Below are positions 1 through 64,000 of a stretch of 64,000 bases of DNA, one piece after another. Made by a program: the position numbers and the translations under genes. This DNA comes from Nannocystis sp. SCPEA4 (GTDB taxonomy: Bacteria > Myxococcota_A > Polyangia > Nannocystales > Nannocystaceae), in NCBI RefSeq assembly GCF_026626685.1, contig NZ_JAPNJX010000001.1, positions 76,752 through 140,751 of the forward strand, in the 5' to 3' direction. How positions within the stretch are numbered: position 1 is the stretch's first letter; each line of letters starts with the position of its first letter. The notes beneath the pieces are model-generated. The model had not been told where the DNA came from, made no database searches, and saw only the letters and a program-made list of their open reading frames with translations.

Positions 1-386
1 TGCAGGAGGCCCAGGGCCGGCTCGCCGCCGCCGCCGAGGCGGGCCTGAACGGCCCCGCCGAGGCCATCGGCAAGGCCGTGCAGCTGCTCGCCGCCAGCGC
101 CATGCACCTCGCCGGCCTCGGCAAGGCGCGCAAGGTCGAGGCGGCGATGATCCAGGCCGTCCCCTTCACCCGCATGTTCGGCCTGGTGCTGCTCGCCATC
201 GAGTGCGTCGAGCAGGCCCTCGTCGCCGCCCGTCTCCGCGAGACCCGCGGCGACGACCCGCTGCTGGTCGGCAAACAGCGCAACCTCGAGTTCTTCGTCG
301 CCGCGCTCCTCCCCCAGGCGATCGCCCTCGGCAAGAGCATCCAGTCGAACGACGAGAGCGCGCTCGACCCGGCCCTGTTCGCCTGA
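1..386 (+). CDS. Acyl-CoA dehydrogenase family protein, C-terminal part (5' end outside window)
   Basis: Frame 3 is open from the window edge to the stop at 386. The C-terminal alpha-helical region resembles the FadE/AidB-type C-terminal domain, and GC3 is strongly biased. Confidence 0.5.
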   Translation, partial: QEAQGRLAAAAEAGLNGPAEAIGKAVQLLAASAMHLAGLGKARKVEAAMIQAVPFTRMFGLVLLAIECVEQALVAARLRETRGDDPLLVGKQRNLEFFVAALLPQAIALGKSIQSNDESALDPALFA

Positions 387-409
387 GCATTCAGGCAGGT
401 GCAAAAAGA

Positions 410-441
410 CAGGGCCGTGAGGACATGTCCTCACGGCCCTG
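410..441 (+). terminator. Perfect 32-bp palindrome cagggccgtgaggaCATGtcctcacggccctg immediately 3' of the acyl-CoA DH gene; probable bidirectional hairpin terminator / REP-like element
   Basis: Reverse complement is identical. Stem 14 bp around a CATG core, followed by ttcattc. Lies between convergent gene ends. Confidence 0.45.
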
Positions 442-577
442 TTCATTCGGGCATACAAGACCCCCCCTGCCGATCGAGCGACGCCCTCGTTCGAAGCGAC
501 CACTCCGCCTCACGACAAGCGGGGCCCGCCACACTCTTCTGGGGCGGCCTCGCGGCGGCGGAGTGGGACGCAGCGAG

Positions 578-1887
578 CAACCGTCAGGCGTGTCAAGGCA
601 TCTTCGTCCACGGCGTGTTGGACCGGACCATGGCGTTGAGGATGACAAGGAGCTTGCGCATGCAGGCCACGATAGCGACCTTGTCGGGTTTCCCGGAGGC
701 CCTCAGGTGCGCGTAGTACTCGGCGAGCTGCGAGTTGTAGGCGTGCCCGACGGCGGCGCGCGTCGTGGCGTACAGAGCCCGACGGATGTCATGCCGGCCG
801 CCTCGGATATGGCGTTCTCCGCGGTGCTTGCCCGAGTCACAGTTGAACGGTGCGACGCCGACAAGGGCGGCGATCGCCGTGCGGCTGAGCTTCCCGAGCT
901 CGGGAAGGCCAGCGAGAAGGGTCATCGAGAGCACACGACCTACGCCTGGAACGCTCTGGAGCAGCTTGTCGGCCTCGCGCCAGATCGGGCTGGCTTTGAT
1001 CGCTTTGCGGAGCTCCTTCTCGATGTCCTTGAGCTCCTGGTCGATCCACGCGACGTGGCGCTCGAGGCTCTGGCGCTCGCGCTTGTACAGTGCCGTTCGC
1101 AGCCGGTTGTTCTCGCTGATCTGGTTCTCTTGCAGCTGCTTGCGCCGACGAACGAGCGAGTCGATCTCCATCGTCTGCTCATCCTTGAGTGGCCGGGGCT
1201 CGGGCTTGAAGACCTCGGCGTACTCGGCGATCACGGCTGCGTCGATCTTGTCCGTCTTGGCGAGTCGGCCCTTGGCCTTGGCGAAGTCGCGGATCTGTCT
1301 CGCGTTCACCACCGCGACGGGGAGCCCAGCCGCGGCCAGCGCCGCTGCCACCGGGATCTCGTAGCCGCCTGTCGGTTCCATCACGATCAGCACCGGATCG
1401 AGCTGCTTCAGCCTGTCGATCAGGGCCGCGATAGCCGCCGGGTCATTGGCAATCTCAAACACCGGGCCTCGCGGTCCGAGGGCCACACAGAGGGTCTCCT
1501 TCGCAAGATCAATGCCGATGTACTGGTTCTTCGGGTCTTCTGGGGTCATGGCGATCCTTGCCGACGAATGTCCCGCGCCTCTCCCGCCGCCCTGCCTTGC
1601 AGGATTCGAGCTCGGTCTGACCGGCTCAGGCAACCGTTCGGGCTCTTGGAGAAGTCAACGCTTGGCGATCCTCGCTCTCTGGCGGGCTTGAGGCTCAGGG
1701 GCCCTACGATCTACCGAGCGCCCGGGAGCGAAGTCGTACCGCTTCTCAAGCCCACAAGCGGTTCGACAGCACACCAGAATTTCACTGGGAGAAAATCAAG
1801 GAGAGCGTCCGGCGATCCCTGCTCCCTGGCGGGCTCATGGCACCGGGGCCCCATCGATCTGCCGGACGCTCGGGGAGTTGATACAAG
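578..1887 (-). mobile_element. IS110-family insertion sequence (~1.31 kb), no obvious terminal IRs or target duplication
   Basis: Boundaries inferred from the uninterrupted repeat copy at 37100-37260. There is a single DEDD-type transposase ORF. The 335-bp non-coding arm is upstream of the transposase and the other arm is 15 bp, which is the typical IS110 asymmetry. Confidence 0.75.
593..1549 (-). CDS. IS110-family transposase (DEDD recombinase)
   Basis: N-terminal YIGIDLAKETLCVAL motif and C-terminal IS116/IS110/IS902 transposase-domain motifs (GVGRVLSMTLLAGLPELG, FNCDSGKHRGERHIRGGR). ATG at 1549. Confidence 0.85.
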   Translation of the reverse strand: MTPEDPKNQYIGIDLAKETLCVALGPRGPVFEIANDPAAIAALIDRLKQLDPVLIVMEPTGGYEIPVAAALAAAGLPVAVVNARQIRDFAKAKGRLAKTDKIDAAVIAEYAEVFKPEPRPLKDEQTMEIDSLVRRRKQLQENQISENNRLRTALYKRERQSLERHVAWIDQELKDIEKELRKAIKASPIWREADKLLQSVPGVGRVLSMTLLAGLPELGKLSRTAIAALVGVAPFNCDSGKHRGERHIRGGRHDIRRALYATTRAAVGHAYNSQLAEYYAHLRASGKPDKVAIVACMRKLLVILNAMVRSNTPWTKMP

Positions 1888-2158
1888 GGGCCCCATGCCT
1901 CACGCGCAGACGCGGGATCAATCTTCGGACATGCCCCATCGCCCTTCCGCGTCGAGCATGTGGCATGGCAGGTCTCGCGTCGCGAGGGACCCGCGCCGCC
2001 GCCGCGAGGCCGCCCCTCCCCGCTCCCCACGGCCCCGCGTCCTCGCGCACGCGATCCTCGACTCTCGCCTTCCCTCGCCGGCCTGGGCGACTCACCCGCA
2101 GAAAGCGACATGACCGCCAGGACATGTCCCGGCGGTCATGCTGTTGCGCCGCTGAACC

Positions 2159-3724
2159 TCAGGGCACCGCGGCCCACTCGCCGGTGGTGTCGGGGCACGC
2201 CGGCGTGAACACGGCCGTCTTCACCCACGCCTCGCCGGATTCGTCGAGCGTGTGGGCCGCGAGCGGGCTGCACACCTCGCCCTTGGCGTCGAAGTCGAGC
2301 GGCCCGGTGATGCCCGTGAGGTCGACGGACTTGCCGGTGGCGAACGCCGACAGCGCGGCGGGCACGAACATCTTCGGGCCCGTGCCGAAGTCGACCGGCA
2401 CGCCGGACTTGTCGGACAGCTTCTCCATCGCGTCGGCGACGCGCAGGCCGACGACGATGTCGCCGGACTTCACCGCGGCCATGCCGATCAGCGACGCCAT
2501 CGTCGCGTCGTAGGCGAGGCCGGCCTCGGGCGCCAGCGACGACTCGCCGAGGCGGGTGCGCAGCTTGGCGAGCTGCGGGGTGTCGAGGTCCGGGGTGATG
2601 GCGACGACGACGCCGGCGAGGTCCTTGTCCTTGAGCGCGGCGACCGCGGCCATCGCCCGCTGCGGCACGTAGATCTTCTGCGGCAGAGGGGCGCCGGTGG
2701 TCTTGTAGTACTTGATGATGTCGGCGACCTCGGCGCGGCCGAGCAGGACCAACATCTGCGGCATGTCGAAGCTCGTGAGCGCCGCGTCGAGCTTGGCCTT
2801 CGCGCCCTTGGTGGCGTCGTCGAGCCCGCGGTACGAGGCGATGAACTGGTTGCCGGGGACCTGGGGGATCTGGCTCGGACCGCCCGTCTCCTCGGTCGCC
2901 ACCGCGTTGTAGAGGCTGAGCCCGTACGCGTCCTCCGCCAGCAGCAGCACCGCGTTCGCGTCGGGGACGCCCATGAAGTCGGCGCCGATCCGGGCGCCGA
3001 GCGCCGGGCCCTGGTACTTGGCGCCGGCCATCGCCTGGAAGACCAGGTTGGCCGAGGTGTCGAGCTCGCTCATGTCGGCCGTGACCATCGGCCCCATCGT
3101 GAACGCGTTGACGCCGGGGGCGAACGTCACCTGGTCGACCACCGCCGTGAACTCGACGTCGTCGACCGGGCCGATGAGCACCGGGATCGCCAGCGTGTCG
3201 CCGAGGTGGCGGCCGGCCGACGTCGCCGACGCCACCTCGCTCTTGGTGTCGCAGACCACCAGCGCGATCTTGTCGCCGTTCGGCAGCTCGCCGGAGCCGT
3301 TGAACTCCTCGACCGCCGCCAGCACGCCCTTCTCCATCGCCTCGCCGAGCGCCGCGTCAGCGCCGGTCTTCGGCAGCATCACGCCGATGAAGGCGACGTC
3401 GTCGCTGACCTCGCCACCGGGGTAGATCGGCGCGCCGCACTCGTCGGTCTCGGTCGACGCACACTCGCGCGGCGCGCTCGAGGTGGCGCAGATGAACGCC
3501 TCGCCGAGGCCCGCGCACTGCGAGTTGGCGTCGCAGCCTTTCTCGCGGACCTGGCAGGTGTTGGCCGCGCAGTACATCGGCTTGTTGTCGTCGAAGAAGG
3601 CCGCGCAGTCGGCGTCCTCGTAGCACTCGGTGAAGTCGAGCGTCGCCGAGCACGCGCCCGCGATCACCCCGAGGACGCCGCAGACAGAGATCCGGGTCAG
3701 CATATGCGAGAAGACAGACGACAT
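2159..3724 (-). CDS. Periplasmic ligand-binding lipoprotein (type-1 PBP, Leu/Ile/Val-binding/ANF-receptor-like) with N-terminal Cys-rich module
   Basis: Lipobox VIAGAC, then a Cys-rich ~90 aa region, then a PBP1-like fold. ATG start with RBS. Confidence 0.65.
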   Translation of the reverse strand: MSSVFSHMLTRISVCGVLGVIAGACSATLDFTECYEDADCAAFFDDNKPMYCAANTCQVREKGCDANSQCAGLGEAFICATSSAPRECASTETDECGAPIYPGGEVSDDVAFIGVMLPKTGADAALGEAMEKGVLAAVEEFNGSGELPNGDKIALVVCDTKSEVASATSAGRHLGDTLAIPVLIGPVDDVEFTAVVDQVTFAPGVNAFTMGPMVTADMSELDTSANLVFQAMAGAKYQGPALGARIGADFMGVPDANAVLLLAEDAYGLSLYNAVATEETGGPSQIPQVPGNQFIASYRGLDDATKGAKAKLDAALTSFDMPQMLVLLGRAEVADIIKYYKTTGAPLPQKIYVPQRAMAAVAALKDKDLAGVVVAITPDLDTPQLAKLRTRLGESSLAPEAGLAYDATMASLIGMAAVKSGDIVVGLRVADAMEKLSDKSGVPVDFGTGPKMFVPAALSAFATGKSVDLTGITGPLDFDAKGEVCSPLAAHTLDESGEAWVKTAVFTPACPDTTGEWAAVP

Positions 3725-3750
3725 GGTCGCAAAGCTCCAGCGTTCGCGGC

Positions 3751-4617
3751 TCAGAAGCGATAGACGTAACCGAGGCCGAGCTGGCTCGGCGAGACCTTGG
3801 GCTGCATCGCCTGCACGGCCTTCGACTTGCGCGCCTTCGGCACCAGCAAGAGCACCATGCCGACCACCGCCATCACGCCGCCGGCGATGAACAGGCCGTC
3901 GGCCGCGGCCGCCAGCGACTTGCCCTTTTGACCGGCCTCGCGCTGGTCGTCGAGCGTCTCCGCGGCCTCGAACTTGTTCTCTTGCCCCTTCGCCAGGCCG
4001 CCCGCGATCCCGCCGCCGATCAGCAGCGCCGCGCCGACGCCGAACATCGTGTAGCCGATCGGCCGCAGGATCTTGGCCTTGTTCTGCGGCGACTTGTCGT
4101 CGCCCGGCGGCGGCTGCGGGCCGAGCTGCGGGCCGACCGGCTGCGTCGCCTCCGGCTGCTTGGCCGGCTCGGGCTGCTTCGGCTTCTGCTTGGCCTCTTC
4201 CTTCTCGCGGATCTCGACGATCTTCTCGAGCGTCGCCAGCCGCTGCAGCGCCGTGTCACGCAGACCGATGTCGACCGACTCGTCGGCGATGAACCTCTGG
4301 TAGTAGGAGATCGCCGCGTCGACGTTGTTGGCCTGCTCCTGGATCCGGCCGATGTTGAACAGGATGTTCGGGTCGGGCTGCACCTTGTAGGCGCGCTCGA
4401 ACAACACCACCGCGGCGGCGTAGTCCTTCTCGCGGTACTTCGCCCGCGCCTGCTCGGCCAGGCTCTCGAACGTCTCGCCGTTGGCGTCGGTCGGGGGCGG
4501 CTCGGCCAGCGCCGCACGCACGGCGATCGGGACGTACACCGCGGCGGCCGCCGAGCGGGCGGGCATGCTCGAGGCGAGAAACGCTGCGGCCACGAGAGTG
4601 ACGATCGGCTTCTTCAT
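3751..4617 (-). CDS. TPR-repeat membrane protein (signal peptide, TPR, Pro/Gln-rich linker, C-terminal TM helix)
   Basis: Signal peptide MKKPIVTLVAAAFLASS, TPR-like helices, and a TM segment GVGAALLIGGGIAGGL. Confidence 0.55.
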   Translation of the reverse strand: MKKPIVTLVAAAFLASSMPARSAAAAVYVPIAVRAALAEPPPTDANGETFESLAEQARAKYREKDYAAAVVLFERAYKVQPDPNILFNIGRIQEQANNVDAAISYYQRFIADESVDIGLRDTALQRLATLEKIVEIREKEEAKQKPKQPEPAKQPEATQPVGPQLGPQPPPGDDKSPQNKAKILRPIGYTMFGVGAALLIGGGIAGGLAKGQENKFEAAETLDDQREAGQKGKSLAAAADGLFIAGGVMAVVGMVLLLVPKARKSKAVQAMQPKVSPSQLGLGYVYRF

Positions 4618-4675
4618 GGGGGGCCTGTGGGGCGGGGTCGACGGCGGCGACCCTCATGAACCCGAGAGCTAGAGA

Positions 4676-6751
4676 CTAACGCTTTTTGCTCGGACCGACC
4701 GGCAACAAATCGTCATCCGGCGCGGGGTTCGGCTTCTGCTTGACCTGCCCGTCGGGCGGCCGCTTGGTCCCGCCGCCCCCCGGTTTTTTGGTCCCGCCGC
4801 CCGCCGGCGGCTTCGGCTGCTCCACCGGCGGCTGCGGGATCGGCGTCGTCCCGGCCTTGGCCGTCAGCATGTAGTCGTAGGGCTGGTCCTTGGCCGCGCT
4901 GACGCTCAGCGCGGTCTGCATCGGCCCGTAGCCGGGCGCGGCCAGCGTGAGGTTGTATTTGCCGGCGTGCAGCGGCACCTCGACCGTGGTCGAGCCGAGC
5001 GGCCGCCCGTCGAGCGTGACCTCCGCAGTCACCGGGGCCGACCGGATCGTGATGATCGCGAACCCCATGTCCGGGTTCAGCTCCGGGAACAGCCCCTTGA
5101 TGCGCTGCTTCGCCTCCTCGTTGGCGGCGTCGAGCGCCAGCACGTCGCGGTAACCCTTGACCGCGCTGATGCGATCGCCGTCGCGCTCGTACTTGCGGGC
5201 GCTGGCCAGCGCCTTCTGCACCTCGAGCTTCGACCGCAGCTCGTCGGCGCGGTCGGACAGCTCCGGGTCGCGGGCGAACTCCTCCTCGGCGATCTCGAGC
5301 TTGCGCTCGGCCTGCGGCAGCTTGCCCTCGTCGATGAGCTGCGCGATCTTGTCGAGGTTGCTCTCGAGCTGCTCGCGCCCGCCCTCCTCGCGGGTCGCGA
5401 CCTCGGGGCGGTCGGCCTCGGCCTCGTTGCTGCCGCCGCCGAACGCGTACAGCAGCAACGCCAGCACCGAGAAGGCCGCCGCGCCGACCAGGATCAGGTT
5501 GAAGGTCCGCTGGCGGGCCGCGGCCTCTTGCGCCTGCGGACCGACCACCAGCAGCGTGCGCCCGTCCTGGCTCTGCACCAGGCTCCCGCCCTCGAGCGGG
5601 ATGCCCTGGGCCTTGAGCTGGTCGAGCGTCGCCTGCGGAAACTGAGCCGTGATCGGCATCACCGGCGACGGCATCGACTGTGCCAGTGCACCGGCGCCCG
5701 ACATCGGCTGCGCAAGGGGCGCGGCGGCAGCGGCCGGTGCCGACCGCGGCCGGCCGAACGTGCCGACCACGATATTCTCCGGCGACGGGATCGGCTTGCT
5801 GTGTTCGGTGCTGCTCTGCGGCTCCTCCGGCTCGAGCGGCTCCGTCCGCGGCTGGGCGCGCGGCAGGCGGAACATCGAGAACGGCACCTGGTCGATGAGC
5901 CCCTCGACGACCTCGTTGGCGTCGCGCGGGCGGCGTTCCCGGCTCTTCTCGAGGCACCGGCTGATGAGCTCCAGGACCCCTTCGGGGACGCCGTTGTCGG
6001 GCGGCAGGAGGTCCTGGATCGGCTGCGCCTTCTCGTGGACGTGCTTGTACAGGACCGACGCGTCGTTGTCGGCCTGGAACGGCATCACGCCCGTCAGCAT
6101 GAAGTAGAACAGGATGCCGACCGCGTAAACATCGACGCGCTGGTCGATCTTCTCGCCCAGGATCTGCTCCGGAGACAGGCAGGTGGGCGTGCCGAGGACG
6201 TTCTGCTTGGTGATGTCGGACGAGCCGGAGACCAGCTTTGCGAGCCCGAAATCGAGGATTTTGACGTAGTTGGCCCGGCCCTGCCGCTCGCACAGCATGA
6301 TGTTGGCGGGCTTGATGTCGCGGTGGATGATCCCGCGCGAATGGGCCTCGCCGAGGCCTTTGAGCACCTGCGCGGCGATCGGCACGAAGTCGGCCAGCGT
6401 GAGGTGGCCGCGGCGGCGGACGAACCGGTCGAGCGTCTCGCCCTGGACGTACTCCATGACGATGAAGGCCCGTCCGTCGATCCGGCCGAAGTCGTGGATG
6501 GTCACGATGTTCGGGTGCTGCAGGCTGGAAAGCCCGCGGGCCTCGCGTTCAAAGCGGGCCAGGGCCTCGGAATCGCCGACCCAGTCGGGCGCCAGCACCT
6601 TGAGGACCACCGGGCGATTCAGGTCGATCTGCGTCGCCTGGTACACGACGCCCATCCCACCGCGGCCGAGCCGGCGCTCGATCAGGTAGCGCCGAGCGAA
6701 AGTCGTCCCCAGCAGGGGGTCTGCTTGTGCTTGGTCTTCCGGTTTGCTCAT
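4676..6751 (-). CDS. Hanks-type Ser/Thr protein kinase with TM segment and extracellular TPR/PEGA domains
   Basis: Kinase motifs GRGGMGVVY, VLK, HRDIKPANIML, DFGLAK. One TM segment after a Pro-rich linker. C-terminal PEGA-like beta domain. Confidence 0.9.
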   Translation of the reverse strand: MSKPEDQAQADPLLGTTFARRYLIERRLGRGGMGVVYQATQIDLNRPVVLKVLAPDWVGDSEALARFEREARGLSSLQHPNIVTIHDFGRIDGRAFIVMEYVQGETLDRFVRRRGHLTLADFVPIAAQVLKGLGEAHSRGIIHRDIKPANIMLCERQGRANYVKILDFGLAKLVSGSSDITKQNVLGTPTCLSPEQILGEKIDQRVDVYAVGILFYFMLTGVMPFQADNDASVLYKHVHEKAQPIQDLLPPDNGVPEGVLELISRCLEKSRERRPRDANEVVEGLIDQVPFSMFRLPRAQPRTEPLEPEEPQSSTEHSKPIPSPENIVVGTFGRPRSAPAAAAAPLAQPMSGAGALAQSMPSPVMPITAQFPQATLDQLKAQGIPLEGGSLVQSQDGRTLLVVGPQAQEAAARQRTFNLILVGAAAFSVLALLLYAFGGGSNEAEADRPEVATREEGGREQLESNLDKIAQLIDEGKLPQAERKLEIAEEEFARDPELSDRADELRSKLEVQKALASARKYERDGDRISAVKGYRDVLALDAANEEAKQRIKGLFPELNPDMGFAIITIRSAPVTAEVTLDGRPLGSTTVEVPLHAGKYNLTLAAPGYGPMQTALSVSAAKDQPYDYMLTAKAGTTPIPQPPVEQPKPPAGGGTKKPGGGGTKRPPDGQVKQKPNPAPDDDLLPVGPSKKR

Positions 6752-6875
6752 GGCTTCTCGGGGGACCCTGTGACGTTAACACACCTTCCCCCGGTGTTGC
6801 GCGTCTTCGGCAAAACCCGGCGGCAGTTGCCGCAATGGCGCGCTCGTAGAAGCGCGGGACGACGCAGTCGACAGC

Positions 6876-8354
6876 TTGTGGCATGCTGCGGCCGTGCCCA
6901 CGACCCTGAGCTTCGCCCCGACCATTCCCGCTCTGCTCCACGGCAGCCGCGCCGTCCTCGTCGTCGCGGCGGCCGGCGTCCTCACCGGTGAGTTGCCGGC
7001 GTTCCTGCCGGCGCCGGCGCAGGCGCTGCTCGCCGAACTCGCGCGGGACACCAAACCGGGCGAGCTCGGAGCGGTATCCGGAACGCTGACCGGCCTGTCG
7101 GAGCCGCGCCGGTTGCTCCTCGGCGTGCTGCCCGACCACGGGTCTCGCTACAATTCGCCGAGCCGCGCCGAGAGCGTCCGCCGCGTGGTCGCCGGAGCGG
7201 ACCTCGGCAGCACCAAGGCCGGCATCATCCTGATCCTGCCGGATCCGGCGCACCTGCTGGCCACGGTCAACGCGGTCGGCCGCGCTCTCCCGCTCTATTC
7301 GAGCAAGAGCGGCGCGAGCAGCGGCGCCGAGGTCCAGATCCTCGCGCTCGACCTCGCCGGTCAACCGATCCCGATCCCGCCCGAGGTCGAGTCGACGATG
7401 CACGCCACGCGGATCGCCGCGCTGCACGTGGATACCCCGCCGACCGAGCTCAATCCCGAGGAGTTCGCCGCCCGCGCGCGCGACTTGTTGACCGCGATTC
7501 CGCGGGTCGAACTGCGCGAGATCGTCGGCGACGCCCTGCTCCAGGAGGGCCTCGCCGGCATCCACGCCGTCGGCCGCTGCGCGGTCAAGCCGCCGCGCAT
7601 GCTCATCGCCCAGTACACCCCGGCGACCGGCGGTGGCCGCTCGATCGCGCTGGTCGGCAAGGGCATCACGTACGACACCGGCGGTCTCAGTCTCAAGATC
7701 AGCGGCGCGATGAACACGATGAAGGGCGACTGCGGCGGCGCGGCCGCCGTGCTCGGGGCCTTCTGCGTGCTGGCCGCCAATCATTGCAAGCACAAGCTCT
7801 CGCTGATCCTCTGCATCGCCGAGAACGCCGTCGGCCCCGGCGCCTACAAGCCCGACGACATCCTCCGCATGCACTCCGGCAAGACCGTCGAGATCAACAA
7901 CACCGACGCGGAGGGCCGCCTGCTGCTCGCCGACGGCGTCAGCTACGCCACGCGAGCGCTCGGCGCCGAGGTCGTGTTCGACGCCGCCACCCTCACCGGC
8001 GCCCAGTTGATCTCGACCGGCCTGCTCCACGCCGCCATCGTCAGCAACGACGAGTTCCTCGAGCAGACCATCATCGCCGCCGGCAAGCACTGCGGCGACC
8101 TCGTCCACCCGCTGCCGTTCGCGCCCGAATTCTACAAGCAAGAATTCGAGAGTAATATCGCAGATATGGTCAATTCTGTAAAGAATCGCATGAACGCCCA
8201 GTCGGCCTGCGCGGCGCAGTTCGTCTACTGGCACATGGACGACACCAAGGCGTTGTGGTGCCACATCGACCTGGCGGGGCCGAGCTTCCCGAAGAACCGC
8301 GGCACTGGCTTCGGCGTGGCGCTGCTGTCGGAGACGATCCGCCGGATCCCCTGA
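6876..8354 (+). CDS. pepA: Leucyl aminopeptidase (peptidase M17)
   Basis: NTDAEGRL signature, the VGKGITYDTGG motif, and N-terminal M17 domain features. TTG start at 6876; a downstream ATG is possible. Confidence 0.9.
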   Translation: MWHAAAVPTTLSFAPTIPALLHGSRAVLVVAAAGVLTGELPAFLPAPAQALLAELARDTKPGELGAVSGTLTGLSEPRRLLLGVLPDHGSRYNSPSRAESVRRVVAGADLGSTKAGIILILPDPAHLLATVNAVGRALPLYSSKSGASSGAEVQILALDLAGQPIPIPPEVESTMHATRIAALHVDTPPTELNPEEFAARARDLLTAIPRVELREIVGDALLQEGLAGIHAVGRCAVKPPRMLIAQYTPATGGGRSIALVGKGITYDTGGLSLKISGAMNTMKGDCGGAAAVLGAFCVLAANHCKHKLSLILCIAENAVGPGAYKPDDILRMHSGKTVEINNTDAEGRLLLADGVSYATRALGAEVVFDAATLTGAQLISTGLLHAAIVSNDEFLEQTIIAAGKHCGDLVHPLPFAPEFYKQEFESNIADMVNSVKNRMNAQSACAAQFVYWHMDDTKALWCHIDLAGPSFPKNRGTGFGVALLSETIRRIP

Positions 8355-8365
8355 GGAGGTGCGGC

Positions 8366-9052
8366 ATGTACGGCTACGGCAACTGGACCCTGCCCGGCAG
8401 CTGGCACGCGGTGCTGGCCGACGAGATGGCCAAGCCATACTTCAAGGACCTCGTCGACTTCGTCAACTATGAGCGCGAAAACAATACGGTTTATCCTCCC
8501 GAGGAAGACGTCTTTCGCGCCTTCGAACTGACCCCCTTCGAGCAGGTCAAGGTCGTGCTGCTCGGGCAGGACCCGTACCACGACGAGGGTCAGGCCCACG
8601 GCCTGTGCTTCTCGGTCCTGCCGGGGGTCAAGCCGCCGGCCTCGCTGGCCAACATCTTCAAGGAGCTGGCCGCCGACCGCGGGTGCAGCGTCCCCCCGCA
8701 CGGCAACCTGCAATCGTGGGCCGAGCAAGGCGTCCTGCTGCTCAACACCGTCCTCACCGTCCGCGCCCACACCCCCGGCTCGCACAAGAACAAGGGCTGG
8801 GAGAAGTTCACCGACGCCGTCATCCGCGCCCTCGGCGAGCGCAACGAGCCGGTGGTGTTCGCCCTGTGGGGTGACTTCGCCAAGAAGAAGGCCACCCTGG
8901 TCGACCAGCGCCGCCACCGCGTCGTGGTCGCCCCCCACCCCTCGCCGATCCTCGGCAAGGGTCCGAAGTTCCTCGGCAGCCGGCCGTTCTCGGCCATCAA
9001 CACCGCGCTCGAGGACCTCGGCTACCCGGCGATCGACTGGCAAATCTTCTGA
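8366..9052 (+). CDS. ung: Uracil-DNA glycosylase (family 1)
   Basis: GQDPYH motif and the C-terminal HPSP loop; length ~228 aa. Confidence 0.9.
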   Translation: MYGYGNWTLPGSWHAVLADEMAKPYFKDLVDFVNYERENNTVYPPEEDVFRAFELTPFEQVKVVLLGQDPYHDEGQAHGLCFSVLPGVKPPASLANIFKELAADRGCSVPPHGNLQSWAEQGVLLLNTVLTVRAHTPGSHKNKGWEKFTDAVIRALGERNEPVVFALWGDFAKKKATLVDQRRHRVVVAPHPSPILGKGPKFLGSRPFSAINTALEDLGYPAIDWQIF

Positions 9053-9361
9053 CAGTCGCACGAGCCAGAGCCCGGGCCGTTGCCGGTGGTGGCAAAGCGC
9101 GATGACCTCCAGCCGCCGCCGCCGGCGATAGACGAGGAAATACGGCAGCCCGACGAGAAAACAGCGTCGAGTGCCGTACAGGTACGGCGGCCAGGCCTGG
9201 GGGAATTCGCGAATGCTGCTCAGGCTGCGCTGGAGTTCCGTCTCGAGTCGTTCTGCGTGCACACGGCCGAGTCGGCTTGCGAAGGCGCGCGCTTCTCGCA
9301 TTTCCCTGCGCACCTCTGGATGGAACGCGAACGTTTTCCGCTGCTCATTGTCGCCCTTCAT
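9053..9361 (-). CDS. ParE/RelE-family toxin-like ORF; 3' end unresolved because the frame stays open antisense through ung to 8225
   Basis: Toxin-like motifs FHPEVRREMREARAF...PYFLVYRRRRRLEVIALCHHRQRPGLW. Codon GC3 is lower than neighbours. No stop at the expected ~100 aa position, so it may be degenerate. Confidence 0.35.
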
Positions 9362-9375
9362 GCTACGGAATCGGA

Positions 9376-9570
9376 ATGACGACCGACTCTTTTGCAGGAG
9401 GCCCGCCGCGGATCCTCACGGACGCCGATGAGGTGACGCTTCGGAAGGCGCTGAAGCGTCGGCTGGCCGAGATCGACAGCGGCGAGGTCGAGCCCCTCTC
9501 CATCGAAGAGGTGTGGAAGGACGTGTTTGGGACCGAGGCGCCGCCGGAGTTGGTGGGCCCGTCGCGTTGA
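9376..9570 (+). CDS. Addiction-module antitoxin-like small protein (TIGR02574-like)
   Basis: RRLAEIDSGEVEPLSIEEV motif. 64 aa, ATG start 14 bp from the divergent toxin-like ORF. Confidence 0.5.
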   Translation: MTTDSFAGGPPRILTDADEVTLRKALKRRLAEIDSGEVEPLSIEEVWKDVFGTEAPPELVGPSR

Positions 9571-9648
9571 GCCGGCCCGATCCGCAGAAATTTTGTCCCC
9601 GCCGAAGTCGGCAGTTATCCTACATCACCCACACCGGAGTTTTGTCGG

Positions 9649-10032
9649 ATGACGCACGAACGACGCCAAGATCGCAGCGAAAACCCCTGCCTCGCCGGGG
9701 ATCTCTACCTTCGGGCGGTCGCCCAGCGGACCGGCCTGGAGCACCTCACGCTCGCCACGCATGAGGGCCTGCTCCTGGCGGGCGCGGGTGACAAGGACCT
9801 CGGCAACCGCGTCGCCGCGGTCGCCCCCATGTACGTCGAGGAGCCCGCGTCCCTGCGCGCCGGTCTGATCGACGAGTTGACCGACGGCCAGCCGATGCAG
9901 GTGTGGCGCGTCACCGTCCGCGACCGGCCCTTCTACCTCATCGGCTTCGGCACGCTCACCGACATGTCCGAAGAGGTCCAGGACGCCTTCGACCGGATCT
10001 TCGCCCGCCCCGCGCAGCGGACCGCGAACTGA
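9649..10032 (+). CDS. Hypothetical protein (127 aa)
   Basis: GC3-biased ORF with ATG start; no confident family assignment. Confidence 0.4.
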   Translation: MTHERRQDRSENPCLAGDLYLRAVAQRTGLEHLTLATHEGLLLAGAGDKDLGNRVAAVAPMYVEEPASLRAGLIDELTDGQPMQVWRVTVRDRPFYLIGFGTLTDMSEEVQDAFDRIFARPAQRTAN

Positions 10033-10062
10033 GATCCTCCTCGCGTCACGACGCGCGCTCCG

Positions 10063-10100
10063 AGAGCCGCGACGTTGTAGCGTCGCGGCTCTTTGCGTTG
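10063..10100 (+). terminator. Hairpin agagccgcgacg-ttgtag-cgtcgcggctct followed by ttgcgttg; probable intrinsic terminator of the 9649-10032 gene
   Basis: 12-bp perfect stem with a 6-nt loop and a T-rich tail. An identical stem recurs at 10373-10402. Confidence 0.45.
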
Positions 10101-10372
10101 TCCGAGTCGCAGAGCTGCGACGCACCTCGTCGTCGCGACCTGTCCCCGTCTCGCCTCGCCGTGCGTCTCCTTGAGTCGGCGGCGTTCTCGTCACGCGGCT
10201 TGCGTCTCGCGCACCTCGCCTCGTCATCCCTGCGCTCCGCGTCTCTCGTGACAAGCGCCCTGACGCGCCGCGTCATGTGGCCCGGCCGCCGTCACCGCCC
10301 TGCGAGAGTCAGCGCGACAGAGCCGCTGCGCACCAACCGCTCGCGCTCGTCGTCACCTCGCTTCTCGCGACC

Positions 10373-10402
10373 AGAGCCGCGACGATCCCTCGTCGCGGCT
10401 CT
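10373..10402 (-). repeat. Second copy of the same hairpin stem (agagccgcgacg-atccct-cgtcgcggctct), 24 bp beyond the stop of the 10426-11358 gene
   Basis: Stem sequence identical to 10063-10092 with a different loop; no U-tract on the minus strand. Confidence 0.4.
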
Positions 10403-10425
10403 TCGTCGCGGCAGCCTCTCGCGTC

Positions 10426-11358
10426 TCAGCTCGGGATCACGCAGACACCGACGTCATCGGTGCCCGGCGGTGGGTCGGCGAAGAACGGCACGCAGTCTTC
10501 GCTCGGGGCGCAGTCGGCGTCGCCGCCGGACACCGAGCAGAAGGGCGTGCAGCAGCCGGTCGAGCCCTCGTCGCAGCCTTCGACCGTCTCGGCGGCCTGG
10601 CAGCTGAAGCCCGCGAGGCAGGCGTTCGTGTACTCGCAGGGGGAGTTGTCGTCGCCGGTGTTGGCGCCCGTGTCGGGAGAGAAGCAGATGAAGCCGCCGA
10701 ACGACGCGTCGCCGTAGCAGCCCTGCATGCCTTCGCAGTCCTGCAACAGCGGGTCGCACGACTTCAGGCAGATCGGCAGCACGCCCTCGTTGGCCGTCTC
10801 GAGGCAGAGCTCACCGTCGCCGCAGCTGTTGCCCTCGCCGCAGTACGCCGTGCACGTGCCGCCCTGACCGGTCTCGAAGTCGAAGTTGAGGCAGATCGTG
10901 CCCTTCGAGCAGTTGTCGAGCCCACTGAAGACCGACTCGCCCGCGTTGATGTTGCACGGGTCGCCGACCACGCCGCCGTTCACCGGCTCCTCGACGCACT
11001 TGTTGGCGTCCCAGTAGTTCATCGCCATCGAGTCGTAGGCCACGCACTTCTGGCCTTCGGGACAGTCTTGGATCTTCGGGCTGCACATGCTCGTGCCGCC
11101 CTCGGTCGTCGGGTCGGTGGTCGTCGGCGAGTCGGTGCCGGCCTCCGTGCTCGTGCCCGTCGGTTCCGTCGACTCGGTCATCGACCCGGTCGTCGGCCCC
11201 GTGTTCGACTCCGTCCCCGGATCCGTCGTCGGATCGGTCGTCGGAGTGCTCGTGTCGGTCTCGGTGTCCTGCCCCTTCTCGCCGCACCCCGCGGTCAGCA
11301 GCGCGCCGACGAGCGCTGCAATGCCCAAGCCCTTCACGCTTCCCAGCTTCTCCATCAT
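10426..11358 (-). CDS. Cys-rich secreted lipoprotein with Thr/Pro-rich linker
   Basis: Lipobox LLTAGC, a TDPTT low-complexity linker, and >30 Cys in the C-terminal domain. Confidence 0.6.
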   Translation of the reverse strand: MMEKLGSVKGLGIAALVGALLTAGCGEKGQDTETDTSTPTTDPTTDPGTESNTGPTTGSMTESTEPTGTSTEAGTDSPTTTDPTTEGGTSMCSPKIQDCPEGQKCVAYDSMAMNYWDANKCVEEPVNGGVVGDPCNINAGESVFSGLDNCSKGTICLNFDFETGQGGTCTAYCGEGNSCGDGELCLETANEGVLPICLKSCDPLLQDCEGMQGCYGDASFGGFICFSPDTGANTGDDNSPCEYTNACLAGFSCQAAETVEGCDEGSTGCCTPFCSVSGGDADCAPSEDCVPFFADPPPGTDDVGVCVIPS

Positions 11359-11516
11359 GACGATTTTTATCGCGTGCCGGCTGCGCGGCAGTCAACGCCT
11401 GCATCCGTGCGCGCTGCTCCATGCCCCTAGTCTCGCGGCTCCAGCGCCGATGCAGCGGCGCGCGAACGCCCGGCCTCGGATTGAGCCACCGTCTCATTCT
11501 GATACACTCGGCGCGG

Positions 11517-13070
11517 ATGGAGCCAGCAGCCCGCAAGAAGCCCGCGCGAACGACCACTCCTGATGCGCCGGCGAAGCGGACGCGCGTCGATCGCGACAGC
11601 GTGCTGTTCGCGCTCGGCGAGCTGGTGCGTCGCGAGGTCGACCTCGACGCCTTGCTGGCGCAGGTCATCGACACCGTCACGAAGGCGATGGACGCCGACC
11701 GCGGGACCTTCTATCTGGTCGACCGCGCCCGCGGGGAGCTGTTCAGCAAGGCCGCGCATCTGCCGGAGCTGCGCGAGATCCGGCTCAAGGTCGGCCAGGG
11801 CATCGCCGGTCACGTCGCGCGCACCGGCGAGGCGATCAACCTCTCGCACACCGAGGGCGACCCGCGCTTCTACGGCGCCATCGACCGGGCCACCAACTAC
11901 GCCACGCGCTCCATGCTGTGCGTCCCGGTCCTCGATCGCGCCGGCGAGATCCTCGGCGTGCTCCAGCTGCTCAACAAGAAGGGCGCCGCCTTCGACGACG
12001 ACGACGAGGCCCTGCTGCGCGCGCTCGCCAGCCAGGTCGCCATGCTCGTCGAGAGCACCAGCCTCTACGCGCAGCTGCGGGCACCCACCGGCGGACCGCT
12101 GCGTTACCGCTTCAACGGCGTGGTCGGCGGCGGCGCGCGGATGAGACGCGTCTACGATCTCGTGACACGCGCGGCCGGCACCGACGCGACCGTCCTCATC
12201 ACCGGCGAGACCGGCACCGGCAAGGGTTTGATCGCGCGGGCGATCCACTACAACAGCCCGCGCGCCGGGCGACCATTCGTCGCCGTCGACTGCGCCTCGC
12301 TGCCGGCCACCTTGATCGAAAACGAGCTCTTCGGCCACGAGCGCGGCGCGTACACCGGCGCCGACCAGCGCAGCGTCGGCAAGTTCGAGGCCGCCGACGG
12401 CGGCACCGTCTTCCTCGACGAGCTCGGCGAGGTCCCGCTGACGCTGCAGAGCAAGCTGCTGCGCGTCCTGCAGGACCGCGAGTTCGAGCGGGTCGGCGGG
12501 CGCAAGACCCTCAAGGTCGACGTCCGGATCCTCGCCGCCACCAACCGCAACCTCGAGGACATGGTCGCGCGCCAGCGCTTCCGCGAGGACCTCTACTACC
12601 GCCTGCGCGTGCTCTCGCTGGCCATGCCGCCGCTGCGCGAGCGCGGGCCCGAGGACCTCGAGCAGCTCGCGTATCACTTCCTCGCCGGGTTCGCCCAGCG
12701 CCACAACAAGCAGGTCGTGCGCTTCTCGCCGCCCGCGCTCGCGCGGCTGCACGCGCACAGCTGGCCCGGCAACATCCGCGAGCTCGAGAACTGCATCGAG
12801 GGCGCGGTCGTCCTCAGCGTCGGCGACGCCATCGAGGTCGCCGACCTGCCCTTGCCCGCCGACCCGCGCGAGCTCCCGGCCGCGGGCCGCAAGGCGGGTC
12901 GCGGCGGCGCCGCCGACCTCGCGCGTCTGTCGTGGACCGAGATGGAGAAGCTCTACATCGAGGCGGTCCTCGCCGCCCACGACGGCAACCGCAGCGGCGC
13001 CGCGCGGGCCATGGGGATCGGCCGCGCCACCCTCCTGCGCAAGATCAAGACGCTCAAGATCCGCGCCTGA
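11517..13070 (+). CDS. Sigma-54-dependent transcriptional activator (GAF - AAA+ sigma-54 activation - HTH)
   Basis: GAF domain, Walker [15 protein letters not shown]-type loop (ERGAYTGA), ELENCIE motif and a C-terminal Fis-type HTH. Confidence 0.9.
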
Positions 13071-13209
13071 GCCCCGGCTCCAGCGCCGTTCGCTGCACCT
13101 GTTTCATTTCGATCCACGTGTATTGTTCCGATGCGCCCCGTCCGTGGCCTTGGCGCGCGGCCGCGGGCGCGGCGCCCGACAACCTCGCGTCCGGCCCCGC
13201 CGCGGTCGC

Positions 13210-13225
13210 TGGCACGGCGCCTGCT
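13210..13225 (+). promoter_or_regulatory. Sigma-54 (-24/-12) promoter TGGCAC-ggcgc-CTGCT upstream of the flotillin gene
   Basis: Matches TGGCAC-N5-TTGCW at GG and GC with correct spacing. Lies ~27 bp upstream of the ATG, with GGAG RBS between. Confidence 0.5.
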
Positions 13226-13251
13226 AAGTGGTCTCGCGCAGGAGTCGAACG

Positions 13252-14823
13252 ATGACCACCAAGCCCGCTACCACCACGCCCGCCACCCCCGACAGCCAAT
13301 GGCGCCAGGGCAAGCCCGTGGAGGACCCCGAGAAGATGAAGCGCTGGGGCTTCATCACCGCCAAGCCGTCCGAGTACCTCATCCACGTGCGTCGGGGACG
13401 GATCCGTCGCGCCAGCACCGGCCAGGGCGCGAGCTGCTTCAAGTGGCCGTGGGACAGCGTGGCCGTCATCCCGACCACCATCAACCGCCTGCAGTTCACC
13501 GCCGACCAGGTCACGCTCGAGAAGGTCGGCGTGCAGATCACCGGGCTCGCCGTCTACCGGATCGCCGAGCCGGAGCTGACCTTCCGCATGCTCAACTTCT
13601 CCTACAGCGAGCGCGCGCAGGAGAAGCTCGGCGAGATCCTCACCGAGATGTTCGTCGGCGCCACCCGGCGCCTCGTCGCCAACCTGCGCGTCGAGGACGC
13701 CATGACCCGGCGCAAGGAGTCGATCGCGCGCGAGCTGATGGCGGAGCTCGTGCCGATCGTCGAGGGCCGCGGCCGCACCGACGACAGCACCGCCACCGGT
13801 TGGGGCGTGATCATCGACACCGTCGAGATCCAGAACGTGCAGATCCTGTCGGACACCGTGTTCCAGGACATGCAGGCCCGGTTCCGCGCCGAGCTGGCCC
13901 TGCGCGCGCGCATGGCCGAGATGGAGAGCGCCCGCGAGATCGCCACCCTCGAGGCGACCTCGTCGCGCCAGATCGAGGAGGCCAAGATCGCCAGCGAGAC
14001 CGCCACGCGCGAGCTCAAGGCCCAGGCCGAGAGCCGCACCATGCAGATCGAGCTGGCCGAGGCCGCCAAGCGCGACGAGCTCGAGGCGCGCGCCGCCGAG
14101 GAGCAGCGCGTGCGCGACCAGATGCGCCTGTTCGCCGAGCTCAAGGCCTCCACCGAGCTCGCCGAGGAGCGAGCCGCCCGCGAGCAGGCGCGGGCCCTCG
14201 CCGAGCTCAAGGCCGCCACCGAGCTCGCCGAGGAGCGAGGTGCGCGCGAGCAGGCGCGCCTGCTCGGCGAGCTGCGGGCCAAGACCCAGATCGAGCAGGA
14301 GAAGGCCGCCCAGGCCGAGGCCGTGCGGCTGGCCCAGCTCGCGCGCGAGCGCAAGTACGCCGAGGCCGAGCGTCAGCTGCTCGAGGTCAAGCACACCACG
14401 CAGCAGCGCGAGGCCGAGCTCGCCGCCCAGCTGGCGATGAACCGCAGCAAGGCCAGCACCGAGCTCAAGGACCTCGAGAGCGCCGCGGCCGCGCGGCTCA
14501 AGGAGCGCGAGCTGCAGCTCGAGCGGCTCGCCGGCGAGGTCCGGGCCGCCGTGGCCCGGGCCGCTCGCGAGGTCGACAACCTCGTCTCCGACGACCGGAT
14601 CCGCATGGCCCTGGTCGAGACCGGCCTGCCCGCGATCGCCGGCGCGTTCGCGCAGAAGTTCGGCGAGGTCAAGATCACCTCGTTCGGCGAGGGCGCCGAC
14701 CCCTCGGCCATGGTCGCCCGCGGGATCGGCGAGGTCCTCGCGCTCGCCCGCAAGGTCGGCACCGACCTGCTCGCCACGCCGGCCGCGCCTGTCCCGTCGG
14801 ACAGCAGCCAGCCGGGCCAGTGA
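13252..14823 (+). CDS. Flotillin-like SPFH/Band-7 protein with long EA-rich coiled coil
   Basis: SPFH domain motifs, then ~200 aa of AEL/REQ repeats typical of FloT/YqiK. Confidence 0.85.
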   Translation: MTTKPATTTPATPDSQWRQGKPVEDPEKMKRWGFITAKPSEYLIHVRRGRIRRASTGQGASCFKWPWDSVAVIPTTINRLQFTADQVTLEKVGVQITGLAVYRIAEPELTFRMLNFSYSERAQEKLGEILTEMFVGATRRLVANLRVEDAMTRRKESIARELMAELVPIVEGRGRTDDSTATGWGVIIDTVEIQNVQILSDTVFQDMQARFRAELALRARMAEMESAREIATLEATSSRQIEEAKIASETATRELKAQAESRTMQIELAEAAKRDELEARAAEEQRVRDQMRLFAELKASTELAEERAAREQARALAELKAATELAEERGAREQARLLGELRAKTQIEQEKAAQAEAVRLAQLARERKYAEAERQLLEVKHTTQQREAELAAQLAMNRSKASTELKDLESAAAARLKERELQLERLAGEVRAAVARAAREVDNLVSDDRIRMALVETGLPAIAGAFAQKFGEVKITSFGEGADPSAMVARGIGEVLALARKVGTDLLATPAAPVPSDSSQPGQ

Positions 14824-15106
14824 ACGCGCCCCTCACATGTCCCAGGGGACAGCCAGCGCCGCAGGGCGGCGGCGCTCCACGCCCTGTCTCTTCGGACATA
14901 CCGGCGCCGGACCCATCGTTACGCGCATCGCCTGTCCTCCCGGACATGTCCTTGCGCACCCGTACGGGCGGCCCCTGCGCGGCTCCTCGCGGCTCGCCCG
15001 GCTCCTTCGTCGCCGCGCTGGCGACCACCCCCCTGTCCTCGGCCCCCCCGCGGCGCGACCGGTTGACCGGCACCGTGAGCAGTCCACGTTTTGCAGCACC
15101 ACGACG

Positions 15107-15727
15107 ATGCTGCCTGCCTCGACCTTGCCCGCCACGCCCCGCTCGACCTGTCTCTTGCGACAGGCTGTCGTCGTGCTGTCGATGGCCGCCTGCGACCCCT
15201 CGTCGGGCGACGGCGACGCCGACAGCGGCGACGACACCGGCGGGGCCGTCGCCTGTCCGCTCAACGACGCGTGGGAGCCGAACGACGACCCCGACGATCC
15301 GACCGACATGGCCTGGGACGCCGCCGACACGTGGTCGGCCTGGCACGAGGTCGACGACGCCTACCTGTGCCCTGGCGAGGACGACTGGTACCGCATCGAC
15401 CTCGCCGGCCTCGGCTACAGCGTGCACTACCTTTACGTCCGCGCGCTGGTGAAGGACGCCGGACTGTGCGGCGCCGCCTGCGGGGAGCCGGTGCTTGCGG
15501 CCGGCCCCGAGAACGCGATGACGATCGAGGTCTACCGGGCCGACACCCACGAGGCGCTGATCGCCCAGACCGCCGACGACGGCGTGCTCGCGCTCGCCGG
15601 CTCCGGCGACGACTACGCCGACGGCCTGCTGCTGCGCGTCCACAGCGACACACCGACGGCCGAGTATCCGTACCGGCTGAGCGTCTCCGTGCGCAACTAC
15701 GAAGGCGAGGACGAGTGTGAGTGCTGA
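15107..15727 (+). CDS. Secreted lipoprotein with PPC (pre-peptidase C-terminal)-like domain
   Basis: Signal plus lipobox VVLSMAAC, an acidic linker, and a DDWYRIDL motif. Confidence 0.5.
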   Translation: MLPASTLPATPRSTCLLRQAVVVLSMAACDPSSGDGDADSGDDTGGAVACPLNDAWEPNDDPDDPTDMAWDAADTWSAWHEVDDAYLCPGEDDWYRIDLAGLGYSVHYLYVRALVKDAGLCGAACGEPVLAAGPENAMTIEVYRADTHEALIAQTADDGVLALAGSGDDYADGLLLRVHSDTPTAEYPYRLSVSVRNYEGEDECEC

Positions 15728-16742
15728 GCCCGCACCATGGCGCGCCGCGATCGCGGCCCTCGCCGGCCTCGCGCTGACCTGTAGCGCGCCGACACCGACC
15801 GAGCCGACGAGCACCGACGACGAGGTCGTCCGCGATCGCGTCGACGTCCACGTCCACCTCGTCGGCGGCGCCGTCGACGAGTTGCTGGCCGCGCTCGACC
15901 GTCAGGCGATCGCGGCCGCCGTCGTCATCGCCTCGCCGCACCTCGATCCCGCCCTCGGCCGCGAGCCGGGCCGCGACGCCCGCCTGCGCGGCTGGCGGGA
16001 GGCCAACGAGGCCCTGCTCGCCGCCACCGCCGACCACCGCGATCGCCTGTTCCCCTTCATCACCGTCGAGCCGGCCGAGGTCGGCATCGCCGAGCTCGAG
16101 CGCTGGTTTCAGCGCGGCGCTCGCGGGGTCAAGCTCTACGCCGGCCACCAGGAGCTGCACGCGCGCCCGCTCGACGACCCGGCCCACGCCTCGCTGTTCG
16201 AGTGGCTCGAGCATCACTCCGTCCCTGTGCTCGCCCACGTCAACACCGTCCGCTACCGCGACGAGCTGGCCCGGCTCCTGCGCGCCCACCCGCGGCTCGA
16301 GCTGGTGTGCGCCCACCTGTGCGGCAGCCGGACCGACCTCGATCGCCTCGCCGGTCTCCTGCGCGAGTTCCCGCGGCTGCGCGTCGACACCAGCCACGGC
16401 GCCGGCCTGCCCGGCGTCGACGGCTTCACCGCGATCGAGACCGACCGCGATCGCCTGCGCGCCCTGATCGAGGTCCAGCCCGAGCGCTTCCTGTTCGGCT
16501 CTGACCTCGTCACCACCCGCGCGCCGGGCCACGAGGCCGACGCCGCGCGCGAGTGGGACCTGCAGCTGTCCGCCAACCTCGGGTTGCTCGAGCGCGAGCG
16601 CTTCGAGTTCTGGCGCCACACCGCCCGGATCGGCGCGTTCACCCCCGGCGTCTACCACGGCCTCGCGCTCGCCGACCCCGCGGTCTCGCGCGTGCTCGGC
16701 GGCAACGCCCGCGCCTGGCTCGGCGCCTACGGCCGCGAGTGA
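15717..16742 (+). CDS. Amidohydrolase-family (TIM-barrel metal-dependent hydrolase) lipoprotein
   Basis: VDVHVHL metal-binding motif and a conserved His/Asp pattern. GTG start overlapping the upstream stop. Lipobox-like LALTC. Confidence 0.7.
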   Translation: MSAEPAPWRAAIAALAGLALTCSAPTPTEPTSTDDEVVRDRVDVHVHLVGGAVDELLAALDRQAIAAAVVIASPHLDPALGREPGRDARLRGWREANEALLAATADHRDRLFPFITVEPAEVGIAELERWFQRGARGVKLYAGHQELHARPLDDPAHASLFEWLEHHSVPVLAHVNTVRYRDELARLLRAHPRLELVCAHLCGSRTDLDRLAGLLREFPRLRVDTSHGAGLPGVDGFTAIETDRDRLRALIEVQPERFLFGSDLVTTRAPGHEADAAREWDLQLSANLGLLERERFEFWRHTARIGAFTPGVYHGLALADPAVSRVLGGNARAWLGAYGRE

Positions 16743-16745
16743 CGC

Positions 16746-18116
16746 TCACTCATCGGACTCTTCGGACATGTCCGATTCGCCATCCGGTCCGAGCTCGAGG
16801 TCGACCAGGATCGGGTTGTGATCCGACACCAGCTTGCCCTCGGCGACCGGCCGCTCGATGACCTGCGGCGCGCGCGGGCGCAGCCCCTTGCCGGCGAACC
16901 AGTCGACGCGCAGCGGCACCCGCCCGCCCCACGGCGCCAGCCGGCGCTCGAGGTACGTCCACATCACCCGGCGCATCGCCTTCGGCATGTAGTCGAGCGC
17001 CTTGCGGAAGATCTCGGGGTCGTAGATGTCGTAGTAGATGGTCCCGCGGGTGAAGTCGTTGAAGCCGTCGATCTCGAACCCGCCCTCGCGCATCGCCGCG
17101 AACACCGCCCGCTCGAAGTGCTCCTCCGGCTTCATGTACTGGGCCGCCATGCCCTCGATGCCGAAGCGCGTCAGCTTGTAGAAGAAGTTGTAGGCCAGGC
17201 CGCGGCCGCTGCTCAGGTCGTACGTGTTGGTGTTGAGGTCGCCGCCGAGGAGCATGCGTTCGCCGCCGAACTCGCGCAGGCGGGCCACGATCTCGCGGAT
17301 GTGGCGGGCCCGGTCGCGCGGGCCGGCGAACGGGTCGAGGTGGACCAGCGCGACCGTCAGCGGCCCGTCGGGCAGCAGCAGCTCGCACAGCAGCGCGCGC
17401 TTGTTGCCGATCCGCTTCTCCGTCGCGTGGAACTTGTCGCGCCGCTCGTGCAGCTCGACCGCCTCGAAGCGCAGCACCGGGAAGCGGGTCAGCAGGGCGC
17501 AGCCGTGCATCGCCTTGGTGTTCGGCACCCCGTGGCCACGTTCGCCGCGGTCGCCCTCGACCAGCACGATGTGATAGTTGGCGAACACGTAGCCCATGCC
17601 GAGCGCGTGGGCCAGCTCCTTGGGCACGTTGCGGTTGCCCGAGCGACCCATGCCGATGTCGACCTCGGTCAGCAGCAGCAGGTCGGCCGCGGTCAGCTCG
17701 GGGTCGGAGGTCAGGAGCGTGTGCAGGCCCTCGAAGCGCTTCCCGCGCTCCACGTTCCAGGCGACCGCGCGGACGATCCCCGGCCGCCGTGGCGCCAGCG
17801 AGTGGCCGAGCGTCGGCTCCAGATCCCACTCGAAGCCGCGGAGGACCCGCTCGAGCTGCGGGCGGATCGTGCGGAACACCGGGTCTCGCTCCAGGCGCCG
17901 GCGCGTGCGGATCCGGGCGATGTGGGCCAGCGCGTCGGTGAAGTCGTGGTCGAGCTGCGAGCGGAGCGGGAGGGGACCTGGCTCGGAGACCAGGTTAGGA
18001 TAGGCGAAGAGATTCGTCGGCACGCGTCTCCCCGGGTCGGACAGATCGGTACCAGATCGCCGGGGCGCTGTCCTCGTCTGCTCCCGCGCGCCCCGGGCAA
18101 TTTCGATCTCGCTCAC
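16746..18116 (-). CDS. Endonuclease/exonuclease/phosphatase (EEP) family protein
   Basis: EEP motifs including the C-terminal SDHNPILVDL. GTG start. Confidence 0.75.
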   Translation of the reverse strand: MSEIEIARGAREQTRTAPRRSGTDLSDPGRRVPTNLFAYPNLVSEPGPLPLRSQLDHDFTDALAHIARIRTRRRLERDPVFRTIRPQLERVLRGFEWDLEPTLGHSLAPRRPGIVRAVAWNVERGKRFEGLHTLLTSDPELTAADLLLLTEVDIGMGRSGNRNVPKELAHALGMGYVFANYHIVLVEGDRGERGHGVPNTKAMHGCALLTRFPVLRFEAVELHERRDKFHATEKRIGNKRALLCELLLPDGPLTVALVHLDPFAGPRDRARHIREIVARLREFGGERMLLGGDLNTNTYDLSSGRGLAYNFFYKLTRFGIEGMAAQYMKPEEHFERAVFAAMREGGFEIDGFNDFTRGTIYYDIYDPEIFRKALDYMPKAMRRVMWTYLERRLAPWGGRVPLRVDWFAGKGLRPRAPQVIERPVAEGKLVSDHNPILVDLELGPDGESDMSEESDE

Positions 18117-18178
18117 GGCTGCGCGGTACGCGGGGCAGAGCGCCGTGGATCGCCCGCGACCCGGGTTATTCTTGTCGC

Positions 18179-19093
18179 ATGTTGCAGTTCGGCCTCGTCG
18201 CCATCCTCGCCTCGCCGCTCCCGTGGACCGCGCCTGCGCCCGCGCCCAGTCCGATCTACGGCGGCGACCTCGTCGAGCCGGGCTCGTGGCCGAGCGCCGT
18301 GGCGATCCTCATGGGCGACGTGCTGTGCACCGGCACCCTCGTCAGCGACACCGTCGTCCTCACCGCCGCGCACTGCCTCGACAGCAACCCGTCGCCGTCG
18401 CTCATGCACGTCGTCATCGGCGACGACGTGTTCTCTCAGTTCGACGAGTTCGTCGGTGTCGTCGAGCACGGCTCGCACCCCGACTTCTGCGGCACCGACA
18501 CCGAGAAGTGCAAGGTCGACATCTGGGACTACGGCTACGTCGTGCTCGAGCGGCCGATCACCAGCGTCGAGCCGACGCGGCCGATCGCCAGCCAGGCCGA
18601 GTGGGACGAGTCGATGTACATCGGAGCCCCGCTCACCTTGGTCGGCTTCGGCGACGACGAGAAGATGCTCAAGGGCTTCAAGCGCCAGGTCGACGTCGAG
18701 ATCGTCCGCTTCAGCACCACCGGCCTCGAGTTCCAGGCCGGCGGCATGGGCTTCGATTCGTGCCAGGGCGACTCCGGCGGCCCCGCGTTCGCCACGCTCG
18801 CCTCCGGCGAGGTCGTGCTCGCGGGCGTCGTCTCGCGCGGCTACACCTGCGGCAAGGGCGGCTTCTACGCCATCCCTTACGCCGCGCTGTGCTGGCTGAA
18901 CCAAGAGACAGGCGTCGACCTGCGCACCGACGCGTGCGAGGCCTGCGACTGCCTCGACATCTCGCCCAAGTCCGACGAGGGCTGCAACTGCCGCAGCGGC
19001 GAAGCCGGCGGCCCGCTCGGGCTCGCCGTGTTGCTCGCGCTGGCCGGTCTCAGAAGACCTGGGGCCCGACGACGACGTACGTCTCGGCCTTGA
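18179..19093 (+). CDS. Trypsin-like serine protease (S1) with MYXO-CTERM sorting tail
   Basis: TAAHC and GDSGGP catalytic motifs. C-terminus CNCRSGEAGGPLGLAVLLALAGLRRP...RRRR. Confidence 0.85.
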   Translation: MLQFGLVAILASPLPWTAPAPAPSPIYGGDLVEPGSWPSAVAILMGDVLCTGTLVSDTVVLTAAHCLDSNPSPSLMHVVIGDDVFSQFDEFVGVVEHGSHPDFCGTDTEKCKVDIWDYGYVVLERPITSVEPTRPIASQAEWDESMYIGAPLTLVGFGDDEKMLKGFKRQVDVEIVRFSTTGLEFQAGGMGFDSCQGDSGGPAFATLASGEVVLAGVVSRGYTCGKGGFYAIPYAALCWLNQETGVDLRTDACEACDCLDISPKSDEGCNCRSGEAGGPLGLAVLLALAGLRRPGARRRRTSRP

Positions 19094-19844
19094 GCACCTC
19101 GAGCAGCCCGGCCTCGAGCGCCGCCTTGTCGTAGTTGGCGAAGTCGAGGCCGCGGAAGAACGCGTCGTAGGTCTTGGCGACCGTCAGCGCCTTGCCGCCC
19201 GGCTCCTTGCCGGTGATCACGAGCGGGCGGCCTTCCACGGCGGTGCTCAGGTCGAGCTCGACGATCGCCGTCTGATTGGTCTCGAAGCCGAAGTTGGCGC
19301 CCTCGCTCTCGTTCGCCAGGTCTTTCGCCGTGCCGGCGAGGTAGACCGTGAGCCCCTCGATCGGCGCGTGGCCCTGGACCGCGTACGGCGTGTCGAACGC
19401 CTGCTCGGCCAGCGACGACTGGTAGCGGCCGTACTCGACGCGCAGCTTGCAATATGACCCTTCGGGCAGGTCGACCATGGCGAAGTCGACGAGGTCCTGG
19501 TCCTGCGCCAGCTGGTACTCGGGGAACGGACCGTAGGGCAGCTCGAAGTCGAAGCTCTCGCCGGCGCACGACTCGATCTGCGCCGCGGTCATCACGATCA
19601 CGCCCTCGGCCAGCGTGACCTCCCAGCCCTTGTCGTTGACGAACACGCGGGCGGCCTCGGGCTCGCCGAGATCCGGCAGAACTCCGTTCGCGTCGCGCGT
19701 ACCGTGGTGCGAGATGGCCAGCGAAACCTTCGTCGTCGGGTTCAACAGCGACTCGCAAGATGCCAGGCTCATCGTCGCCAGGGTCGCCAACACAACGCGT
19801 CGCGTGCTCCGCATCATCGTCATAAGTTGGGGCATCTTAGCCAT
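19050..19844 (-). CDS. Hypothetical lipoprotein
   Basis: Lipobox MSLASC and an ATG start; no family recognised. Confidence 0.5.
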   Translation of the reverse strand: MAKMPQLMTMMRSTRRVVLATLATMSLASCESLLNPTTKVSLAISHHGTRDANGVLPDLGEPEAARVFVNDKGWEVTLAEGVIVMTAAQIESCAGESFDFELPYGPFPEYQLAQDQDLVDFAMVDLPEGSYCKLRVEYGRYQSSLAEQAFDTPYAVQGHAPIEGLTVYLAGTAKDLANESEGANFGFETNQTAIVELDLSTAVEGRPLVITGKEPGGKALTVAKTYDAFFRGLDFANYDKAALEAGLLEVLKAETYVVVGPQVF

Positions 19845-19964
19845 GAACCCCTGTGACCCGGAACTACTCTTTCGCCAAAGCGTGTGCGCTAGCGGGTCAC
19901 GCGGGCGAACCTGCTCCGGCGACGCCGGCGCAGGACCCGACGGCGGACCGGCGCGGCCCCCGAG

Positions 19965-21905
19965 TCACGGTCCCGCGGGCCTGAGCCCGCGCCGCGGCCG
20001 CCTGCCGCCCGCGACATGCGACACGCTCGATGTACGCGACGCTCCTCCCTCCGGCGGCACCAGACACGAAGGTCCGTGGCCGATGAGAGCACCGCGACCG
20101 GCTCGCCGCAGCGCCTCGCGGGCGAGGTGATGCTGCGACTCGTCCCAATAAAGAAGGAGCGACTTCTGCAACTTCTTCTCGCGCAGCTCTTTCGCCGTGT
20201 AGACCGGCGCGCGCGTGAAGGGATCGCGACCCGTGTAGTACATGCAGGTCGCCATGCTCATCGGCGTGGGAATGAAGTCCTGCACCTGTCGCGGCCGGAC
20301 GCCCCGCGCCTTGAGCCATAGCGCAAGGTCGACCATGTCGTCGAGCGTGCTGCCCGGGTGCCCCGAAATGAAGTACGGCACCAAATGCTGATCCTTGCCG
20401 GCGGCCTCGCTCGCGCACGCGAACTGCTCGGCGAAGCGCTCGTAGCTGGCGACGCCCGGCTTCTTCATCCGCGCGAGCACCTCGTCCTTCACGTGCTCCG
20501 GAGCCACGGACAATTGTCCGCCGGTATGGTGTGTGGCGAGCTCGCGGATGAACGCCGGAGATCGTTCAGCCAGGTCGTAGCGAACACCCGACGCGATGAA
20601 CACGCGGCGCACACCCTCGGCCTGGCGCACCTTCTTCAGCAGGTCGACCAGCGGCGCGTGGTCGGTGTCGAGGTTCTCGCATACACCGGGGTGCACGCAC
20701 GACAGCTTCCGGCACGCGCGCTCGATCTCCTCGCTCTTGCAGCGCATGCGATACATGTTGGCCGTCGGCCCGCCGACGTCGGAGATCACCCCGCGGAAGT
20801 CGTCCATGCGGCGCAGCGCCCGGATCTCGCGCAGCACGCTCTCGGCCGAGCGCGACTGGATGATGCGGCCTTCATGCTCGGTGATCGAGCAGAACGTGCA
20901 GCCGCCGAAGCAGCCGCGCATCGTCACGATCGAGTGCTTGACCGTCTCGAACGCCGGGATCTTGCTGCCCTCGTACGTCCAGTGCGGCCGGCGCACGAAC
21001 GGCAGGTCGTACAGCTGATCCATGTCGCGCATGTCGAGCGGCAGCGCCGGCGGGTTGCAGTAGAGCGCCCGATCGCCGTGCGGCTGGATCAGCGGGCGTC
21101 CGTTGCCCGGGTTGGTCTCGTGCTGGAACGCCCGCGACATCTCGAGGAACGCGTCCTTGTCGGCGCTCACCTCCTCGAAGCTCGGCAGGTGCAGCGGCAG
21201 CCCGTCGCGCACGTAGCGGCTCTTCGGCAGGTGCTCCCACTGCCCCTTGGGCAGCATCACCGCGGTGCCGCGGATGTCGCGGATCGTGCTGATGTCTTCG
21301 CCGGCCTTGAGGCGCCGCGCGACCTCCCACACCGGCCGCTCGCCCATGCCGAAGATCAGCAGGTCGGCCTTGCTGTCGACCAGCACCGAGCGGCGCACCT
21401 GGTCGCTCCAGTAGTCGTAGTGGGCGATCCGCCGCAGGCTCGCCTCGATGCCGCCGAGCACCACCGGCAGCCCCGGGAACGCCTGCCGGGCCAGGTTCGC
21501 GTAGACGATGCTGGCGCGGTTCGGCCGCTGCTCGAGCGCGCCGTCGGGCGAGTACTGGTCCTCGCCGCGGACCTTCTTCTGCGCCGTCAGCTTGTTGAGC
21601 ATCGAGTCGAGGTTGCCCGCGGTGATGCCGACGAACAGCCGCGGCCGGCCCAGGCGTGAGATGTCCTTCGGGTCATCCCAGCGCGGCTGCGCGATCATCC
21701 CGACCCGCAGCCCGCGGCCCTCGAGGAACCGGCCGATCAGCGCCCCGCCGAACGCCGGGTGGTCGACGTACGCGTCGCCGTTGATGATGAGGACGTCGAG
21801 CTCGTCCCACCCGCGCGCGTCCATCTCCTCGCGGGTCATCGGCAGGAACCCCCGCAGGTCGCGCGGCGGCGCCGTCTTGCTGGCCCTGAGCTGGACGAGC
21901 GACAT
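19965..21905 (-). CDS. YgiQ-family radical SAM protein (UPF0313)
   Basis: CxxxCxxC-like radical SAM cluster ([12 protein letters not shown]) and YgiQ N- and C-terminal domains. Confidence 0.85.
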
Positions 21906-22004
21906 GCGGCGAACACTAGTCGATCCGGCGCCGGCGCGCCCGCGCCAGCGCGTGCGCCACCTCTTGCCGCGGGCTTGCCCGGCCCCCCCGGCTTCCTCCT
22001 ATTA

Positions 22005-22781
22005 ATGCCTCGCATGACCGACGCGCCCGCCCTCGCCGCTCGCGGCCTGTCGCACCGGCTCGCCGATCGGGTCCTCTACGACGGCCTCGACCTCGACCTC
22101 CGCCGCGGCCGGATCTGCGTGGTCGCCGGCCCCAACGGCGCCGGCAAGTCGACCCTCCTGCGCACCCTCGCCGGCCTCGACCGTCCCCAGGCCGGCCGCA
22201 TCGAGCTGCTCGGCGACTCGCTCGCCGCCCTCTCGCCCGCTGCGCGCGCCCGCCGGCTGGCCTATTTGCCGCAGCACTGCCCGGCCGAGCCCGACCTGCT
22301 GGTCCGCGAGGTCGTCCTCCTCGGCCGCCTGCCCAACCTCCCGCGCTTCGGCCCGCCGCGCGACGTCGACGCCGCCGCCGCCGCCGCCGCCCTCGACCGG
22401 CTCGGCCTCGGCGCGTTCGCCGACAGGCCGGTCGGCCAGCTCAGCGGGGGCGAGCGCCAGCGCGTCATGCTCGCGCGCATGCTCGCTGCCGACGCCGCCG
22501 TCGTCATCCTCGACGAGCCGGCAGCCGGCCTCGACATCGGCCACGCGCTCGGCCTCTACCGTCACCTGCGGGCGCTCGCGGGCGAGGGCGTCGCCGTCCT
22601 CGTCGCCGAGCACGACCTCGACCTCGCCCGTCGCCACGCCGACGACGCCGTGCTCCTGGCCGCCGGCCGCGCCCGCGTCGGCCCCTGCAGCGCCGTCTTC
22701 AGCCCCGAGCACCTCGGCGCCGCGTTCGGCGTGATCGCCCGCGAGCGAGACGGCCGCCTGTGGTTCGAGGCGTCCACGTAG
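22005..22781 (+). CDS. ABC transporter ATP-binding protein (FecE/FhuC-like), orphan
   Basis: Walker A GPNGAGKST, signature LSGGERQRV, Walker B ILDEP. No cognate permease adjacent. Confidence 0.8.
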   Translation: MPRMTDAPALAARGLSHRLADRVLYDGLDLDLRRGRICVVAGPNGAGKSTLLRTLAGLDRPQAGRIELLGDSLAALSPAARARRLAYLPQHCPAEPDLLVREVVLLGRLPNLPRFGPPRDVDAAAAAAALDRLGLGAFADRPVGQLSGGERQRVMLARMLAADAAVVILDEPAAGLDIGHALGLYRHLRALAGEGVAVLVAEHDLDLARRHADDAVLLAAGRARVGPCSAVFSPEHLGAAFGVIARERDGRLWFEAST

Positions 22782-23049
22782 CGACACGCCGGCGAGCCGC
22801 GAAGACGAAGCCGCGCATGCCGAACATGGTTCGCAACCCTGACACCGTCGAACGTCGATCCATTCGCAGGCGCTGACAGGCCGGCGAGCCGCGAAGAAGC
22901 GGCGGCCGTCCAACATCGTTCGCCGCGACACACGAGGCCTCGCGACCCGCTCATGGGCTCGCGCGACGACAGTCGCGCGAACGAAGTCAACCACGCAATT
23001 GTTCTTCGTACAGCTGTCACTTTCTCCTGTCGCCCTCAAGGAGCCGCCG

Positions 23050-24936
23050 ATGTCCGCGCGAACCGAGCCGAATTATGCCCGCTCACTGCTCGTCAACTGC
23101 ATGACCGTCTCGCTCGCCGCGCTGGTCCTCGCGTGCGAGCCCGCCGACGCTGCCGGCGATCCGGGAGCTCTCATCGACGTCGTCATGACCGGCCGCGTCG
23201 GCGTCGTCCTCGACGAGTTCCCCGCGGGCTCGCGCGACCGCGCCGCCGAGCTGTTCCTCGCCAAGCCGCTCGCGTTCTGGGAGGCGCGTGCGCGCCGGCA
23301 GACGCGCATGACCAACTACCGCCTCGCCTTCCGTCAGTTCTTCCACGACGACAAGTTGCAGCTGCCGCTCCCGCCCGACGCCGGCCTTCACTACGAGTTC
23401 GCCGGCGACGGCGCGCGCCGTGACAGCGTCGACGGCCACGACGTCGTCGTCATCGACTACACCCTCACCGGCACTCTCCTCGGCGACGTCGCCTCGATCC
23501 CCGCCTCCGAGCCCGCGCTCGTCGACGTCGGCGGCACCTGGGAGGAGCCCTTCGTCCTCCCGCTCGACCCCGAGTACCTGCGCCAGCGCACCGGCTACGC
23601 CTGCGTCGACGAGGAGGACTTCCCGCCCGACTCCTCGGACGAGGAGAACATCGCCGACTTCTTCGATCACGAGTGCGACGTCGAGGTCGCGCCCGACTAC
23701 GCCTGTCACCTCAGCGAGCCGCGGCCGACCGAGTCGTGCGTCGACGCGCTGCACGACCACGTCGGCGCCGTCGACACCGTCGTCCGCTTCGAGCGGCGCG
23801 CCTGGGATCCGCAGCGCGCCGACGAGGTGCGCCTCGGCGAGGTCACCACCCCCGACGCGCCCGACCTCGCCGTCGTCGGCGACGTCATCGGCAGCTCCGC
23901 CCGCCTCGTCTACCGCTACATCGCCCCCGACAGCTGCACCATGCGCGAGGGCTGCGTCGGCGGGTCCGGCTGGCGCCGCCTGCTGCAGTTCGACGCCAGC
24001 GTGCAGAACGTCGGCGGCGCCGACCTCCACCTCGGTGAGGTCGACTACTACGGCGAGGGCGTCGACGGCGAGCTCGCCGCCCACAACATCTACGAGTACA
24101 GCGACTGCCACCAGCACTATCACTTCCGTTTCTACGGCGACTTCGCCTACGCCACCGACGAGCACGCCGAGGGCTTCAAGCAGTCGTTCTGCCTGCAGAC
24201 CACCTCGCGCGCCGGCAACCACGAGAAGAGCCCGCTCAACACCCCCTACGGCAGCTGCGACTACCAGGGCATCGCCGCCGGCTGGGGCGACGACTACATC
24301 GCCGGCCTCGACTGTCAGTGGGTCGACGTCACCGACGTCGCCGTCCCGGGCGCCTCCGTCACCGCCCCGCTGGTCTTCACCTCCAACCCCGATCGCTTCC
24401 TCTGCGAGGGCGCCCCCGTGCTCGACGACGCCGGCGCCCGCCGCTACGAGCCCACCGACCTCAGGACCGAGACCGGCGCCGCCATCGAGCGGCCCATGTG
24501 CGAGTTCAGCAGCGGCTGGGACGGCAACAACGTCGGCGAGCGTCCGGTCGAGATCCCCGCCGTCGGCAGCTACGTCACCGCCGCCTGCGACCGCGAGCAG
24601 GAGGGCCCGCTGCGCAACTGCGGCTTCGCCGAGCAGACCGCCGCCATCGCCTGCAACGCCGGCGAGACCGTCGAGCTCGGGTGCACGATCCCCGCCGGCG
24701 CCGCGCCTATGGCCGTGCGCGTGTGCCCCGTCAGCGCCGTCCTCGGCGTCCCGCTCGCGTGCACGTACGTCCACGCGCTCGGAACCGGCGTCGTCGACGA
24801 CGGCGCCATGACCACCGTCCGCTTCACCTGCCCCGCCCCGCTCGCCGCCGACGAGCCCGGCGGCGAGGTCTCCCTGTTCACCGCCCCGCTCCTGCGCAGC
24901 GACCCGGGCGTCGAGGTCGCGTGCATGCCGCTGTGA
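23050..24936 (+). CDS. Lysyl oxidase-like copper amine oxidase lipoprotein
   Basis: Lipobox LVLAC. LOX catalytic-domain motifs CHQHYH, GFKQSFCLQTTS (cf. GHKASFCLEDTS) and DCQWVDVTDV (cf. DCQWIDITDV). RBS ggag before the ATG. Confidence 0.75.
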   Translation: MSARTEPNYARSLLVNCMTVSLAALVLACEPADAAGDPGALIDVVMTGRVGVVLDEFPAGSRDRAAELFLAKPLAFWEARARRQTRMTNYRLAFRQFFHDDKLQLPLPPDAGLHYEFAGDGARRDSVDGHDVVVIDYTLTGTLLGDVASIPASEPALVDVGGTWEEPFVLPLDPEYLRQRTGYACVDEEDFPPDSSDEENIADFFDHECDVEVAPDYACHLSEPRPTESCVDALHDHVGAVDTVVRFERRAWDPQRADEVRLGEVTTPDAPDLAVVGDVIGSSARLVYRYIAPDSCTMREGCVGGSGWRRLLQFDASVQNVGGADLHLGEVDYYGEGVDGELAAHNIYEYSDCHQHYHFRFYGDFAYATDEHAEGFKQSFCLQTTSRAGNHEKSPLNTPYGSCDYQGIAAGWGDDYIAGLDCQWVDVTDVAVPGASVTAPLVFTSNPDRFLCEGAPVLDDAGARRYEPTDLRTETGAAIERPMCEFSSGWDGNNVGERPVEIPAVGSYVTAACDREQEGPLRNCGFAEQTAAIACNAGETVELGCTIPAGAAPMAVRVCPVSAVLGVPLACTYVHALGTGVVDDGAMTTVRFTCPAPLAADEPGGEVSLFTAPLLRSDPGVEVACMPL

Positions 24937-24938
24937 CA

Positions 24939-24984
24939 CGTGTTCTTCAAGACATGTTCAAAAGAGCATGTCTTGAAGAACACG
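24939..24984 (+). terminator. Perfect 18-bp inverted repeat cgtgttcttcaagacatg/catgtcttgaagaacacg with 10-nt loop between the LOX gene and the next gene; hairpin terminator/attenuator or operator
   Basis: Arms are exact reverse complements. The element is AT-richer than its context and contains the recurring AAGACATG motif. Confidence 0.5.
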
Positions 24985-24992
24985 CCCATACC

Positions 24993-26117
24993 ATGCCCCA
25001 CCGCGAGCGAGCCGCCTCCCCGCCGCTCGCGCTCCTCGTCCTCCTGTTCACGGCCCTGCCCGCCGTCCCCGCCCGCGCCGGCAACCCCGTCCGCCCGCGC
25101 ACCCCCGTCGTCCACCTCGACGAGGCCTGCCTCGTCACCCTCGATCGCGCCGTCACGCCCACCGCCGCGCTCGCGTACACGATCCCGTACGAGGACACCT
25201 GCGACCTCCCCCACGCCGCGCCGACCCACCAGTTCTTCGCCCTCTGCCGCGCGCTCGCCCCCGGCGAGTCACTCCCGCAGTGGCTGTCCGACCTCGACCT
25301 GCACGCCGCCCTCACGACCGGCGTCCTCCTCCCGCCCGTCGTGCCCGTCGACATCGTCGCCTTCAACCCCGAGTGGTCGGGCTGCATCACCCGGATCGCC
25401 GCCCCCCGCGCGATCGACTGCGAAGCCGCCCGCGAGCCCGTCCTCTGGGATCTTCACGACATGTCCCCCGGGACATACGCCGTCGCGGCCTACACCTTCC
25501 ACCCGCCCGCCAACCTGTGGACCCCGCGCCGCGGCCTGTTCCGGATCGTCGACAGCGCCGCCGGCGAGCTGCCTCCTGCCGCCGCGTTCGCCAACCGCGA
25601 GACCTTCGTGTACGAAGGCGAGGCGCTCGACCTCGAGGTCTGCGTCGGCGCCGAGCCGGGCGCCACCGCCGACCTCGCCTACGCCCTGCACGCCGCCCCC
25701 GACACCTGGTTCCCGATCGCCGCCGACCTGCCGATCGCCGGCGATCGCCTGCACGTCCCGTGGGACCCGCCCCCCGAGCTCGCCGCCACCGAGCTCCACC
25801 TGCGCGTCTACATCCGCGACCTGTCCGGGCGCACCGCCACCGCCGTCGCCCCGGAGCTTGTCCACATCCTCGCGGTCCCCGGCGAGAGCGTCGAGCCGTC
25901 CATCCCCGACCCCGCGCCCGACATCTGCCGCCCCCCCGGCCAGGAGCTGCCCGCCGTCGACTGCGAGGATCGTTCCGGCACCGACGGACAGGTCCACGAG
26001 GACATGTCCATCAAGACATCCTGCAACCTCGCCGTCGCCAGTCCGCCCCCGCTGCTGGCCTTGCTCCTGCTCGTCCGCCGCCGCCGAGCGCCGGCGCGCC
26101 GGCACCTGGCAAAATAG
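24993..26117 (+). CDS. Secreted hypothetical protein with MYXO-CTERM tail
   Basis: Signal peptide LALLVLLFTALPAVPARAG. C-terminus CNLAVASPPPLLALLLLVRRRR. Confidence 0.6.
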   Translation: MPHRERAASPPLALLVLLFTALPAVPARAGNPVRPRTPVVHLDEACLVTLDRAVTPTAALAYTIPYEDTCDLPHAAPTHQFFALCRALAPGESLPQWLSDLDLHAALTTGVLLPPVVPVDIVAFNPEWSGCITRIAAPRAIDCEAAREPVLWDLHDMSPGTYAVAAYTFHPPANLWTPRRGLFRIVDSAAGELPPAAAFANRETFVYEGEALDLEVCVGAEPGATADLAYALHAAPDTWFPIAADLPIAGDRLHVPWDPPPELAATELHLRVYIRDLSGRTATAVAPELVHILAVPGESVEPSIPDPAPDICRPPGQELPAVDCEDRSGTDGQVHEDMSIKTSCNLAVASPPPLLALLLLVRRRRAPARRHLAK

Positions 26118-26155
26118 TTCGACGACACCCGCCGGTGCCGGGGACTTCACAGGTC

Positions 26156-26806
26156 ATGACCGCCTCGCGCCACCCATCTCTCGCCCTATTCCTCGTCCTC
26201 GTCACCGTGGCCCCCGCCTGCGTGCTCACCCCCGAGCTAGTCGGCGAGACGCTCACCGAGGGCGGGGACTCCGCCACGACCACCTCCGCCGGCACTGCGG
26301 CGAGCGTCACGATCACCACCGCCACGGACTCCGCCGGTCAACCGAATCCGCTGCTCTACGGCCAGCCGTGCGAGCTCGTCGCCGAGGTGTGGGAAGAGAC
26401 CGCCGACCCGCCCGACGAGGACGACGTGGCTCAGCCGATGGCCTCCGCGCTGTCGGTGAGCGAGCAGTGCGTGTCCGGCATGTGCCTCCTGATTTACGAC
26501 GACTACCAGCTGATCGACTGCGAGACCGACGCCGACTGCGGCAAGCCCGAGCTCATCTGCGCCGGCTCCGGCCACTGCGCGCTGGCGCCCGAGTACGTCG
26601 CCGAGCACACCCGCTGCACCCAGGCCTGCGAGACCGCCGCCGACTGCCCGGACATCCCGGGCTGCCAGACGGGTGTCTCCTGTGTGATCGTCAGCCGCCT
26701 CGGCGCCAATTGCTGCCGACCCGTGTGCGCGTGCAACGACCAGCTCAGCGTCGGTCGCAGCGAGGAGCTCGCCGCCATCTGCGCCTACGACCCCGAGTGC
26801 CCCTGA
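26156..26806 (+). CDS. Cys-rich secreted lipoprotein
   Basis: Lipobox TVAPAC, a Thr-rich linker, and 16 Cys in the C-terminal domain. Confidence 0.55.
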   Translation: MTASRHPSLALFLVLVTVAPACVLTPELVGETLTEGGDSATTTSAGTAASVTITTATDSAGQPNPLLYGQPCELVAEVWEETADPPDEDDVAQPMASALSVSEQCVSGMCLLIYDDYQLIDCETDADCGKPELICAGSGHCALAPEYVAEHTRCTQACETAADCPDIPGCQTGVSCVIVSRLGANCCRPVCACNDQLSVGRSEELAAICAYDPECP

Positions 26807-26861
26807 CGCCTGCGACCCGGGAGGCGGCCGAGGACCTCGTGCCGCCGTCGCTCGGCCTGCA

Positions 26862-26978
26862 CTCTCGGACATGTCCTCGACAACATGCCATGCCCTGGCC
26901 TCGCGCCCGCGCCCGCGCCCGCACGACACGAGCCCGCGACTCGCCTGCACTCCCGGACATGTCCTCGACAGCATGTCC
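26862..26978. repeat. Two direct copies of ctc(t/c)cggacatgtcctcgaca(a/g)catg in the 226-bp spacer before mqnD
   Basis: The copies start at ~26866 and ~26949 and each contains the GGACATGTCC palindrome. Confidence 0.45.
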
Positions 26979-27032
26979 CGCCGCGCCTCTCGCCCTCGGG
27001 TCTGCGCGGCAGCCCCGGCGCCCGGCATCGCC

Positions 27033-27857
27033 TCAGCGCGGCAAGAGCCCCGCCGCCTGCCCGCGCGCGCGCAGCTCGGCCAGCGCCGCCGCGCCCTCGG
27101 CCCCCATGTCGCGCGAGAACTGATTGACGTAGAGGGCGATGTGCTGCCGGCACACCTCGTCGCTCAGCTCCTGCGAATGCGCCTTGACGAACGGCCACGC
27201 CGCGGCCGGGTCGGCCTCCGCCGCCGCGATCGAGCGGGCGATCCCCTCCTCGACCGCGCGCACCTGCCAGGCCGGCAGCGAGCGGTGGGCCGCGATCACC
27301 CCGAGCGGCAGCGGCAGCCCCGTGGCCGCCTCCCACACCTCGCCAAGGTCCGCCACCTGCACCAGCCCGTGGTCGCGGAACACGAACCGCGCCTCGTGGA
27401 TCACCAGCCCCGCGTCGACCTCGCCGGCCGCGACCGCCGGCATGATGCGATCGAAGCGCATCGGCACCACCTTCGCCGACGCCGGGGCGAAGCAGCGCAG
27501 CAGCAGGTGCGCCGTCGTGTACGCGCCCGGGATGGCGATCGTCCGTCCCTCGAGCGCCTCGAGCTCGCCCGCCGCGCGCGCGACCACCAGCGGCCCGCAG
27601 CCGCGGCCCAGCGCCGCACCTGTCCGCAAGACCATGTAGTTGTGCTCGACCCAGAACAACCCGTGCGCGCTCAGCTTCGTCACCGGCAGCGGCTCCTCGC
27701 CGGCCAGCGCGCGCTCGTTGAGCGCCTCGATGTCGGCCAGCCACGGCAGCGGCCGCAGCCCCGGCACGAACTCCGGCACGCGCACCAGCGCGTCGAACAT
27801 CCACGTGTCGTTCGGACACGGCGAGAACCCGATCGGCAGCGGTTCGCTCGCGCTCAT
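27033..27857 (-). CDS. mqnD: 1,4-dihydroxy-6-naphthoate synthase (futalosine pathway)
   Basis: MqnA/MqnD periplasmic-binding-like fold family, ~274 aa with conserved N-terminal IGFSPCPNDT. Confidence 0.75.
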   Translation of the reverse strand: MSASEPLPIGFSPCPNDTWMFDALVRVPEFVPGLRPLPWLADIEALNERALAGEEPLPVTKLSAHGLFWVEHNYMVLRTGAALGRGCGPLVVARAAGELEALEGRTIAIPGAYTTAHLLLRCFAPASAKVVPMRFDRIMPAVAAGEVDAGLVIHEARFVFRDHGLVQVADLGEVWEAATGLPLPLGVIAAHRSLPAWQVRAVEEGIARSIAAAEADPAAAWPFVKAHSQELSDEVCRQHIALYVNQFSRDMGAEGAAALAELRARGQAAGLLPR

Positions 27858-28501
27858 CTCATCCCCCAGTTCGCGGCCTCCAGCCGCCTCAACGCCTCTT
27901 GCACCCCGGTCACCGCGCGCGGCAGATCCCAGCCGCCCGCGGCCCGTCGTCCGGTCCGGTTGCTGACGCAGCGCAGCTGGACCCACGGCACGCCCGCGCG
28001 CCCGCACGCCCACGCCACCGCCGCGCCCTCCATCGTCTCGACCGTCGCCCCCGTCAGGGTCGCCAGCTCGCGCGAGCGCGGGTCGGTCCCGCTGCACGCG
28101 CTGACCGTCGCCCCGCGCACGATCGGCGCCCCGAGCACCCGGGCCGCCGCCGCCGAGCGCTCCGCGTCGGCGTGAAACGGCCCGTTCGACCCCAGCCCCA
28201 GCTGCGACAGCGGCAGGAACCCGTCGTCGGTCGCCACCCCCTCGTCGGCGAGCCACTCGTCGCCGACCAGGCACACGTCGCCGACGTCCAGCCTGCCCCC
28301 CGGGCCATGTCCCTCGGGATAGGCGCCGCAGACCCCGAACAGCAGCACCCACGCCGGCCGGCGCTCGTGCAGCGCCGCGGTCATGGCCACCGCCGCGGCC
28401 ACCTTGCCGACGCCGAGGCGCAGCGCCGAGGGCAGCCCGCGGCCCTCGACCTCGGCGGCGCAGACGAGCAGCGGCGGGGTCACGACCACACGATAGCGCA
28501 C
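27854..28501 (-). CDS. mqnB: Futalosine hydrolase (MTA/SAH-nucleosidase family)
   Basis: PNP/MTAN fold motifs (ETMEGAAVAWAC). Probable GTG start. The 4-bp overlap with mqnD points to an operon. Confidence 0.65.
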   Translation of the reverse strand: MRYRVVVTPPLLVCAAEVEGRGLPSALRLGVGKVAAAVAMTAALHERRPAWVLLFGVCGAYPEGHGPGGRLDVGDVCLVGDEWLADEGVATDDGFLPLSQLGLGSNGPFHADAERSAAAARVLGAPIVRGATVSACSGTDPRSRELATLTGATVETMEGAAVAWACGRAGVPWVQLRCVSNRTGRRAAGGWDLPRAVTGVQEALRRLEAANWGMR

Positions 28502-28590
28502 CTCGACGCGCGACCCACCGGTGACGCCCCGACCACCGCGATTCGGGGAGCAATTTCTTAAACGCACGGTCAAACGTCCGCGGCAACTAC

Positions 28591-28606
28591 TTACTCGCGC
28601 GAGTAA
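28591..28606. promoter_or_regulatory. Perfect 16-bp palindrome TTACTCGCGCGAGTAA in the divergent mqnB / lipid-operon promoter region; candidate operator
   Basis: Exact palindrome ~200 bp upstream of the HAD gene start. Confidence 0.3.
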
Positions 28607-28799
28607 ACATCTCGGGCCTTCGCTAGCCTCGCCGCCAAAGCCCGCCGAACGGCCACCAAGGCCTCGTCGCCGCCGATCCTGCGCACCCCGGTGCACGCGT
28701 AAAACGGCGTGCGCAGCGGCCTTCGCAGGCATCTCCGTCAGCTTGGGAATGCTTGTAACGCTGGCCTCGGGTGCGCTAACTAGGCCGCGAGTCTGGTCG

Positions 28800-29477
28800 A
28801 TGACACAAACCAACACGGCAGCATTCGTCCGCGTCGAAGGCATCCTGCTCGCCCGCGGCGTGCTCAGCGCGGCGGCCTACCTGGCCGCCAACGCCAAGAA
28901 GTTCGGCGAGCGGGCGCTGCGCCTCGGCCTCGTCGGTCTGGCCGCTCCGGTCCACCGCTTGCTCGGCCAGACCGACCGCGCGCTGGCCCACCGTCTGGCC
29001 CACCTCGCCATCCGCGGCATGAGCCGCGACCGCGTCGAGGTCCTGTGCGAGGAGTACGCCGAGGATGTCCTGAAGGACACCATCCTCGATCAGGGCCTCG
29101 AGCTGCTCAAGCGGCTGCAGGCCGAGGGACGGCGGGTCGTGCTGCTGTCCGACAGCATCGAGCCGATCATGAAGCCGCTCGCGCGTCACCTCAAGCACTA
29201 CGACGAGCTCGTCTTCAACCACATCGAGTTCGAGGACGACGAGGCGACCGGCAGGCTGCTCGATCCGGTCATCGGCTCCAACGTCGGCGGCCGCTGGCTC
29301 GACGACTACGCGGCCGTGCACAAGCTCGAGCTCGCCCGCTGCTCGGCCTACGGCGCCCACGGCCCCGACATGCTGCTGCTCTCGCGCGTCGGCAAGCCGT
29401 GCGCCGTCAACCCCGACTTCGTCCTGCGCCGCAGCGCCAAGGACGCCGACTGGCCGATCATCGACTATCGCGACTGA
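28800..29477 (+). CDS. HAD-superfamily hydrolase, subfamily IB (phosphatase)
   Basis: HAD-IB architecture; the ORF track shows LLSDSIEPIMKP and a D-rich C-terminal motif. Confidence 0.65.
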   Translation: MTQTNTAAFVRVEGILLARGVLSAAAYLAANAKKFGERALRLGLVGLAAPVHRLLGQTDRALAHRLAHLAIRGMSRDRVEVLCEEYAEDVLKDTILDQGLELLKRLQAEGRRVVLLSDSIEPIMKPLARHLKHYDELVFNHIEFEDDEATGRLLDPVIGSNVGGRWLDDYAAVHKLELARCSAYGAHGPDMLLLSRVGKPCAVNPDFVLRRSAKDADWPIIDYRD

Positions 29478-29505
29478 CCTTACGGACAGGAACCGGAGGA
29501 CACCC

Positions 29506-31191
29506 GTGAACACGCCGCTCTCGATCAAGCACTGCTACGCCGGCCGCCACGTCCTGCTCACCGGCGTCACCGGCTTCCTCGGCAAGGTGTGGCTGGCGAT
29601 GGTGCTGCAGCACGTGCCCGAGATCGGCAAGATCTACGTGCTCACCCGCAAGAAGGCGCTGCGCCCGGCGGCCGACCGGTTCGAGCGCCAGGTCCAGACC
29701 TCGCCGTGCTTCCGCCCGCTGCACGAGAAGTACGGCGCCGACATGAGCCGCTTCATCAGCGAGCGGGTCGAGGTCGTCTCCGGCGACGTCTCGCTGCCCG
29801 ACATGGGCGTCGAGGACCCCGAGGTGCTCGCCCGCCTGCGCCGCGACATCGACCTCGTGGTCAACTGCGCCGGCCTCGTCGACTTCGACCCCGACCTGCG
29901 CGACGCCATGACGACCAACGTCGAGGGCGCCCGCAACGCCGCCAACTTCGTCGCCGCCTGCGACAAGGCCGTCCTCCTCCACATCTCGACCTGCTACGTC
30001 ACCGGCAAGAAGAACGGCAAGATCGGGGAGGACATCCGCCCCGACCTCGCGCCCAGCGGCGACGCCTTCGACGTCGAGGCCGAGAGCGCCGACATCCAGA
30101 CCAGCATCGACGCCATCCTCGCCGAGCACGAGTCGCCCGAGATGGACCGGCGCGCCCAGGACGACGCGATCAAGCAGATCCGCGAGAAGGGCGGCGACGA
30201 GAACAACGCGATGCTGGTGCGCAACACCGCCCGCCGGATCAAGCGCAACCTGCTCAAGGACGCGATGGTCGCCGAGGGCCAGCGCCGCGCCGGCCGCTGG
30301 GGCTTCACCAACATCTACACCTTCACCAAGAACATGGCCGAGGCGTGGATCGCCCGCCGCCTCGATCCTGGCCGCTGGGCCATGTTCCGCCCGGCCATCG
30401 TCGAGAGCTCGATGAGCTACCCGTTCCCCGGGTGGAACCAGGGCTTCAACACCTGCGGCCCGCTGAGCTACGCGCTCGGCAGCTGGTTCCGCCACCTGCC
30501 GTGCAAGAAGGGCAACCCCTTCGACATCATCCCGGTCGACTACGTCTGCCGCGGCATGACCGTCGCCGGCGCCGCGCTCATGCGGGGCGAGCACGCGCCC
30601 GTCTACCAGTGCGGCAGCTCCGACCTCAACCTGCTGACCATCGACCGCGCCGTCGAGCTGGTCGCGCTGGCCCACCGCAAGCACCTGCGCACCCGCGGCG
30701 ACACCACCCTCGACCGCGTCGTCAAGTCGCGCTGGGACGCCATCGCCGTCACGCCCGACCACCCGATGCGGATCGAGAACGTGCGCAAGATGACCGAGTC
30801 GGTCGACGAGTGGCTGCGCGACCCGCCGAAGGAGTGGCCGGAGTTCATCCGCCGCCGGCTCACCGACTTCGCCGAGCACACCGAGGACGCGCTCGAGGCG
30901 ATCGACAAGATCGAGCGCATGTGCGAGCTCTACCTGCCGTTCATCCACGACAACCACTTCGCGTTCTACACGCGCAACCTGCTGCGCCACCCCGTGGTCG
31001 AGCCCGAGTGGGACTGCGACCCGCGCAGCATCGACTGGCGCCACTACTGGATCGACGTGCACATCCCCGGGCTGCGCAAGTGGTGCTTCCCGCTGTTCGA
31101 GAACAAGACCCCCGAGAGCTACTCCCCGCGCCACCCCTTCCGCCTGCGCTCGCCCGAGGCCGCGCCCGCGCCCCACGCCGAGGTCGTCTGA
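29506..31191 (+). CDS. Fatty acyl-CoA reductase (alcohol-forming FAR; NAD_binding_4 + FAR_C)
   Basis: [11 protein letters not shown] Rossmann motif, YTFTK catalytic motif, and a C-terminal sterile/FAR_C domain. GTG start with GGAGGA RBS. Confidence 0.85.
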
Positions 31192-31195
31192 CACC

Positions 31196-32341
31196 ATGGC
31201 CATCTTCCTCACCGGAGCCACCGGATACATCGGCTCGTACGTCGCCGCCGGCCTGCTCGACGAGCACCCGAACGAGCGGCTCGCCCTGCTCGTGCGCGCC
31301 AAGGATCCCGCCGAGGCCGAGCAGCGGCTGTGGAAGTCCATGCAGCTGCACATGGACTTCCCGCGCTTCCTCGACCTCGTCCGCACCCGCTGCGACCTCT
31401 ACCTCGGCGACCTGACCTTCCCCGGCCTCGGCCTCGAGGCCGGCGCGCGCGAGAAGCTGGTCCGCACCATGGACTCGGTCATCCACTGCGCCGCGTCGCT
31501 CAACCGCAAGTCGTCGAAGGCCTGCTTCAACGTCAACCTGCGCGGCACCCTGAGCGTCCTCAAGCTCGCGCGCGACGCCCAGGACCAGCACGGCCTGCGC
31601 CGCTTCACCGACATCAGCACGGTCGCGGTCTCCGGCGAGCGCAAGAGCGAGGTCGTCACCGAGGACAACACCGTCGACTGGGACAAGTCCGACTACGACC
31701 CGTACGCGCGGACCAAGAAGTTCTGCGAGCACATGCTGCACGAGCTCCTGCCCGACGTCCCGGGCCTCGTGCTGCGGCCCTCGATCGTCCTCGGCGACAG
31801 CCGCTTCCCCGAGACCACCCAGTTCGACATGGTGCGGGCGTTCGTCATGCTCGCCAAGCTGCCGATCTTGCCGTTCCACCCCGACTGGCGGCTCGACATC
31901 GTCCCGGTCGACTACGTCGCCAAGGCGATCGTCACCCTGCACCAGCGCGACAAGCTGCCGCACGACGCCTACAGCCTCAGCTCCGGCACCGCCTCGCTCA
32001 CCTACCGCCAGGTCGTCGACGCCATGCGGCGCGCCGGCCACCCGGTCAAGCACCGCTTCGTCCCCGGCCTCAACGGCGCGTTCAACCGCGTCGTCGAGAC
32101 CGCCTCCAACACCCCGCGCAACTGGGGCGTCTCGCTCCCGGCCTCGCTGCTCAAGGTGTTCCTGCCCTACCTCACCTTCGACACCGTGTTCGACAACCGC
32201 CGGGTCGTCGACGCCCTCGGCGAGGCGCCCGCCTCGTTCGATCGCTACGCCTACGGGCTCTACCGCTTCGCGGTCGACCACAACTTCAGCTACCCGTACA
32301 AGCCCTGGCCCGGCGGCGCGCAGGTGCGGCAGGTGGCCTAG
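31196..32341 (+). CDS. NAD(P)-binding reductase of the NAD_binding_4 / thioester-reductase type
   Basis: LTGATGYIG and YARTK motifs; 381 aa; lacks the FAR_C domain. Confidence 0.7.
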
Positions 32342-32351
32342 CCCTTCGAAC

Positions 32352-33833
32352 ATGTCCAAGAGCGCACCCGTCAAGAAGACCACCAGCAAGATCTGGGACA
32401 AGGTCAAGGAGGTCGTCGACCCCGACCGCGCCCTCCAGGCCACCGTCGCCGCCGCGATCGAGGGCGTCGCCGTGCGCCACGTGCTCGGCATGTCGCCGGA
32501 GACGTGGAAGCCGGGCAAGCCGCTCAAGCTGCTGCTGGCCGGCTACGTCGGCACGCGCAACACCGGCGCCGACGTCCGCGTCGAGGAGATGATCCGCCAG
32601 CTGCGCCACGTCGTCGGCGACGACGACCTCGAGCTGACGATCATGACCGTCGATCCCAAGCTGACGCGCGGCTACTTCCGCGCCGTCCACCAGATCGAGC
32701 TGCCGGCGGTGTTCCCCAAGTTCATCGCCCAGGAGTGCCCCAAGCACCACGGCGTCATCGCTTGCGAGGGCTCGATGTTCAAGTCGAAGTTCTCGAGCGC
32801 GCTGACCTGCTTCATGGCCGGCTCGCTCGGCCTCGCCAACGCCGAGAACAAGATCAGCGTCGGCTACGGCGCCGAGGCCGGCAGCATGACCCCGGGGCTG
32901 CGTGACTTCGTGCGCGACGCCTGCAAGAAGTCGCTGGTCATCTGCCGCAACGAGCCCTCGCGCCAGGTCCTGGGCGAGCTCGGGATCCGCACCACCTCCG
33001 GGGCCGACACCGCCTGGACCTTCGATCCCGCGCCGCTGTCGCGCGGCGCTCAGCTGCTGCGCGAGGCCGGCTGGGACGGCCGCCAGAAGGTCCTGGTCGT
33101 CTGCCCGATCAACCCGTTCTGGTGGCCGGTCAAGCCCGACCTGCTCAAGTACGCCGCCTACAAGCTCGGCGGTCAGTACAAGCACGAGCACTACAGCGCC
33201 TTCTACTTCCACCACCACAGCGAGGCGGCGGAGAAGAAGTACAACAACTACATCCAGGCCCTGGCCGACGGCGTCAACGCCTTCGCGCAGGAGCGCGAGT
33301 TCTTCACCATCCTCGTCGGCATGGAGCAGCTCGACCGCCACGCCTGCGAGGACCTGCAGCCGCGACTCGACCGCGGCGGCGTGCTGTTCGTCAGCGACGA
33401 GCACGACATGTTCGACCTCGTCAGCGTGCTGCGCAATTGCAGCATGATGGTGAGCTCTCGCTTCCACGCGATCGTCACCTCGATGCCGGGCCTCGTGCCC
33501 TCGGCCGGCGTCACCATGGACGAGCGGATCCGTAACCTCATGAACGATCGCGGCCATCCGGACATGTTCTTCGAGGTCGACGAGGACGACCTCGGCGAGA
33601 AGCTGCTGCACACCCTGCGCCGGCTGTGGCGCGACGCCGACGGCATCAGCGCCGACATCGCCCGCGCCGTCCCGGCCCAGCTCAAGCTCATGGGCCAGAT
33701 GGGCATCGACTTCATGGACGAGGTCGTGCGCGTCTATCCCCAGTTCCCGCGGCGCGACCTCCCGCGCACCTGGGACGCTCACCTGCCGCCGCTGCCGGCC
33801 AACGTGCAGCGCCTGCTGGAGCGCCACGCATGA
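32352..33833 (+). CDS. Polysaccharide pyruvyl transferase-family protein (CsaB/WcaK-like fold)
   Basis: N-terminal LKLLLAGYVGTRNTGADVRVEEMIRQLR and C-terminal SSRFHAIVTSMPGLVPS motifs. The ATG sits inside a GAACATGTCC motif. Confidence 0.6.
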   Translation: MSKSAPVKKTTSKIWDKVKEVVDPDRALQATVAAAIEGVAVRHVLGMSPETWKPGKPLKLLLAGYVGTRNTGADVRVEEMIRQLRHVVGDDDLELTIMTVDPKLTRGYFRAVHQIELPAVFPKFIAQECPKHHGVIACEGSMFKSKFSSALTCFMAGSLGLANAENKISVGYGAEAGSMTPGLRDFVRDACKKSLVICRNEPSRQVLGELGIRTTSGADTAWTFDPAPLSRGAQLLREAGWDGRQKVLVVCPINPFWWPVKPDLLKYAAYKLGGQYKHEHYSAFYFHHHSEAAEKKYNNYIQALADGVNAFAQEREFFTILVGMEQLDRHACEDLQPRLDRGGVLFVSDEHDMFDLVSVLRNCSMMVSSRFHAIVTSMPGLVPSAGVTMDERIRNLMNDRGHPDMFFEVDEDDLGEKLLHTLRRLWRDADGISADIARAVPAQLKLMGQMGIDFMDEVVRVYPQFPRRDLPRTWDAHLPPLPANVQRLLERHA

Positions 33834-35464
33834 GCGACAACTTCCTCGACGTCATCCACGCCGCGGTCCAGAAGACCCGCGAGGATCACCTGCTCATCGA
33901 GCTCCACGGCAAGGAGCGGCGCCCGACCTCGGCCGCGCAGCTGCTGCACCTCGTCGCCCACGCGCGCGGCTTCCTCCGCCGCGCCGGCGTCAAGCCCGGC
34001 GACCGCGTCGCCCTGCTCGCCCCCAACTCCGCGCGGTGGGTCGCGGCTGACCTTTCGATCCTGTTCGAAGGTGCGATCGTCGTCCCCCTCTACAGCCGCC
34101 AGGACCCGCGCGAGCTGGCCGTCATGGTCAAGGACTGCAGCCCGGTGCTCGTCATCGCCGACGGCCCCGAGCTCGCCGCCGGCCTGCGCGGCGCCTGGCC
34201 CGAGCACTGCCCAATCGAGGACCTGCGCGACGTCCTCCGCGGCGATCCGGTGCACGAGCCGCCGCGCCCGGTCGCGCCCGCCGATCCGGTCACGATCATC
34301 TACACCTCCGGCACCAGCGGCGAGCCCAAGGGCGTCGTCCTCACCCGCGCCAACGTCGACTACATGCTGCCGCAGACCCGCAGCAGCGTCGACAAGATCA
34401 CCGGCGGGCAGCGGGCCGACAAGGTGTTCCACTTCCTGCCGTTCTGCTTCGCCGGCTCGCGCATCATGCTGTGGACGCAGCTGTACCGCGGCAACCCGCT
34501 GCTGCTGTCGACCGACCTGCAGAACCTCGTCGCCGAGATGGGCGCCGCCGATCCGCACTACTACCTCAACGTCCCCGCCGTGCTCGAGCGGATCAAGAAC
34601 GGCGTCGGCAAGAAGATCGCGGAGCGCGGCGGCGTCGCCCTCGCCCTCTACCAGCGCGGCCAGGCCGCCTTCCGCCGCCAGCGCGAAGGCAAAGCTGGCC
34701 TTGCGGACAGGCTCACCCTCGCCCTCGCCAAGAGGCTCGTCTTCAGCAAGATCAAGCAGCAGGTCGGGCCCAGCCTCGAGTTCCTGATCTGCGGCTCGGC
34801 CGCGCTCGCCGAAGAGACCCAGTGGTGGTTCGAGCTGATCGGCGTGCAGGTCTACCAGGTCTACGGCCTGACCGAGACCACCGCGATCGTCACCATGGAC
34901 ACCCCCGGCGGCGTGCGCCCCGGCTACGTCGGCCACGCCATCGGCGGCTGCGAGCTCAAGCTCAGCGACGAGGGCGAGCTGCTGGTGCGCGGCCCGGGCA
35001 TCTTCGCCGGCTACTGGAAGCGCGAGCAGGCCACCGCCGAGGCCATCCGCGACGGCTGGTTCCACACCGGCGACCAGTGCGAGCTCGACCACACCGGCAA
35101 CCTGCGGATCATCGGTCGCGTCAAGAACATCCTCGTCCCCGAGTCGGGCCACAACATCGCCCCCGAGCCGATCGAGGAGAAGTTCATGACCGCCTGTCCG
35201 CGCGCCGAGCAGTGCATGCTCGTCGGCCACGCGCGCCCCTTCCTCGGCATCATCGTCCCTGGCGACGTCCCGAAGGAGGACATCGACGCCGCGCTCGAGG
35301 TCGTCAACGCCAGCGTCCCGCACTACAAGAAGATCCGCGCCTTCATCCGCGTCGCCGACCCGTTCACCATCGAGAACGGCCTCCTCACCGCCAACCAGAA
35401 GCTGCGGCGCCGCGCCGTCGAGCAGCGCTACCGCGCCGAGATCGACAGGGCCTACGCGTCATGA
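33830..35464 (+). CDS. Long-chain acyl-CoA synthetase (AMP-dependent ligase)
   Basis: YTSGTSGEPKG, YGLTET and GWFHTGD motifs. Start overlaps the upstream stop (ATGA). Confidence 0.85.
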   Translation: MSDNFLDVIHAAVQKTREDHLLIELHGKERRPTSAAQLLHLVAHARGFLRRAGVKPGDRVALLAPNSARWVAADLSILFEGAIVVPLYSRQDPRELAVMVKDCSPVLVIADGPELAAGLRGAWPEHCPIEDLRDVLRGDPVHEPPRPVAPADPVTIIYTSGTSGEPKGVVLTRANVDYMLPQTRSSVDKITGGQRADKVFHFLPFCFAGSRIMLWTQLYRGNPLLLSTDLQNLVAEMGAADPHYYLNVPAVLERIKNGVGKKIAERGGVALALYQRGQAAFRRQREGKAGLADRLTLALAKRLVFSKIKQQVGPSLEFLICGSAALAEETQWWFELIGVQVYQVYGLTETTAIVTMDTPGGVRPGYVGHAIGGCELKLSDEGELLVRGPGIFAGYWKREQATAEAIRDGWFHTGDQCELDHTGNLRIIGRVKNILVPESGHNIAPEPIEEKFMTACPRAEQCMLVGHARPFLGIIVPGDVPKEDIDAALEVVNASVPHYKKIRAFIRVADPFTIENGLLTANQKLRRRAVEQRYRAEIDRAYAS

Positions 35465-36234
35465 TCGACTGGACCTACGACAGCGGCGTCTACGAGCTCA
35501 CCCTCGCCACGCCGCCCTGCAACGAGATCGGCACGGCGATGCTCGCCGATCTGCGCCGCTTCATCGACCAGATCGATCGCGACGCCCACACCCTCATCCT
35601 CCGCAGCGGCCTGCGCCAGGGCTTCTGCGCCGGCGCCGACCTGCGCGAGCTCTACCGCGGCCTGTGCGACGCCCCCGCCGAGCAGCACGGCCCGCAGATC
35701 CGCAAGTTCATCGACGAGATCCACGGCGTCATGGACGACCTCGACATGCTGCCGCTGACCACCGTCGGCGTCGTCCACGGCGTCTGCTTCGGCGGCGGCT
35801 TCGAGCTCGCGCTCACCTGCGACGTCCTGATCGCCGAGAAGTCGGCCCGCTTCTGCTTCCCCGAGCTGCGCCTCGGCATCATCCCCGGCTTCGGCGGGAT
35901 CCCGCGCCTGCGCCGCGACGTCGGCAACGGCCTCATCCGCGACCTCCTGCTCAGCGGCCGCAGCATCAACGCCAAGAAGGCCCAGGCCGCCGGCCTCGTC
36001 AGCCAGGTCGTCGCCGGCGGCGAGGGCATCACCGCCGCGCGCGCCCTCGCGGCCCAGACCGCCAAGTTCGATCCGACGGCGCGCAAGGCCGCCAAGGCCT
36101 TCATCAAGAAGCTCCCGACCGACGAGCTCGTCGCCGAGCGCGAGCTGTTCGTCCGCCTGGCCCAGGGACCCGCGCTGCTGGCCGCCCTCAAGCGCTTCGT
36201 CGAATCCACCGACCTGCGGCCCTACCTGCCATGA
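35461..36234 (+). CDS. Enoyl-CoA hydratase/isomerase (crotonase fold)
   Basis: Crotonase motifs GFCAGADL and GGGFELALTCD. ATGA overlap with the upstream gene. Confidence 0.85.
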   Translation: MIDWTYDSGVYELTLATPPCNEIGTAMLADLRRFIDQIDRDAHTLILRSGLRQGFCAGADLRELYRGLCDAPAEQHGPQIRKFIDEIHGVMDDLDMLPLTTVGVVHGVCFGGGFELALTCDVLIAEKSARFCFPELRLGIIPGFGGIPRLRRDVGNGLIRDLLLSGRSINAKKAQAAGLVSQVVAGGEGITAARALAAQTAKFDPTARKAAKAFIKKLPTDELVAERELFVRLAQGPALLAALKRFVESTDLRPYLP

Positions 36235-36261
36235 GCCTCCTCGTTCCACACCAGCGCGGAG

Positions 36262-36597
36262 CCTCGAGCTGCGACGCATCTCTTGTTCCGCATTGGCGCG
36301 GGACCTCGAGCTGCGACTCGTCTCTTGTTTCGCGCGGGCGCGGGGCCTCGAGCTGCGACACATCTCTTGGTCCGCATTGGCGCGGGGCCTCGAGCTGCGA
36401 CGCATCTCTTGGTCCGCATTGGCGCGGGGCCTCGAGCTGCGACGCATCTCTTGGTCCGCATTGGCGCGGGGCCTCGAGCTGCGACGCATCTCTTGGTCCG
36501 CATTGGCGCGGAACCTCGAGCTGCGGCTCGTCTCTTGTTCCGCGCCGGTGCGGGGCCTCGAGCTGCGCCTCGTCTCTTGTTCCGCGCTGGCGCGGGG
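36262..36597. repeat. 42-bp minisatellite x8 (cctcgagctgcgacgcatctcttggtccgcattggcgcgggg), non-coding
   Basis: Eight head-to-tail units, the central four identical. The periodic ORFs on both strands are repeat artefacts. Confidence 0.8.
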
Positions 36598-36879
36598 CCA
36601 CGGAGACCCGGGGGGGTCGGCCCGGGCGCGGCGGAGCGGGTCCCTCGCTACGCGAGACCTGCCATGCCAGGTGCTCGCCGGCGATGTTTTGCTCTCCGCT
36701 TTCCGAAGGTTCTCTCGCCGTCTGCGCGCCAGGCATGGGGCCCCTCGCTGCGTCCCACTCCGCCGCGCCCGGGCCGACCCAGAAGATCCTCGAGCGGCCC
36801 CGCTCATCCCCGCGCGGCTGTCCCTTCGGTCCTGCTTCCAGGAACCTGTCTGAACGAGCAGGAGTGACGCTCTCCGTCT

Positions 36880-37560
36880 CTCGACAAGCGGTACCCCTCA
36901 CGCCCTCCGTTCTCTCGTTCGAAGCGACCATCTCCGCCTCACGACAAGCAGGGCCCGCCACGACCTCCTCGCGCGAAGCGACCATCTCCGCCTCACGACA
37001 AGCGGGGCCCGCCACTGCCTCCGCTCTCTCGCTCGAAGCGACCATCTCCGCCTCACGGCAAGCGGGGCCCGCCACGGCCTCCGCTCTCTCGCGCGAAGCG
37101 GTCATCTCCGCCTCACGACAAGCGGGGCCCACCACAATCTTCTGGGGCGGCCTCGCGGCGGCGGAGTGGGACGCAGCGAGGGGCCCCATGCCTCACGCGC
37201 AGACGCGGGATCAATCCTCGGACATGCCCCATCGCCCTTCCGCGTCGAGCATGTGGCATGGCAGGTCTCGCGTCGCGAGGGACCCGCTCCGCCGCCGCGA
37301 GGCCGCCCCTCCCCGCTCCCCACGGCCCCGCGTCTCCGCACACGCGATTCCCGATGCCTCTCGCCTGAGCCGCTCCCCACGGCCCCGCGTCCCCGCGCAC
37401 GCGATCCGAGACGACTCTCGCCTGAGCCGCTCCTCACGGCCCCGCGTCCCCGCGCACGTGCTCTTCGACGCGTCTCGCCCGAGCCGCCCGAGCAGCCCCG
37501 CGTCCGAGCACGCCTGATTCCCGTCCCGACAGCAGAAGCCCGCAGAACATTGAGAGCAAA
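36880..37560. repeat. Dispersed composite repeat, copy B: ~60-bp unit x4.5 (36885-37140), shared core (37100-37330), second ~58-bp unit x3 (37330-37500)
   Basis: ~95% identity to 505-577 plus 1888-2050. Both tandem blocks are collapsed to one unit in copy A. Contains the GGACATGCCCCAT motif. Confidence 0.75.
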
Positions 37561-37564
37561 TCCG

Positions 37565-37798
37565 ATGAGCGACACTCTCGACACACTCATCCGTCTCGCC
37601 GCCAAGCGCTTCGGCGCCGATCCGGCCAAGCTCCGCGCCGAGGACGACCTGTTCGAGCGCCTGGGCATCGACAGTTTTCAGGCCGTCGAGCTCATCTCGG
37701 ACGTCGAGGACGAGTTCGACGTCGAGCTGCCCGACTACGAGCTTCAGGGGATCAAGACCTTCGCTGCTCTGGCGCAGAAGATCGACGCGAGGCGCTAG
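37565..37798 (+). CDS. Acyl carrier protein
   Basis: 77 aa; LGIDSFQAVEL phosphopantetheine-attachment motif. Confidence 0.85.
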   Translation: MSDTLDTLIRLAAKRFGADPAKLRAEDDLFERLGIDSFQAVELISDVEDEFDVELPDYELQGIKTFAALAQKIDARR

Positions 37799-39514
37799 AT
37801 GCTCGACCTGGGAAAGCTGTCCTGCCTGGGCGAGGCGCTGCGTGACGCCACCATCACGTACAAGAGCCGCGTCGCGCTGATCGAGGCCGATCGGCACCGC
37901 GAGAATTCGCGCCACACCTTCGCCGAGCTGCGGGCGCAGGCCGAGCGGTTCGGGGCTGGCCTGCAGGTTCACGGGTTCGGACCTGGCGATCGCTGTGCGA
38001 TCGTCATGCAGAATCAGTCGAAGTGGCTCATCGGCGCCACCGGGGCCTTGTGGGCCGGCGCCGTCCTCGTCCCCATCGACTACAAGTTGACCGCGCCCGA
38101 GCAGCACGCCTTGCTCGCGCACTGTCGGCCGCGGGTCGTGCTCGCGGAGTGGCCGGCGTGGGACAAGCTGCAGCGCGAGGATCCCTCGATCTTCGAGCGC
38201 ACCCTCGTCATCGTCACCGAGGCGCCCGACGGGGCCAACATCGGCCGGGCGCTGCGCTGGGAGGACCTGCCCCAGGGGTCAGGTTTCACCTTTCACGCGC
38301 GAGCGCGCGAGGACGTCGCCTGCATCGTCTACTCCTCGGGCACCGGCGGAGCGGCCAAGGGTTGCCAGCTCTCGCACGCCAACTACATGGCGCAGGCCGA
38401 GACGCTCGGCAACCTCTACCCGCTGAGCGAGGGTGATCGATACTTCTCGATCCTCCCGACCAACCACGCCATCGACTTCATGTGCGGCTTCTTGCTCGCG
38501 CTGATGATGGGCGGCGCCGTCGTCCACCAGCGGACCTTGAGGCCGGCCTATCTGGCCAGCACCATGAAGCGATACGGCATCACGCACATGGCGCTGGTGC
38601 CGACGATCCTCAAGACCCTCGAGAAGAAGATCAAGGACAAGATCGCCGAGCTGCCGAAGTGGCAGCGGCTCGTGCTCGACGGGCTCATGGACATCAACGA
38701 GTACGCCACCCGGCAGGCGCCGAACCACGGGCTGAGCAAGACCTTGCTGGCCCCGATCCACGAGTATTTCGGCGGCAAGCTGCGGCTCATGTTCTGCGGC
38801 GGCGCCTTCGTCGACCGCCAGAGCGCCGAGTACTTCAACCGGCTCGGGCTGCCGGTCGTCATCGGCTACGGCCTCACCGAGGCCGGCACCGTCCTCACCG
38901 TCAACGACCTCAAGCCGTTCCGCGGCGACAGCGTCGGCAAGGCGGTCGAGGGCACCGAGATCGAGCTGCGCGACGTCAACGAGAGCGGCGTCGGCGAGGT
39001 GTGGGTGCGGGGCCCCACCGTCATGTTGGGTTATCTCGACGCGCCCGAGCTGACGCGCGAGGCGATCGTCGATGGTTGGCTGCGGACCGGCGACCTCGGC
39101 ACCATGGACGCTGCCGGGCACCTCAAGCTGCTCGGTCGCACCAAGAACATGATCGTCACCGAGGGCGGCAAGAACGTCTATCCGGAGGACATCGAGGCCG
39201 CCTTCGGCGACATCGACGACTGCGAGGAGTTCTGCGTGTTCGCGGCCAACTTCATCTGGCCGACCGGCAAGATGACCGACGAGCAGCTGATCGTCGTCGT
39301 GCGGCCCAAGGCCGGGCTCGACGAGGCCGCGCGGGCCGACGTCATCGACGCCTTCCGCAAGCGCAACCGCCAGCTCGCCGACTACAAGCGGATCTCCGCC
39401 TACGTCCTGTGGGAGCGCGAGTTCCCGCGCACCGCCTCGCAGAAGATCAAGCGCGACCCTCTCGCCCGCGAGCTCAAGCCGCTCGGCCGCGCCCTCGCCC
39501 TGCGCGAGCTGTAA
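37799..39514 (+). CDS. AMP-dependent synthetase/ligase (acyl-ACP/acyl-CoA synthetase)
   Basis: YSSGTGGAAKG, GYGLTE and GWLRTGD motifs. ATG overlaps the ACP stop. Confidence 0.85.
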   Translation: MLDLGKLSCLGEALRDATITYKSRVALIEADRHRENSRHTFAELRAQAERFGAGLQVHGFGPGDRCAIVMQNQSKWLIGATGALWAGAVLVPIDYKLTAPEQHALLAHCRPRVVLAEWPAWDKLQREDPSIFERTLVIVTEAPDGANIGRALRWEDLPQGSGFTFHARAREDVACIVYSSGTGGAAKGCQLSHANYMAQAETLGNLYPLSEGDRYFSILPTNHAIDFMCGFLLALMMGGAVVHQRTLRPAYLASTMKRYGITHMALVPTILKTLEKKIKDKIAELPKWQRLVLDGLMDINEYATRQAPNHGLSKTLLAPIHEYFGGKLRLMFCGGAFVDRQSAEYFNRLGLPVVIGYGLTEAGTVLTVNDLKPFRGDSVGKAVEGTEIELRDVNESGVGEVWVRGPTVMLGYLDAPELTREAIVDGWLRTGDLGTMDAAGHLKLLGRTKNMIVTEGGKNVYPEDIEAAFGDIDDCEEFCVFAANFIWPTGKMTDEQLIVVVRPKAGLDEAARADVIDAFRKRNRQLADYKRISAYVLWEREFPRTASQKIKRDPLARELKPLGRALALREL

Positions 39515-39544
39515 TCGTCCTCCGGGGCCTGATAGGCTGCACCC

Positions 39545-40453
39545 ATGCACGATCCGGCCGCACTCCTCGCAGTCGTCAATCCAGCCGCCGGCGGCGGCGT
39601 GTGCGGCAAGCGGGCTCCCGCGGCCGTCGAGCGGCTGCGGCAGTCGGGCGTCAAGGTCGACGTCGTCGAGACGAGGGCGCCCGGTCAGGCCACCGACGTC
39701 GCGCGCGAGGCCGTCGCCGCCGGGCGGCGCCACTTCATCGCCGTCGGCGGCGACGGCACCAGCTACGAGCTCATCAACGGTATCTTCTCCGGCGCCTTGC
39801 CCGCGGGCGAGCGGCCCTCGCTCGGCATGCTGCCTCTCGGGACAGGCAACTCCTTCCTGCGCGACTTCACCGACCAGGGCGCCGAGTACGCGATCGAGGC
39901 CATCATCGCCGGCAAGACGCGCCCGTGCGACCTCATCCGCTGCACCCACACGCGCGGCGCCCTGCACTTCATCAACATCTTCAGCATCGGTTTCGTCGCC
40001 GACGTCGGCGCCACCCGCAACCGCAGCTTCTCCGGCCTGGGCGAGTTCGGCTACACCCTGAGCACCGTGCTGCGGGTCGCCGCGCTGCGGCCGTACACCT
40101 TCCCGATGCAGATCGACGGTCAGCCCGAGGATCGGGAGCCGCTGACCTTCCTCTCGTTCAACAACAGCCGCTTCACCGGCGGCAAGATGATGATGGCGCC
40201 CGACGCCAACACGCGCGACGGTCTGCTCGACATCATCCGTGTCGGCCGCCTGGGCCGCGTCGGGCTGCTGCGCACCTTCCCGAAGATCTTCAGCGGCACC
40301 CACGTGCAGCACCCGGCCGTGCGCTGCTATCAGGCCCCTGGCCTCGACCTCCGCCTCGCCGACGACATCGACGTGATGGTCGACGGCGAGATGATCAAGA
40401 TCAACCCGCGGCGGCTGGAGGTCGTCCCGGCCGCGCTCGATGTCCGGACGTGA
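39545..40453 (+). CDS. Lipid kinase of the diacylglycerol-kinase catalytic-domain family (YegS/BmrU-like)
   Basis: GGDGT motif, DAGK_cat fold, ~300 aa. Confidence 0.8.
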   Translation: MHDPAALLAVVNPAAGGGVCGKRAPAAVERLRQSGVKVDVVETRAPGQATDVAREAVAAGRRHFIAVGGDGTSYELINGIFSGALPAGERPSLGMLPLGTGNSFLRDFTDQGAEYAIEAIIAGKTRPCDLIRCTHTRGALHFINIFSIGFVADVGATRNRSFSGLGEFGYTLSTVLRVAALRPYTFPMQIDGQPEDREPLTFLSFNNSRFTGGKMMMAPDANTRDGLLDIIRVGRLGRVGLLRTFPKIFSGTHVQHPAVRCYQAPGLDLRLADDIDVMVDGEMIKINPRRLEVVPAALDVRT

Positions 40454-40458
40454 TCGTC

Positions 40459-41253
40459 ATGGTGTTCAAGTTCATCAAGAAGGCAGCTCAGGTCGTCTAC
40501 TCCGCCGTCGTCTGGACGGTCTCGTTCACATGGATGGGCGCCGTCGCCGTCACGTGGGCCGCCGTGTCCACCGTCGTGCCCTCGCGCAAGACCCACAACT
40601 ACATCGGCGGGCCCGGCATGGGCGCCGTCCTCAAGATCACGCTGAGCCGCGTCGAGATCATCTACGACCCCGACTTCGACCCCGAGCGGCGCGGCGTGTT
40701 CATGCAGAATCACGTCAACCTGCTCGACGCGCACGCCGCCTGCGCCTCGATCCCGCACGCCTTCTGCGGGCTGATGAACGCCTGGCAGTTCAAGATCCCG
40801 ATGTACGGCTGGATCATGAAGCTCGCCGACGGCATCCCGGTGCCGAACGGCTCCAACCGCTACCGTGCGATCGCCGAGGCCGCGCGCGACCGGGCCAAGA
40901 AGGGCATCTCGATCCTCGCCTTCCCCGAGGCTCATCGCACGCTCGACGGCAAGGTCGCCGAGTTCAAGCGCGGCGTGTTCTGGATGGCCCGGATCGCCGG
41001 CTTGCCGGTCATCCCGCTGGCCACGCACGGCATGTACGATCTGATGCAGAAGGGCTCGTACCTGCTGACGCCGTCCCGGATCACGATCTACGTCGGCGCG
41101 CCGATCGAGACCAAGGGCCTGTCCGACGCCGAGCTCGCGCAGGTCATGGAGCGGGCCCACAAGATCATCGCCGACTTCGCCGAGCGCGGCATCGTGCCCG
41201 GGCGCACTGCTCCGATCCCCTCCGACGTGACGCCGATCGCCTCCGGGGCGTGA
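40459..41253 (+). CDS. 1-acyl-sn-glycerol-3-phosphate acyltransferase family (LPLAT/PlsC) membrane protein
   Basis: NHVNLLD (HX4D) and FPEAHRT (FPEGTR) motifs; N-terminal TM helix. Confidence 0.85.
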   Translation: MVFKFIKKAAQVVYSAVVWTVSFTWMGAVAVTWAAVSTVVPSRKTHNYIGGPGMGAVLKITLSRVEIIYDPDFDPERRGVFMQNHVNLLDAHAACASIPHAFCGLMNAWQFKIPMYGWIMKLADGIPVPNGSNRYRAIAEAARDRAKKGISILAFPEAHRTLDGKVAEFKRGVFWMARIAGLPVIPLATHGMYDLMQKGSYLLTPSRITIYVGAPIETKGLSDAELAQVMERAHKIIADFAERGIVPGRTAPIPSDVTPIASGA

Positions 41254-41568
41254 TCGTCAGCGGACCGCCCCGGTCGTCGATCGGGGTCGGTCGATCCTCC
41301 GTCTGCATCTCGCGGCGGTGAGCATGTGGGCCCGGGTGTCATCGCTGCCGCGGCGCCCATCACTCGCCGGCAACCGCAGTGAGATCGTTGCGAGTTTCTT
41401 TGCAGGTGCACGCCGCGTCGATCCTGGTGTGTGTCACGGACGCACGAATGCGAGCGCGTACGTGACCGGACAATCGTAACGCCGGACGCTTGCATCCGGA
41501 TCGCAACCTCCTCGCTTGCGCTCCACAATGACCTCGATCATGCAGTTCGGTCAGGAGATGATGAGCTC

Positions 41569-42585
41569 ATGACTCGTGGGATCTGCCTTCTGCTCATCGG
41601 TTCGGTGGTGGCCTGTGATGTCGTCGAGAACGACGACGGAACAGCGATTACGGTACGCAACGACGAAGACAACGGCATCGCGTTGAATACCGCGCAGCTC
41701 AACGGCTGGAACCTCAACGGTATGCGCATGAACGGCACCGCCCTCAACGGCATGCGCATGAACGGCTGGAACCTCAACGGGTGGAACCTCAACGGCATCA
41801 GCCTGGTCGGCAGCAGTTTCTCTGCCACCCACGACGTCGACGGCACGCCCGTGCCCGTCAGCGGCGACGACCTGATCGGTTCGGTGCTCACGCTCGAGGG
41901 CGGCGGCACCACCTTCGTCCTGCGCTTCGACGACATCTATCTCGACCCGGCCGACCCGAACGGCGACGTGTGGTTCTACGACATCGCCGTCCAGGACAAC
42001 GAGACCAGCCTGTGGTCGAGCCTCTGCAACGACCACAACGGGCAGCCGACCCAGGCGATCGCCATCGCCAACTGGTGGAACCCCACCACCGGCGCGCGGG
42101 TCGACGATCCCACGGCGGTGACGTTCGCCTGCCGCGACGCCGTGCTGGCCAAGTGTGTCGAGTGGGGCTACCGCCCGTGGGCCACCGTCGGCGGCGTCGG
42201 GCTCGCCGATCACCACCAGACGTGCACGCGGCTGGCCCGTGCCGACTACTGCGGCGACGGCACCCCGCACACCTTCACCGGCACGCCGATCGACGTGTTC
42301 GACGCGCTCAGCCCGGCGATCCAGAGCCCGGCCACGCTCGAGCGGCAGAACTGGGGCATCGAGGCCGAGTGGGGCCCGAACGGCGCTGTGTGCATCGGCG
42401 ACCAGCTGCGCCTCAAGATGTACGACGACAACGGCGTGCCCTACGACTTCCCGGGCTGCTTCGACGCCCTCGACGACATCAGCGGCTGCGGCGACTTCGA
42501 CAGCAGCCGCGGTGCCCTCCTCGCCGACCGCTACTGCGACGTGTGGGAGAGCGACCCGGGCGCCTGCGCGGCCGCCACGTACTAG
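41569..42585 (+). CDS. Lipoprotein with pentapeptide repeats (NLNGW/RMNGT x7) and Cys-containing C-terminal domain
   Basis: Lipobox IGSVVAC, five-residue tandem repeats, and an AGGAG RBS. Confidence 0.6.
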   Translation: MTRGICLLLIGSVVACDVVENDDGTAITVRNDEDNGIALNTAQLNGWNLNGMRMNGTALNGMRMNGWNLNGWNLNGISLVGSSFSATHDVDGTPVPVSGDDLIGSVLTLEGGGTTFVLRFDDIYLDPADPNGDVWFYDIAVQDNETSLWSSLCNDHNGQPTQAIAIANWWNPTTGARVDDPTAVTFACRDAVLAKCVEWGYRPWATVGGVGLADHHQTCTRLARADYCGDGTPHTFTGTPIDVFDALSPAIQSPATLERQNWGIEAEWGPNGAVCIGDQLRLKMYDDNGVPYDFPGCFDALDDISGCGDFDSSRGALLADRYCDVWESDPGACAAATY

Positions 42586-42596
42586 TGCCGAGACCG

Positions 42597-43804
42597 GGTG
42601 TTACTGATCAGGTTGAGGCGCGAATTTGCGCCTCGCGCAAAAACCTGATCTACAGGCTTCATGAGGCAGAAGAAGCCGACCCGGCCGTGGTTCCCCGGGC
42701 TCAAGCTCAAGCAGGAAGATCGAGAGCTCCTGCGTCGTAAGGCGCGGGAGCGGCTCACCGAGAGGACCTGGAAGCGGATCCGTGCGCTTCAGATGCTGGA
42801 CGAGGGGTACTCGCTTGCAGCCACGGCGGCGGCGATCGGTTCGGCCGTTCCGTCGGTGCGTCGTGTCGGGGAGCGATATCTCGCCTCTGGCGTCGAGGTA
42901 GCGCTGAAGGATGCGAAGCGACCACTTCGGCCACGAAGGCTCGACACGCGACAGGAGGCGGCGATCATCGCCATGGTCTGCGGGCCTGCCCCCGAAGGCC
43001 GCGCTCGATGGACGATCATGCTCATCGTCGAAGAGAGCATCAAACGCGGGATCGTCGACGAGGTCGGTCGGGAGACGATCCGCGTGCTGCTCAAGAACCA
43101 CGAACTGAAACCGTGGCGGGAAAAAAATGTGGTGCGTCCCACGACTGGACGAGCACTACGTGGCGCGCATGGACGACGTACTCGACACGCTCGCGCAACC
43201 GCAGGACGCGGCCGAGCCAGTCGTCGCACTCGATGAGCGGCCAGTCGTCCTCCGTGACTCTGCGCGGCAAGGCCGCTGCGCGTCACCCGGCCGGTTGGCG
43301 CGCATGGACTACGAATACGTACGTCGCGGGACCGCGAACATCTTCTGCATCGTCGAACCGAAGGCCGGCCGTCACATGACCTTCGCCACGCCGAACCGCA
43401 AAGGCTGCGAGTTCGCGCGTGCGCTCCGGAAGATCGCCCGCCGATACTCCTCTGCGAGGACGATCCACCTGGTCATGGATAACCTCAGCACGCACAGCCA
43501 GAACTCCTTGTGCACAGCCTTCGGAGATCAAGCGGGACGTGCGCTGTGGAATCGCTTCACGGTGCACTACACACCGAAGCACGGCAGCTGGCTCAACCCC
43601 GCCGAGATCGAAGCGAGCCTGTGGTCACGCGAGTGCCTCGGGCGCCTGCGCATCGGCTCGCTCGCAGAGCTTCGCCGTCGAACGTCTCGATGGAACGCCG
43701 ACGCTCACCGGCGACGCCGGAAGATCACCTGGCGGTTCACGAAAGAACGTGCCCGCTCCGTGTTCAAGATCGACCAGATCGATACGGCCCGGTCGCGGCA
43801 CTAG
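42597..43804 (+). mobile_element. Degenerate IS630-family (Tc1/mariner-like) element; inverted repeat gatcaggtt...aacctgatc at the 5' side, no recognisable right end
   Basis: The transposase reading frame is split. Its 3' end overlaps the stop of the convergent hydrolase gene by 4 bp, leaving no room for a right IR. Confidence 0.6.
42661..43804 (+). pseudogene. IS630-family transposase interrupted by a +1 frameshift at an A7 homopolymer (~43118-43124); orfA 42661-43236, orfB frame from 43127
   Basis: Frame A ends ...LKPWREKNVV. Frame +1 reads KKMWCVPRLDEHY, the conserved IS630 KPWREKMWCVP junction, which would be restored by A6. Confidence 0.75.
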
Positions 43805-44622
43805 CCCCTGGCGAACGCCAGCAGGTCGGCGTTCAGTTGCTGCTGGTGCGTCTGCGCCAGCCCGTGCGGCCCGCCGGCGTACACCTTCAGCGTCGCGCCC
43901 TTCACCAGCTTGCTCGACAGCGCGGCCGAGTTGGCGAAGGGCACGATCTGGTCGTCGTCGCCGTGGATGACCAGCGTCGGCACCGTGAAGCGTTTGAGGT
44001 CCTCGGTGAAATCCGTCTCCGAGAACGCCTTGATACAGTCGTACTGGCCCTTCAGCCCGCCCATCATGCCCTGCAGCCAGAAGCTGTCGCGCATGCCCTG
44101 CGACACCTGTGAGTCGGGGCGGTTGGCGCCGAAGAACGGCCCCGACAGGTCGCGGTAGAACTGCGAGCGGTCGGCCGCCACCCCGCGGCGAATGTCGGCG
44201 AAGAACGTCAGCGGCAGGCCGTTCGGGTGCGACGGCGACTGCACCATCACCGGCGGCACCGCGCCGACCAGCACCGCCTTCGCCACGCGCTCCTGCCCGT
44301 GACGGCCGATGAAGCGCGCCACCTCGCCGCCGCCGGTCGAGTGCCCGACCATGATCGCCTGCTTCAGGTCGAGCGCCGCGAACAGCTCGGCGAGATCGTC
44401 GGCGTACTGGTCCATGTCGTTGCCCTGCCACGGCTGACTCGATCGCCCGTGGCCGCGACGGTCGTGGCCGATCGCGCGGAAGCCATGGTCGGCCAGGTAC
44501 ATCATCTGGGCGTCCCACGCGTCGGCCGTGAGCGGCCAGCCGTGACTGAAGACCACCGGCTGCCCCGTGCCCCAGTCCTTGAAGTAGATCGTCGTCCCGT
44601 CCTTGGTCGTGATGTGCGGCAT
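43801..44622 (-). CDS. Alpha/beta hydrolase (non-haem haloperoxidase/arylesterase family)
   Basis: HGWPL and GHSTGG motifs; 273 aa from the ATG at 44622. Confidence 0.85.
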
Positions 44623-44857
44623 CGGCGTCGTCCCCCGGGCGCACACTGTGGTCCGGGGCTGCCCCGCGCGAGCCAGGACCTCGCCCGCGTCACCGCGGAC
44701 CTGCATCACGACGGGGGTCGTCGACCCACACGCAGATCTGCGCGTGCCCCGCGACCCGCGTGACAGCCGAACACCGCCTGTCTCTTCGGACATCTGCGAA
44801 GCGTGCAGCTGCACCTATGCTCGCTCCAGCTCGCGCTCTGCGAGCGCCGAGCACCGC

Positions 44858-45448
44858 TCACCAGCGGTCGTCGCGATAGGAGCTCTTCCCCAGATCCTCG
44901 ATCCGACGAATCGGCGGCGCCGGCTCCTCGGGCGGAGGCGGAGCATCGAGCCGCGACAGACGCAGCCCCCTGTAGGTCCACTCGATTCGCCACCCGCGCG
45001 CGGCAAACACCGCGGCCTCGTCGGCGCTCCGGGCACCGTCGACGAACCTGCCCGCCACATACCACGACGGCGTGGGAACGCCCTGCTCCGGAACGACCGC
45101 GAACGCGTCCTCCTTGAGCCACCGGCACGCCAGCGCTGCGGGGAGCCAGCGCGCCCGCCAGCTCTCTGCGGCGAGGATCTCCAGCGCCGCGGCGCAGACG
45201 ATCGGCGTCTCGGCGTCGGGTCCGTCGGCCGGGACCGGCACGATGAACGCCGCCAGTCGTGGATCGCCGCGGACGTGCTCGAGCGCCGATCGGCTCGTCT
45301 TGCACACGTCGGAGGAGAACATCGCGATCTTGTCGGGCCCGATCGCGCGCCACGGCGACAGGAACCCGCGCAACGCCGGCGCCAGGGCCACGGCGACCAT
45401 GCAGCCGAGCAGCCAGGCGCCGAGGTGAATCCACCACGCGCGACTCAT
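44858..45448 (-). CDS. Hypothetical protein with N-terminal TM helix
   Basis: GC3-biased ORF whose ATG overlaps the upstream gene (ATGA). No family assigned. Confidence 0.4.
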   Translation of the reverse strand: MSRAWWIHLGAWLLGCMVAVALAPALRGFLSPWRAIGPDKIAMFSSDVCKTSRSALEHVRGDPRLAAFIVPVPADGPDAETPIVCAAALEILAAESWRARWLPAALACRWLKEDAFAVVPEQGVPTPSWYVAGRFVDGARSADEAAVFAARGWRIEWTYRGLRLSRLDAPPPPEEPAPPIRRIEDLGKSSYRDDRW

Positions 45449-46152
45449 CGTCGCTGCCCTCGCTGCTGCAACACCGCCAGCAGCTGCGCCTTCCGCTCGC
45501 GGAAGAACCTGTGCAGGCGCTGCGCCTCGGGGGGCATCGTGAGGAGGTCGGGAGGATCCGGGGCCGCGAGGAGCGCGGTCAGCTCCGCACGCTCGCGCTC
45601 CTCGTCTTCCACGCTGGGCCGCCGCGTCGCGTGCGTCACCTTGTCGGTGATGCGCAGGCCGGACGGGTGCGCGAGAAAGACGTCCTCGGGCACCTCGAGC
45701 TGCGCGCTCGCCAGCCCCGGCAGGCGGCACTCGACGTACGCCCGACACGGCGATGCCTCGCCCGCGGTCACGAGCGCCTCGATCCCGAGCACCCGCCCGC
45801 GTCGATCGGGGTCGAGCCACAACGAGTACTCGACCCGGCAATTCGCGTCCTCCGGCATCTCGTGCAAGCGCGAGATGCACGCCCGCTTGTCGCCGGCGAG
45901 GAACTCCGGATCCTCGAGCTGCAGCAGCAGGGGCAACCATTGGGTCTCGCCGTGGAGCACGTAACGCTCGAGCGGGAAGACCACGTCGGCGGCGCGGAAC
46001 CCTTGTCCCTCGGTGCCCAGGCTCACCGTCGTCGCCTCGGGGGGCGCGGGTGGAATCGGCGGCTGCGAGTTTGCCACGGCGAGCCCCAGCATCAGCCCCA
46101 AGGTCAGCGCGACCCCGGCCAGACCCGTGAGAACCGGCTGCCACCAGCGCAT
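45445..46152 (-). CDS. Hypothetical membrane-anchored protein
   Basis: N-terminal TM/signal anchor LTGLAGVALTLGLMLGLAV. Start uncertain. Confidence 0.4.
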   Translation of the reverse strand: MRWWQPVLTGLAGVALTLGLMLGLAVANSQPPIPPAPPEATTVSLGTEGQGFRAADVVFPLERYVLHGETQWLPLLLQLEDPEFLAGDKRACISRLHEMPEDANCRVEYSLWLDPDRRGRVLGIEALVTAGEASPCRAYVECRLPGLASAQLEVPEDVFLAHPSGLRITDKVTHATRRPSVEDEERERAELTALLAAPDPPDLLTMPPEAQRLHRFFRERKAQLLAVLQQRGQRR

Positions 46153-46434
46153 CAGCGCGCTTCCCTGGTGGCCCGGCGTCGTCGTCGGGGGCGGGAGTGC
46201 GATTGGCGGCACCATCGGCGCGGGCTGTCCCAGGGACGGTGGCCCGGCGAGCGGCCGATTGCAAGGCGAAACTCCGGGCGACCGGTCGAGTGTGGCGAAT
46301 CGGTGGACCCTCGCGTCGCGCCTGCTCAGGCACGCCACGATGTCGTCGCTGGCCGGCAGCCGCGGCTGGGCGACGCACGCGTCGGGCCTCCGTACCATCT
46401 GTCTCTTCGGACACCTCTGTGCCATCCTGCCGCC

Positions 46435-46875
46435 ATGAGCCGGATCCGGATCGGTCACGACACGTGGACATTGGACCGCGCCTCGCTCGCGGCCTATCAC
46501 TGCCACGCTCCCGAGGCCGACTGGAACCTCGCCCTCGATCACGCCGGGCAGATGCTGTGGCTGGCCGGCACCGTGACGCCGGGTCCACGCGCGCCCGCCG
46601 AGCTCGTGGGCGCCGAGGTCACCGTCGACCTGCGCTCCCTCGACGAGGTCGTCGGCGCCCTGCTCGGCCGCGCCGTCACCCTCTACCCCGGCGGCCAGGA
46701 CATCTGCGCCCTCGGCTTCACGCTCGCCTCCTCGCCCGCGGGCGTGCGCCTCGCCGTCACCGTCACCTGCGACTGGGACCGCGCGCTCGCGACCTTCCCC
46801 CACGACGAGCCCGTCGTCCTCGAGCTCGACATCGACGCCGGAGTCGAGGCGCTCCATCCCGGTAATCTGCCTTGA
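46435..46875 (+). CDS. Hypothetical protein (146 aa)
   Basis: GC3-biased ORF with ATG start. A CTGTCTCTTCGGACA motif lies 25 bp upstream. Confidence 0.4.
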   Translation: MSRIRIGHDTWTLDRASLAAYHCHAPEADWNLALDHAGQMLWLAGTVTPGPRAPAELVGAEVTVDLRSLDEVVGALLGRAVTLYPGGQDICALGFTLASSPAGVRLAVTVTCDWDRALATFPHDEPVVLELDIDAGVEALHPGNLP

Positions 46876-47042
46876 AGAACATGTCTTGATGGACATACCG
46901 ATCCGCCGGGCCGGCGACACTGTCCCTGAGGTTTGCCGGACCCCCCCGGGGTCTCGCGTCGTCGCGTGCGCGTGCGCGCCGCGTTCTGCCGGATTGACGC
47001 AGCCGCTCCGTGCCCCGAAGATCCCGCGCGGAGGGGCGGACG

Positions 47043-48059
47043 ATGCGGAGCTTCATGGGGTGCGCGAGCGTGGCGCTGATGCTGGCATGCGGCGGTGCGC
47101 CGGCGCCAGGGGACGGCGACGACGAGACGGCAGGCACCAGCGGCGGCGCCACGGCGGACACGACAGGCAGCGCCAGCGCCGGGACCACCGACCCCACAGG
47201 CGGCGCGACCGACGGCGCCGGCAGCACGACGACGACCACCACCACTGCGCCCACCACCGACGCGCCCACCACCGGCGGGACCACCGCCGACGAGACCGGC
47301 ACCACCACCGACCCCACCACCGGCGAGCCGCTCGGCCCGTGTGACGGCCCGCGGCCCGGGCCCGACAACACGGGCGTGCAGCAGGGCGTCCCCCTCGTGC
47401 CGAGCGGCTCGATCACCGTCGAGGAGGACGGCGCCGTGATCGAGGGCCTCGACATCGACGGCACGATCACGATCCTGGCCGACGACGTCACGATCCGGAA
47501 CGTCCGGATCCGCACCGACGATTACTACCCGATCCGCTACTTCGACGAGGACAACGTCGGCCTCGTGGTCGAGGACAGCGAGATCGAGGGCCTGAGCGGC
47601 AACGCCACCGCCGCGATCTCGTTCGCCAACTACACCGCGCGCCGGCTGAACATCCACGGCACTGCCGACGGCTTCAAGGCCGACAGCAACGTGCTGATCG
47701 AGGACTGCTGGGTGCACGACCTGTCCAACGGGGAAGGTGAGCACAACGACGGCGTGCAGTCGACCGGCGGCGCCGGCGTCACCTTGCGCCACAACGACAT
47801 CTCCGGGGCCAGCAACGCCGCCGTGCAGACCGGCGACCTCGGCGGCGCCACCATCGACCTCATTCTCGAGTGCAACTGGTTCGACGGCGGCGGCTGGACC
47901 CTCAACATCCGCGGCGAGGGCGACACCGTGCCGATGGGCACCCAGGTGATCGACAACCGCTTCGGCCGCGGCCACGGTTACGGCCCGTGGGTCATCGACG
48001 ACCCGAACCCGGTCATCTCGGGCAACGTCTACGACGACGACGACACGCCGATCCCGTGA
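47043..48059 (+). CDS. Lipoprotein with Thr-rich linker and right-handed parallel beta-helix domain
   Basis: Lipobox LMLACGG, ~80 aa of T/G/D linker, and beta-helix-like repeats (NVRIR, HND). Confidence 0.6.
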   Translation: MRSFMGCASVALMLACGGAPAPGDGDDETAGTSGGATADTTGSASAGTTDPTGGATDGAGSTTTTTTTAPTTDAPTTGGTTADETGTTTDPTTGEPLGPCDGPRPGPDNTGVQQGVPLVPSGSITVEEDGAVIEGLDIDGTITILADDVTIRNVRIRTDDYYPIRYFDEDNVGLVVEDSEIEGLSGNATAAISFANYTARRLNIHGTADGFKADSNVLIEDCWVHDLSNGEGEHNDGVQSTGGAGVTLRHNDISGASNAAVQTGDLGGATIDLILECNWFDGGGWTLNIRGEGDTVPMGTQVIDNRFGRGHGYGPWVIDDPNPVISGNVYDDDDTPIP

Positions 48060-48340
48060 GCACGACGCCTGGTGTCCGGAAATGGGACGGCCGGTGCCGG
48101 AACCGGACACGCCGCCGCCCACGCCGCGGCCAAGGCTGCGAGATCATTGACGGCACGGCGATTGCGAACGACGTCCGCGGACGCGGCTCGCGGTGTCTGA
48201 CCTGATTCAAGAGACACACCGGTGCCGGCGCGAACAGCGAGAGGACCGCGGAATGTCAATCAATATCGAGAGCGCACCGAGCCGCGGCTTCGACGGCGGC
48301 ATGCATTCGTTCGCGGGTCGCGTGACCACGGAGGACCGCC

Positions 48341-50785
48341 ATGTCCGCGCTGCTTAGGGACCTGCGCTTCGCGCTGCGCACGCTGGGCAAGAGCCGGACC
48401 TACGCGTGCGTGGCGATCATCACCCTGGCGGTAGCGATCGGCGCCAACACGGCGATCTTCAGCGCGGTCAATCGCGTGCTCCTCAAGCCGCTGCCGTTCG
48501 CCGACCCCGAGCGTCTCCTGTACATCTACGAGAGCCGCCCGGAGCTCGGCATGGTGACGCCGTCGTACCCCAACTACATCGATTACCGGGACGGCAACGC
48601 CTCGTTCGACGACGTCGGGGCGGTCACCCTGTCGAACATGACGGCGACCGGACGCGGCGAGCCCGAGCGGTTGAACGTGGAGTGGTACTCGCAGAACTTG
48701 CTGCCGATGCTGGGCGTCGCACCCGCGCTCGGCCGCAACTTCCTGCCCGAGGAGGACGTGCCGAACGGCAAGAAGGCGGTCCTGCTGTCGCACGGCTTCT
48801 GGACGCGGCGCTTCGCCGCCGATCCCGAGGTCATCGGCAGTCCGATCACCCTCGACGGCCGCGACTGGACGATCGTCGGCGTGATGCCGCCCGACTTCCA
48901 GTTTGCCTTCCATGTCGACAAGCACATCATCGCCCCGCTCGGCACGCGGGCCGAGGAGGAGGGCTTCCGCCATCGCGCCGCGGTCCTGGCCCTGTTCACG
49001 GTCGCGCGCCTGAAGGACGGCGTGACCCTCGCCCAGGCCACGGAGGACATGAACGCGCTGGGCGACGGCCTGGCGCGCAGCTTCCCCGCCGAATACGGGC
49101 AGGCGAGGCCGGTTCTCGCGGACCTGCACGCGGAGGTCACCCAGGAGCACCGCGGCTGGCTGATGATGATGATGTGCGCGGTGGTCTTCGTGCTGCTGAT
49201 CGCGATCGCCAACGTCGCCAACCTCATGCTCGAGCGGGCGATGCGGCGCCAGAAGGAGATGAGCGTGCGCGCGGCCCTGGGCGCCGGGCGCTGGCGGCTG
49301 ATCCGCCAATTGCTGGTCGAGAGCTCGCTCGTCGCGCTGCTCAGCGGCGGCCTCGGGCTCCTGCTGGCGCTGTGGGGCGTCGACCTGCTGACCGCGGCGC
49401 TGCCGCAGCGGCTCGGGCTGGCGATCTTCGGGCCGATCACGATCGACCGGACAGTGTTGATATTCACGCTGCTGGTGGCGAGCGGCACCGGGCTGTTGTT
49501 CGGGCTGGTGCCGGCGGTCTACGCCTCGCGCCAGGACCTCGCGCAGGCGATGAAGGAGGGCGACCAGCGCGCGACCTCCGGGTCCCGGCACCTGCGCGCG
49601 CGCAGCCTGCTGGTCGTCGGCGAGGTGGCGCTGGCGCTGATGCTGCTGGTCGCCGCCGGGCTGACGATGCGCGGCCTGGCCCGCCTGCAGGCGGTCGACC
49701 TCGGCTTCGATTCGACCCATGTGCTGACCGCCGCCGTCCCGGTGAAACCCGAGCGCAACGCGACGGCGGCGCAGCTGCGCATGTTCGTCAGCGAGCTCCA
49801 GCGCAGCGTCGCCGCACTCCCCGGGGTCACCGCGGTGAGCGTGCAGATGGGCGCGCCGTTCATCGGCGCCCACCACGACAACTTCCTGCCGCTCGACGAT
49901 CCGCGCCCGATCGTCAGCGGCCCGGTGTCGGTGGTGTACTTCGTCGACCTCGGCGGCATCGAGATGCTGCGGAACCGGCTGCTGGCGGGCCGCACGTTCG
50001 GCGCCGAGGACACGCCCGAGGCGCCGCCGAAGGTCATCATCGACAAGGTGCTCGCCGACAAGTTCTTCCCCGGCCAGGACCCGGTCGGGCAGCGGCTGCG
50101 CGACCGACTCAGCGAGCAGCCGAGCGTCGAGATCATCGGCGTCGTCGACCACGTGAAGCACTACTCGCTCGACGACTGGGAGGTCGCGCCGTACCAGATG
50201 TACTACCTCCATTCGCAGGTGCCCGACAAGCTCCGGCAGGGGATCTCGGGGTTGACCCTGCTGGTGCGCACGCAGGGCGAGCCGGGCGAGCTCGCCCCGC
50301 AGGTCCGCTCGGCCGTCGCCGAGCTCGACCCGAAGCTGGCGGTCCACAGCATCGACACCTACGAGAAGATCATCGGCACGACGCTCGAGTCGCCGCGGTT
50401 CGTCCTCCGCCTGCTGACGATCTTCGCCGGCCTCGCGCTGCTGCTGGCCGCGGTCGGGCTCTACGCGGTGATGTCGAACGCCGTGGCCCAGCGGACGCAC
50501 GAGCTCGGCCTGCGCCTGGCTCTGGGGGCGCAGCCGCAGGCGGTGGTCGCCCTCGTCGTCCGCCAGGGCGCGCGGCTGATCGCCATCGGCCTCGTCGTCG
50601 GCATCGCCGGCGCGCTGGCGCTGACGCGGGTGCTGGCCTCGATGCTGCCCGACCTCGGCGACCCCGACCCGCTGACCTTCATCGCGGTGACGCTGATCCT
50701 CGTGGTCGTCGGGCTGACGGCGACCTACGTGCCCGCGCGCCGCGCCACCCGCATCGATCCGATGGTGGTGCTGCGCCACGAATGA
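48341..50785 (+). CDS. ABC transporter permease, duplicated FtsX/MacB-type (ADOP family)
   Basis: N-terminal DLRFALRTLGKSRTYACVAIITLAVAIGANTAIFS signature, two FtsX domains, 814 aa, GGAGGA RBS. Confidence 0.85.
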   Translation: MSALLRDLRFALRTLGKSRTYACVAIITLAVAIGANTAIFSAVNRVLLKPLPFADPERLLYIYESRPELGMVTPSYPNYIDYRDGNASFDDVGAVTLSNMTATGRGEPERLNVEWYSQNLLPMLGVAPALGRNFLPEEDVPNGKKAVLLSHGFWTRRFAADPEVIGSPITLDGRDWTIVGVMPPDFQFAFHVDKHIIAPLGTRAEEEGFRHRAAVLALFTVARLKDGVTLAQATEDMNALGDGLARSFPAEYGQARPVLADLHAEVTQEHRGWLMMMMCAVVFVLLIAIANVANLMLERAMRRQKEMSVRAALGAGRWRLIRQLLVESSLVALLSGGLGLLLALWGVDLLTAALPQRLGLAIFGPITIDRTVLIFTLLVASGTGLLFGLVPAVYASRQDLAQAMKEGDQRATSGSRHLRARSLLVVGEVALALMLLVAAGLTMRGLARLQAVDLGFDSTHVLTAAVPVKPERNATAAQLRMFVSELQRSVAALPGVTAVSVQMGAPFIGAHHDNFLPLDDPRPIVSGPVSVVYFVDLGGIEMLRNRLLAGRTFGAEDTPEAPPKVIIDKVLADKFFPGQDPVGQRLRDRLSEQPSVEIIGVVDHVKHYSLDDWEVAPYQMYYLHSQVPDKLRQGISGLTLLVRTQGEPGELAPQVRSAVAELDPKLAVHSIDTYEKIIGTTLESPRFVLRLLTIFAGLALLLAAVGLYAVMSNAVAQRTHELGLRLALGAQPQAVVALVVRQGARLIAIGLVVGIAGALALTRVLASMLPDLGDPDPLTFIAVTLILVVVGLTATYVPARRATRIDPMVVLRHE

Positions 50786-50806
50786 GCGCGAGGGCAACGG
50801 CCCCGC

Positions 50807-52213
50807 TCACCCCGGCGGGTTGCAGGCGACGGTCTTGAGCGACCCCCCGGTCATGTCGGAGTACGTGTACGCCCCGACCAGCCCGCCGATCATCTGATAG
50901 CTGAGGTCGTCGGGATCGACGCGATAGGCCCGGTTCTGCGCGTCGGGCACCGCCCAGATGAAGCCGTCGACGTCGACGCTGATGCCCTTGCACTGCACGT
51001 TCTCGCCGGCGAACATCACCGTGTCGGTGAGCGCCATCGTCTCGACGTCGATCGCCTGGATCCCGCCGACGATCCCGACCCACATGCGGTGCTGGTGATC
51101 CTCGGCGAGGCCGACCCCCGCGTTGTTGATGTTGCCCTGGATCGTCGTCCACACCTGGGCCATCGGGTCCCACTGGCCCGGCACGCCGGTGCCGCCCCAG
51201 ATCCGGCCCTTGTGGTCGACGGTGATGCCGTAGCCGTAGAACGGCCCGATCGTGTCGTACGTCAGCGTCTCGAAGTCGACGTGGATCGCCCCGGCGCCGC
51301 CCTCGAACAGCCGCGTCAGCCACAGGTCGTTGCTCGCGTCCACCACCCCGCCGTACAGCCCGAATGTCGTGCACGGGAACGGCATCTCGATGGTGTCCTC
51401 GACCACCCCCGTCATGCCGTCGAGGCGGTGGACGAAGATCTTGCTGTCGTTGCAGAAGCTGCCGCCCTGCCCGCCCGGGTCGCGGCCCTCGCCGGTCCAG
51501 ATCTTCTGATTCTCCCACTCGCACGTCTGCGGATTGCGCACCCCCGTGGTCCACGCGACCGGACGCTGGCTCGCCGCCTCCGGGAAATCGGTGTACCACG
51601 CCACGCAATCGTCGGTGCCCCACGGCTTCACGTCCCCCGCGCCGCTCGACGTGTTGGGGCCCTTGCAGTCCTCCGGTCGGGCCCAGATCTTGATGACCCC
51701 GCCCTCGCGGTTGGCGACCGCGACCGCGCGCCCGTCGACGCTCACCGACGTGCGCGACGGATTGCCCCACGTCTCGCGCGTCAGGTAGCGCCCCTCCTCC
51801 ACCAGAGTGCGCGTATTGATCTTCGACACCGTGCTCTCGGTGCTGTTGGCGATCCAGATGTAACTGAAGTCGGCCTGGCCGCACATCTTGGCGCAATCGG
51901 CCGCCCCGGCGTCGGGCAGCACGCCGGCGTCGAACTTGAACCCGCCCGAGGTCTCGCTCGGGTCCAGGGTCACGCCCGCGCTGGTCTCGCTGGTGGTCGG
52001 CACCGTGCTCGTGCTCGTCGTCGTCGTGCCGCCGTCGCTGTCGCTGCCGCTCCCCGTGGTCGTCGTCGGCCCCGTCGGGCCCCCGGTGCCTGTCGGCGTC
52101 GTGCTCGTGCCGGCCGTCTCCGTCGCCCCCTTCGAGTCCCCGACCGAATCGCCGCAAGCGCCGGCGACCATCGCCCCGAACCCGACCACGAACGCACACG
52201 TGGATCTCCGCAT
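50807..52213 (-). CDS. Lipoprotein with Thr-rich linker and beta-propeller-like domain
   Basis: Lipobox MVAGAC and a long TTTT linker. Confidence 0.55.
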   Translation of the reverse strand: MRRSTCAFVVGFGAMVAGACGDSVGDSKGATETAGTSTTPTGTGGPTGPTTTTGSGSDSDGGTTTTSTSTVPTTSETSAGVTLDPSETSGGFKFDAGVLPDAGAADCAKMCGQADFSYIWIANSTESTVSKINTRTLVEEGRYLTRETWGNPSRTSVSVDGRAVAVANREGGVIKIWARPEDCKGPNTSSGAGDVKPWGTDDCVAWYTDFPEAASQRPVAWTTGVRNPQTCEWENQKIWTGEGRDPGGQGGSFCNDSKIFVHRLDGMTGVVEDTIEMPFPCTTFGLYGGVVDASNDLWLTRLFEGGAGAIHVDFETLTYDTIGPFYGYGITVDHKGRIWGGTGVPGQWDPMAQVWTTIQGNINNAGVGLAEDHQHRMWVGIVGGIQAIDVETMALTDTVMFAGENVQCKGISVDVDGFIWAVPDAQNRAYRVDPDDLSYQMIGGLVGAYTYSDMTGGSLKTVACNPPG

Positions 52214-52709
52214 CCGACCAGGCTATCCCGCCGCCAGAGACGAGGTCAAGCCCTCACCTGCGGCCATGGGGAATCACCCGGCCGGCCGGCGGGCCCGGCA
52301 GCTCGCCGGCCGACAGGGCGACCCGAGAGGCGTCGCGGCGTCCGTCGCATCGCTCGCCTCGCAATTGCGGGTCGCATCATTCGCCGATCTCGAGCGACGC
52401 GCCGCCGTGAATCATGCGTACCATTCTCATGACATGATTCGAATCACCGCCGCCGGAATCCACACACGAATCCGGCTTCGGCCGTCGTGCGAGTACCCGA
52501 CATTTTCTGCGCTCTCCGGCCCGCGGTGGTGAGACGTCCGCCGACCTGTCCGACCCGGCCTCGCTGCGGGCGCGCGGATGACCCGGGCCGGCGACGAATC
52601 GTGACACAACACACCCATCTCACGCCGAATCGCGGTCGGGGCGGTGCGACAATCGAGCGGCGGAGCGACGGCCTTCTGCGCCGCAGCACTCGCGCCGCAC
52701 GTTCGACGT

Positions 52710-53657
52710 ATGAAGCAGACAGCGTTGTTTTTCGGGGTGGCGCTCGCTCTCGGCGGGTGTCGTATGTTCGCAGGCTCGAGCGAGCCCAGCCGGGTCGACG
52801 CCCTCGTCGACGAGTCGGAGCGGGGCGCCAAGGAGGCGATGGCCCGCTGGGAGCAGGCCGAGATCGAGGCCAAGAAGGCCGAGGAGGCCGCGCAGGCGGC
52901 GATCGACGCCGCCAAGCAATACGAGGTGCGCGCCAAGGCCGCCGACGCCGAGCTCGAGCAGTACACCGCCGTCCTCGCGGAGGCGCGCGACGTGGCCGAC
53001 GGGTGCAAGGCCACGCGCGAGCGTCTGGTCGAGATCCACGATTTTCTGCTCGAGTACGTGTCCGAGCCGCGACGCGACGCCGCGATCGCCGGGCTGGAGC
53101 CGTGCCGCAAGGCCGCCGCGAAGCCCAAGAAGGCGGACGTCGAGCGCGAGAACGCCGCCATGCGCAAGGATGTCGCGGCGACGCTCGAGCAGCAGTTCGA
53201 CGCCGCGTTCCCGGACGAGCGCGGCCATCTGGTCGCCACCGTGAAGGGCGAGGTCCTCGACGTCGACATGCCGACCTTCTCCGGCTGGGACGCGGAGCGC
53301 TCGCAAAACGAGGTCGACGGGTGGTGCGACAAGGTCCCGAACTTCACCTCGATCGCGCTGCGCAATCGCAGCGGCAGCTTCAAATGCAAGGTCAAGGAGC
53401 CGCCGAAAGAGTACGCGGCGCGAATGTTGCGAGCCGCGAAGCTCGACGAGCCGTGGACCTCACCGCCGGGCGGTCCGAAGCCCATTCCAGCCCCGCAGGG
53501 CGAGGCCGAGCGCGCCGAGATGGAGCGCCTCATCGGCGAAATGAAGACGACCGGCGACGCGATGGAGGAGGCCCATATCCGTCTCGACGGCGCCAAGGAG
53601 CGAGCCGAGAACGCCATCGCGCATTTCGAGGAGATGGTGAAGGAGGCCTCGCGCTGA
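52710..53657 (+). CDS. Coiled-coil lipoprotein
   Basis: Lipobox LALGGC followed by EA/K-rich helical heptads. Confidence 0.5.
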   Translation: MKQTALFFGVALALGGCRMFAGSSEPSRVDALVDESERGAKEAMARWEQAEIEAKKAEEAAQAAIDAAKQYEVRAKAADAELEQYTAVLAEARDVADGCKATRERLVEIHDFLLEYVSEPRRDAAIAGLEPCRKAAAKPKKADVERENAAMRKDVAATLEQQFDAAFPDERGHLVATVKGEVLDVDMPTFSGWDAERSQNEVDGWCDKVPNFTSIALRNRSGSFKCKVKEPPKEYAARMLRAAKLDEPWTSPPGGPKPIPAPQGEAERAEMERLIGEMKTTGDAMEEAHIRLDGAKERAENAIAHFEEMVKEASR

Positions 53658-53688
53658 ACGCCGCCCCGCCCTCCGGGCAGCCGCAGCC

Positions 53689-54981
53689 TCACGTCGGCGT
53701 GAGGCGGAACATGCCCGACTGGCTGGCCGGGCGCAGCTTGGCCAGCAGCGGCTCGACCTCGCGGCTCAGCGCCTGCTCGTCGGCCTTGCCGATCGAGGCG
53801 CCGCACGACAGCAGCGCGAACGCGACGTAGTCGTACATCATCTCGCGCACCAGCACCTCGGGCTCGCCGCCGAGGGCCTTGCAGGTGTTGCTCGCGTTGC
53901 GGTCGATCATCTGCCCGTTGAACCCGCCGTGCTCGAACGGACCTGCCCCACGGAACAGGTCGTCGTAGGACCCGCGGGCGAACCCCGCCATGGCGTTGCG
54001 GAACACGGTGCCGCGGCCGGCCATGTCCGCGCGCTGGTGAATCGCCCGCAGCGCCGTGTTGGCCAGCTCGACCGCCTCGGCCGCCCCGCCGCGCAGCCGC
54101 GGCGGCAGGATGATCACGTGCTGCGACTGCGTCAGCTGGAACAGCATCTCGGTGACCTGGAACTCGCCGAGGCCGGTCGAGCGGCCCAGCTGCTCGACGC
54201 TCTGCACGCCGTCGAGCGCGTTCCACAGCGGCAGCAGCTCGGTCCCCGGGGCTACCGCGCCGGGCCGCTTCTTCGGGATGTACTGCGACGACGGGATCCA
54301 TGGGCGGAAGTAGCGGATCCCGTCGAGCCGCACGATCAGGTGCATCAGCAACGACGTCGCGCTGTGGACCTGGCGGAACGGCAGGCGCGACTCCTCGTAG
54401 CCGTCGAGGAACGCGTACAGCCCGTCGTCGGCCATCAGCACCGCGAACACGACCTCCTCGACCTGGCGCCCGAGCAGGCTCAGCACCTGCTCCTCGGTCA
54501 GCGCGCCCATCGCCACCGCCGCCACGCCGAAGCGCTCGCCGGTCTTGCGCGCGCGCACCAGCACGTCGCCCAGCACGTCCTCGTGGACCGCGCCGAAGCG
54601 GTAGGCGATGTTGCCGAGCAGCTCGTCGCCGGCGTCCGACTGCACGCCGACGATCGACCCGTGCTCGAAGAACAGGCTGCGCGAGTGCTCCGAGTCCTGC
54701 ACCACCAGCTCGCCGCGCCAGCCGACCTGCGCGAGCAGGGCGATCACGTCGGCCATCGCACCGGGCCCCGTGATCTCGCCGGCGATCCGGACCACCGCGC
54801 CGTCCTCGCGATCGCGGCGGCCGTCGGCGCCGACGTAGCGCATGAACACGAGATGGCGCGGGGACGGCATGATGCGGAACGCGCCCTCACGGGTACGCAT
54901 CCGCTGCGTCGCCACCTCGCCCAAAGGATGCGCCGCGCCCGTCCCGTCGATCCAGACCAGCTCGTCCTGCGCGTGCTTCAT
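53689..54981 (-). CDS. DUF4388-domain protein
   Basis: N-terminal DUF4388-like segment GEITGPGAMADVIALLAQVGWRGELVV...GSIVGVQSD. Confidence 0.6.
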   Translation of the reverse strand: MKHAQDELVWIDGTGAAHPLGEVATQRMRTREGAFRIMPSPRHLVFMRYVGADGRRDREDGAVVRIAGEITGPGAMADVIALLAQVGWRGELVVQDSEHSRSLFFEHGSIVGVQSDAGDELLGNIAYRFGAVHEDVLGDVLVRARKTGERFGVAAVAMGALTEEQVLSLLGRQVEEVVFAVLMADDGLYAFLDGYEESRLPFRQVHSATSLLMHLIVRLDGIRYFRPWIPSSQYIPKKRPGAVAPGTELLPLWNALDGVQSVEQLGRSTGLGEFQVTEMLFQLTQSQHVIILPPRLRGGAAEAVELANTALRAIHQRADMAGRGTVFRNAMAGFARGSYDDLFRGAGPFEHGGFNGQMIDRNASNTCKALGGEPEVLVREMMYDYVAFALLSCGASIGKADEQALSREVEPLLAKLRPASQSGMFRLTPT

Positions 54982-55285
54982 GCTCGGGGCCGCACTGTAA
55001 CACCTGTCCGTTCGGTTCTCACCCCGCCGTACGCGGCCCGCGGTCCGGTGACCCCGCCCGGTGATGCCCGCGAAGCCTGCTCTTTCGGTCAGCCAGTCCC
55101 GGGCCTGCACTAGGCATTCGCTCCGTCCTCGCGCAGGGACGAAAGTGCAAGCAAACACGGCGGAAACAGGCGCGGGAGCTCGAATGCCCGCCGCGACACG
55201 GGTGCCGCGACCGCGACATTCGGCATCCTGTCGCGACAGCAAGAGCGCCCGAAGGCCCTGCGCGGGCGTTCGGGCGGGATCGCGC

Positions 55286-56737
55286 TCAGCCCTCGGGCAG
55301 CACCACGAACGCGAACTCGCCGGGCGTCGCGGTCCCGAGCGTGTCGACGGACAGGAAGTAGGTGCCCGGCTGCAGCGGCCCCTCGAGCTCGCGGTCGCCC
55401 CGTTTCACGCACGTGCCGGCGTCGGTCAGCGTCATCAAGTGGAGGTCGACGTCGACGTTGCCCTGGTCGAACACCAGCGCCCGGATCGTCGTCGGCGCGT
55501 CGATCGTCAGCTCGTACACGAATTCGGGCCCGTCCTCGCCCATCGCCATGCACGCGCCCTGGTAGGCGTCGATCGCGTCGCTGGGGCTGTCGGCGGTGCT
55601 GCGCATGTCGGCGAACGGCAGGCCCGGGATCACGATCGGCTCCTCGAGCGTGCCGGCGCCCAGCAGCGTCGGCGCGGTCGCGTCGGGCGGCGGACCGCCG
55701 TCCACGATCACCGTCTTGCCGCGGGCGAGCGCCTCGAGCGTGACCAGGTTGCGGCGGTTGTAGCCGCTGGTGATGCCGCTGAAGCCGAACGCGCACGGAG
55801 CCGGCGTCACCATGTCGGCCGCGAGGGCGACGCTGAGGTCGATGCCGTCGGCCGCGAGCCCGGCGTTGGGCAGGCCCGCGAGCGCGAGGTTGAGGTCGAT
55901 CAGCGGGATCTTGCGGCCCTGCGCGAGGGCGCGGATGAACGCGTTGTAGCGCGGCACGTAGACATCGATCCCGGCCGGCATCGTGCGCGCAGGGATGGTC
56001 GACAGGATCGGCACCGTGCCGCCGGCGATCAGCGCGTCGACCACGGCGACGAGGTTGTCGGCGAACGTGAACACGCCGTCGGGCGGCGGCGCCTCGAGCT
56101 CGGTGGTGCCGAGCAGCACGACCGCGAAGCGCGGGTTGATCTCGGTCACCTCGCTTACCAGCGGCGACGGGGCGCCGGCCAGGATCTCGGCCCCGGTCCA
56201 GCCCGGCATCGCCGCCAGGCTGACGCGACTGAACGACGTCGCCCCCATGCCGGCCGCGGTGGCGTTGAAGAAGTCGACCGTGGGCTGCAGCGCCGGCGGC
56301 AGCTCGGCGATCTGCATGGCGTCGGCCAGGCAGTTCATGAAATTGCTGCTGGCGGTGTGCGTCCCGCCGACCTTGGCGAACACGCCGTCGGTCTTGACCC
56401 CCTTGGCCGCGATCGCGGTCATCGCCGCCGCCACGTCGGCCGTGATCGGCGAGTGCACCTCGGTGAACGGGTAGTACTCGCCGAGCACCGTCGGCTCGCC
56501 GGTCGTCGTCGTCTCGGTCTCACCTGTCTCCGAGGTCAGGGTGTCGCCCGTCGTCGTCGTCGTCGTCGTCTCGGTCGTGTCGGTCGCCGGCTCCGGCCCG
56601 GTGGTCGGGTCGGTCGACGTCGGCATCGCCGTCGCCGAGGTCGTGGCGAGCGTCCCGCTGGTCTCGCCGTCGAGCGGCGCTCCCGCTGCGCACCCGACCG
56701 CCAGCGCGGCCATCGGTCCGATAATCCATCGCGTCAT
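55286..56737 (-). CDS. Lipoprotein with Thr-rich linker (possible SGNH/hydrolase-like and PPC-like C-terminal domains)
   Basis: Lipobox LAVGCAAG and a TTETTTTT linker. Confidence 0.55.
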   Translation of the reverse strand: MTRWIIGPMAALAVGCAAGAPLDGETSGTLATTSATAMPTSTDPTTGPEPATDTTETTTTTTTGDTLTSETGETETTTTGEPTVLGEYYPFTEVHSPITADVAAAMTAIAAKGVKTDGVFAKVGGTHTASSNFMNCLADAMQIAELPPALQPTVDFFNATAAGMGATSFSRVSLAAMPGWTGAEILAGAPSPLVSEVTEINPRFAVVLLGTTELEAPPPDGVFTFADNLVAVVDALIAGGTVPILSTIPARTMPAGIDVYVPRYNAFIRALAQGRKIPLIDLNLALAGLPNAGLAADGIDLSVALAADMVTPAPCAFGFSGITSGYNRRNLVTLEALARGKTVIVDGGPPPDATAPTLLGAGTLEEPIVIPGLPFADMRSTADSPSDAIDAYQGACMAMGEDGPEFVYELTIDAPTTIRALVFDQGNVDVDLHLMTLTDAGTCVKRGDRELEGPLQPGTYFLSVDTLGTATPGEFAFVVLPEG

Positions 56738-56914
56738 GGCCCGGCAGGGTACACCATGTCGGCCGCCCCACCGCAGGGCCCGAGAGCGCGCCGGTCACGG
56801 CCCGGGGCGCCCGGCGAACGCGGGCCCGGCCCGTCGCACGCCGATCCGCGCGCGCCGGCCTTCGCGCGGCGCAGCCCGCTTCCGGGGCGTCCGCGCGCGT
56901 CTTCGCAACCGCGG

Positions 56915-57145
56915 CACAACATGTCCTCGCGGACATCTGCTCCCCGGATCGGGGCCGCACGGACGCCGCGCATGCAGGCGGACGTGCACCCGCTATCTCA
57001 GCGCCCGAGACGCGACAATTGTCGCGCCTGCCTGGCCCGAGAGACATGTCCGGATCGACCGCCGATCGTCCATGTCCCATCAGACATGTCCATGGCAGAC
57101 CCCGCGACCGCGCCACGGACATGACCATGAAGACATGTCCATGAA
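56915..57145. promoter_or_regulatory. Array of at least seven GACATGTCC-type sites in the promoter region of the 55286-56737 lipoprotein gene
   Basis: Sites in order: caacatgtcctcg, cggacatctgc, agacatgtccgga, tccatgtccca, agacatgtccatgg, cggacatgaccatg, agacatgtccatg. Confidence 0.45.
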
Positions 57146-57168
57146 GCCATCCGTGCGCAGCCTGGCGC

Positions 57169-58569
57169 TCAATCGCCGCGGCCGGCGCGGCCGAGGAAGA
57201 AGCCGGCGAGCCCGCCGGTCACGCCCCACGACGTCCCGCGCGGGATCTCCGGGACCGCCGTCTCGAGCCGCTGCCAGTTGACGGCCGCGAACACCCGCAG
57301 GTGCTGCAGGAGCACCCAGTTGACGCCCGCGGACGCGGCCGTGATGCCGTTGCCGGCCAGGTCGCGGGCGCCGACGCGGAAGCGCTCGAAGCGGGCCGAC
57401 AGCTCGACCGCGCTGTCGCGGACGCGCCGGCTCGCCAGCCGCGGCAGCAGCGTCGCCGGGTCCTTCTCCTGCCCCGTCACCACCGCCCCGAGCTGCGCGT
57501 AGCCGCCGGCGCCGATGAACTGCGGCAGCGGGTCGCCGGGCGTGAACGGGTCGCCGTCGGTGTCGCGCTCGCGCGAGTCGTACGTGTAGAAGAACTCGCC
57601 GCGGGCCGACAGGAAGCGCCAGAACAGCCCGCCGCCGGCCGTGAAGCGCCGCGACGCCCCGCTGCTCGGCAGCCCGTGGAAGAAGTCGAAGCCGAACGCG
57701 GTCGTCACCGTCGGCGTGAAGCCGTTGGTCTTGTGGTACGCGAACACCGACGCCACCAGGATCAGCTTCGGCCCGCGCTGCAGCCCCGCCAGCGGGTTGA
57801 GCTGGACCTTGCCGGCGAACGCGATCTTCGTGTTGTTGGCCTCGCGGTTCTGGCCGATGCCGGAGAACACCGCCGCCGTCACCTCGGCCCAGCGCCAGAA
57901 GTCGTACGCCACCTCGAGCCCGACCTGCCGGCCCGGCGTGGCCGCCAGCAGCGACAGCGGCGCCCGCGGCAGCTCGTCGACCAAATCGGGCGCGTTGAAG
58001 CGGAGCCCGAACGGCGCCTTGAACTGGCCCGCGCGCAGCCGCAGCCGCGGCGCCGCCGCCCACGCCACGAACGCGTCGAACAGCTGCGGCCCCTTGGCCT
58101 GCGCCGCCTCGATCGTCACGAACGCCGTCACCGGCCCGACGCTCACCCCGCCGCCGATCCGCGCCCCGGCCAGGCTGATGTTGCTGTAGCCCTCGCGCGG
58201 CGCCGAGTACCAGGTCGCGTCGGTGCGGATCCACCCGTACGGGAAGAACTCGAACCGCTCGCGCAGCGGCTTCTTCGCGGCTGGAAGTTCGGGCATGCTC
58301 TTCGGGACAGGCGTCTCACCGCCGGCCGCAGCGGCCCCTGCAGGCCCTGAAGTGGATGTGTCCGTTCGGACATGCTCCTTCGGACCTCCGCCCTGGGCGT
58401 CGCCCGGCGCCGGCACAGAGATGTCCGTTTGGACAGGTTCGCCTGTACCTGCCTCACCGGGTGTGTGGCCAGCGCTCTGCCCCGGGCGCTCGGGCACCGG
58501 CACGCTGGTCACCTCCTCGGCCGGCGCCGTCGCCAGCGCTGCCCCCATGATGATCGTCGTCGACAGCAC
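57169..58569 (-). CDS. Outer-membrane beta-barrel porin-like protein
   Basis: Signal peptide, low-complexity N-terminal region, and alternating beta-strand pattern ending in an aromatic residue. GTG start; alternative ATG at 58548. Confidence 0.45.
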   Translation of the reverse strand: MLSTTIIMGAALATAPAEEVTSVPVPERPGQSAGHTPGEAGTGEPVQTDISVPAPGDAQGGGPKEHVRTDTSTSGPAGAAAAGGETPVPKSMPELPAAKKPLRERFEFFPYGWIRTDATWYSAPREGYSNISLAGARIGGGVSVGPVTAFVTIEAAQAKGPQLFDAFVAWAAAPRLRLRAGQFKAPFGLRFNAPDLVDELPRAPLSLLAATPGRQVGLEVAYDFWRWAEVTAAVFSGIGQNREANNTKIAFAGKVQLNPLAGLQRGPKLILVASVFAYHKTNGFTPTVTTAFGFDFFHGLPSSGASRRFTAGGGLFWRFLSARGEFFYTYDSRERDTDGDPFTPGDPLPQFIGAGGYAQLGAVVTGQEKDPATLLPRLASRRVRDSAVELSARFERFRVGARDLAGNGITAASAGVNWVLLQHLRVFAAVNWQRLETAVPEIPRGTSWGVTGGLAGFFLGRAGRGD

Positions 58570-58575
58570 GGGCGC

Positions 58576-59577
58576 TCAACAGGCCGGCATGACCACGATC
58601 TGCTGGGTGTCGCGGGCCGACACGAAGATCCGGCTGACGCCGTCGAACGCGATCCCGCGCGGCTCCCAGTCGCCCTGCGCGACCGTCGTGATCGCGCAGT
58701 CGGCGGTCACGCGGTAGACGTAGCCGGTGCTGTTGGCCGTGTCGTACGACAGCACCAGCAGCGCCCCGTCGGGGGTCGTCTCCATCAGGTCGAGCGACTC
58801 GAACTCGTCGGACACCAGCGTCAGGGCCGGCGTGGCGGCCGTGAGGTCGACCTTGAACAGCTGCCGCTGCGCCTGGTCGCCGACGAACAGCGTGTCGCCG
58901 AGCACCGCGATGCCCACCGGCTTGCTGAGCCCCCCGAGCAGCATGGTCTCGACACCGGCGACCGGGTCGACGCTGGCGATCCAGCCGGTGTACACGTCGT
59001 CGGCGTCGCGCGAGTACGTGGACACCCACAACAGCCCGCGCGCGTCGTCGTGGTCGAGCCCGACCCGCCGCCACTCGGCGTTCACGCCCGCGATCGCCTC
59101 CGGCGCGCCGCCGGGCGCGACCTGGAAGATCGCCCCTAGCCCCGGCATGCCGAACCCGAAGCGCGGCACGAACAGCGTGCCGTCGGCCGCGAAGTCGAGG
59201 TCGCCGAGGCCGTCCGAGCCGGGATCGTTCGAGGGGTTGGGGATCTCCGCGAACACCTCGATCGCGCCGTCCTCGTCGCGCACCAGCACGCGGTTGTTGT
59301 CGTCGTCGGCGATGTACAGCCGCTGCTCCTCGACGCGGTAGTAGAGCCCGTTGGGCTCGGCCTGCACGTCGATGCGGTACTGGGCGAACGTCTCGCACTG
59401 CGCCGGCTCCCCGATCGTCCCGGTGGTCGTCGGCGCATCGTCGCTCGTGGTCGTGCCCGGGTCCGTCGCGGCCGCGGTCGTCGCCGTCCCGGTCTCGCTC
59501 TCGTCGGTCGTCGTCGCCAGCTCCGGCACACAGCCGGCGGCCAGGGCCAGCAGGACAAACTTCACGCGTGTCGTCAT
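58576..59577 (-). CDS. Lipoprotein with SMP-30/gluconolactonase/LRE-like beta-propeller
   Basis: Lipobox LAAGC, a Thr-rich linker, and propeller repeats. Confidence 0.55.
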   Translation of the reverse strand: MTTRVKFVLLALAAGCVPELATTTDESETGTATTAAATDPGTTTSDDAPTTTGTIGEPAQCETFAQYRIDVQAEPNGLYYRVEEQRLYIADDDNNRVLVRDEDGAIEVFAEIPNPSNDPGSDGLGDLDFAADGTLFVPRFGFGMPGLGAIFQVAPGGAPEAIAGVNAEWRRVGLDHDDARGLLWVSTYSRDADDVYTGWIASVDPVAGVETMLLGGLSKPVGIAVLGDTLFVGDQAQRQLFKVDLTAATPALTLVSDEFESLDLMETTPDGALLVLSYDTANSTGYVYRVTADCAITTVAQGDWEPRGIAFDGVSRIFVSARDTQQIVVMPAC

Positions 59578-59628
59578 GACTGCTCCAAAGGTCAGGTTGT
59601 CGTCGTCGGTTGTTGCCTGTCCCGCAGG

Positions 59629-60738
59629 TCAGGCGGCCGCGAGCTCGGCGACGCGGTCGCCGCAGCCGCGCACGTCGTAGCCGAGCGACGACAGCTCGCG
59701 GCGGAACGCCGCCGAGGTCATCGCGTCGAGGAAGCGCAGCACCCGGGGGTCGGCCAGCAGCGCCCGCGGGATCGCCAGGTCGTAGCGCTCCTCGGCCAGC
59801 GGCACGAACTCGAGCCCGAACGCGAGCGCCGCGTCGCGCGTGGCCACCCCGACCTCGCCGGCCCCGCTGGCGATCGCCTGCGCGACCTCGAGGTGCCCGC
59901 TCGCCCGCACCGGCGCCGCGTCGGCCAGCGTCGCCGGCAGACCGGCGCGCTGCAGCTCGCGCTCGAGCAGCCGCCGCGCGCCCGAGCCGGCCTCGCGCGC
60001 GACCAGCCGCAGCCCGCGGCGCCCGAGGTCGCCGGCGCCGCGGATCTTCCGCGGATTGCCCGGCGCGAGCAAAAGCCCCGCCTCCCATCGCGCCAGCGTG
60101 ATCAGCACCAGCGCCGCGCCGGTGTGCTTGCGGACGTCGGGCACGTTGGCCTCGCCGGTGCGCCCGTCGACCAGGTGCACTCCGGCCACGTGCGTGTGCT
60201 CGGCCGCCAGCGCCGCCAGAGCCTGCGTGCTCGAGCGCGGCAGCCACACGCAGCGACCGGCCCCGGCGCGCGTGCTCAGCCGATCGGCGAGCACCCCGAG
60301 GGCCGCAGCGCAGCCCATCACCACCAGGTTGCCCTGCGCCTCGGCCCGCGGCCGCACCAGCTCGACCTCGACCCGACCGCGCCGCCCGGGCGCCCGCGCC
60401 ACGATCGCGTCGGCCGCCAGCCGCATCGCCTCGCCGCTCAGCGGATACGCCACCCAGCGCCCGCCGACGTGGGCCAGAGCCACCCGCCCCGCCGACACCG
60501 CCGACGCCGGCTCGGCCTCGATCCGCAGCTCGCCGGTCGGGACCGCGAACAGATCCTCGACGCGACAGTCGAGCGCCCGCGCCAGCCGCAGCGCCACGTC
60601 GACCGCCGGCGTCGCCCGCCCGGCCTCGATCGCCCCCACGCTCTGGCGCGACAGGTTCGCCGCCTCCGCCAGCTCGACCTGGGACATCCCGCAGGCCTCT
60701 CGCGCCGCTCGCACCCGGTTGGGCTCGTTTTCGGTCAT
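59629..60738 (-). CDS. XRE-family HTH transcriptional regulator fused to a periplasmic-binding-protein-like (molybdate/ModE-type) domain
   Basis: HTH_XRE motif CGMSQVELAEAANLSRQSVGAIEAG, then a PBP-like fold. ATG at 60738; a TTG at 60777 is possible. Confidence 0.65.
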   Translation of the reverse strand: MTENEPNRVRAAREACGMSQVELAEAANLSRQSVGAIEAGRATPAVDVALRLARALDCRVEDLFAVPTGELRIEAEPASAVSAGRVALAHVGGRWVAYPLSGEAMRLAADAIVARAPGRRGRVEVELVRPRAEAQGNLVVMGCAAALGVLADRLSTRAGAGRCVWLPRSSTQALAALAAEHTHVAGVHLVDGRTGEANVPDVRKHTGAALVLITLARWEAGLLLAPGNPRKIRGAGDLGRRGLRLVAREAGSGARRLLERELQRAGLPATLADAAPVRASGHLEVAQAIASGAGEVGVATRDAALAFGLEFVPLAEERYDLAIPRALLADPRVLRFLDAMTSAAFRRELSSLGYDVRGCGDRVAELAAA

Positions 60739-60857
60739 GACGCGTACTCTTTCCTCGATGGAAAGCACACTTGTCAAGTGACTTCGCCGATCCCCTCCCC
60801 TCGCCCGTTCAGCGGCGCGGGCTGCCCCGACCCGGCGATGCGCGTAGGCTCGCGCGC

Positions 60858-61604
60858 ATGTCCGACGCCGAGTTCCTCACCGCCGAGTGGCGCGACCTCG
60901 TCCTGCTGAACTTCGCCGTCGACCCGGTCGTGCTCGCCCCGCACGTCCCGCCCGGCACCGAGCTCGATCTGTTCGACGGCGTCGCCTGCGTCAGCCTGGT
61001 CGGCTTCATGTTCCTGCGCACGCGGCTGCTCGGCTGCCCGGTCCCGTGGCACCGCGACTTCGAGGAGCTCAACCTGCGCTTCTACGTCCGCCGGCCCGGG
61101 CGCCCCGACGAGCCGCACGTCGGCGCCGACGGCTACAAGCGCGGGGTCGCCTTCTTCAAGGAGATCGTCCCGCGCGCCGCGGTCGCCATGGTCGCGCGCC
61201 GGCTCTACGGCGAGCGCTACGAGGCATGGCCGATGAAACATGTCCGAACAGTCACCTCCGAGGGCGCCGGCGAGGTCGCCTACGGGGCCCGCGTCGGCGG
61301 GCGCTGGCACGAGCTCGGCCTCGCCTTCCGCGGCGAGCCGGCCGCGCCTGCCCCCGGCAGCGAGGCCGAATTCATCGCCGAGCACTACTGGGGCTACGTC
61401 GCCGGCCCCGGCGGTCCGACCACCGAGTACCGCGTCGAGCACCCGCCCTGGCGGGTCTGGACCGGCGTCGATCCGCTGCTGCGCCTCGACGCCGCGGCCC
61501 TCTACGGCCCGGCCCTGGCCCCCGCGCTCGCCGGCCCGCCGCGCTCGGCGTTCCTCGCCGAGGGCTCCGCGGTCACCGTCTACCGCGGTCGCCGCCTGAC
61601 CTGA
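60858..61604 (+). CDS. DUF2071 (YqjF-like) protein
   Basis: WRDLVLLNFAVDPVVLAPHVPPGTELDLFDGVACVSLVGFMF...FEELNLRFYV matches the DUF2071 N-terminal consensus. Confidence 0.55.
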   Translation: MSDAEFLTAEWRDLVLLNFAVDPVVLAPHVPPGTELDLFDGVACVSLVGFMFLRTRLLGCPVPWHRDFEELNLRFYVRRPGRPDEPHVGADGYKRGVAFFKEIVPRAAVAMVARRLYGERYEAWPMKHVRTVTSEGAGEVAYGARVGGRWHELGLAFRGEPAAPAPGSEAEFIAEHYWGYVAGPGGPTTEYRVEHPPWRVWTGVDPLLRLDAAALYGPALAPALAGPPRSAFLAEGSAVTVYRGRRLT

Positions 61605-61626
61605 AGGCCAGGTCGCATCGAGCGGC

Positions 61627-61914
61627 TCAGCCCTCGAAGTCGGCGCCGATCACCACCGTCCACTTCCGCACGGTCCAGCGCCGCACCAGCCCCTCGCGGA
61701 CGTACGGGTCGGCGCGCGCGAACGCCTCCGCCGCGGCGCCGTCGGGGCCGCGGAACACCAGCATCGCCTCGTCGGCCGGCTCGGCCAGCGCCCCGCCGAG
61801 GCGCAGTTCGCCGCGCTCCACGGCGGCGCGGGCCAGTGCCAGGTGTTCCGGCCGCAGCGGCGTGCGGCGTTCGAGGTAGTCGTCGACGAGTTCGTAGCGG
61901 AGCACGAAGTACAT
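61627..61914 (-). CDS. YciI-like protein
   Basis: MYFVLRYELVDDYLERRTPLRPEHLA...DPYVREGLV matches the YciI family; 95 aa. Confidence 0.75.
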   Translation of the reverse strand: MYFVLRYELVDDYLERRTPLRPEHLALARAAVERGELRLGGALAEPADEAMLVFRGPDGAAAEAFARADPYVREGLVRRWTVRKWTVVIGADFEG

Positions 61915-62457
61915 CGCGCGCGAGCATACGCCGGACGCGGGCGTCCGTGATCGTCAGGCCGCGTCCCCTGGAACACCGTGCTGCGAACGCGCCGTCTCTT
62001 CCCGCCCCCGGACAGGTGACCGCAGCACCGGGGCCGTCTGCCACCGAACACTGTCACGACCCGCGCGGCCCCGGTCCCCAAATGACATTTGCGGCGCCCC
62101 GGATCCGCCGGCGAGCATCGACCACTATATACAATGTCAGAGCGCAGCCGCCCCCGATATTCACGTCACCGCGTCCGCGCCCGCGGGCTCACGGGCGCGC
62201 CCGCGGACAGGCGGGGCCCGAGAGCGTCGCGCGCGACCGACATCGCCGCACCCGGCCGAGCAATCATCATGGGTTCAATCACCGGAATCGCCGGAGCTTG
62301 CGCCATGAGATCAATGCGCCGACGACAACCACCTGTCAGCGGCCGTGGGTGAAGTGAAGCAAGGTACGCGGCGCTGCGCCAAAGTTGATGCATCGGCATC
62401 GATAATCGTTGACCCCGGTTCGCCGCCCCCGTAACGTGGTGGGGTTGGAGGTGTGGG

Positions 62458-63021
62458 ATGCAGCGGCCTGTTTTCATTTCGACGATTCTCCTCGCGCTCT
62501 CGATGTCGATCGCGGTACCCCAAGTCGTATCGGGTAACGGCTGGGGCCAAGGTAATGGCCACGGTTGGGGTAACGGCAACGGTAACGGTAACGGCAACGG
62601 TAACGGCCATTTCAAGAAGATCGCGGTGCCCAACCCGGAGGCGCCCGACTTCGGCGCGATCTTCAATTGGGGCCTGAAACTGCGCAACATCGACGAGCTG
62701 TTCTTGATCGCCGGCCACGGCGCCCACGATTCGACCGGGCAGATCCAGTTCCCCGGCGACGCGATCGGCCAGACGCAGTACATCCTCGACCACTTCGACG
62801 AATATCTCGACGACGCCGGCTACGATCGCAAGGACATCGTCCGCATCGAATTCACGATGACCACCGATGTCACCGACGGCGAGTTCAACGCGATCCTCGG
62901 CCTGTTCGCCGACTACTTCGCCCCGGTGAACATCAAGCCGGCCGCCGGCACCCTGCGGATCGTCGACGCCCTGGCGATCCCGGGCATGATGGTCGAGTAC
63001 GAGATCTGGTGCGCCAAGTAG
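62458..63021 (+). CDS. Secreted RidA/YjgF-like protein with N-terminal (GN)n repeat
   Basis: Signal peptide, GNGWGQGNGHGWGNGNGNGNGNGNGH repeat, and a RidA-like C-terminus (...MVEYEIWCAK). Local GC and codon usage are lower than neighbours. Confidence 0.6.
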   Translation: MQRPVFISTILLALSMSIAVPQVVSGNGWGQGNGHGWGNGNGNGNGNGNGHFKKIAVPNPEAPDFGAIFNWGLKLRNIDELFLIAGHGAHDSTGQIQFPGDAIGQTQYILDHFDEYLDDAGYDRKDIVRIEFTMTTDVTDGEFNAILGLFADYFAPVNIKPAAGTLRIVDALAIPGMMVEYEIWCAK

Positions 63022-63320
63022 TCCGCTCGCCCCGCCGCGGCCGTGTTCGCGCCCGCGCGGGGCAGCGGTGATTGTCGAGAGCGAGGCCGCCGGGTCCCGT
63101 GAACCCGGCGCCCGCGTCCGCGCCGTGGGACGGATCGACGCCGGAGCGCCGCTGCGGGGGCTCCGGTCGCGTTTCCGTTCGCCACGGCCCCCACCGCGCC
63201 GGCGCACGCCGTTCGCCACGCGGCTCGATTTCGCGGCATCGGTCCGCCCGCGGTGTGGCGAATCGCCAGGCCACACGATGAGGGCTGTCTGACCCGTCGC
63301 GGTCGGCGTATCCTCGCGCG

Positions 63321-64000
63321 ATGCCTCACGCCCTCGCGCGTCCTCGCCTCGGCCTCGGTCTCGCTGCGGTCCTCGCCCTCGCCTGCGGCCGCGGCGGCGC
63401 CGGCGGCACCGACGACCCCGCCGATCCCGCCCTCAAGGCGATCCACGCCCGCATGCCGCCGCTCGAGCGGCCGACCGTGAGCCAGGCGCCCGGGTTCGTC
63501 GAGGGCGGCTTCGTCTACATGGCCTTGCGGTCAGGTGCGATCCAGAAGTACCTGCAGTCGCTGCCGCTCGACCCCGACACCGCCCGCGACGTCGCCCGCG
63601 CCGGCGTCGATCTCGGCTTCGATCCGCGCGTCGACGACATCAGCGCCCGCCTCGGCCTCGATCCCGAGGCCTTCGTCACTGTCACGATCGCCCGCCCGAT
63701 CGCCGCCACCATGCCGGGCGTGCGCGAGGCCCTGCAGCGGGCCGGGAGCGCGCCCGGCCTGCCGAATCCGTTCCCCGGTGCCGCCACCACGCCGGCCGAC
63801 GTCGCCCCCTGGCCGGGGCCGCGCCCGGTCCGGCCGACCCCGCCGCCGCCGCCCCCGAGCCCGCCGCAGCCGTATCAGGACTCGGTGCCCGTCCAGCCGG
63901 TGCCGCCGATCCCACCGAGCGAGCCGTGGAAGCCGCCGCCGCCGCCCGGTCCGTCACCTGACCAGGAGGCCATGGCCCGAGGGGCAGGTAGCTTGGCGAT
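63321..64000 (+). CDS. Pro-rich lipoprotein (3' end outside window)
   Basis: The frame is open from the ATG at 63321 to the window edge with strong GC3 bias. Lipobox LALACG. It is absent from the ORF track because no stop falls within the window. Confidence 0.5.
   Translation, partial: MPHALARPRLGLGLAAVLALACGRGGAGGTDDPADPALKAIHARMPPLERPTVSQAPGFVEGGFVYMALRSGAIQKYLQSLPLDPDTARDVARAGVDLGFDPRVDDISARLGLDPEAFVTVTIARPIAATMPGVREALQRAGSAPGLPNPFPGAATTPADVAPWPGPRPVRPTPPPPPPSPPQPYQDSVPVQPVPPIPPSEPWKPPPPPGPSPDQEAMARGAGSLA

Follow-up and report, generated by a model that had tools for sequence, protein, structure and literature searches.

Architecture of the island and its neighbours

In the window, by which we mean the whole stretch of 64,000 nucleotides analysed, the crotonase (enoyl-CoA hydratase) gene of a lipid operon occupies positions 35461..36234 of the plus strand (Pfam ECH_1, E 3.6e-37; GC3 0.97) and ends with the stop codon TGA at 36232-36234. 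The acyl carrier protein (ACP) gene lies on the same strand at 37565..37798 (Pfam PP-binding, E 1.8e-13) and is followed by an AMP-ligase gene, then a DAG-kinase-like gene, then an acyltransferase gene. Looking up the crotonase and ligase proteins by exact sequence gave no record, in a collection that does not include the genome of the window. Consistently with the original prediction, the Pfam domains detected on both sides identify the neighbours of the 1.3-kb island as these crotonase and ACP genes. The island is bordered by a 6-bp direct duplication, ATGAGC, on the plus strand. The left copy (36231..36236) holds the crotonase stop and the former ACP start of an ancestral ATGA overlap, and the right copy (37565..37570) carries the present ACP start, as deduced from the comparison of junctions described below.

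Three tandem arrays were delimited with the program TRF, in plus-strand coordinates: 42 bp x8.2 at 36254..36599 (89% matches), 60 bp x4.5 at 36871..37135 (also aligned with copy A and the other copies of the element) and 57 bp x3.4 at 37313..37505 (with unit-size indels between strains). The arrays anticipated earlier (42 bp x8, about 60 bp x4.5 and about 58 bp x3) match them within a few bases. What had been missed is that each tandem unit holds one terminus of the dispersed element. Every 42-bp unit has GCGCGGGGCC, which is the 3' end of the left hairpin element in reverse complement; the 60-bp unit is formed by about 37 nt of 5' flank and the first 23 nt or so of the right hairpin element (CGACAAGCGGGGCC...); and each 57-bp unit comprises the 3' terminus of the right element, CACGGCCCCGCG, and about 40 nt of flank. 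In the 42-bp array, 3 consecutive units are identical (36380-36505). The 60- and 57-bp arrays contain 43-46% C and 25-26% G.

Also missed was the organisation of the island as a large imperfect palindrome, with arms at 36584-36680/37243-37339 and 36702-36800/37124-37222 that are 79-81% complementary. Thus, the island contains two inverted copies of the dispersed element. The left copy, of about 220 nt (36589..36809), is on the minus strand, antisense to the operon, with an nhmmer profile score of 171.5; the right copy (37116..37334) is on the plus strand, sense to the operon, with a score of 184.4 and a calculated MFE of -142.9 kcal/mol. Their 5' ends are separated by a central spacer (36810..36870, plus strand) with a small hairpin, CCTGCT...AGCAGG, inside. 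Folding of the segment 36560-37360 gave an MFE of -495 kcal/mol (z = -16), and the two copies could pair with each other as a duplex of about 215 bp. The island ends with a unique tail (37506..37564, plus strand), which includes a Shine-Dalgarno-like motif GAGAG 9-13 nt before the ACP start; its sole match elsewhere among the loci is in an orthologous island.

A family of hairpin repeats in Nannocystis

An exact conserved 20-mer of the element was found 25 times, spread over 20 loci; N. radixulma accounts for 23 of these matches, N. bainbridge and N. punicea for 1 each. A second conserved 25-mer had matches in 2 metagenome contigs only. At least 25 hairpin copies were found, almost all of them in N. 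radixulma. By similarity search, the element has no match among plasmids or phages. The window yielded no match at the gathering score of any described structured RNA family of Rfam 15, and at E <= 10 the sole match was a spurious miRNA (E 5.2, 18 bits for a gathering score of 137). In the literature, we found no description of a myxobacterial repeat of such kind. The element represents an undescribed interspersed repeat family in very large Nannocystis genomes, the repeat content of which is hardly studied.

The 26 complete copies, of 219-226 nt, were aligned (alignment A1). The repeat, about 220 nt long or about 290 nt with its extensions, is predicted to form a single long rod-like hairpin, with two nearly invariant core blocks common to the three species. 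In the outer stem of about 23 bp, the subfamilies have different sequences but complementarity is kept. The RNAalifold consensus comprises 66 pairs, of which 22 show compensatory changes. Pairing is kept in 98.4% of the cells and none of 500 shuffles reached the observed covariation; slid controls were 42-48% paired, with 3-5 compensatory pairs. Single copies fold at about -140 to -150 kcal/mol. The repeat unit starts with AGCGGGGCC and ends with GGCCCCGCG, and the termini GCGGGGCC and GGCCCCGC are kept in 24-26 of the 26 copies. The polarity of the element is clear, the profile score being about 180 on one strand for about 25 on the other, and the sequence located 5' of the element is kept within subfamilies only.

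We considered deducing the functional strand, or the choice between RNA and DNA, from the counts of G-U and A-C pairs (134 and 4, respectively). This imbalance proved to be an artefact of the strand used for the prediction. The reverse strand folds equally well, with G-U pairs of its own (-129 kcal/mol compared with -133), and the mean single-sequence MFE is -148 kcal/mol for both strands. Since both strands fold alike, functions at the RNA level and at the DNA level are inseparable on this basis.

All copies are intergenic. At the 18 loci that could be classified, the flanking genes are co-directional in 12 cases, convergent in 6 and divergent in none, and the solo copies found between co-directional genes are sense in 5 cases and antisense in 4. 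In 7 out of 7 independent paired loci the two copies are head-to-head. For instance, locus L006 is a composite paralogous to the island, in which both of its subfamilies recur together with arrays of the kinds seen there. Tandem duplications overlapping a terminus of the element occur at 12 loci or more, with periods of 26-177 bp, and partial 5' tandem copies were observed in L002, L005, L009, L013 and L017. These sequence comparisons fit best with an undescribed REP/MITE-like repeat family that shows VNTR behaviour; the conservation and covariation of the hairpin are equally compatible with a host function, for instance as an RNA.

A second copy of the element in the window, copy A (481..2076, plus strand, formed by 481-577 and 1886-2076), lies between convergent genes. 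The core predicted to be shared with the island was recovered, window positions 503-577 and 1886-2061 being 96-97% identical to 37106-37354, and so was the predicted difference in unit number, copy A having one unit of the 60-bp type and one of the 57-bp type. The earlier description had missed that an IS110-family insertion sequence of 1308 bp (578..1885, minus strand; Pfam DEDD_Tnp_IS110 and Transposase_20) interrupts copy A in its conserved core. The transposase of this insertion sequence is encoded at 593-1633 on the minus strand, and its 252-nt end at 1634-1885 (minus strand) is non-coding. The orthologous copy A in N. radixulma (L010) is uninterrupted, and comparison with it places AG at both junctions of the insertion sequence. 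Putative loops of the non-coding end might pair with GCAGCG-AG-GGGCCCCAT and with the ends of the insertion sequence. At the orthologous site of N. punicea and N. bainbridge the element is absent; copy A therefore appears to have been gained lineage-specifically. Overall, the conserved core of the repeat has received at least two different IS110-family elements, at mirror-image positions, and the two found have no sequence in common with the repeat.

The operon junction with and without the island

The island had been proposed to interrupt a tightly coupled operon, and seven relatives with an empty junction bear this out. The crotonase and ACP genes overlap by ATGA in four of them (L023, L026, L027 and L030), are 4 nt apart in two (L028 and L029) and form one fused ORF in the last (L021). 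The empty site in L023 and L021 is CTGCCATGAGCACC, and ATGAGC is present at both junctions of the occupied alleles. Owing to the duplication of ATGAGC at insertion, the crotonase gene kept its stop codon and the ACP gene its start codon. The comparison of alleles establishes that the operon lost the ATGA overlap and gained 1.3 kb of sequence, predicted to be untranslated. At L006 and at the empty sites of copy A, no element ends or target duplications could be defined, the flanks being too diverged and the outermost island segments unique.

Three strains carry the island: that of the window, L022 (1329 bp) and L008 (1226 bp). N. pusilla GCA_020073745.1 and N. radixulma NCELM are island-bearing, and N. 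pusilla GCA_026626665.1 is island-free. As the original prediction anticipated, unit number varies between strains, and it does so in each of the three arrays: the strains have 8, about 7 and 2 units of the 42-bp repeat, and 4.5, 5.5 and 4.7 units of the 60-bp repeat. Between strains, the hairpins align without gaps and are 96-99% identical (96-97% for the left and 98-99% for the right element), the arrays are gap-rich and 62-87% identical, and the central spacer, where L022 and L008 have about 60 extra bases, is 85-92% identical. Most substitutions in the hairpins either affect the apical loop or turn a pair into a wobble. The repeat family is a source of ready-made VNTR markers.

Comparing two island-bearing strains, we found the downstream genes to be under purifying selection, with dN/dS values of 0.04-0.30 (0.30 for the ACP gene, compared with L022). 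Any polarity imposed by the island therefore leaves the function of the downstream genes unabolished. These strains and their relatives constitute a natural experiment, in which one junction of a nine-gene lipid operon is either a 4-nt overlap or 1.3 kb of highly structured non-coding DNA. A comparison of transcripts and protein ratios would show how much operon coupling weighs and what a hairpin repeat does to a bacterial mRNA.

Origin of the island and competing explanations

From the comparative evidence above, we consider it probable that the island is a head-to-head pair of the Nannocystis hairpin repeat, inserted once, with arrays made of duplicated termini, and that the family is a selfish or neutral one of the REP/REPIN/MITE type. 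The single insertion would date back to the ancestor shared by a small Nannocystis pusilla/radixulma subclade, its target being the 4-nt ATGA stop/start overlap that coupled crotonase and ACP, and the inserted unit would be the pair of Nannocystis-specific repeats. The three arrays would be duplications of the termini of the element together with the adjacent flank, a habit seen at many loci of the family. Their position and pattern suggest slippage during replication, or unequal exchange, at the foot of strong hairpins; such an origin would let the arrays expand, contract and homogenise faster than the strains diverge, with the hairpins nearly unchanged. Arrays growing from the ends of a hairpin element would offer a testable tie between strong secondary structure and local tandem duplication. 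A selfish or neutral interspersed palindromic repeat is suggested by the location of the copies, always intergenic and never between divergent genes, by their lack of orientation bias, and by proliferation in one lineage together with absence at the orthologous sites of sister species. IS110-family elements also use the family as an insertion target. Several observations count against this explanation: no transposase or other mobilising enzyme was found linked to the family, the outermost 28 and 59 nt of the island are unique sequences with no inverted-repeat relation between them, and the 6-bp duplication of ATGAGC is a single case in the family.

If read through, the mRNA would carry an extremely stable structure beside C-rich, G-poor stretches. 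Judging from these predicted properties, the island would most likely make the two operon halves differ in processing or stability, or through Rho-dependent polarity, downstream expression not being abolished. It is a further step to suppose that the hairpins were co-opted as mRNA elements, namely RNase III/RNase E sites or barriers to 3' exonucleases that set different stabilities for the half-operons, a role known for REP, ERIC and Correia repeats, and that the island is kept for that. Such a role would suit the folding energy of each copy and the duplex possible between the two copies. Every copy has at least one gene upstream of it, divergent neighbours being never observed, so that the copies are probably transcribed, and the hairpins are better kept between strains than the adjacent spacers, with substitutions mostly falling in the apical loop or creating wobbles. 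We nevertheless judge this co-option unlikely, because orientation is unbiased (5 sense and 4 antisense), the two strands fold equally well and the relatives devoid of an island manage perfectly well with the 4-nt overlap. The original prediction went in another direction, towards a host regulatory module with an internal promoter or terminator, in which a change in unit number would turn the ACP-ligase-kinase-acyltransferase half on or off, or adjust its level, by phase variation. The differences in unit number between the three strains agree with it, as do the three identical 42-bp units in the window, which point to a very recent expansion, the parting of genes that are translationally coupled in other relatives, and purifying selection, which implies that the downstream genes must still be expressed. 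The internal signals themselves were not recovered: consensus scans of the island detected no sigma-70-like site and a lone weak terminator-like site, for 1.4 expected by chance, and no sigma-54-like spacing was seen by eye. Phase variation found no support either. In phase-variable contingency loci, a tract of 1-9 nt repeats lies within an ORF or separates the -35 box from the -10 box, and expression switches with the number of units; here the units are of 42-60 bp, non-coding, and outside any reading frame or recognisable promoter spacer, and all the variation seen is between strains. Moreover, similar terminal arrays, with periods of 26-177 bp, accompany the repeat at many unrelated intergenic loci including convergent ones; the arrays thus belong to the repeat and not to the lipid operon. 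A regulatory module is, on this evidence, very improbable.

The strong covariation and the two nearly invariant blocks could also be expected if each hairpin were an independently transcribed gene for a structured sRNA, the pairs being transcribed divergently from the centre and the arrays being promoter- or terminator-proximal. The clear polarity of the element and the 5' ends facing each other in all 7 paired loci would fit this arrangement. We hold it to be highly improbable: even at E <= 10 Rfam offers no family apart from the spurious miRNA, the centre has no promoter-like site, the 5' sequence is kept within subfamilies only, and about 23 copies in one species for 1 in each of two sisters, with empty orthologous sites, have the look of mobile-repeat proliferation. 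There is virtually no chance that the island encodes a repetitive protein. Mycobacterial MIRUs contain short ORFs overlapping the neighbouring stop and start codons, and a coupling-preserving repeat of this type could be imagined here, since a frame is open from the ATG of the ATGA overlap (36231) to 37517 and all three periods of the island are multiples of 3. However, almost all of the six frames are open, which is to be expected of DNA with 71% GC, and the island has no codon-position signal, its GC at the three positions being 0.66/0.73/0.75, whereas the nine flanking genes have GC3 values of 0.89-0.99 and every real gene exceeds 0.88, with GC2 of about 0.44. Some periods elsewhere in the family (26, 40, 62, 64, 67, 113 and 122) are not multiples of 3, and copies of the element are found in either orientation as well as between convergent genes. 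The candidate ORF 36231-37517, in phase with and overlapping its neighbours, was ruled out on codon-position GC and on the family periods; the 1.3-kb island is non-coding DNA. A bolder reading sees in the head-to-head pair with its self-expanding arrays the transposing unit of an undescribed class of mobile element or, alternatively, takes the invariant core for a functional RNA or a protein-binding module kept by the host. We regard this as unlikely. The unit would be non-autonomous and foldback-like, its folded single strand being recognised by a putative enzyme acting in trans; it would insert with a 6-bp duplication and double as a landing pad for bridge-RNA-guided IS110 elements. Like foldback (FB) transposons, the island has long inverted arms with tandem sub-repeats in variable number, a short centre and no coding sequence, but FB elements belong to eukaryotes, where their partner transposases are known, and the likeness is architectural only.

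Coming back to a selfish or neutral palindromic repeat, we compared the Nannocystis family with known systems. Correia (CREE/NEMIS) and ERIC/IRU elements are MITE-like palindromic units of 100-150 bp, imperfect palindromes that are co-transcribed and processed in mRNA, with cleavage by RNase III or RNase E. The Nannocystis repeat resembles them in being an imperfect palindrome inserted between the genes of operons, where it would form long hairpins in read-through mRNA, in being polymorphic for presence or absence between strains and in the short target duplication flanking the island. The Nannocystis unit is larger, however, with a covarying outer stem instead of conserved terminal inverted repeats, and forms head-to-head composites with tandem arrays; its target duplication is one case, of 6 bp and not TA, and any RNase processing, promoter or IHF site in it would be hypothetical. 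As in MITEs, terminal inverted repeats are present, the whole unit being an inverted repeat, and no autonomous parent IS with the same ends was found in the 298 kb of loci, which is a small search space. The arrays are comparable to the MIRU-VNTR of mycobacteria, with tandem units in the 40-100 bp range located between operon genes and a unit number polymorphic between strains, but they are appendages of a hairpin element and not free-standing units.

The REP, BIME and REPIN sequences of proteobacteria are likewise extragenic, with positions 3' of genes, between co-transcribed genes or between convergent ones, palindromic, found in both orientations with a tendency to inverted doublets and clusters, and proliferating lineage-specifically. 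REP and REPIN are mobilised by RAYT transposases of the Y1 type, whose gene is flanked by the repeats in the same genome. The unit of the Nannocystis hairpin repeat, of about 220 nt (219-226 nt in complete copies) with about 66 bp paired, exceeds a REP palindrome (20-40 nt) and a REPIN (about 70-110 nt) and lacks the 5' tetranucleotide head (GTAG-type) of REP. The copies number in the tens compared with hundreds for REP, and tandem terminal arrays are a feature of the Nannocystis repeat and not of REP. REP-type repeats are targeted by the IS110-family elements IS621, ISPpu9 and ISPpu10 (PMC11208160, PMC12288879). Both kinds of repeat are thus IS110-family insertion targets, and the targeted insertions into the core of the Nannocystis repeat provide a further case outside Pseudomonas and E. 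coli.

The crotonase-ACP junction

On its left the island (36235-37564) borders the crotonase gene (35461-36234; ECH_1, E 3.6e-37) and on its right the ACP gene (37565-37798; PP-binding), both members of a nine-gene plus-strand run encoding two NAD_binding_4 reductases, a pyruvyl-transferase-like protein, an AMP-ligase, the crotonase, the ACP, a second AMP-ligase, a DAG-kinase-like protein and an acyltransferase, in which the remaining junctions overlap or leave gaps of at most 30 nt. Crotonase homologues were traced to their own contigs to read the crotonase-ACP junction, loci in other Nannocystis genomes and related contigs being designated by L numbers. The two genes overlapped by ATGA in L023, L026, L027 and L030 (crotonase identity to the window 85-94%), were separated by 4 nt in L028 and L029 (80%), and were fused into one 333-aa ORF in L021 (6001-7002, N. 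pusilla GCA_026626665.1; 93% identity over 76% of the query). The island was present in L022 (N. pusilla GCA_020073745.1; 1329 bp, crotonase identity 98%) and in L008 (N. radixulma NCELM; 1226 bp, flanking DNA 95-99% identical). The sequence of the empty site is CTGCCATGAGCACC. Occupied alleles carry ATGAGC at both junctions (36231-36236 and 37565-37570), so the crotonase stop codon and the ACP start codon are both kept. Judged from these junction sequences, the island is evidently an insertion. In the island-free L021 strain, the fusion protein carries ECH_1 and PP-binding in a single called protein.

The hairpin element, its arrays and its paired copies

The island forms a large imperfect palindrome, with arms 36584-36680/37243-37339 and 36702-36800/37124-37222 that are 79-81% complementary. 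Alignment of the arms with copy A, the dispersed copy at 481-577 and 1886-2076, revealed that a single element of about 220 nt is present twice in the island, in inverted orientation (36589-36809, minus strand; 37116-37334, plus strand). Copy A, proposed in the original prediction, is real: 503-577 and 1886-2061 match 37106-37354 at 96-97%, with one 60-type and one 57-type unit, as had been described. A 20-mer common to all three copies was scanned against one genome per species and gave 25 matches at 20 loci, 23 of them in Nannocystis radixulma NCELM, 1 in N. bainbridge and 1 in N. punicea; another conserved sequence, a 25-mer, was found in two metagenome contigs only. Comparison of the island with plasmids and phages returned no similarity, and an Rfam search no family match.

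The 26 complete copies measure 219-226 nt, are bounded by AGCGGGGCC and GGCCCCGCG, and include two blocks, TGGGACGCAGCGAGGGGCCCCATGCCT and GAGCATCTGGCATGGCAGGTCTCGCGTCGCGAGGGACCC, that hardly vary. Their consensus fold is a single long rod of 66 pairs, 22 of which show compensatory double changes, mostly in the outer stem of about 23 bp, where the sequence is subfamily-specific and complementarity is kept. As a control, 98.4% of cells were paired in the consensus fold, none of 500 shuffles reached the observed covariation score, and sliding one strand by 1-3 columns left 42-48% pairing and 3-5 compensatory pairs. The element has a polarity (profile score about 180 on one strand vs about 25 on the other). 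Both strands fold equally well (mean MFE -148 kcal/mol each), so that an RNA-level and a DNA-level role of the structure are indistinguishable.

Tandem Repeats Finder confirmed the predicted tandem-repeat island, detecting arrays of 42 bp (x8.2, 36254-36599, 89% matches), 60 bp (x4.5, 36871-37135) and 57 bp (x3.4, 37313-37505), with no other long-period array in the non-coding DNA of the 64-kb window. The 60-bp unit consists of a 5' extension of about 37 nt and the first 23 nt or so of the right element, and the 57-bp unit of the 3' end of that element (CACGGCCCCGCG) plus flank; the 42-bp unit contains the reverse complement of this 3' terminus, from the left, inverted element. By these shared termini the island arrays are identifiable as duplicated element ends. 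Tandem duplications overlapping element ends occur at at least 12 other loci (periods 26-177 bp), and at several loci partial copies spanning the 5' 70-165 nt are repeated in tandem; terminal arrays thus belong to the family as such rather than to the operon. Such partial 5' copies lie directly upstream of full copies at L009 5961-6472, L002 6849-7377, L005 4599-4937, L017 1828-2200 and L032 1404-1774, with periods of 113-186 bp, as larger versions of the island's 60-bp array.

Among the three island alleles (window, L022, L008), the hairpins are 96-99% identical and gapless, the central spacer 85-92% identical, and the arrays, 62-87% identical, differ by many gaps of unit size. The copy-number variability anticipated originally was borne out between strains, with 8, about 7 and 2 units of 42 bp (those of L022 being a different, internally homogenised variant) and 4.5, 5.5 and 4.7 units of 60 bp. 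Three consecutive 42-bp units (36380-36505) are identical in the window, indicating recent expansion.

From 36231, where the ATGA overlap supplies an ATG, a reading frame stays open across the island as far as 37517, and each of the three array periods is divisible by 3, which raised the possibility of a MIRU-like coding insert. All real genes here show GC3 values of 0.89-0.99 and GC2 values near 0.44; GC by codon position in the ORF frame of the island is 0.66/0.73/0.75, which rules out a coding ORF, and no frame shows periodicity. Arrays at other element copies also have periods of 26, 40, 62, 64, 67, 113 and 122, so the multiples of three are a coincidence. The island is non-coding. Its arrays behave like MIRU-type VNTRs, but the lack of an in-phase ORF excludes a MIRU.

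In the island the minus-strand (antisense) element lies left of the plus-strand (sense) element, with the two 5' ends pointing towards one another. This head-to-head arrangement recurred in 7 of 7 independent paired loci (the island, L006, L007, L013, L018, L031 and L032). L006 is a paralogous composite in which the two subfamilies of the island recur in unchanged order, accompanied by arrays of 60 bp (x6.9) and 54 bp (x4.9) and by roughly 1.5 units like those of 42 bp. A composite, rather than a single hairpin, seems to have been copied into the operon. The space between paired copies is filled by duplicated 5' ends.

Consequences for the operon

In the occupied allele the ATGA overlap is gone and 1.3 kb of untranslated sequence separates crotonase from ACP. 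Between two island-bearing strains dN/dS is 0.04-0.30 for the four genes downstream, not above that of the upstream genes; these four are thus still used. An internal promoter or terminator, one of the alternatives in the original prediction, was not supported: the scan of the island found no sigma-70-like promoter and one weak terminator-like site, vs 1.4 expected by chance. Nor did phase variation find support, the units being long, outside any frame or promoter spacer, and a property of the repeat rather than of the operon. Folded computationally as RNA, 36560-37360 reaches -495 kcal/mol (z = -16), and the two element copies can either self-fold or pair mutually over about 215 bp. The sense strand of the 60- and 57-bp arrays is C-rich and G-poor (C 43-46%, G 25-26%), a composition favoured by Rho. 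From these computed properties we propose, with moderate confidence, that the island would alter mRNA processing, stability or polarity rather than switch expression.

Distribution, affinities and neighbouring repeats

Every element copy is intergenic. With gene calls made by GC3, and hence approximate, the 18 classifiable loci lie between 12 co-directional, 6 convergent and 0 divergent gene pairs (chance of none if a quarter of sites were divergent: 0.75^18, about 0.006); of the solo copies flanked by co-directional genes, 5 are sense and 4 antisense. Copy A sits between two convergent genes, in the stretch that separates the terminator-like hairpins of the two, and the orthologous spacer of N. 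punicea and N. bainbridge lacks it. Together with the 23 vs 1 and 1 copies, this forms a pattern of recent proliferation in one lineage, as in REP/REPIN, ERIC/Correia-type and MITE elements. In its way of working the family most resembles REP/REPIN and Correia/ERIC repeats, but unit size and the missing head motif exclude REP itself. A MITE calls for a target duplication of fixed length and a parent IS: a duplication was seen at one insertion, the island, and no parent IS turned up in 298 kb of loci. Eukaryotic foldback elements, with long inverted arms and variable tandem sub-repeats, are alike in architecture only.

A 1308-bp IS110-family element (578-1885; transposase 593-1633, minus strand, DEDD_Tnp_IS110 and Transposase_20) interrupts copy A; the orthologous N. 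radixulma copy (L010) lacks it. AG stands at both IS junctions, in the conserved core (GCAGCG/AG/GGGCCCC), and the non-coding end of the IS contains GGGGCCCCAT, identical to the right flank of the target. In L013 a second, unrelated IS110-family IS (about 1356-2700) occupies the mirror-image site, CGCGTCGCGAG/GGACCC, in another element copy. IS110-family elements use bridge RNAs and target REP sequences (PMC11208160, PMC12288879). The hairpin core thus appears to be a putative bridge-RNA target for such elements, in a REP-like role.

The palindrome GGACATGTCC occurred 21 times (at most 1 mismatch) vs 1.9 expected, at 421, 2120, 14942, 16764, 26000, 26867 and 26955 of the window among others, in L006 (5100-5165) and in the L033 and L034 spacers. 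It is often the tip of a perfect hairpin just past a stop codon (405-445 and 2100-2142 are examples); the stem around it differs by compensatory changes in N. punicea and N. bainbridge, where the 10-mer is kept. This is a second dispersed repeat of short palindromic form, putatively either terminator-like or protein-binding. A near-copy, TCGGACATGCCC, lies at the apex of the 220-nt element.

Downstream of the operon, ORF 41431-42585 (plus strand) contains, within its coding sequence, tandem repeats with periods of 15 and 30 bp (41701-41796), which encode an asparagine/glycine-rich peptide repeat (LNGWNLNGMRMNG...) conserved in N. radixulma (L008 1205-1299). Finally, two overlapping plus-strand ORFs of 191 and 225 aa (42661-43804) are, judged by eye, a candidate frameshifted IS630-type transposase, with a DNA-binding part at the N-terminus and then a DDE part that contains DNLSTH...WLNPAE.

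Follow-up and report, generated by a model that had tools for sequence, protein, structure and literature searches.

What is the dense array of short palindromes at 56915-57145, and which of its two neighbouring genes does it serve? The array lies in a 431-bp spacer (56738-57168) that separates two minus-strand genes, one for a phosphate-selective porin O/P-like protein and one for a GDSL-like lipoprotein. The preliminary description of this DNA had offered two readings, a cooperative multi-site operator or enhancer and a micro-satellite of one repeated element. We examined the array within the whole stretch of 64,000 nucleotides that surrounds it (the window; 70% GC), in related genomes and in metagenome sequences. 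The reading that we favour, with a probability of roughly 0.6, is that the array is a cluster of lineage-specific short palindromic repeats, similar to REP and BIME elements, which possibly serves as a 3′-end hairpin barrier of the porin gene.

The lipoprotein is 100% identical, over the best segment, to its orthologue in Nannocystis radixulma and 80-82% identical to those of N. pusilla, Nannocystis sp. RBIL2 and N. bainbridge, while a look-up for an exact match to this protein (55286-56737) returned no record. Across the whole locus the nucleotide identity to N. radixulma is ~98%. Judged by these identities, the source of the window is a Nannocystis near N. radixulma. Upstream of the porin/lipoprotein pair lie a gene for an NHL-repeat lipoprotein and a gene for an XRE-HTH/PBP-like regulator.

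The spacer contains seven sites that match GGACATGTCC at 8/10 positions or better, whereas dinucleotide shuffles predict 0.29 and never gave more than 3 in 500 trials. They start at 56917 (CAACATGTCC), 56931 (GGACATCTGC), 57068 (GTCCATGTCC) and 57117 (GGACATGACC), and at 57042, 57082 and 57131, where the unit is AGACATGTCC. The array of seven copies that had been described is therefore real, but only three of the seven are exact copies of (A/G)GACATGTCC, the other four having 1-2 mismatches. A tandem spacing of 12-35 bp had also been given; the measured start-to-start distances are 14, 111, 26, 14, 35 and 14 bp, and the layout is not an even row: six units form three doublets with a register of exactly 14 bp, and the seventh stands alone (Table 1). 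TRF reported a 14-bp period across 57118-57150. On the sense (minus) strand, doublet 1 reads GGACATGTCT-TCAT-GGTCATGTCC, and doublet 3 forms a 6-bp stem with a GCGA loop, which is GGGA in other species. The palindrome at 57011-57026, which is not a member of the family, has a core, CAATTGTCGC, that is kept across species. The five distal copies start 28 nt past the porin stop codon and are separated by 300-400 nt from the lipoprotein ATG, so that the earlier label of the region as a promoter is misleading. A small ORF that crosses the array was rejected as coding because its low-GC third positions are atypical for the genome.

Table 1. Positions of the array units, the flanking genes and other members of the palindrome family in the window.
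Feature	Coordinates	Strand	Remarks
3-unit lattice, 16-bp-stem hairpin	407-444		20 nt past stop of gene 3-386 (+), convergent spacer; -32.6 kcal/mol
3-unit lattice and hairpin	2106-2143		15 nt past stop of gene 2159-3724 (-); -28.7 kcal/mol
Cluster of TGTCC-N4-GGACA cores and one perfect unit	14834-14951		11 nt past stop of gene 13228-14823 (+)
4-unit lattice, ~21-bp-stem hairpin	24936-24987		overlaps stop codon of gene 22999-24936 (+); -35.1 kcal/mol
Two doublets 88 bp apart	26867-26978		convergent spacer after gene 26156-26806 (+)
GDSL-like lipoprotein gene, downstream of array	55286-56737	minus	Pfam PF13472
Doublet 3 (proximal), CAACATGTCC-tcgc-GGACATCTGC	56917-56940		inner core TGTCC-N4-GGACA
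16-bp perfect palindrome CGCGACAATTGTCGCG, between repeat units, not a family member	57011-57026		hairpin -15.1 kcal/mol
Single unit AGACATGTCC, no in-register partner	57042-57051		9/10
Doublet 2, GTCCATGTCC-catc-AGACATGTCC	57068-57091		8/10 + 9/10
Doublet 1, GGACATGACC-atga-AGACATGTCC	57117-57140		9/10 + 9/10; 28 nt past porin stop
Phosphate-selective porin O/P-like gene	57169-58569	minus	Pfam PF07396, E 2.4e-6; GC3 0.94
Two doublets in porin N-terminal linker, coding	58354-58440		exact TGTCC-N4-GGACA cores from 58359 and 58422

The same motif recurs throughout the window, where GACATGTCC gives 19 strand-matches compared to 0.48 expected. Half-sites paired as GGACA-N0-TGTCC were found 7 times exactly and 21 times with at most one mismatch, and pairs of the form TGTCC-N4-GGACA 8 and 23 times, respectively, whereas every other spacing from 0 to 11 gave 0-5 pairs. 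Similarly, 20 pairs of whole units with scores of at least 15/20 were separated by a gap of N4, compared to 0-4 at any other gap from 0 to 24. The preference of half-sites and unit pairs for N0 and N4 indicates that the element is a lattice, GGACATGTCC-N4-GGACATGTCC-N4 and so on, whose unit is a 10-bp palindrome, RRRCATGYYY, with GGACATGTCC as its best form. Since the 14-bp register is rigid, the commonest form is a 24-bp doublet, which is found singly, extended into 3-4-unit lattices that make long perfect hairpins, or in strings like the porin array. The sites at 421, 2120 and 24950, which at first sight resemble terminator hairpins tipped by the motif, are actually 3- or 4-unit lattices in which the outer degenerate units and the spacers are mutually complementary. 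The near-matches at 32348 and 48338 are start codons with a Ser codon directly behind them. A 42-bp tandem repeat at 36254-36599 was considered as a possible 3-unit lattice and discarded, its repeat unit being unrelated.

We scanned a metagenome collection for the perfect doublet GGACATGTCC-N4-GGACATGTCC and obtained 91 stretches, nearly all with 67-77% GC. The high-GC contigs held 87 distinct perfect doublets, nearly all of them in Nannocystis-like sequence. Among the units at these loci that had not been used for finding them, spacings of 14, 28 and 42 bp dominate; 21 clusters contain at least four units, and strings of doublets resembling the porin array are common. In one such locus (L020), eight units spaced by 14, 23, 14, 26, 14, 23 and 14 bp start 6 nt past a stop codon, the next gene being 960 nt off. 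A related contig with 76% GC carries a variant doublet, ACCTGTCC-N4-GGACAGGT. In about 0.9 Mb of Nannocystis-type sequence sampled, units matching at least 9/10 occur at a density of about one per 3-6 kb, which would extrapolate to thousands of units per 12-Mb genome.

The distribution of these units relative to genes is uneven. In the window, 22 sites fall outside genes in 9.1 kb (2.4/kb) and 22 inside genes in 54.9 kb (0.4/kb), a difference of about 6-fold. The extragenic clusters at 421, 2120, 14834, 24936, 26867 and 57140 begin 0-61 nt past a stop codon, and the unit at 16764 lies 21 nt past the stop of the gene at 15717-16742, within the last codons of the gene that converges on it. In spacers between genes of the same direction, the three main clusters (2106-2143, 14834-14951 and the distal array units) are 20-122 nt away from the upstream stop and 160-497 nt away from the next start; this does not hold for 1927 and 37220, which are inside another repeat, or for the proximal doublet of the porin array. 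An IS110-family element beside 421 and 2120 was rejected as a mobiliser because it is inserted in a different repeat.

Comparable positions were seen in the metagenome loci, where genes were called with a simple GC3-based caller. Among the perfect doublets with genes called on both sides (33 of the 87), 25 were convergent, 8 tandem and none divergent, compared to 8.7, 18.0 and 6.3, respectively, predicted from base-pair proportions (chi-square p ~7e-10). In 27 more cases one side of the doublet faces the 3′ end of a gene and the other side has no called gene, and 15 of the 87 perfect doublets are inside ORFs. The facing stop codon is mostly within 25 nt of the doublet, with a sharp peak at exactly 6 nt, where a degenerate third unit has the TGA at its lattice positions 6-8, and a smaller peak at 11 nt, where the TGA falls on lattice positions 1-3. 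Spacers free of the scanned doublets follow the same order, with 1.09 units per kb between convergent genes, 0.45 between tandem genes and 0.14 between divergent genes; 12 of the 14 units in tandem spacers without scanned doublets are nearer to the stop than to the start. Together, these results demonstrate that the family is concentrated just past stop codons and between converging genes. On this basis we assign the array to the tail of the porin gene, and it is probably not a switch for the lipoprotein gene.

A comparison of orthologous promoters had been proposed as a check, and it gave a mixed answer. The orthologous porin-lipoprotein spacers carry an array in all five genomes (5/5), with 4-8 units compared to 0.2-0.3 expected. 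However, the distal units differ in number, sequence and position between the window and the four other Nannocystis genomes; two doublets of the window, for example, correspond to a 5-unit lattice in N. bainbridge. Only one doublet, the proximal one (56917-56940), is fixed in position in the five genomes, and it sits within a separately conserved, nearly invariant block of 170 bp. The 42 nt that precede the lipoprotein ATG are invariant in the alignment of the five genomes.

These observations bear directly on the operator or enhancer, by which a transcription factor would control the GDSL-like lipoprotein gene, or the porin/lipoprotein pair, through cooperative binding to multiple sites. The position of the array upstream of the lipoprotein gene, its presence in all five orthologous spacers, the immobile proximal doublet and the likeness of fixed-register palindromic units to known operator arrays are what such a reading would predict. 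Nevertheless, we consider it highly unlikely, since the family resides at 3′ ends and in convergent spacers, with none of the 33 classified perfect doublets in a divergent one, the five distal copies hug the porin stop far from the ATG at positions that shift between species, and one site per 3-6 kb is too dense for a local regulator. No match to the sigma-54 pattern TGGCAC-N5-TTGCW was found with up to 2 mismatches across 56738-57168, and no sigma-70-like promoter site in the 431-bp spacer, these two promoter types being the ones that the scans covered. The neighbouring XRE/PBP-like regulator was rejected as the binder because a conserved inverted repeat of another sequence, CTTTCCAT.GTGGAAAG, lies at the promoter of its own gene. 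The string 'GTCATGTCC' at the gene of this regulator is its ATG-TCC start. A Pho-box, suggested by the phosphate porin and the phosphatase-family neighbours, was also discarded, the units being inverted and not direct 11-bp repeats. While the cooperative operator or enhancer of the preliminary description thus finds little room, its other proposal, a micro-satellite or repeat of one element, is borne out by the rigid 14-bp register, the tandem expansion and the fast turnover between species.

The location of the units past stop codons raises the question of what they do in RNA. The sense (minus-strand) RNA of the array folds with -142.9 kcal/mol (z = -2.9), compared to -109.1 kcal/mol (z = -1.75) for the antisense RNA. 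The hairpins of the individual doublets are likewise more stable on the sense strand, with -17.6 versus -10.4 kcal/mol for doublet 1, -11.6 versus -6.9 kcal/mol for doublet 2 and -12.8 versus -8.9 kcal/mol for doublet 3. A perfect doublet gives a hairpin of -17.8 kcal/mol, and the lattices at 421, 2120 and 24950 give -29 to -35 kcal/mol. In 14% of the cases the stem extends past the perfect doublet, compared to 1.3% of controls. GC-rich hairpins soon after a stop codon, as terminators have, are therefore present, with energies of -11.6 to -35 kcal/mol and stops mostly at 25 nt or less. The Rfam search of the window gave no family at gathering score and, around the array, only a noise-level miRNA match.

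Doublets could then be intrinsic (factor-independent) terminators whose stem is shared by descent, comparable to the conserved terminator motifs of some high-GC bacteria. Their 10-bp GC-rich stems and 4-nt loops right after stops, often between converging genes, would suit this role, and T runs follow a minority of doublets (L055, L063 and L037), while TTCATTC and CTTTCT follow the window hairpins at 421 and 2120. However, the U-tract is missing from most copies, the frequency of T being 0.11-0.35 at flank positions 1-4 on the 3′ side of the doublets, and a simple terminator scan of the array returned none. Single units and intragenic units are common, stems show no compensatory maintenance, and a terminator stem needs neither an internal palindrome nor a conserved CATG. 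Intrinsic termination as the explanation of the family is thus very improbable, and we place it slightly below the operator.

We compared the constraint on single units with that on paired stems. Across an orthologous lattice of seven units, 26/28 CATG positions are conserved, compared to 15/39 in the arms and 13/27 in the spacers, and the changes in the arms are mostly from purine to purine or from pyrimidine to pyrimidine. Compensatory changes between partner units were not in excess in 332 imperfect doublets (15.3% compared to 14.2 ± 1.2% when permuted), and there was no family-wide excess of G·U on the sense strand (27 G·U versus 41 A·C in the spacers). Complementary centre variants showed a weak excess of CT/AG pairs (8 versus 3.4 expected). 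Beyond the doublet, the flank consensus consists only of a degenerate third unit, with no GTAG-like 5′ tetranucleotide. The lack of compensation and of a G·U excess means that the hairpin is not demonstrably the selected feature; it is no general constraint on the family, though in certain copies it has clearly been under selection. The retention of CATG and arms in each unit irrespective of its partner suggests that the family is probably recognised unit by unit, singly and symmetrically, by a putative sequence-specific factor, which may be either the agent that spreads it or a host binder.

How the family spreads is indicated by its copies in protein genes. The perfect doublets inside 15 ORFs translate as GHVPxDMS, 24 bp being equal to eight codons. 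At one point in MutS, members of the Nannocystis clade have in-frame inserts that differ in length and are built of lattice units, for example GQVPEDMSEGTC; in one homologue a 14-residue repeat (42 bp, three units) recurs four to five times in tandem. The MutS proteins of Nannocystaceae bacterium ST9, Enhygromyxa, Pseudenhygromyxa and Plesiocystis are without an insert at that point. The mutS DNA of N. pusilla and N. bainbridge contains three in-register units, of which the first two are identical between the species while the spacers and the degenerate third unit differ. Other in-frame carriers are Lhr and the porin linker (58354-58440), which is the fastest-diverging part of the locus, with 83% identity between the window and N. 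radixulma. One metagenome contig (L083) is a perfect 14-bp tandem repeat. These sequence comparisons show that the family expands in 14-bp steps and is able to enter permissive protein loops in frame and to grow there. An ORF with units on both sides, as a candidate copying enzyme, was not found in 560 kb of loci.

The family is also restricted in its range. The dnaK loci of N. pusilla and N. bainbridge (21.8 kb) contain 6-7 units that score 9/10 or more, among them arrays that follow dnaK and, between converging genes, a lattice of seven units. One doublet-bearing metagenome contig encodes a DnaK that shares 87% identity with the DnaK proteins of N. pusilla and N. bainbridge, and the dnaK flanks of this relative and of the two species all have arrays, at different positions. 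A Nannocystis sp. MAG locus has almost no units, and none was found in Nannocystaceae bacterium ST9 and Plesiocystis pacifica (one 22-kb sample each). As far as these comparisons reach, the family is specific to the Nannocystis lineage and turns over fast between species.

Both the constraint on single units and the pattern of spread are relevant to a second protein-based explanation, that the units are selected sites for a putative abundant and symmetric host DNA-binding protein arranged in a 14-bp register at gene 3′ ends. Nucleoid-associated proteins, transcription roadblocks and factors that position topoisomerase would all qualify. On this view the array would be a place where many dimers load strongly, and its ability to form hairpins would be a side effect of the tandem arrangement of palindromes. 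Places where genes converge are those of positive supercoils and colliding polymerases, and the enrichment of units there would agree with such a role. Constraint on units singly, with neither partner compensation nor strand bias, the persistence of the CATG core and the purine/pyrimidine arms across species while spacers drift, and a rigid 14-bp register suited to dimer-dimer contacts would also agree with it. However, the complementary outer units and spacers at three window loci are not required by a protein lattice, and the in-frame growth in MutS and the absence from sister genera fit selfish or mutational spread better. No candidate protein emerged either: CdbA, the RHH nucleoid protein of Myxococcus, was rejected as the binder because the motif published for it, a GC-rich direct repeat with a 4-bp gap, is not the palindrome of this family (PMC7156744). 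We regard the selected host sites as doubtful, though as the main rival of the reading that we favour. A bolder version, distinctly unlikely in our estimate, would have a putative symmetric protein polymerise at gene ends in the 14-bp register (three dimers per four helical turns) as a dedicated roadblock or insulator that marks 3′ ends, with a linked copy mechanism that would write sites even into protein loops.

The closest likeness of the family is to known palindromic repeats. REP, BIME and REPIN elements are extragenic, lineage-enriched palindromes that form inverted doublets of fixed spacing, can fold into hairpins and occur in clusters (PMC3116915; PMC3337134); they are described from enterobacteria and Pseudomonas and are located within operons as well (Bertels & Rainey 2011, PMC3116915). 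The Nannocystis family shares with them an over-represented short extragenic palindrome, a location at 3′ ends, inverted doublets of fixed spacing, hairpins, clusters and tandem arrays, and the vertical persistence of the family with turnover of individual copies. By definition, a REP unit is ~20-40 nt long and has a conserved GTAG-like 5′ tetranucleotide next to the hairpin. In contrast, the unit described here is 10 bp, is itself a palindrome and makes a doublet of 24 bp, compared to ~100 nt for a REPIN; it keeps a strict 14-bp register and a conserved CATG core, and is without a GTAG-like tetranucleotide. Unlike REPs and REPINs, moreover, the family had no linked RAYT (Y1/HUH) transposase in 560 kb of loci, has copies in frame in genes and gave no detectable compensatory maintenance of stems. 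A search for published descriptions of the motif in bacteria, including Nannocystis or myxobacterial palindromes and REPIN/RAYT, found none. The only match of the string in the literature was the p53 half-site RRRCATGYYY in papers on p53 response elements, which we take as coincidence.

Other systems share single traits with the family. The Rickettsia palindromic elements (RPEs) reported by Ogata et al. in 2000 are said to be selfish DNA that lies in frame within protein genes, and the inserts in MutS, Lhr and the porin linker, at permissive surface positions and, for MutS, absent from the outgroups, are similar palindromic insertions. RPEs, however, are 100-150 bp long, have no periodic lattice and are not concentrated past stop codons, whereas the Nannocystis family is conserved only in its 10-bp units, spacers and flanks differing between copies. 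The met-boxes of MetJ (AGACGTCT) and the heptads of the omega repressor are head-to-tail units, each read singly by dimers that contact one another. They resemble the family in having short repeated units in a fixed register, and the met-box AGACGTCT itself resembles AGAC-AT-GTCT, but they overlap promoters of a defined regulon, while the Nannocystis family avoids divergent spacers and marks 3′ ends.

A last explanation holds that the unit is an iterated palindrome for DNA modification, recognised by a CATG- or ACATGT-specific methyltransferase in the way proposed for HIP1, or a signal for DNA uptake. HIP1, the highly iterated palindrome of cyanobacteria (GCGATCGC), is also short, lineage-specific, far above chance and present in both genes and spacers, and in the Nannocystis family a strongly over-represented short palindrome is found in coding and non-coding DNA with CATG as its best-conserved part. 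Uptake sequences pair up as terminators, and the RNIE paper of Gardner et al. from 2011 reportedly describes terminator hairpins of conserved sequence that include the TRIT motif of Mycobacterium tuberculosis. The inverted uptake sequences of Neisseria and Haemophilus and TRIT are like the family in being over-represented words that form hairpins downstream of genes, often between converging genes. However, the strict 14-bp lattice and the strong 3′-end bias toward stop codons are foreign to HIP1, the words of uptake sequences and TRIT do not consist of palindromes repeated in a fixed register, uptake has a rationale based on a receptor, and nothing links the motif to either process. Modification or uptake as the role of the unit is therefore extremely improbable.

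Taken together, the results point to a REP/BIME-like repeat cluster at the tail of the porin gene. The five distal copies would form the 3′ flank of this gene and, in the porin transcript, could fold as two or three hairpins that act as a barrier. Such a barrier may stop or pause read-through into the lipoprotein gene, shield the 3′ end of the porin mRNA from exonucleases, or both, while the lipoprotein gene would be driven from its own conserved proximal sequences. At this locus, we infer, the hairpins most likely form a barrier by which the porin transcript is terminated or stabilised and the lipoprotein gene insulated. Against this explanation as a whole, the intragenic units (15/87 perfect doublets) would be hard to reconcile with hairpins that terminate efficiently, and a unit of 10 bp and a doublet of 24 bp are far smaller than classical REPs or REPINs.

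If this explanation is true, Nannocystis, whose genomes of 10-12 Mb are mined for natural products, has its own family of miniature palindromic repeats. Its design is unusual: the unit is 10 bp and the lattice a strict 14 bp, the conserved core is CATG, stop codons form part of the lattice, and copies grow in frame, as in MutS. The motifs should then not be annotated as operators; they would mark the 3′ ends of genes, could aid the prediction of terminators and operons in Nannocystis genomes, and are likely to be hot spots of slippage and assembly errors. Since REP-like elements have been studied best in gamma-proteobacteria, a much smaller and periodic variant in Myxococcota invites the question which agents copy and read such elements.

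Between the porin O/P-like gene and the GDSL-like lipoprotein gene, two segments of the spacer (within 56738-57030; see the table below) were invariant or near-invariant among four Nannocystis species, being better conserved than the adjoining coding DNA. The shorter segment contains an upstream open reading frame of 7 codons, the TGA of which overlaps the lipoprotein ATG. Such conservation could mean that a leader sequence, a small RNA or a promoter of unusual type lies here; covariation was nearly absent in the predicted structure. The promoter of the XRE-HTH/PBP-like regulator gene, located upstream of the pair (about 60778-60830, minus strand), retains TTGACA in the alignment, and a conserved inverted repeat, CTTTCCAT.GTGGAAAG, lies immediately 5' of the regulator ATG. 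This repeat is probably the auto-operator of the regulator, the mRNA of which may be leaderless.

Unrelated tandem repeats were found densely packed in a non-coding stretch of 1.5 kb (36254-37505). A repeat of ~250 bp, which has long inverted repeats within it and contains GGACATGCCC, is intact at 37106-37354 and is split at 578-1885 by an IS110-family element.

Conserved segments, tandem repeats and transposase gene in the window
Feature	Position	Strand	Remarks
IS110-family transposase gene	593-1633	minus	Pfam DEDD_Tnp_IS110 + Transposase_20
Three tandem repeats of 66 bp	14094-14291		Within gene 13228-14823; encoded segment repeated, AEE..LAELKA-type
Tandem repeat, 42 bp x 8.2	36254-36599
Tandem repeat, 60 bp x 4.5	36871-37135
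Tandem repeat, 57 bp x 3.4	37313-37505
Conserved spacer block, 170 bp	about 56860-57030
Conserved spacer segment, 42 nt	directly 5' of lipoprotein ATG		GCGGCCGACATGGTGTACCCTGCCGGGCCATG

Units of the palindromic family (RRRCATGYYY, in a 14-bp register) also occur inside coding sequence. The MutS proteins of the Nannocystis clade carry in-frame inserts of variable length built from the repeat lattice (MutS loci L098, 1848-1885, and L099, 2097-2134; proteins P0241-P0257), and in the homologue P0248 a 14-aa unit is repeated in tandem in four to five copies. MutS of the outgroups ST9, Enhygromyxa, Pseudenhygromyxa and Plesiocystis lacks an insert at this point. Two doublets (pairs of units separated by 4 nt) lie in the porin gene, within the N-terminal low-complexity linker (58354-58440); this linker is the stretch of lowest identity between the window and N. 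radixulma, at 83% compared to about 98% elsewhere. A variant, ACCTGTCC-N4-GGACAGGT, was observed on the related metagenome contig L005 (76% GC; sites 16367, 18532-18640 and 19656-19700), within the Gly/Glu-rich linkers of an Lhr helicase gene; it also occurs in an imelysin/DHOR operon, at three junctions.

At the metagenome loci (L007-L097), the stop codons of flanking genes hold fixed positions in the lattice: in 16 cases a TGA lies exactly 6 nt 5' of a perfect doublet, and in 5 others the distance is 11 nt. Either the lattice appears to continue into the ends of the genes, or the repeat element appears to have remodelled them.
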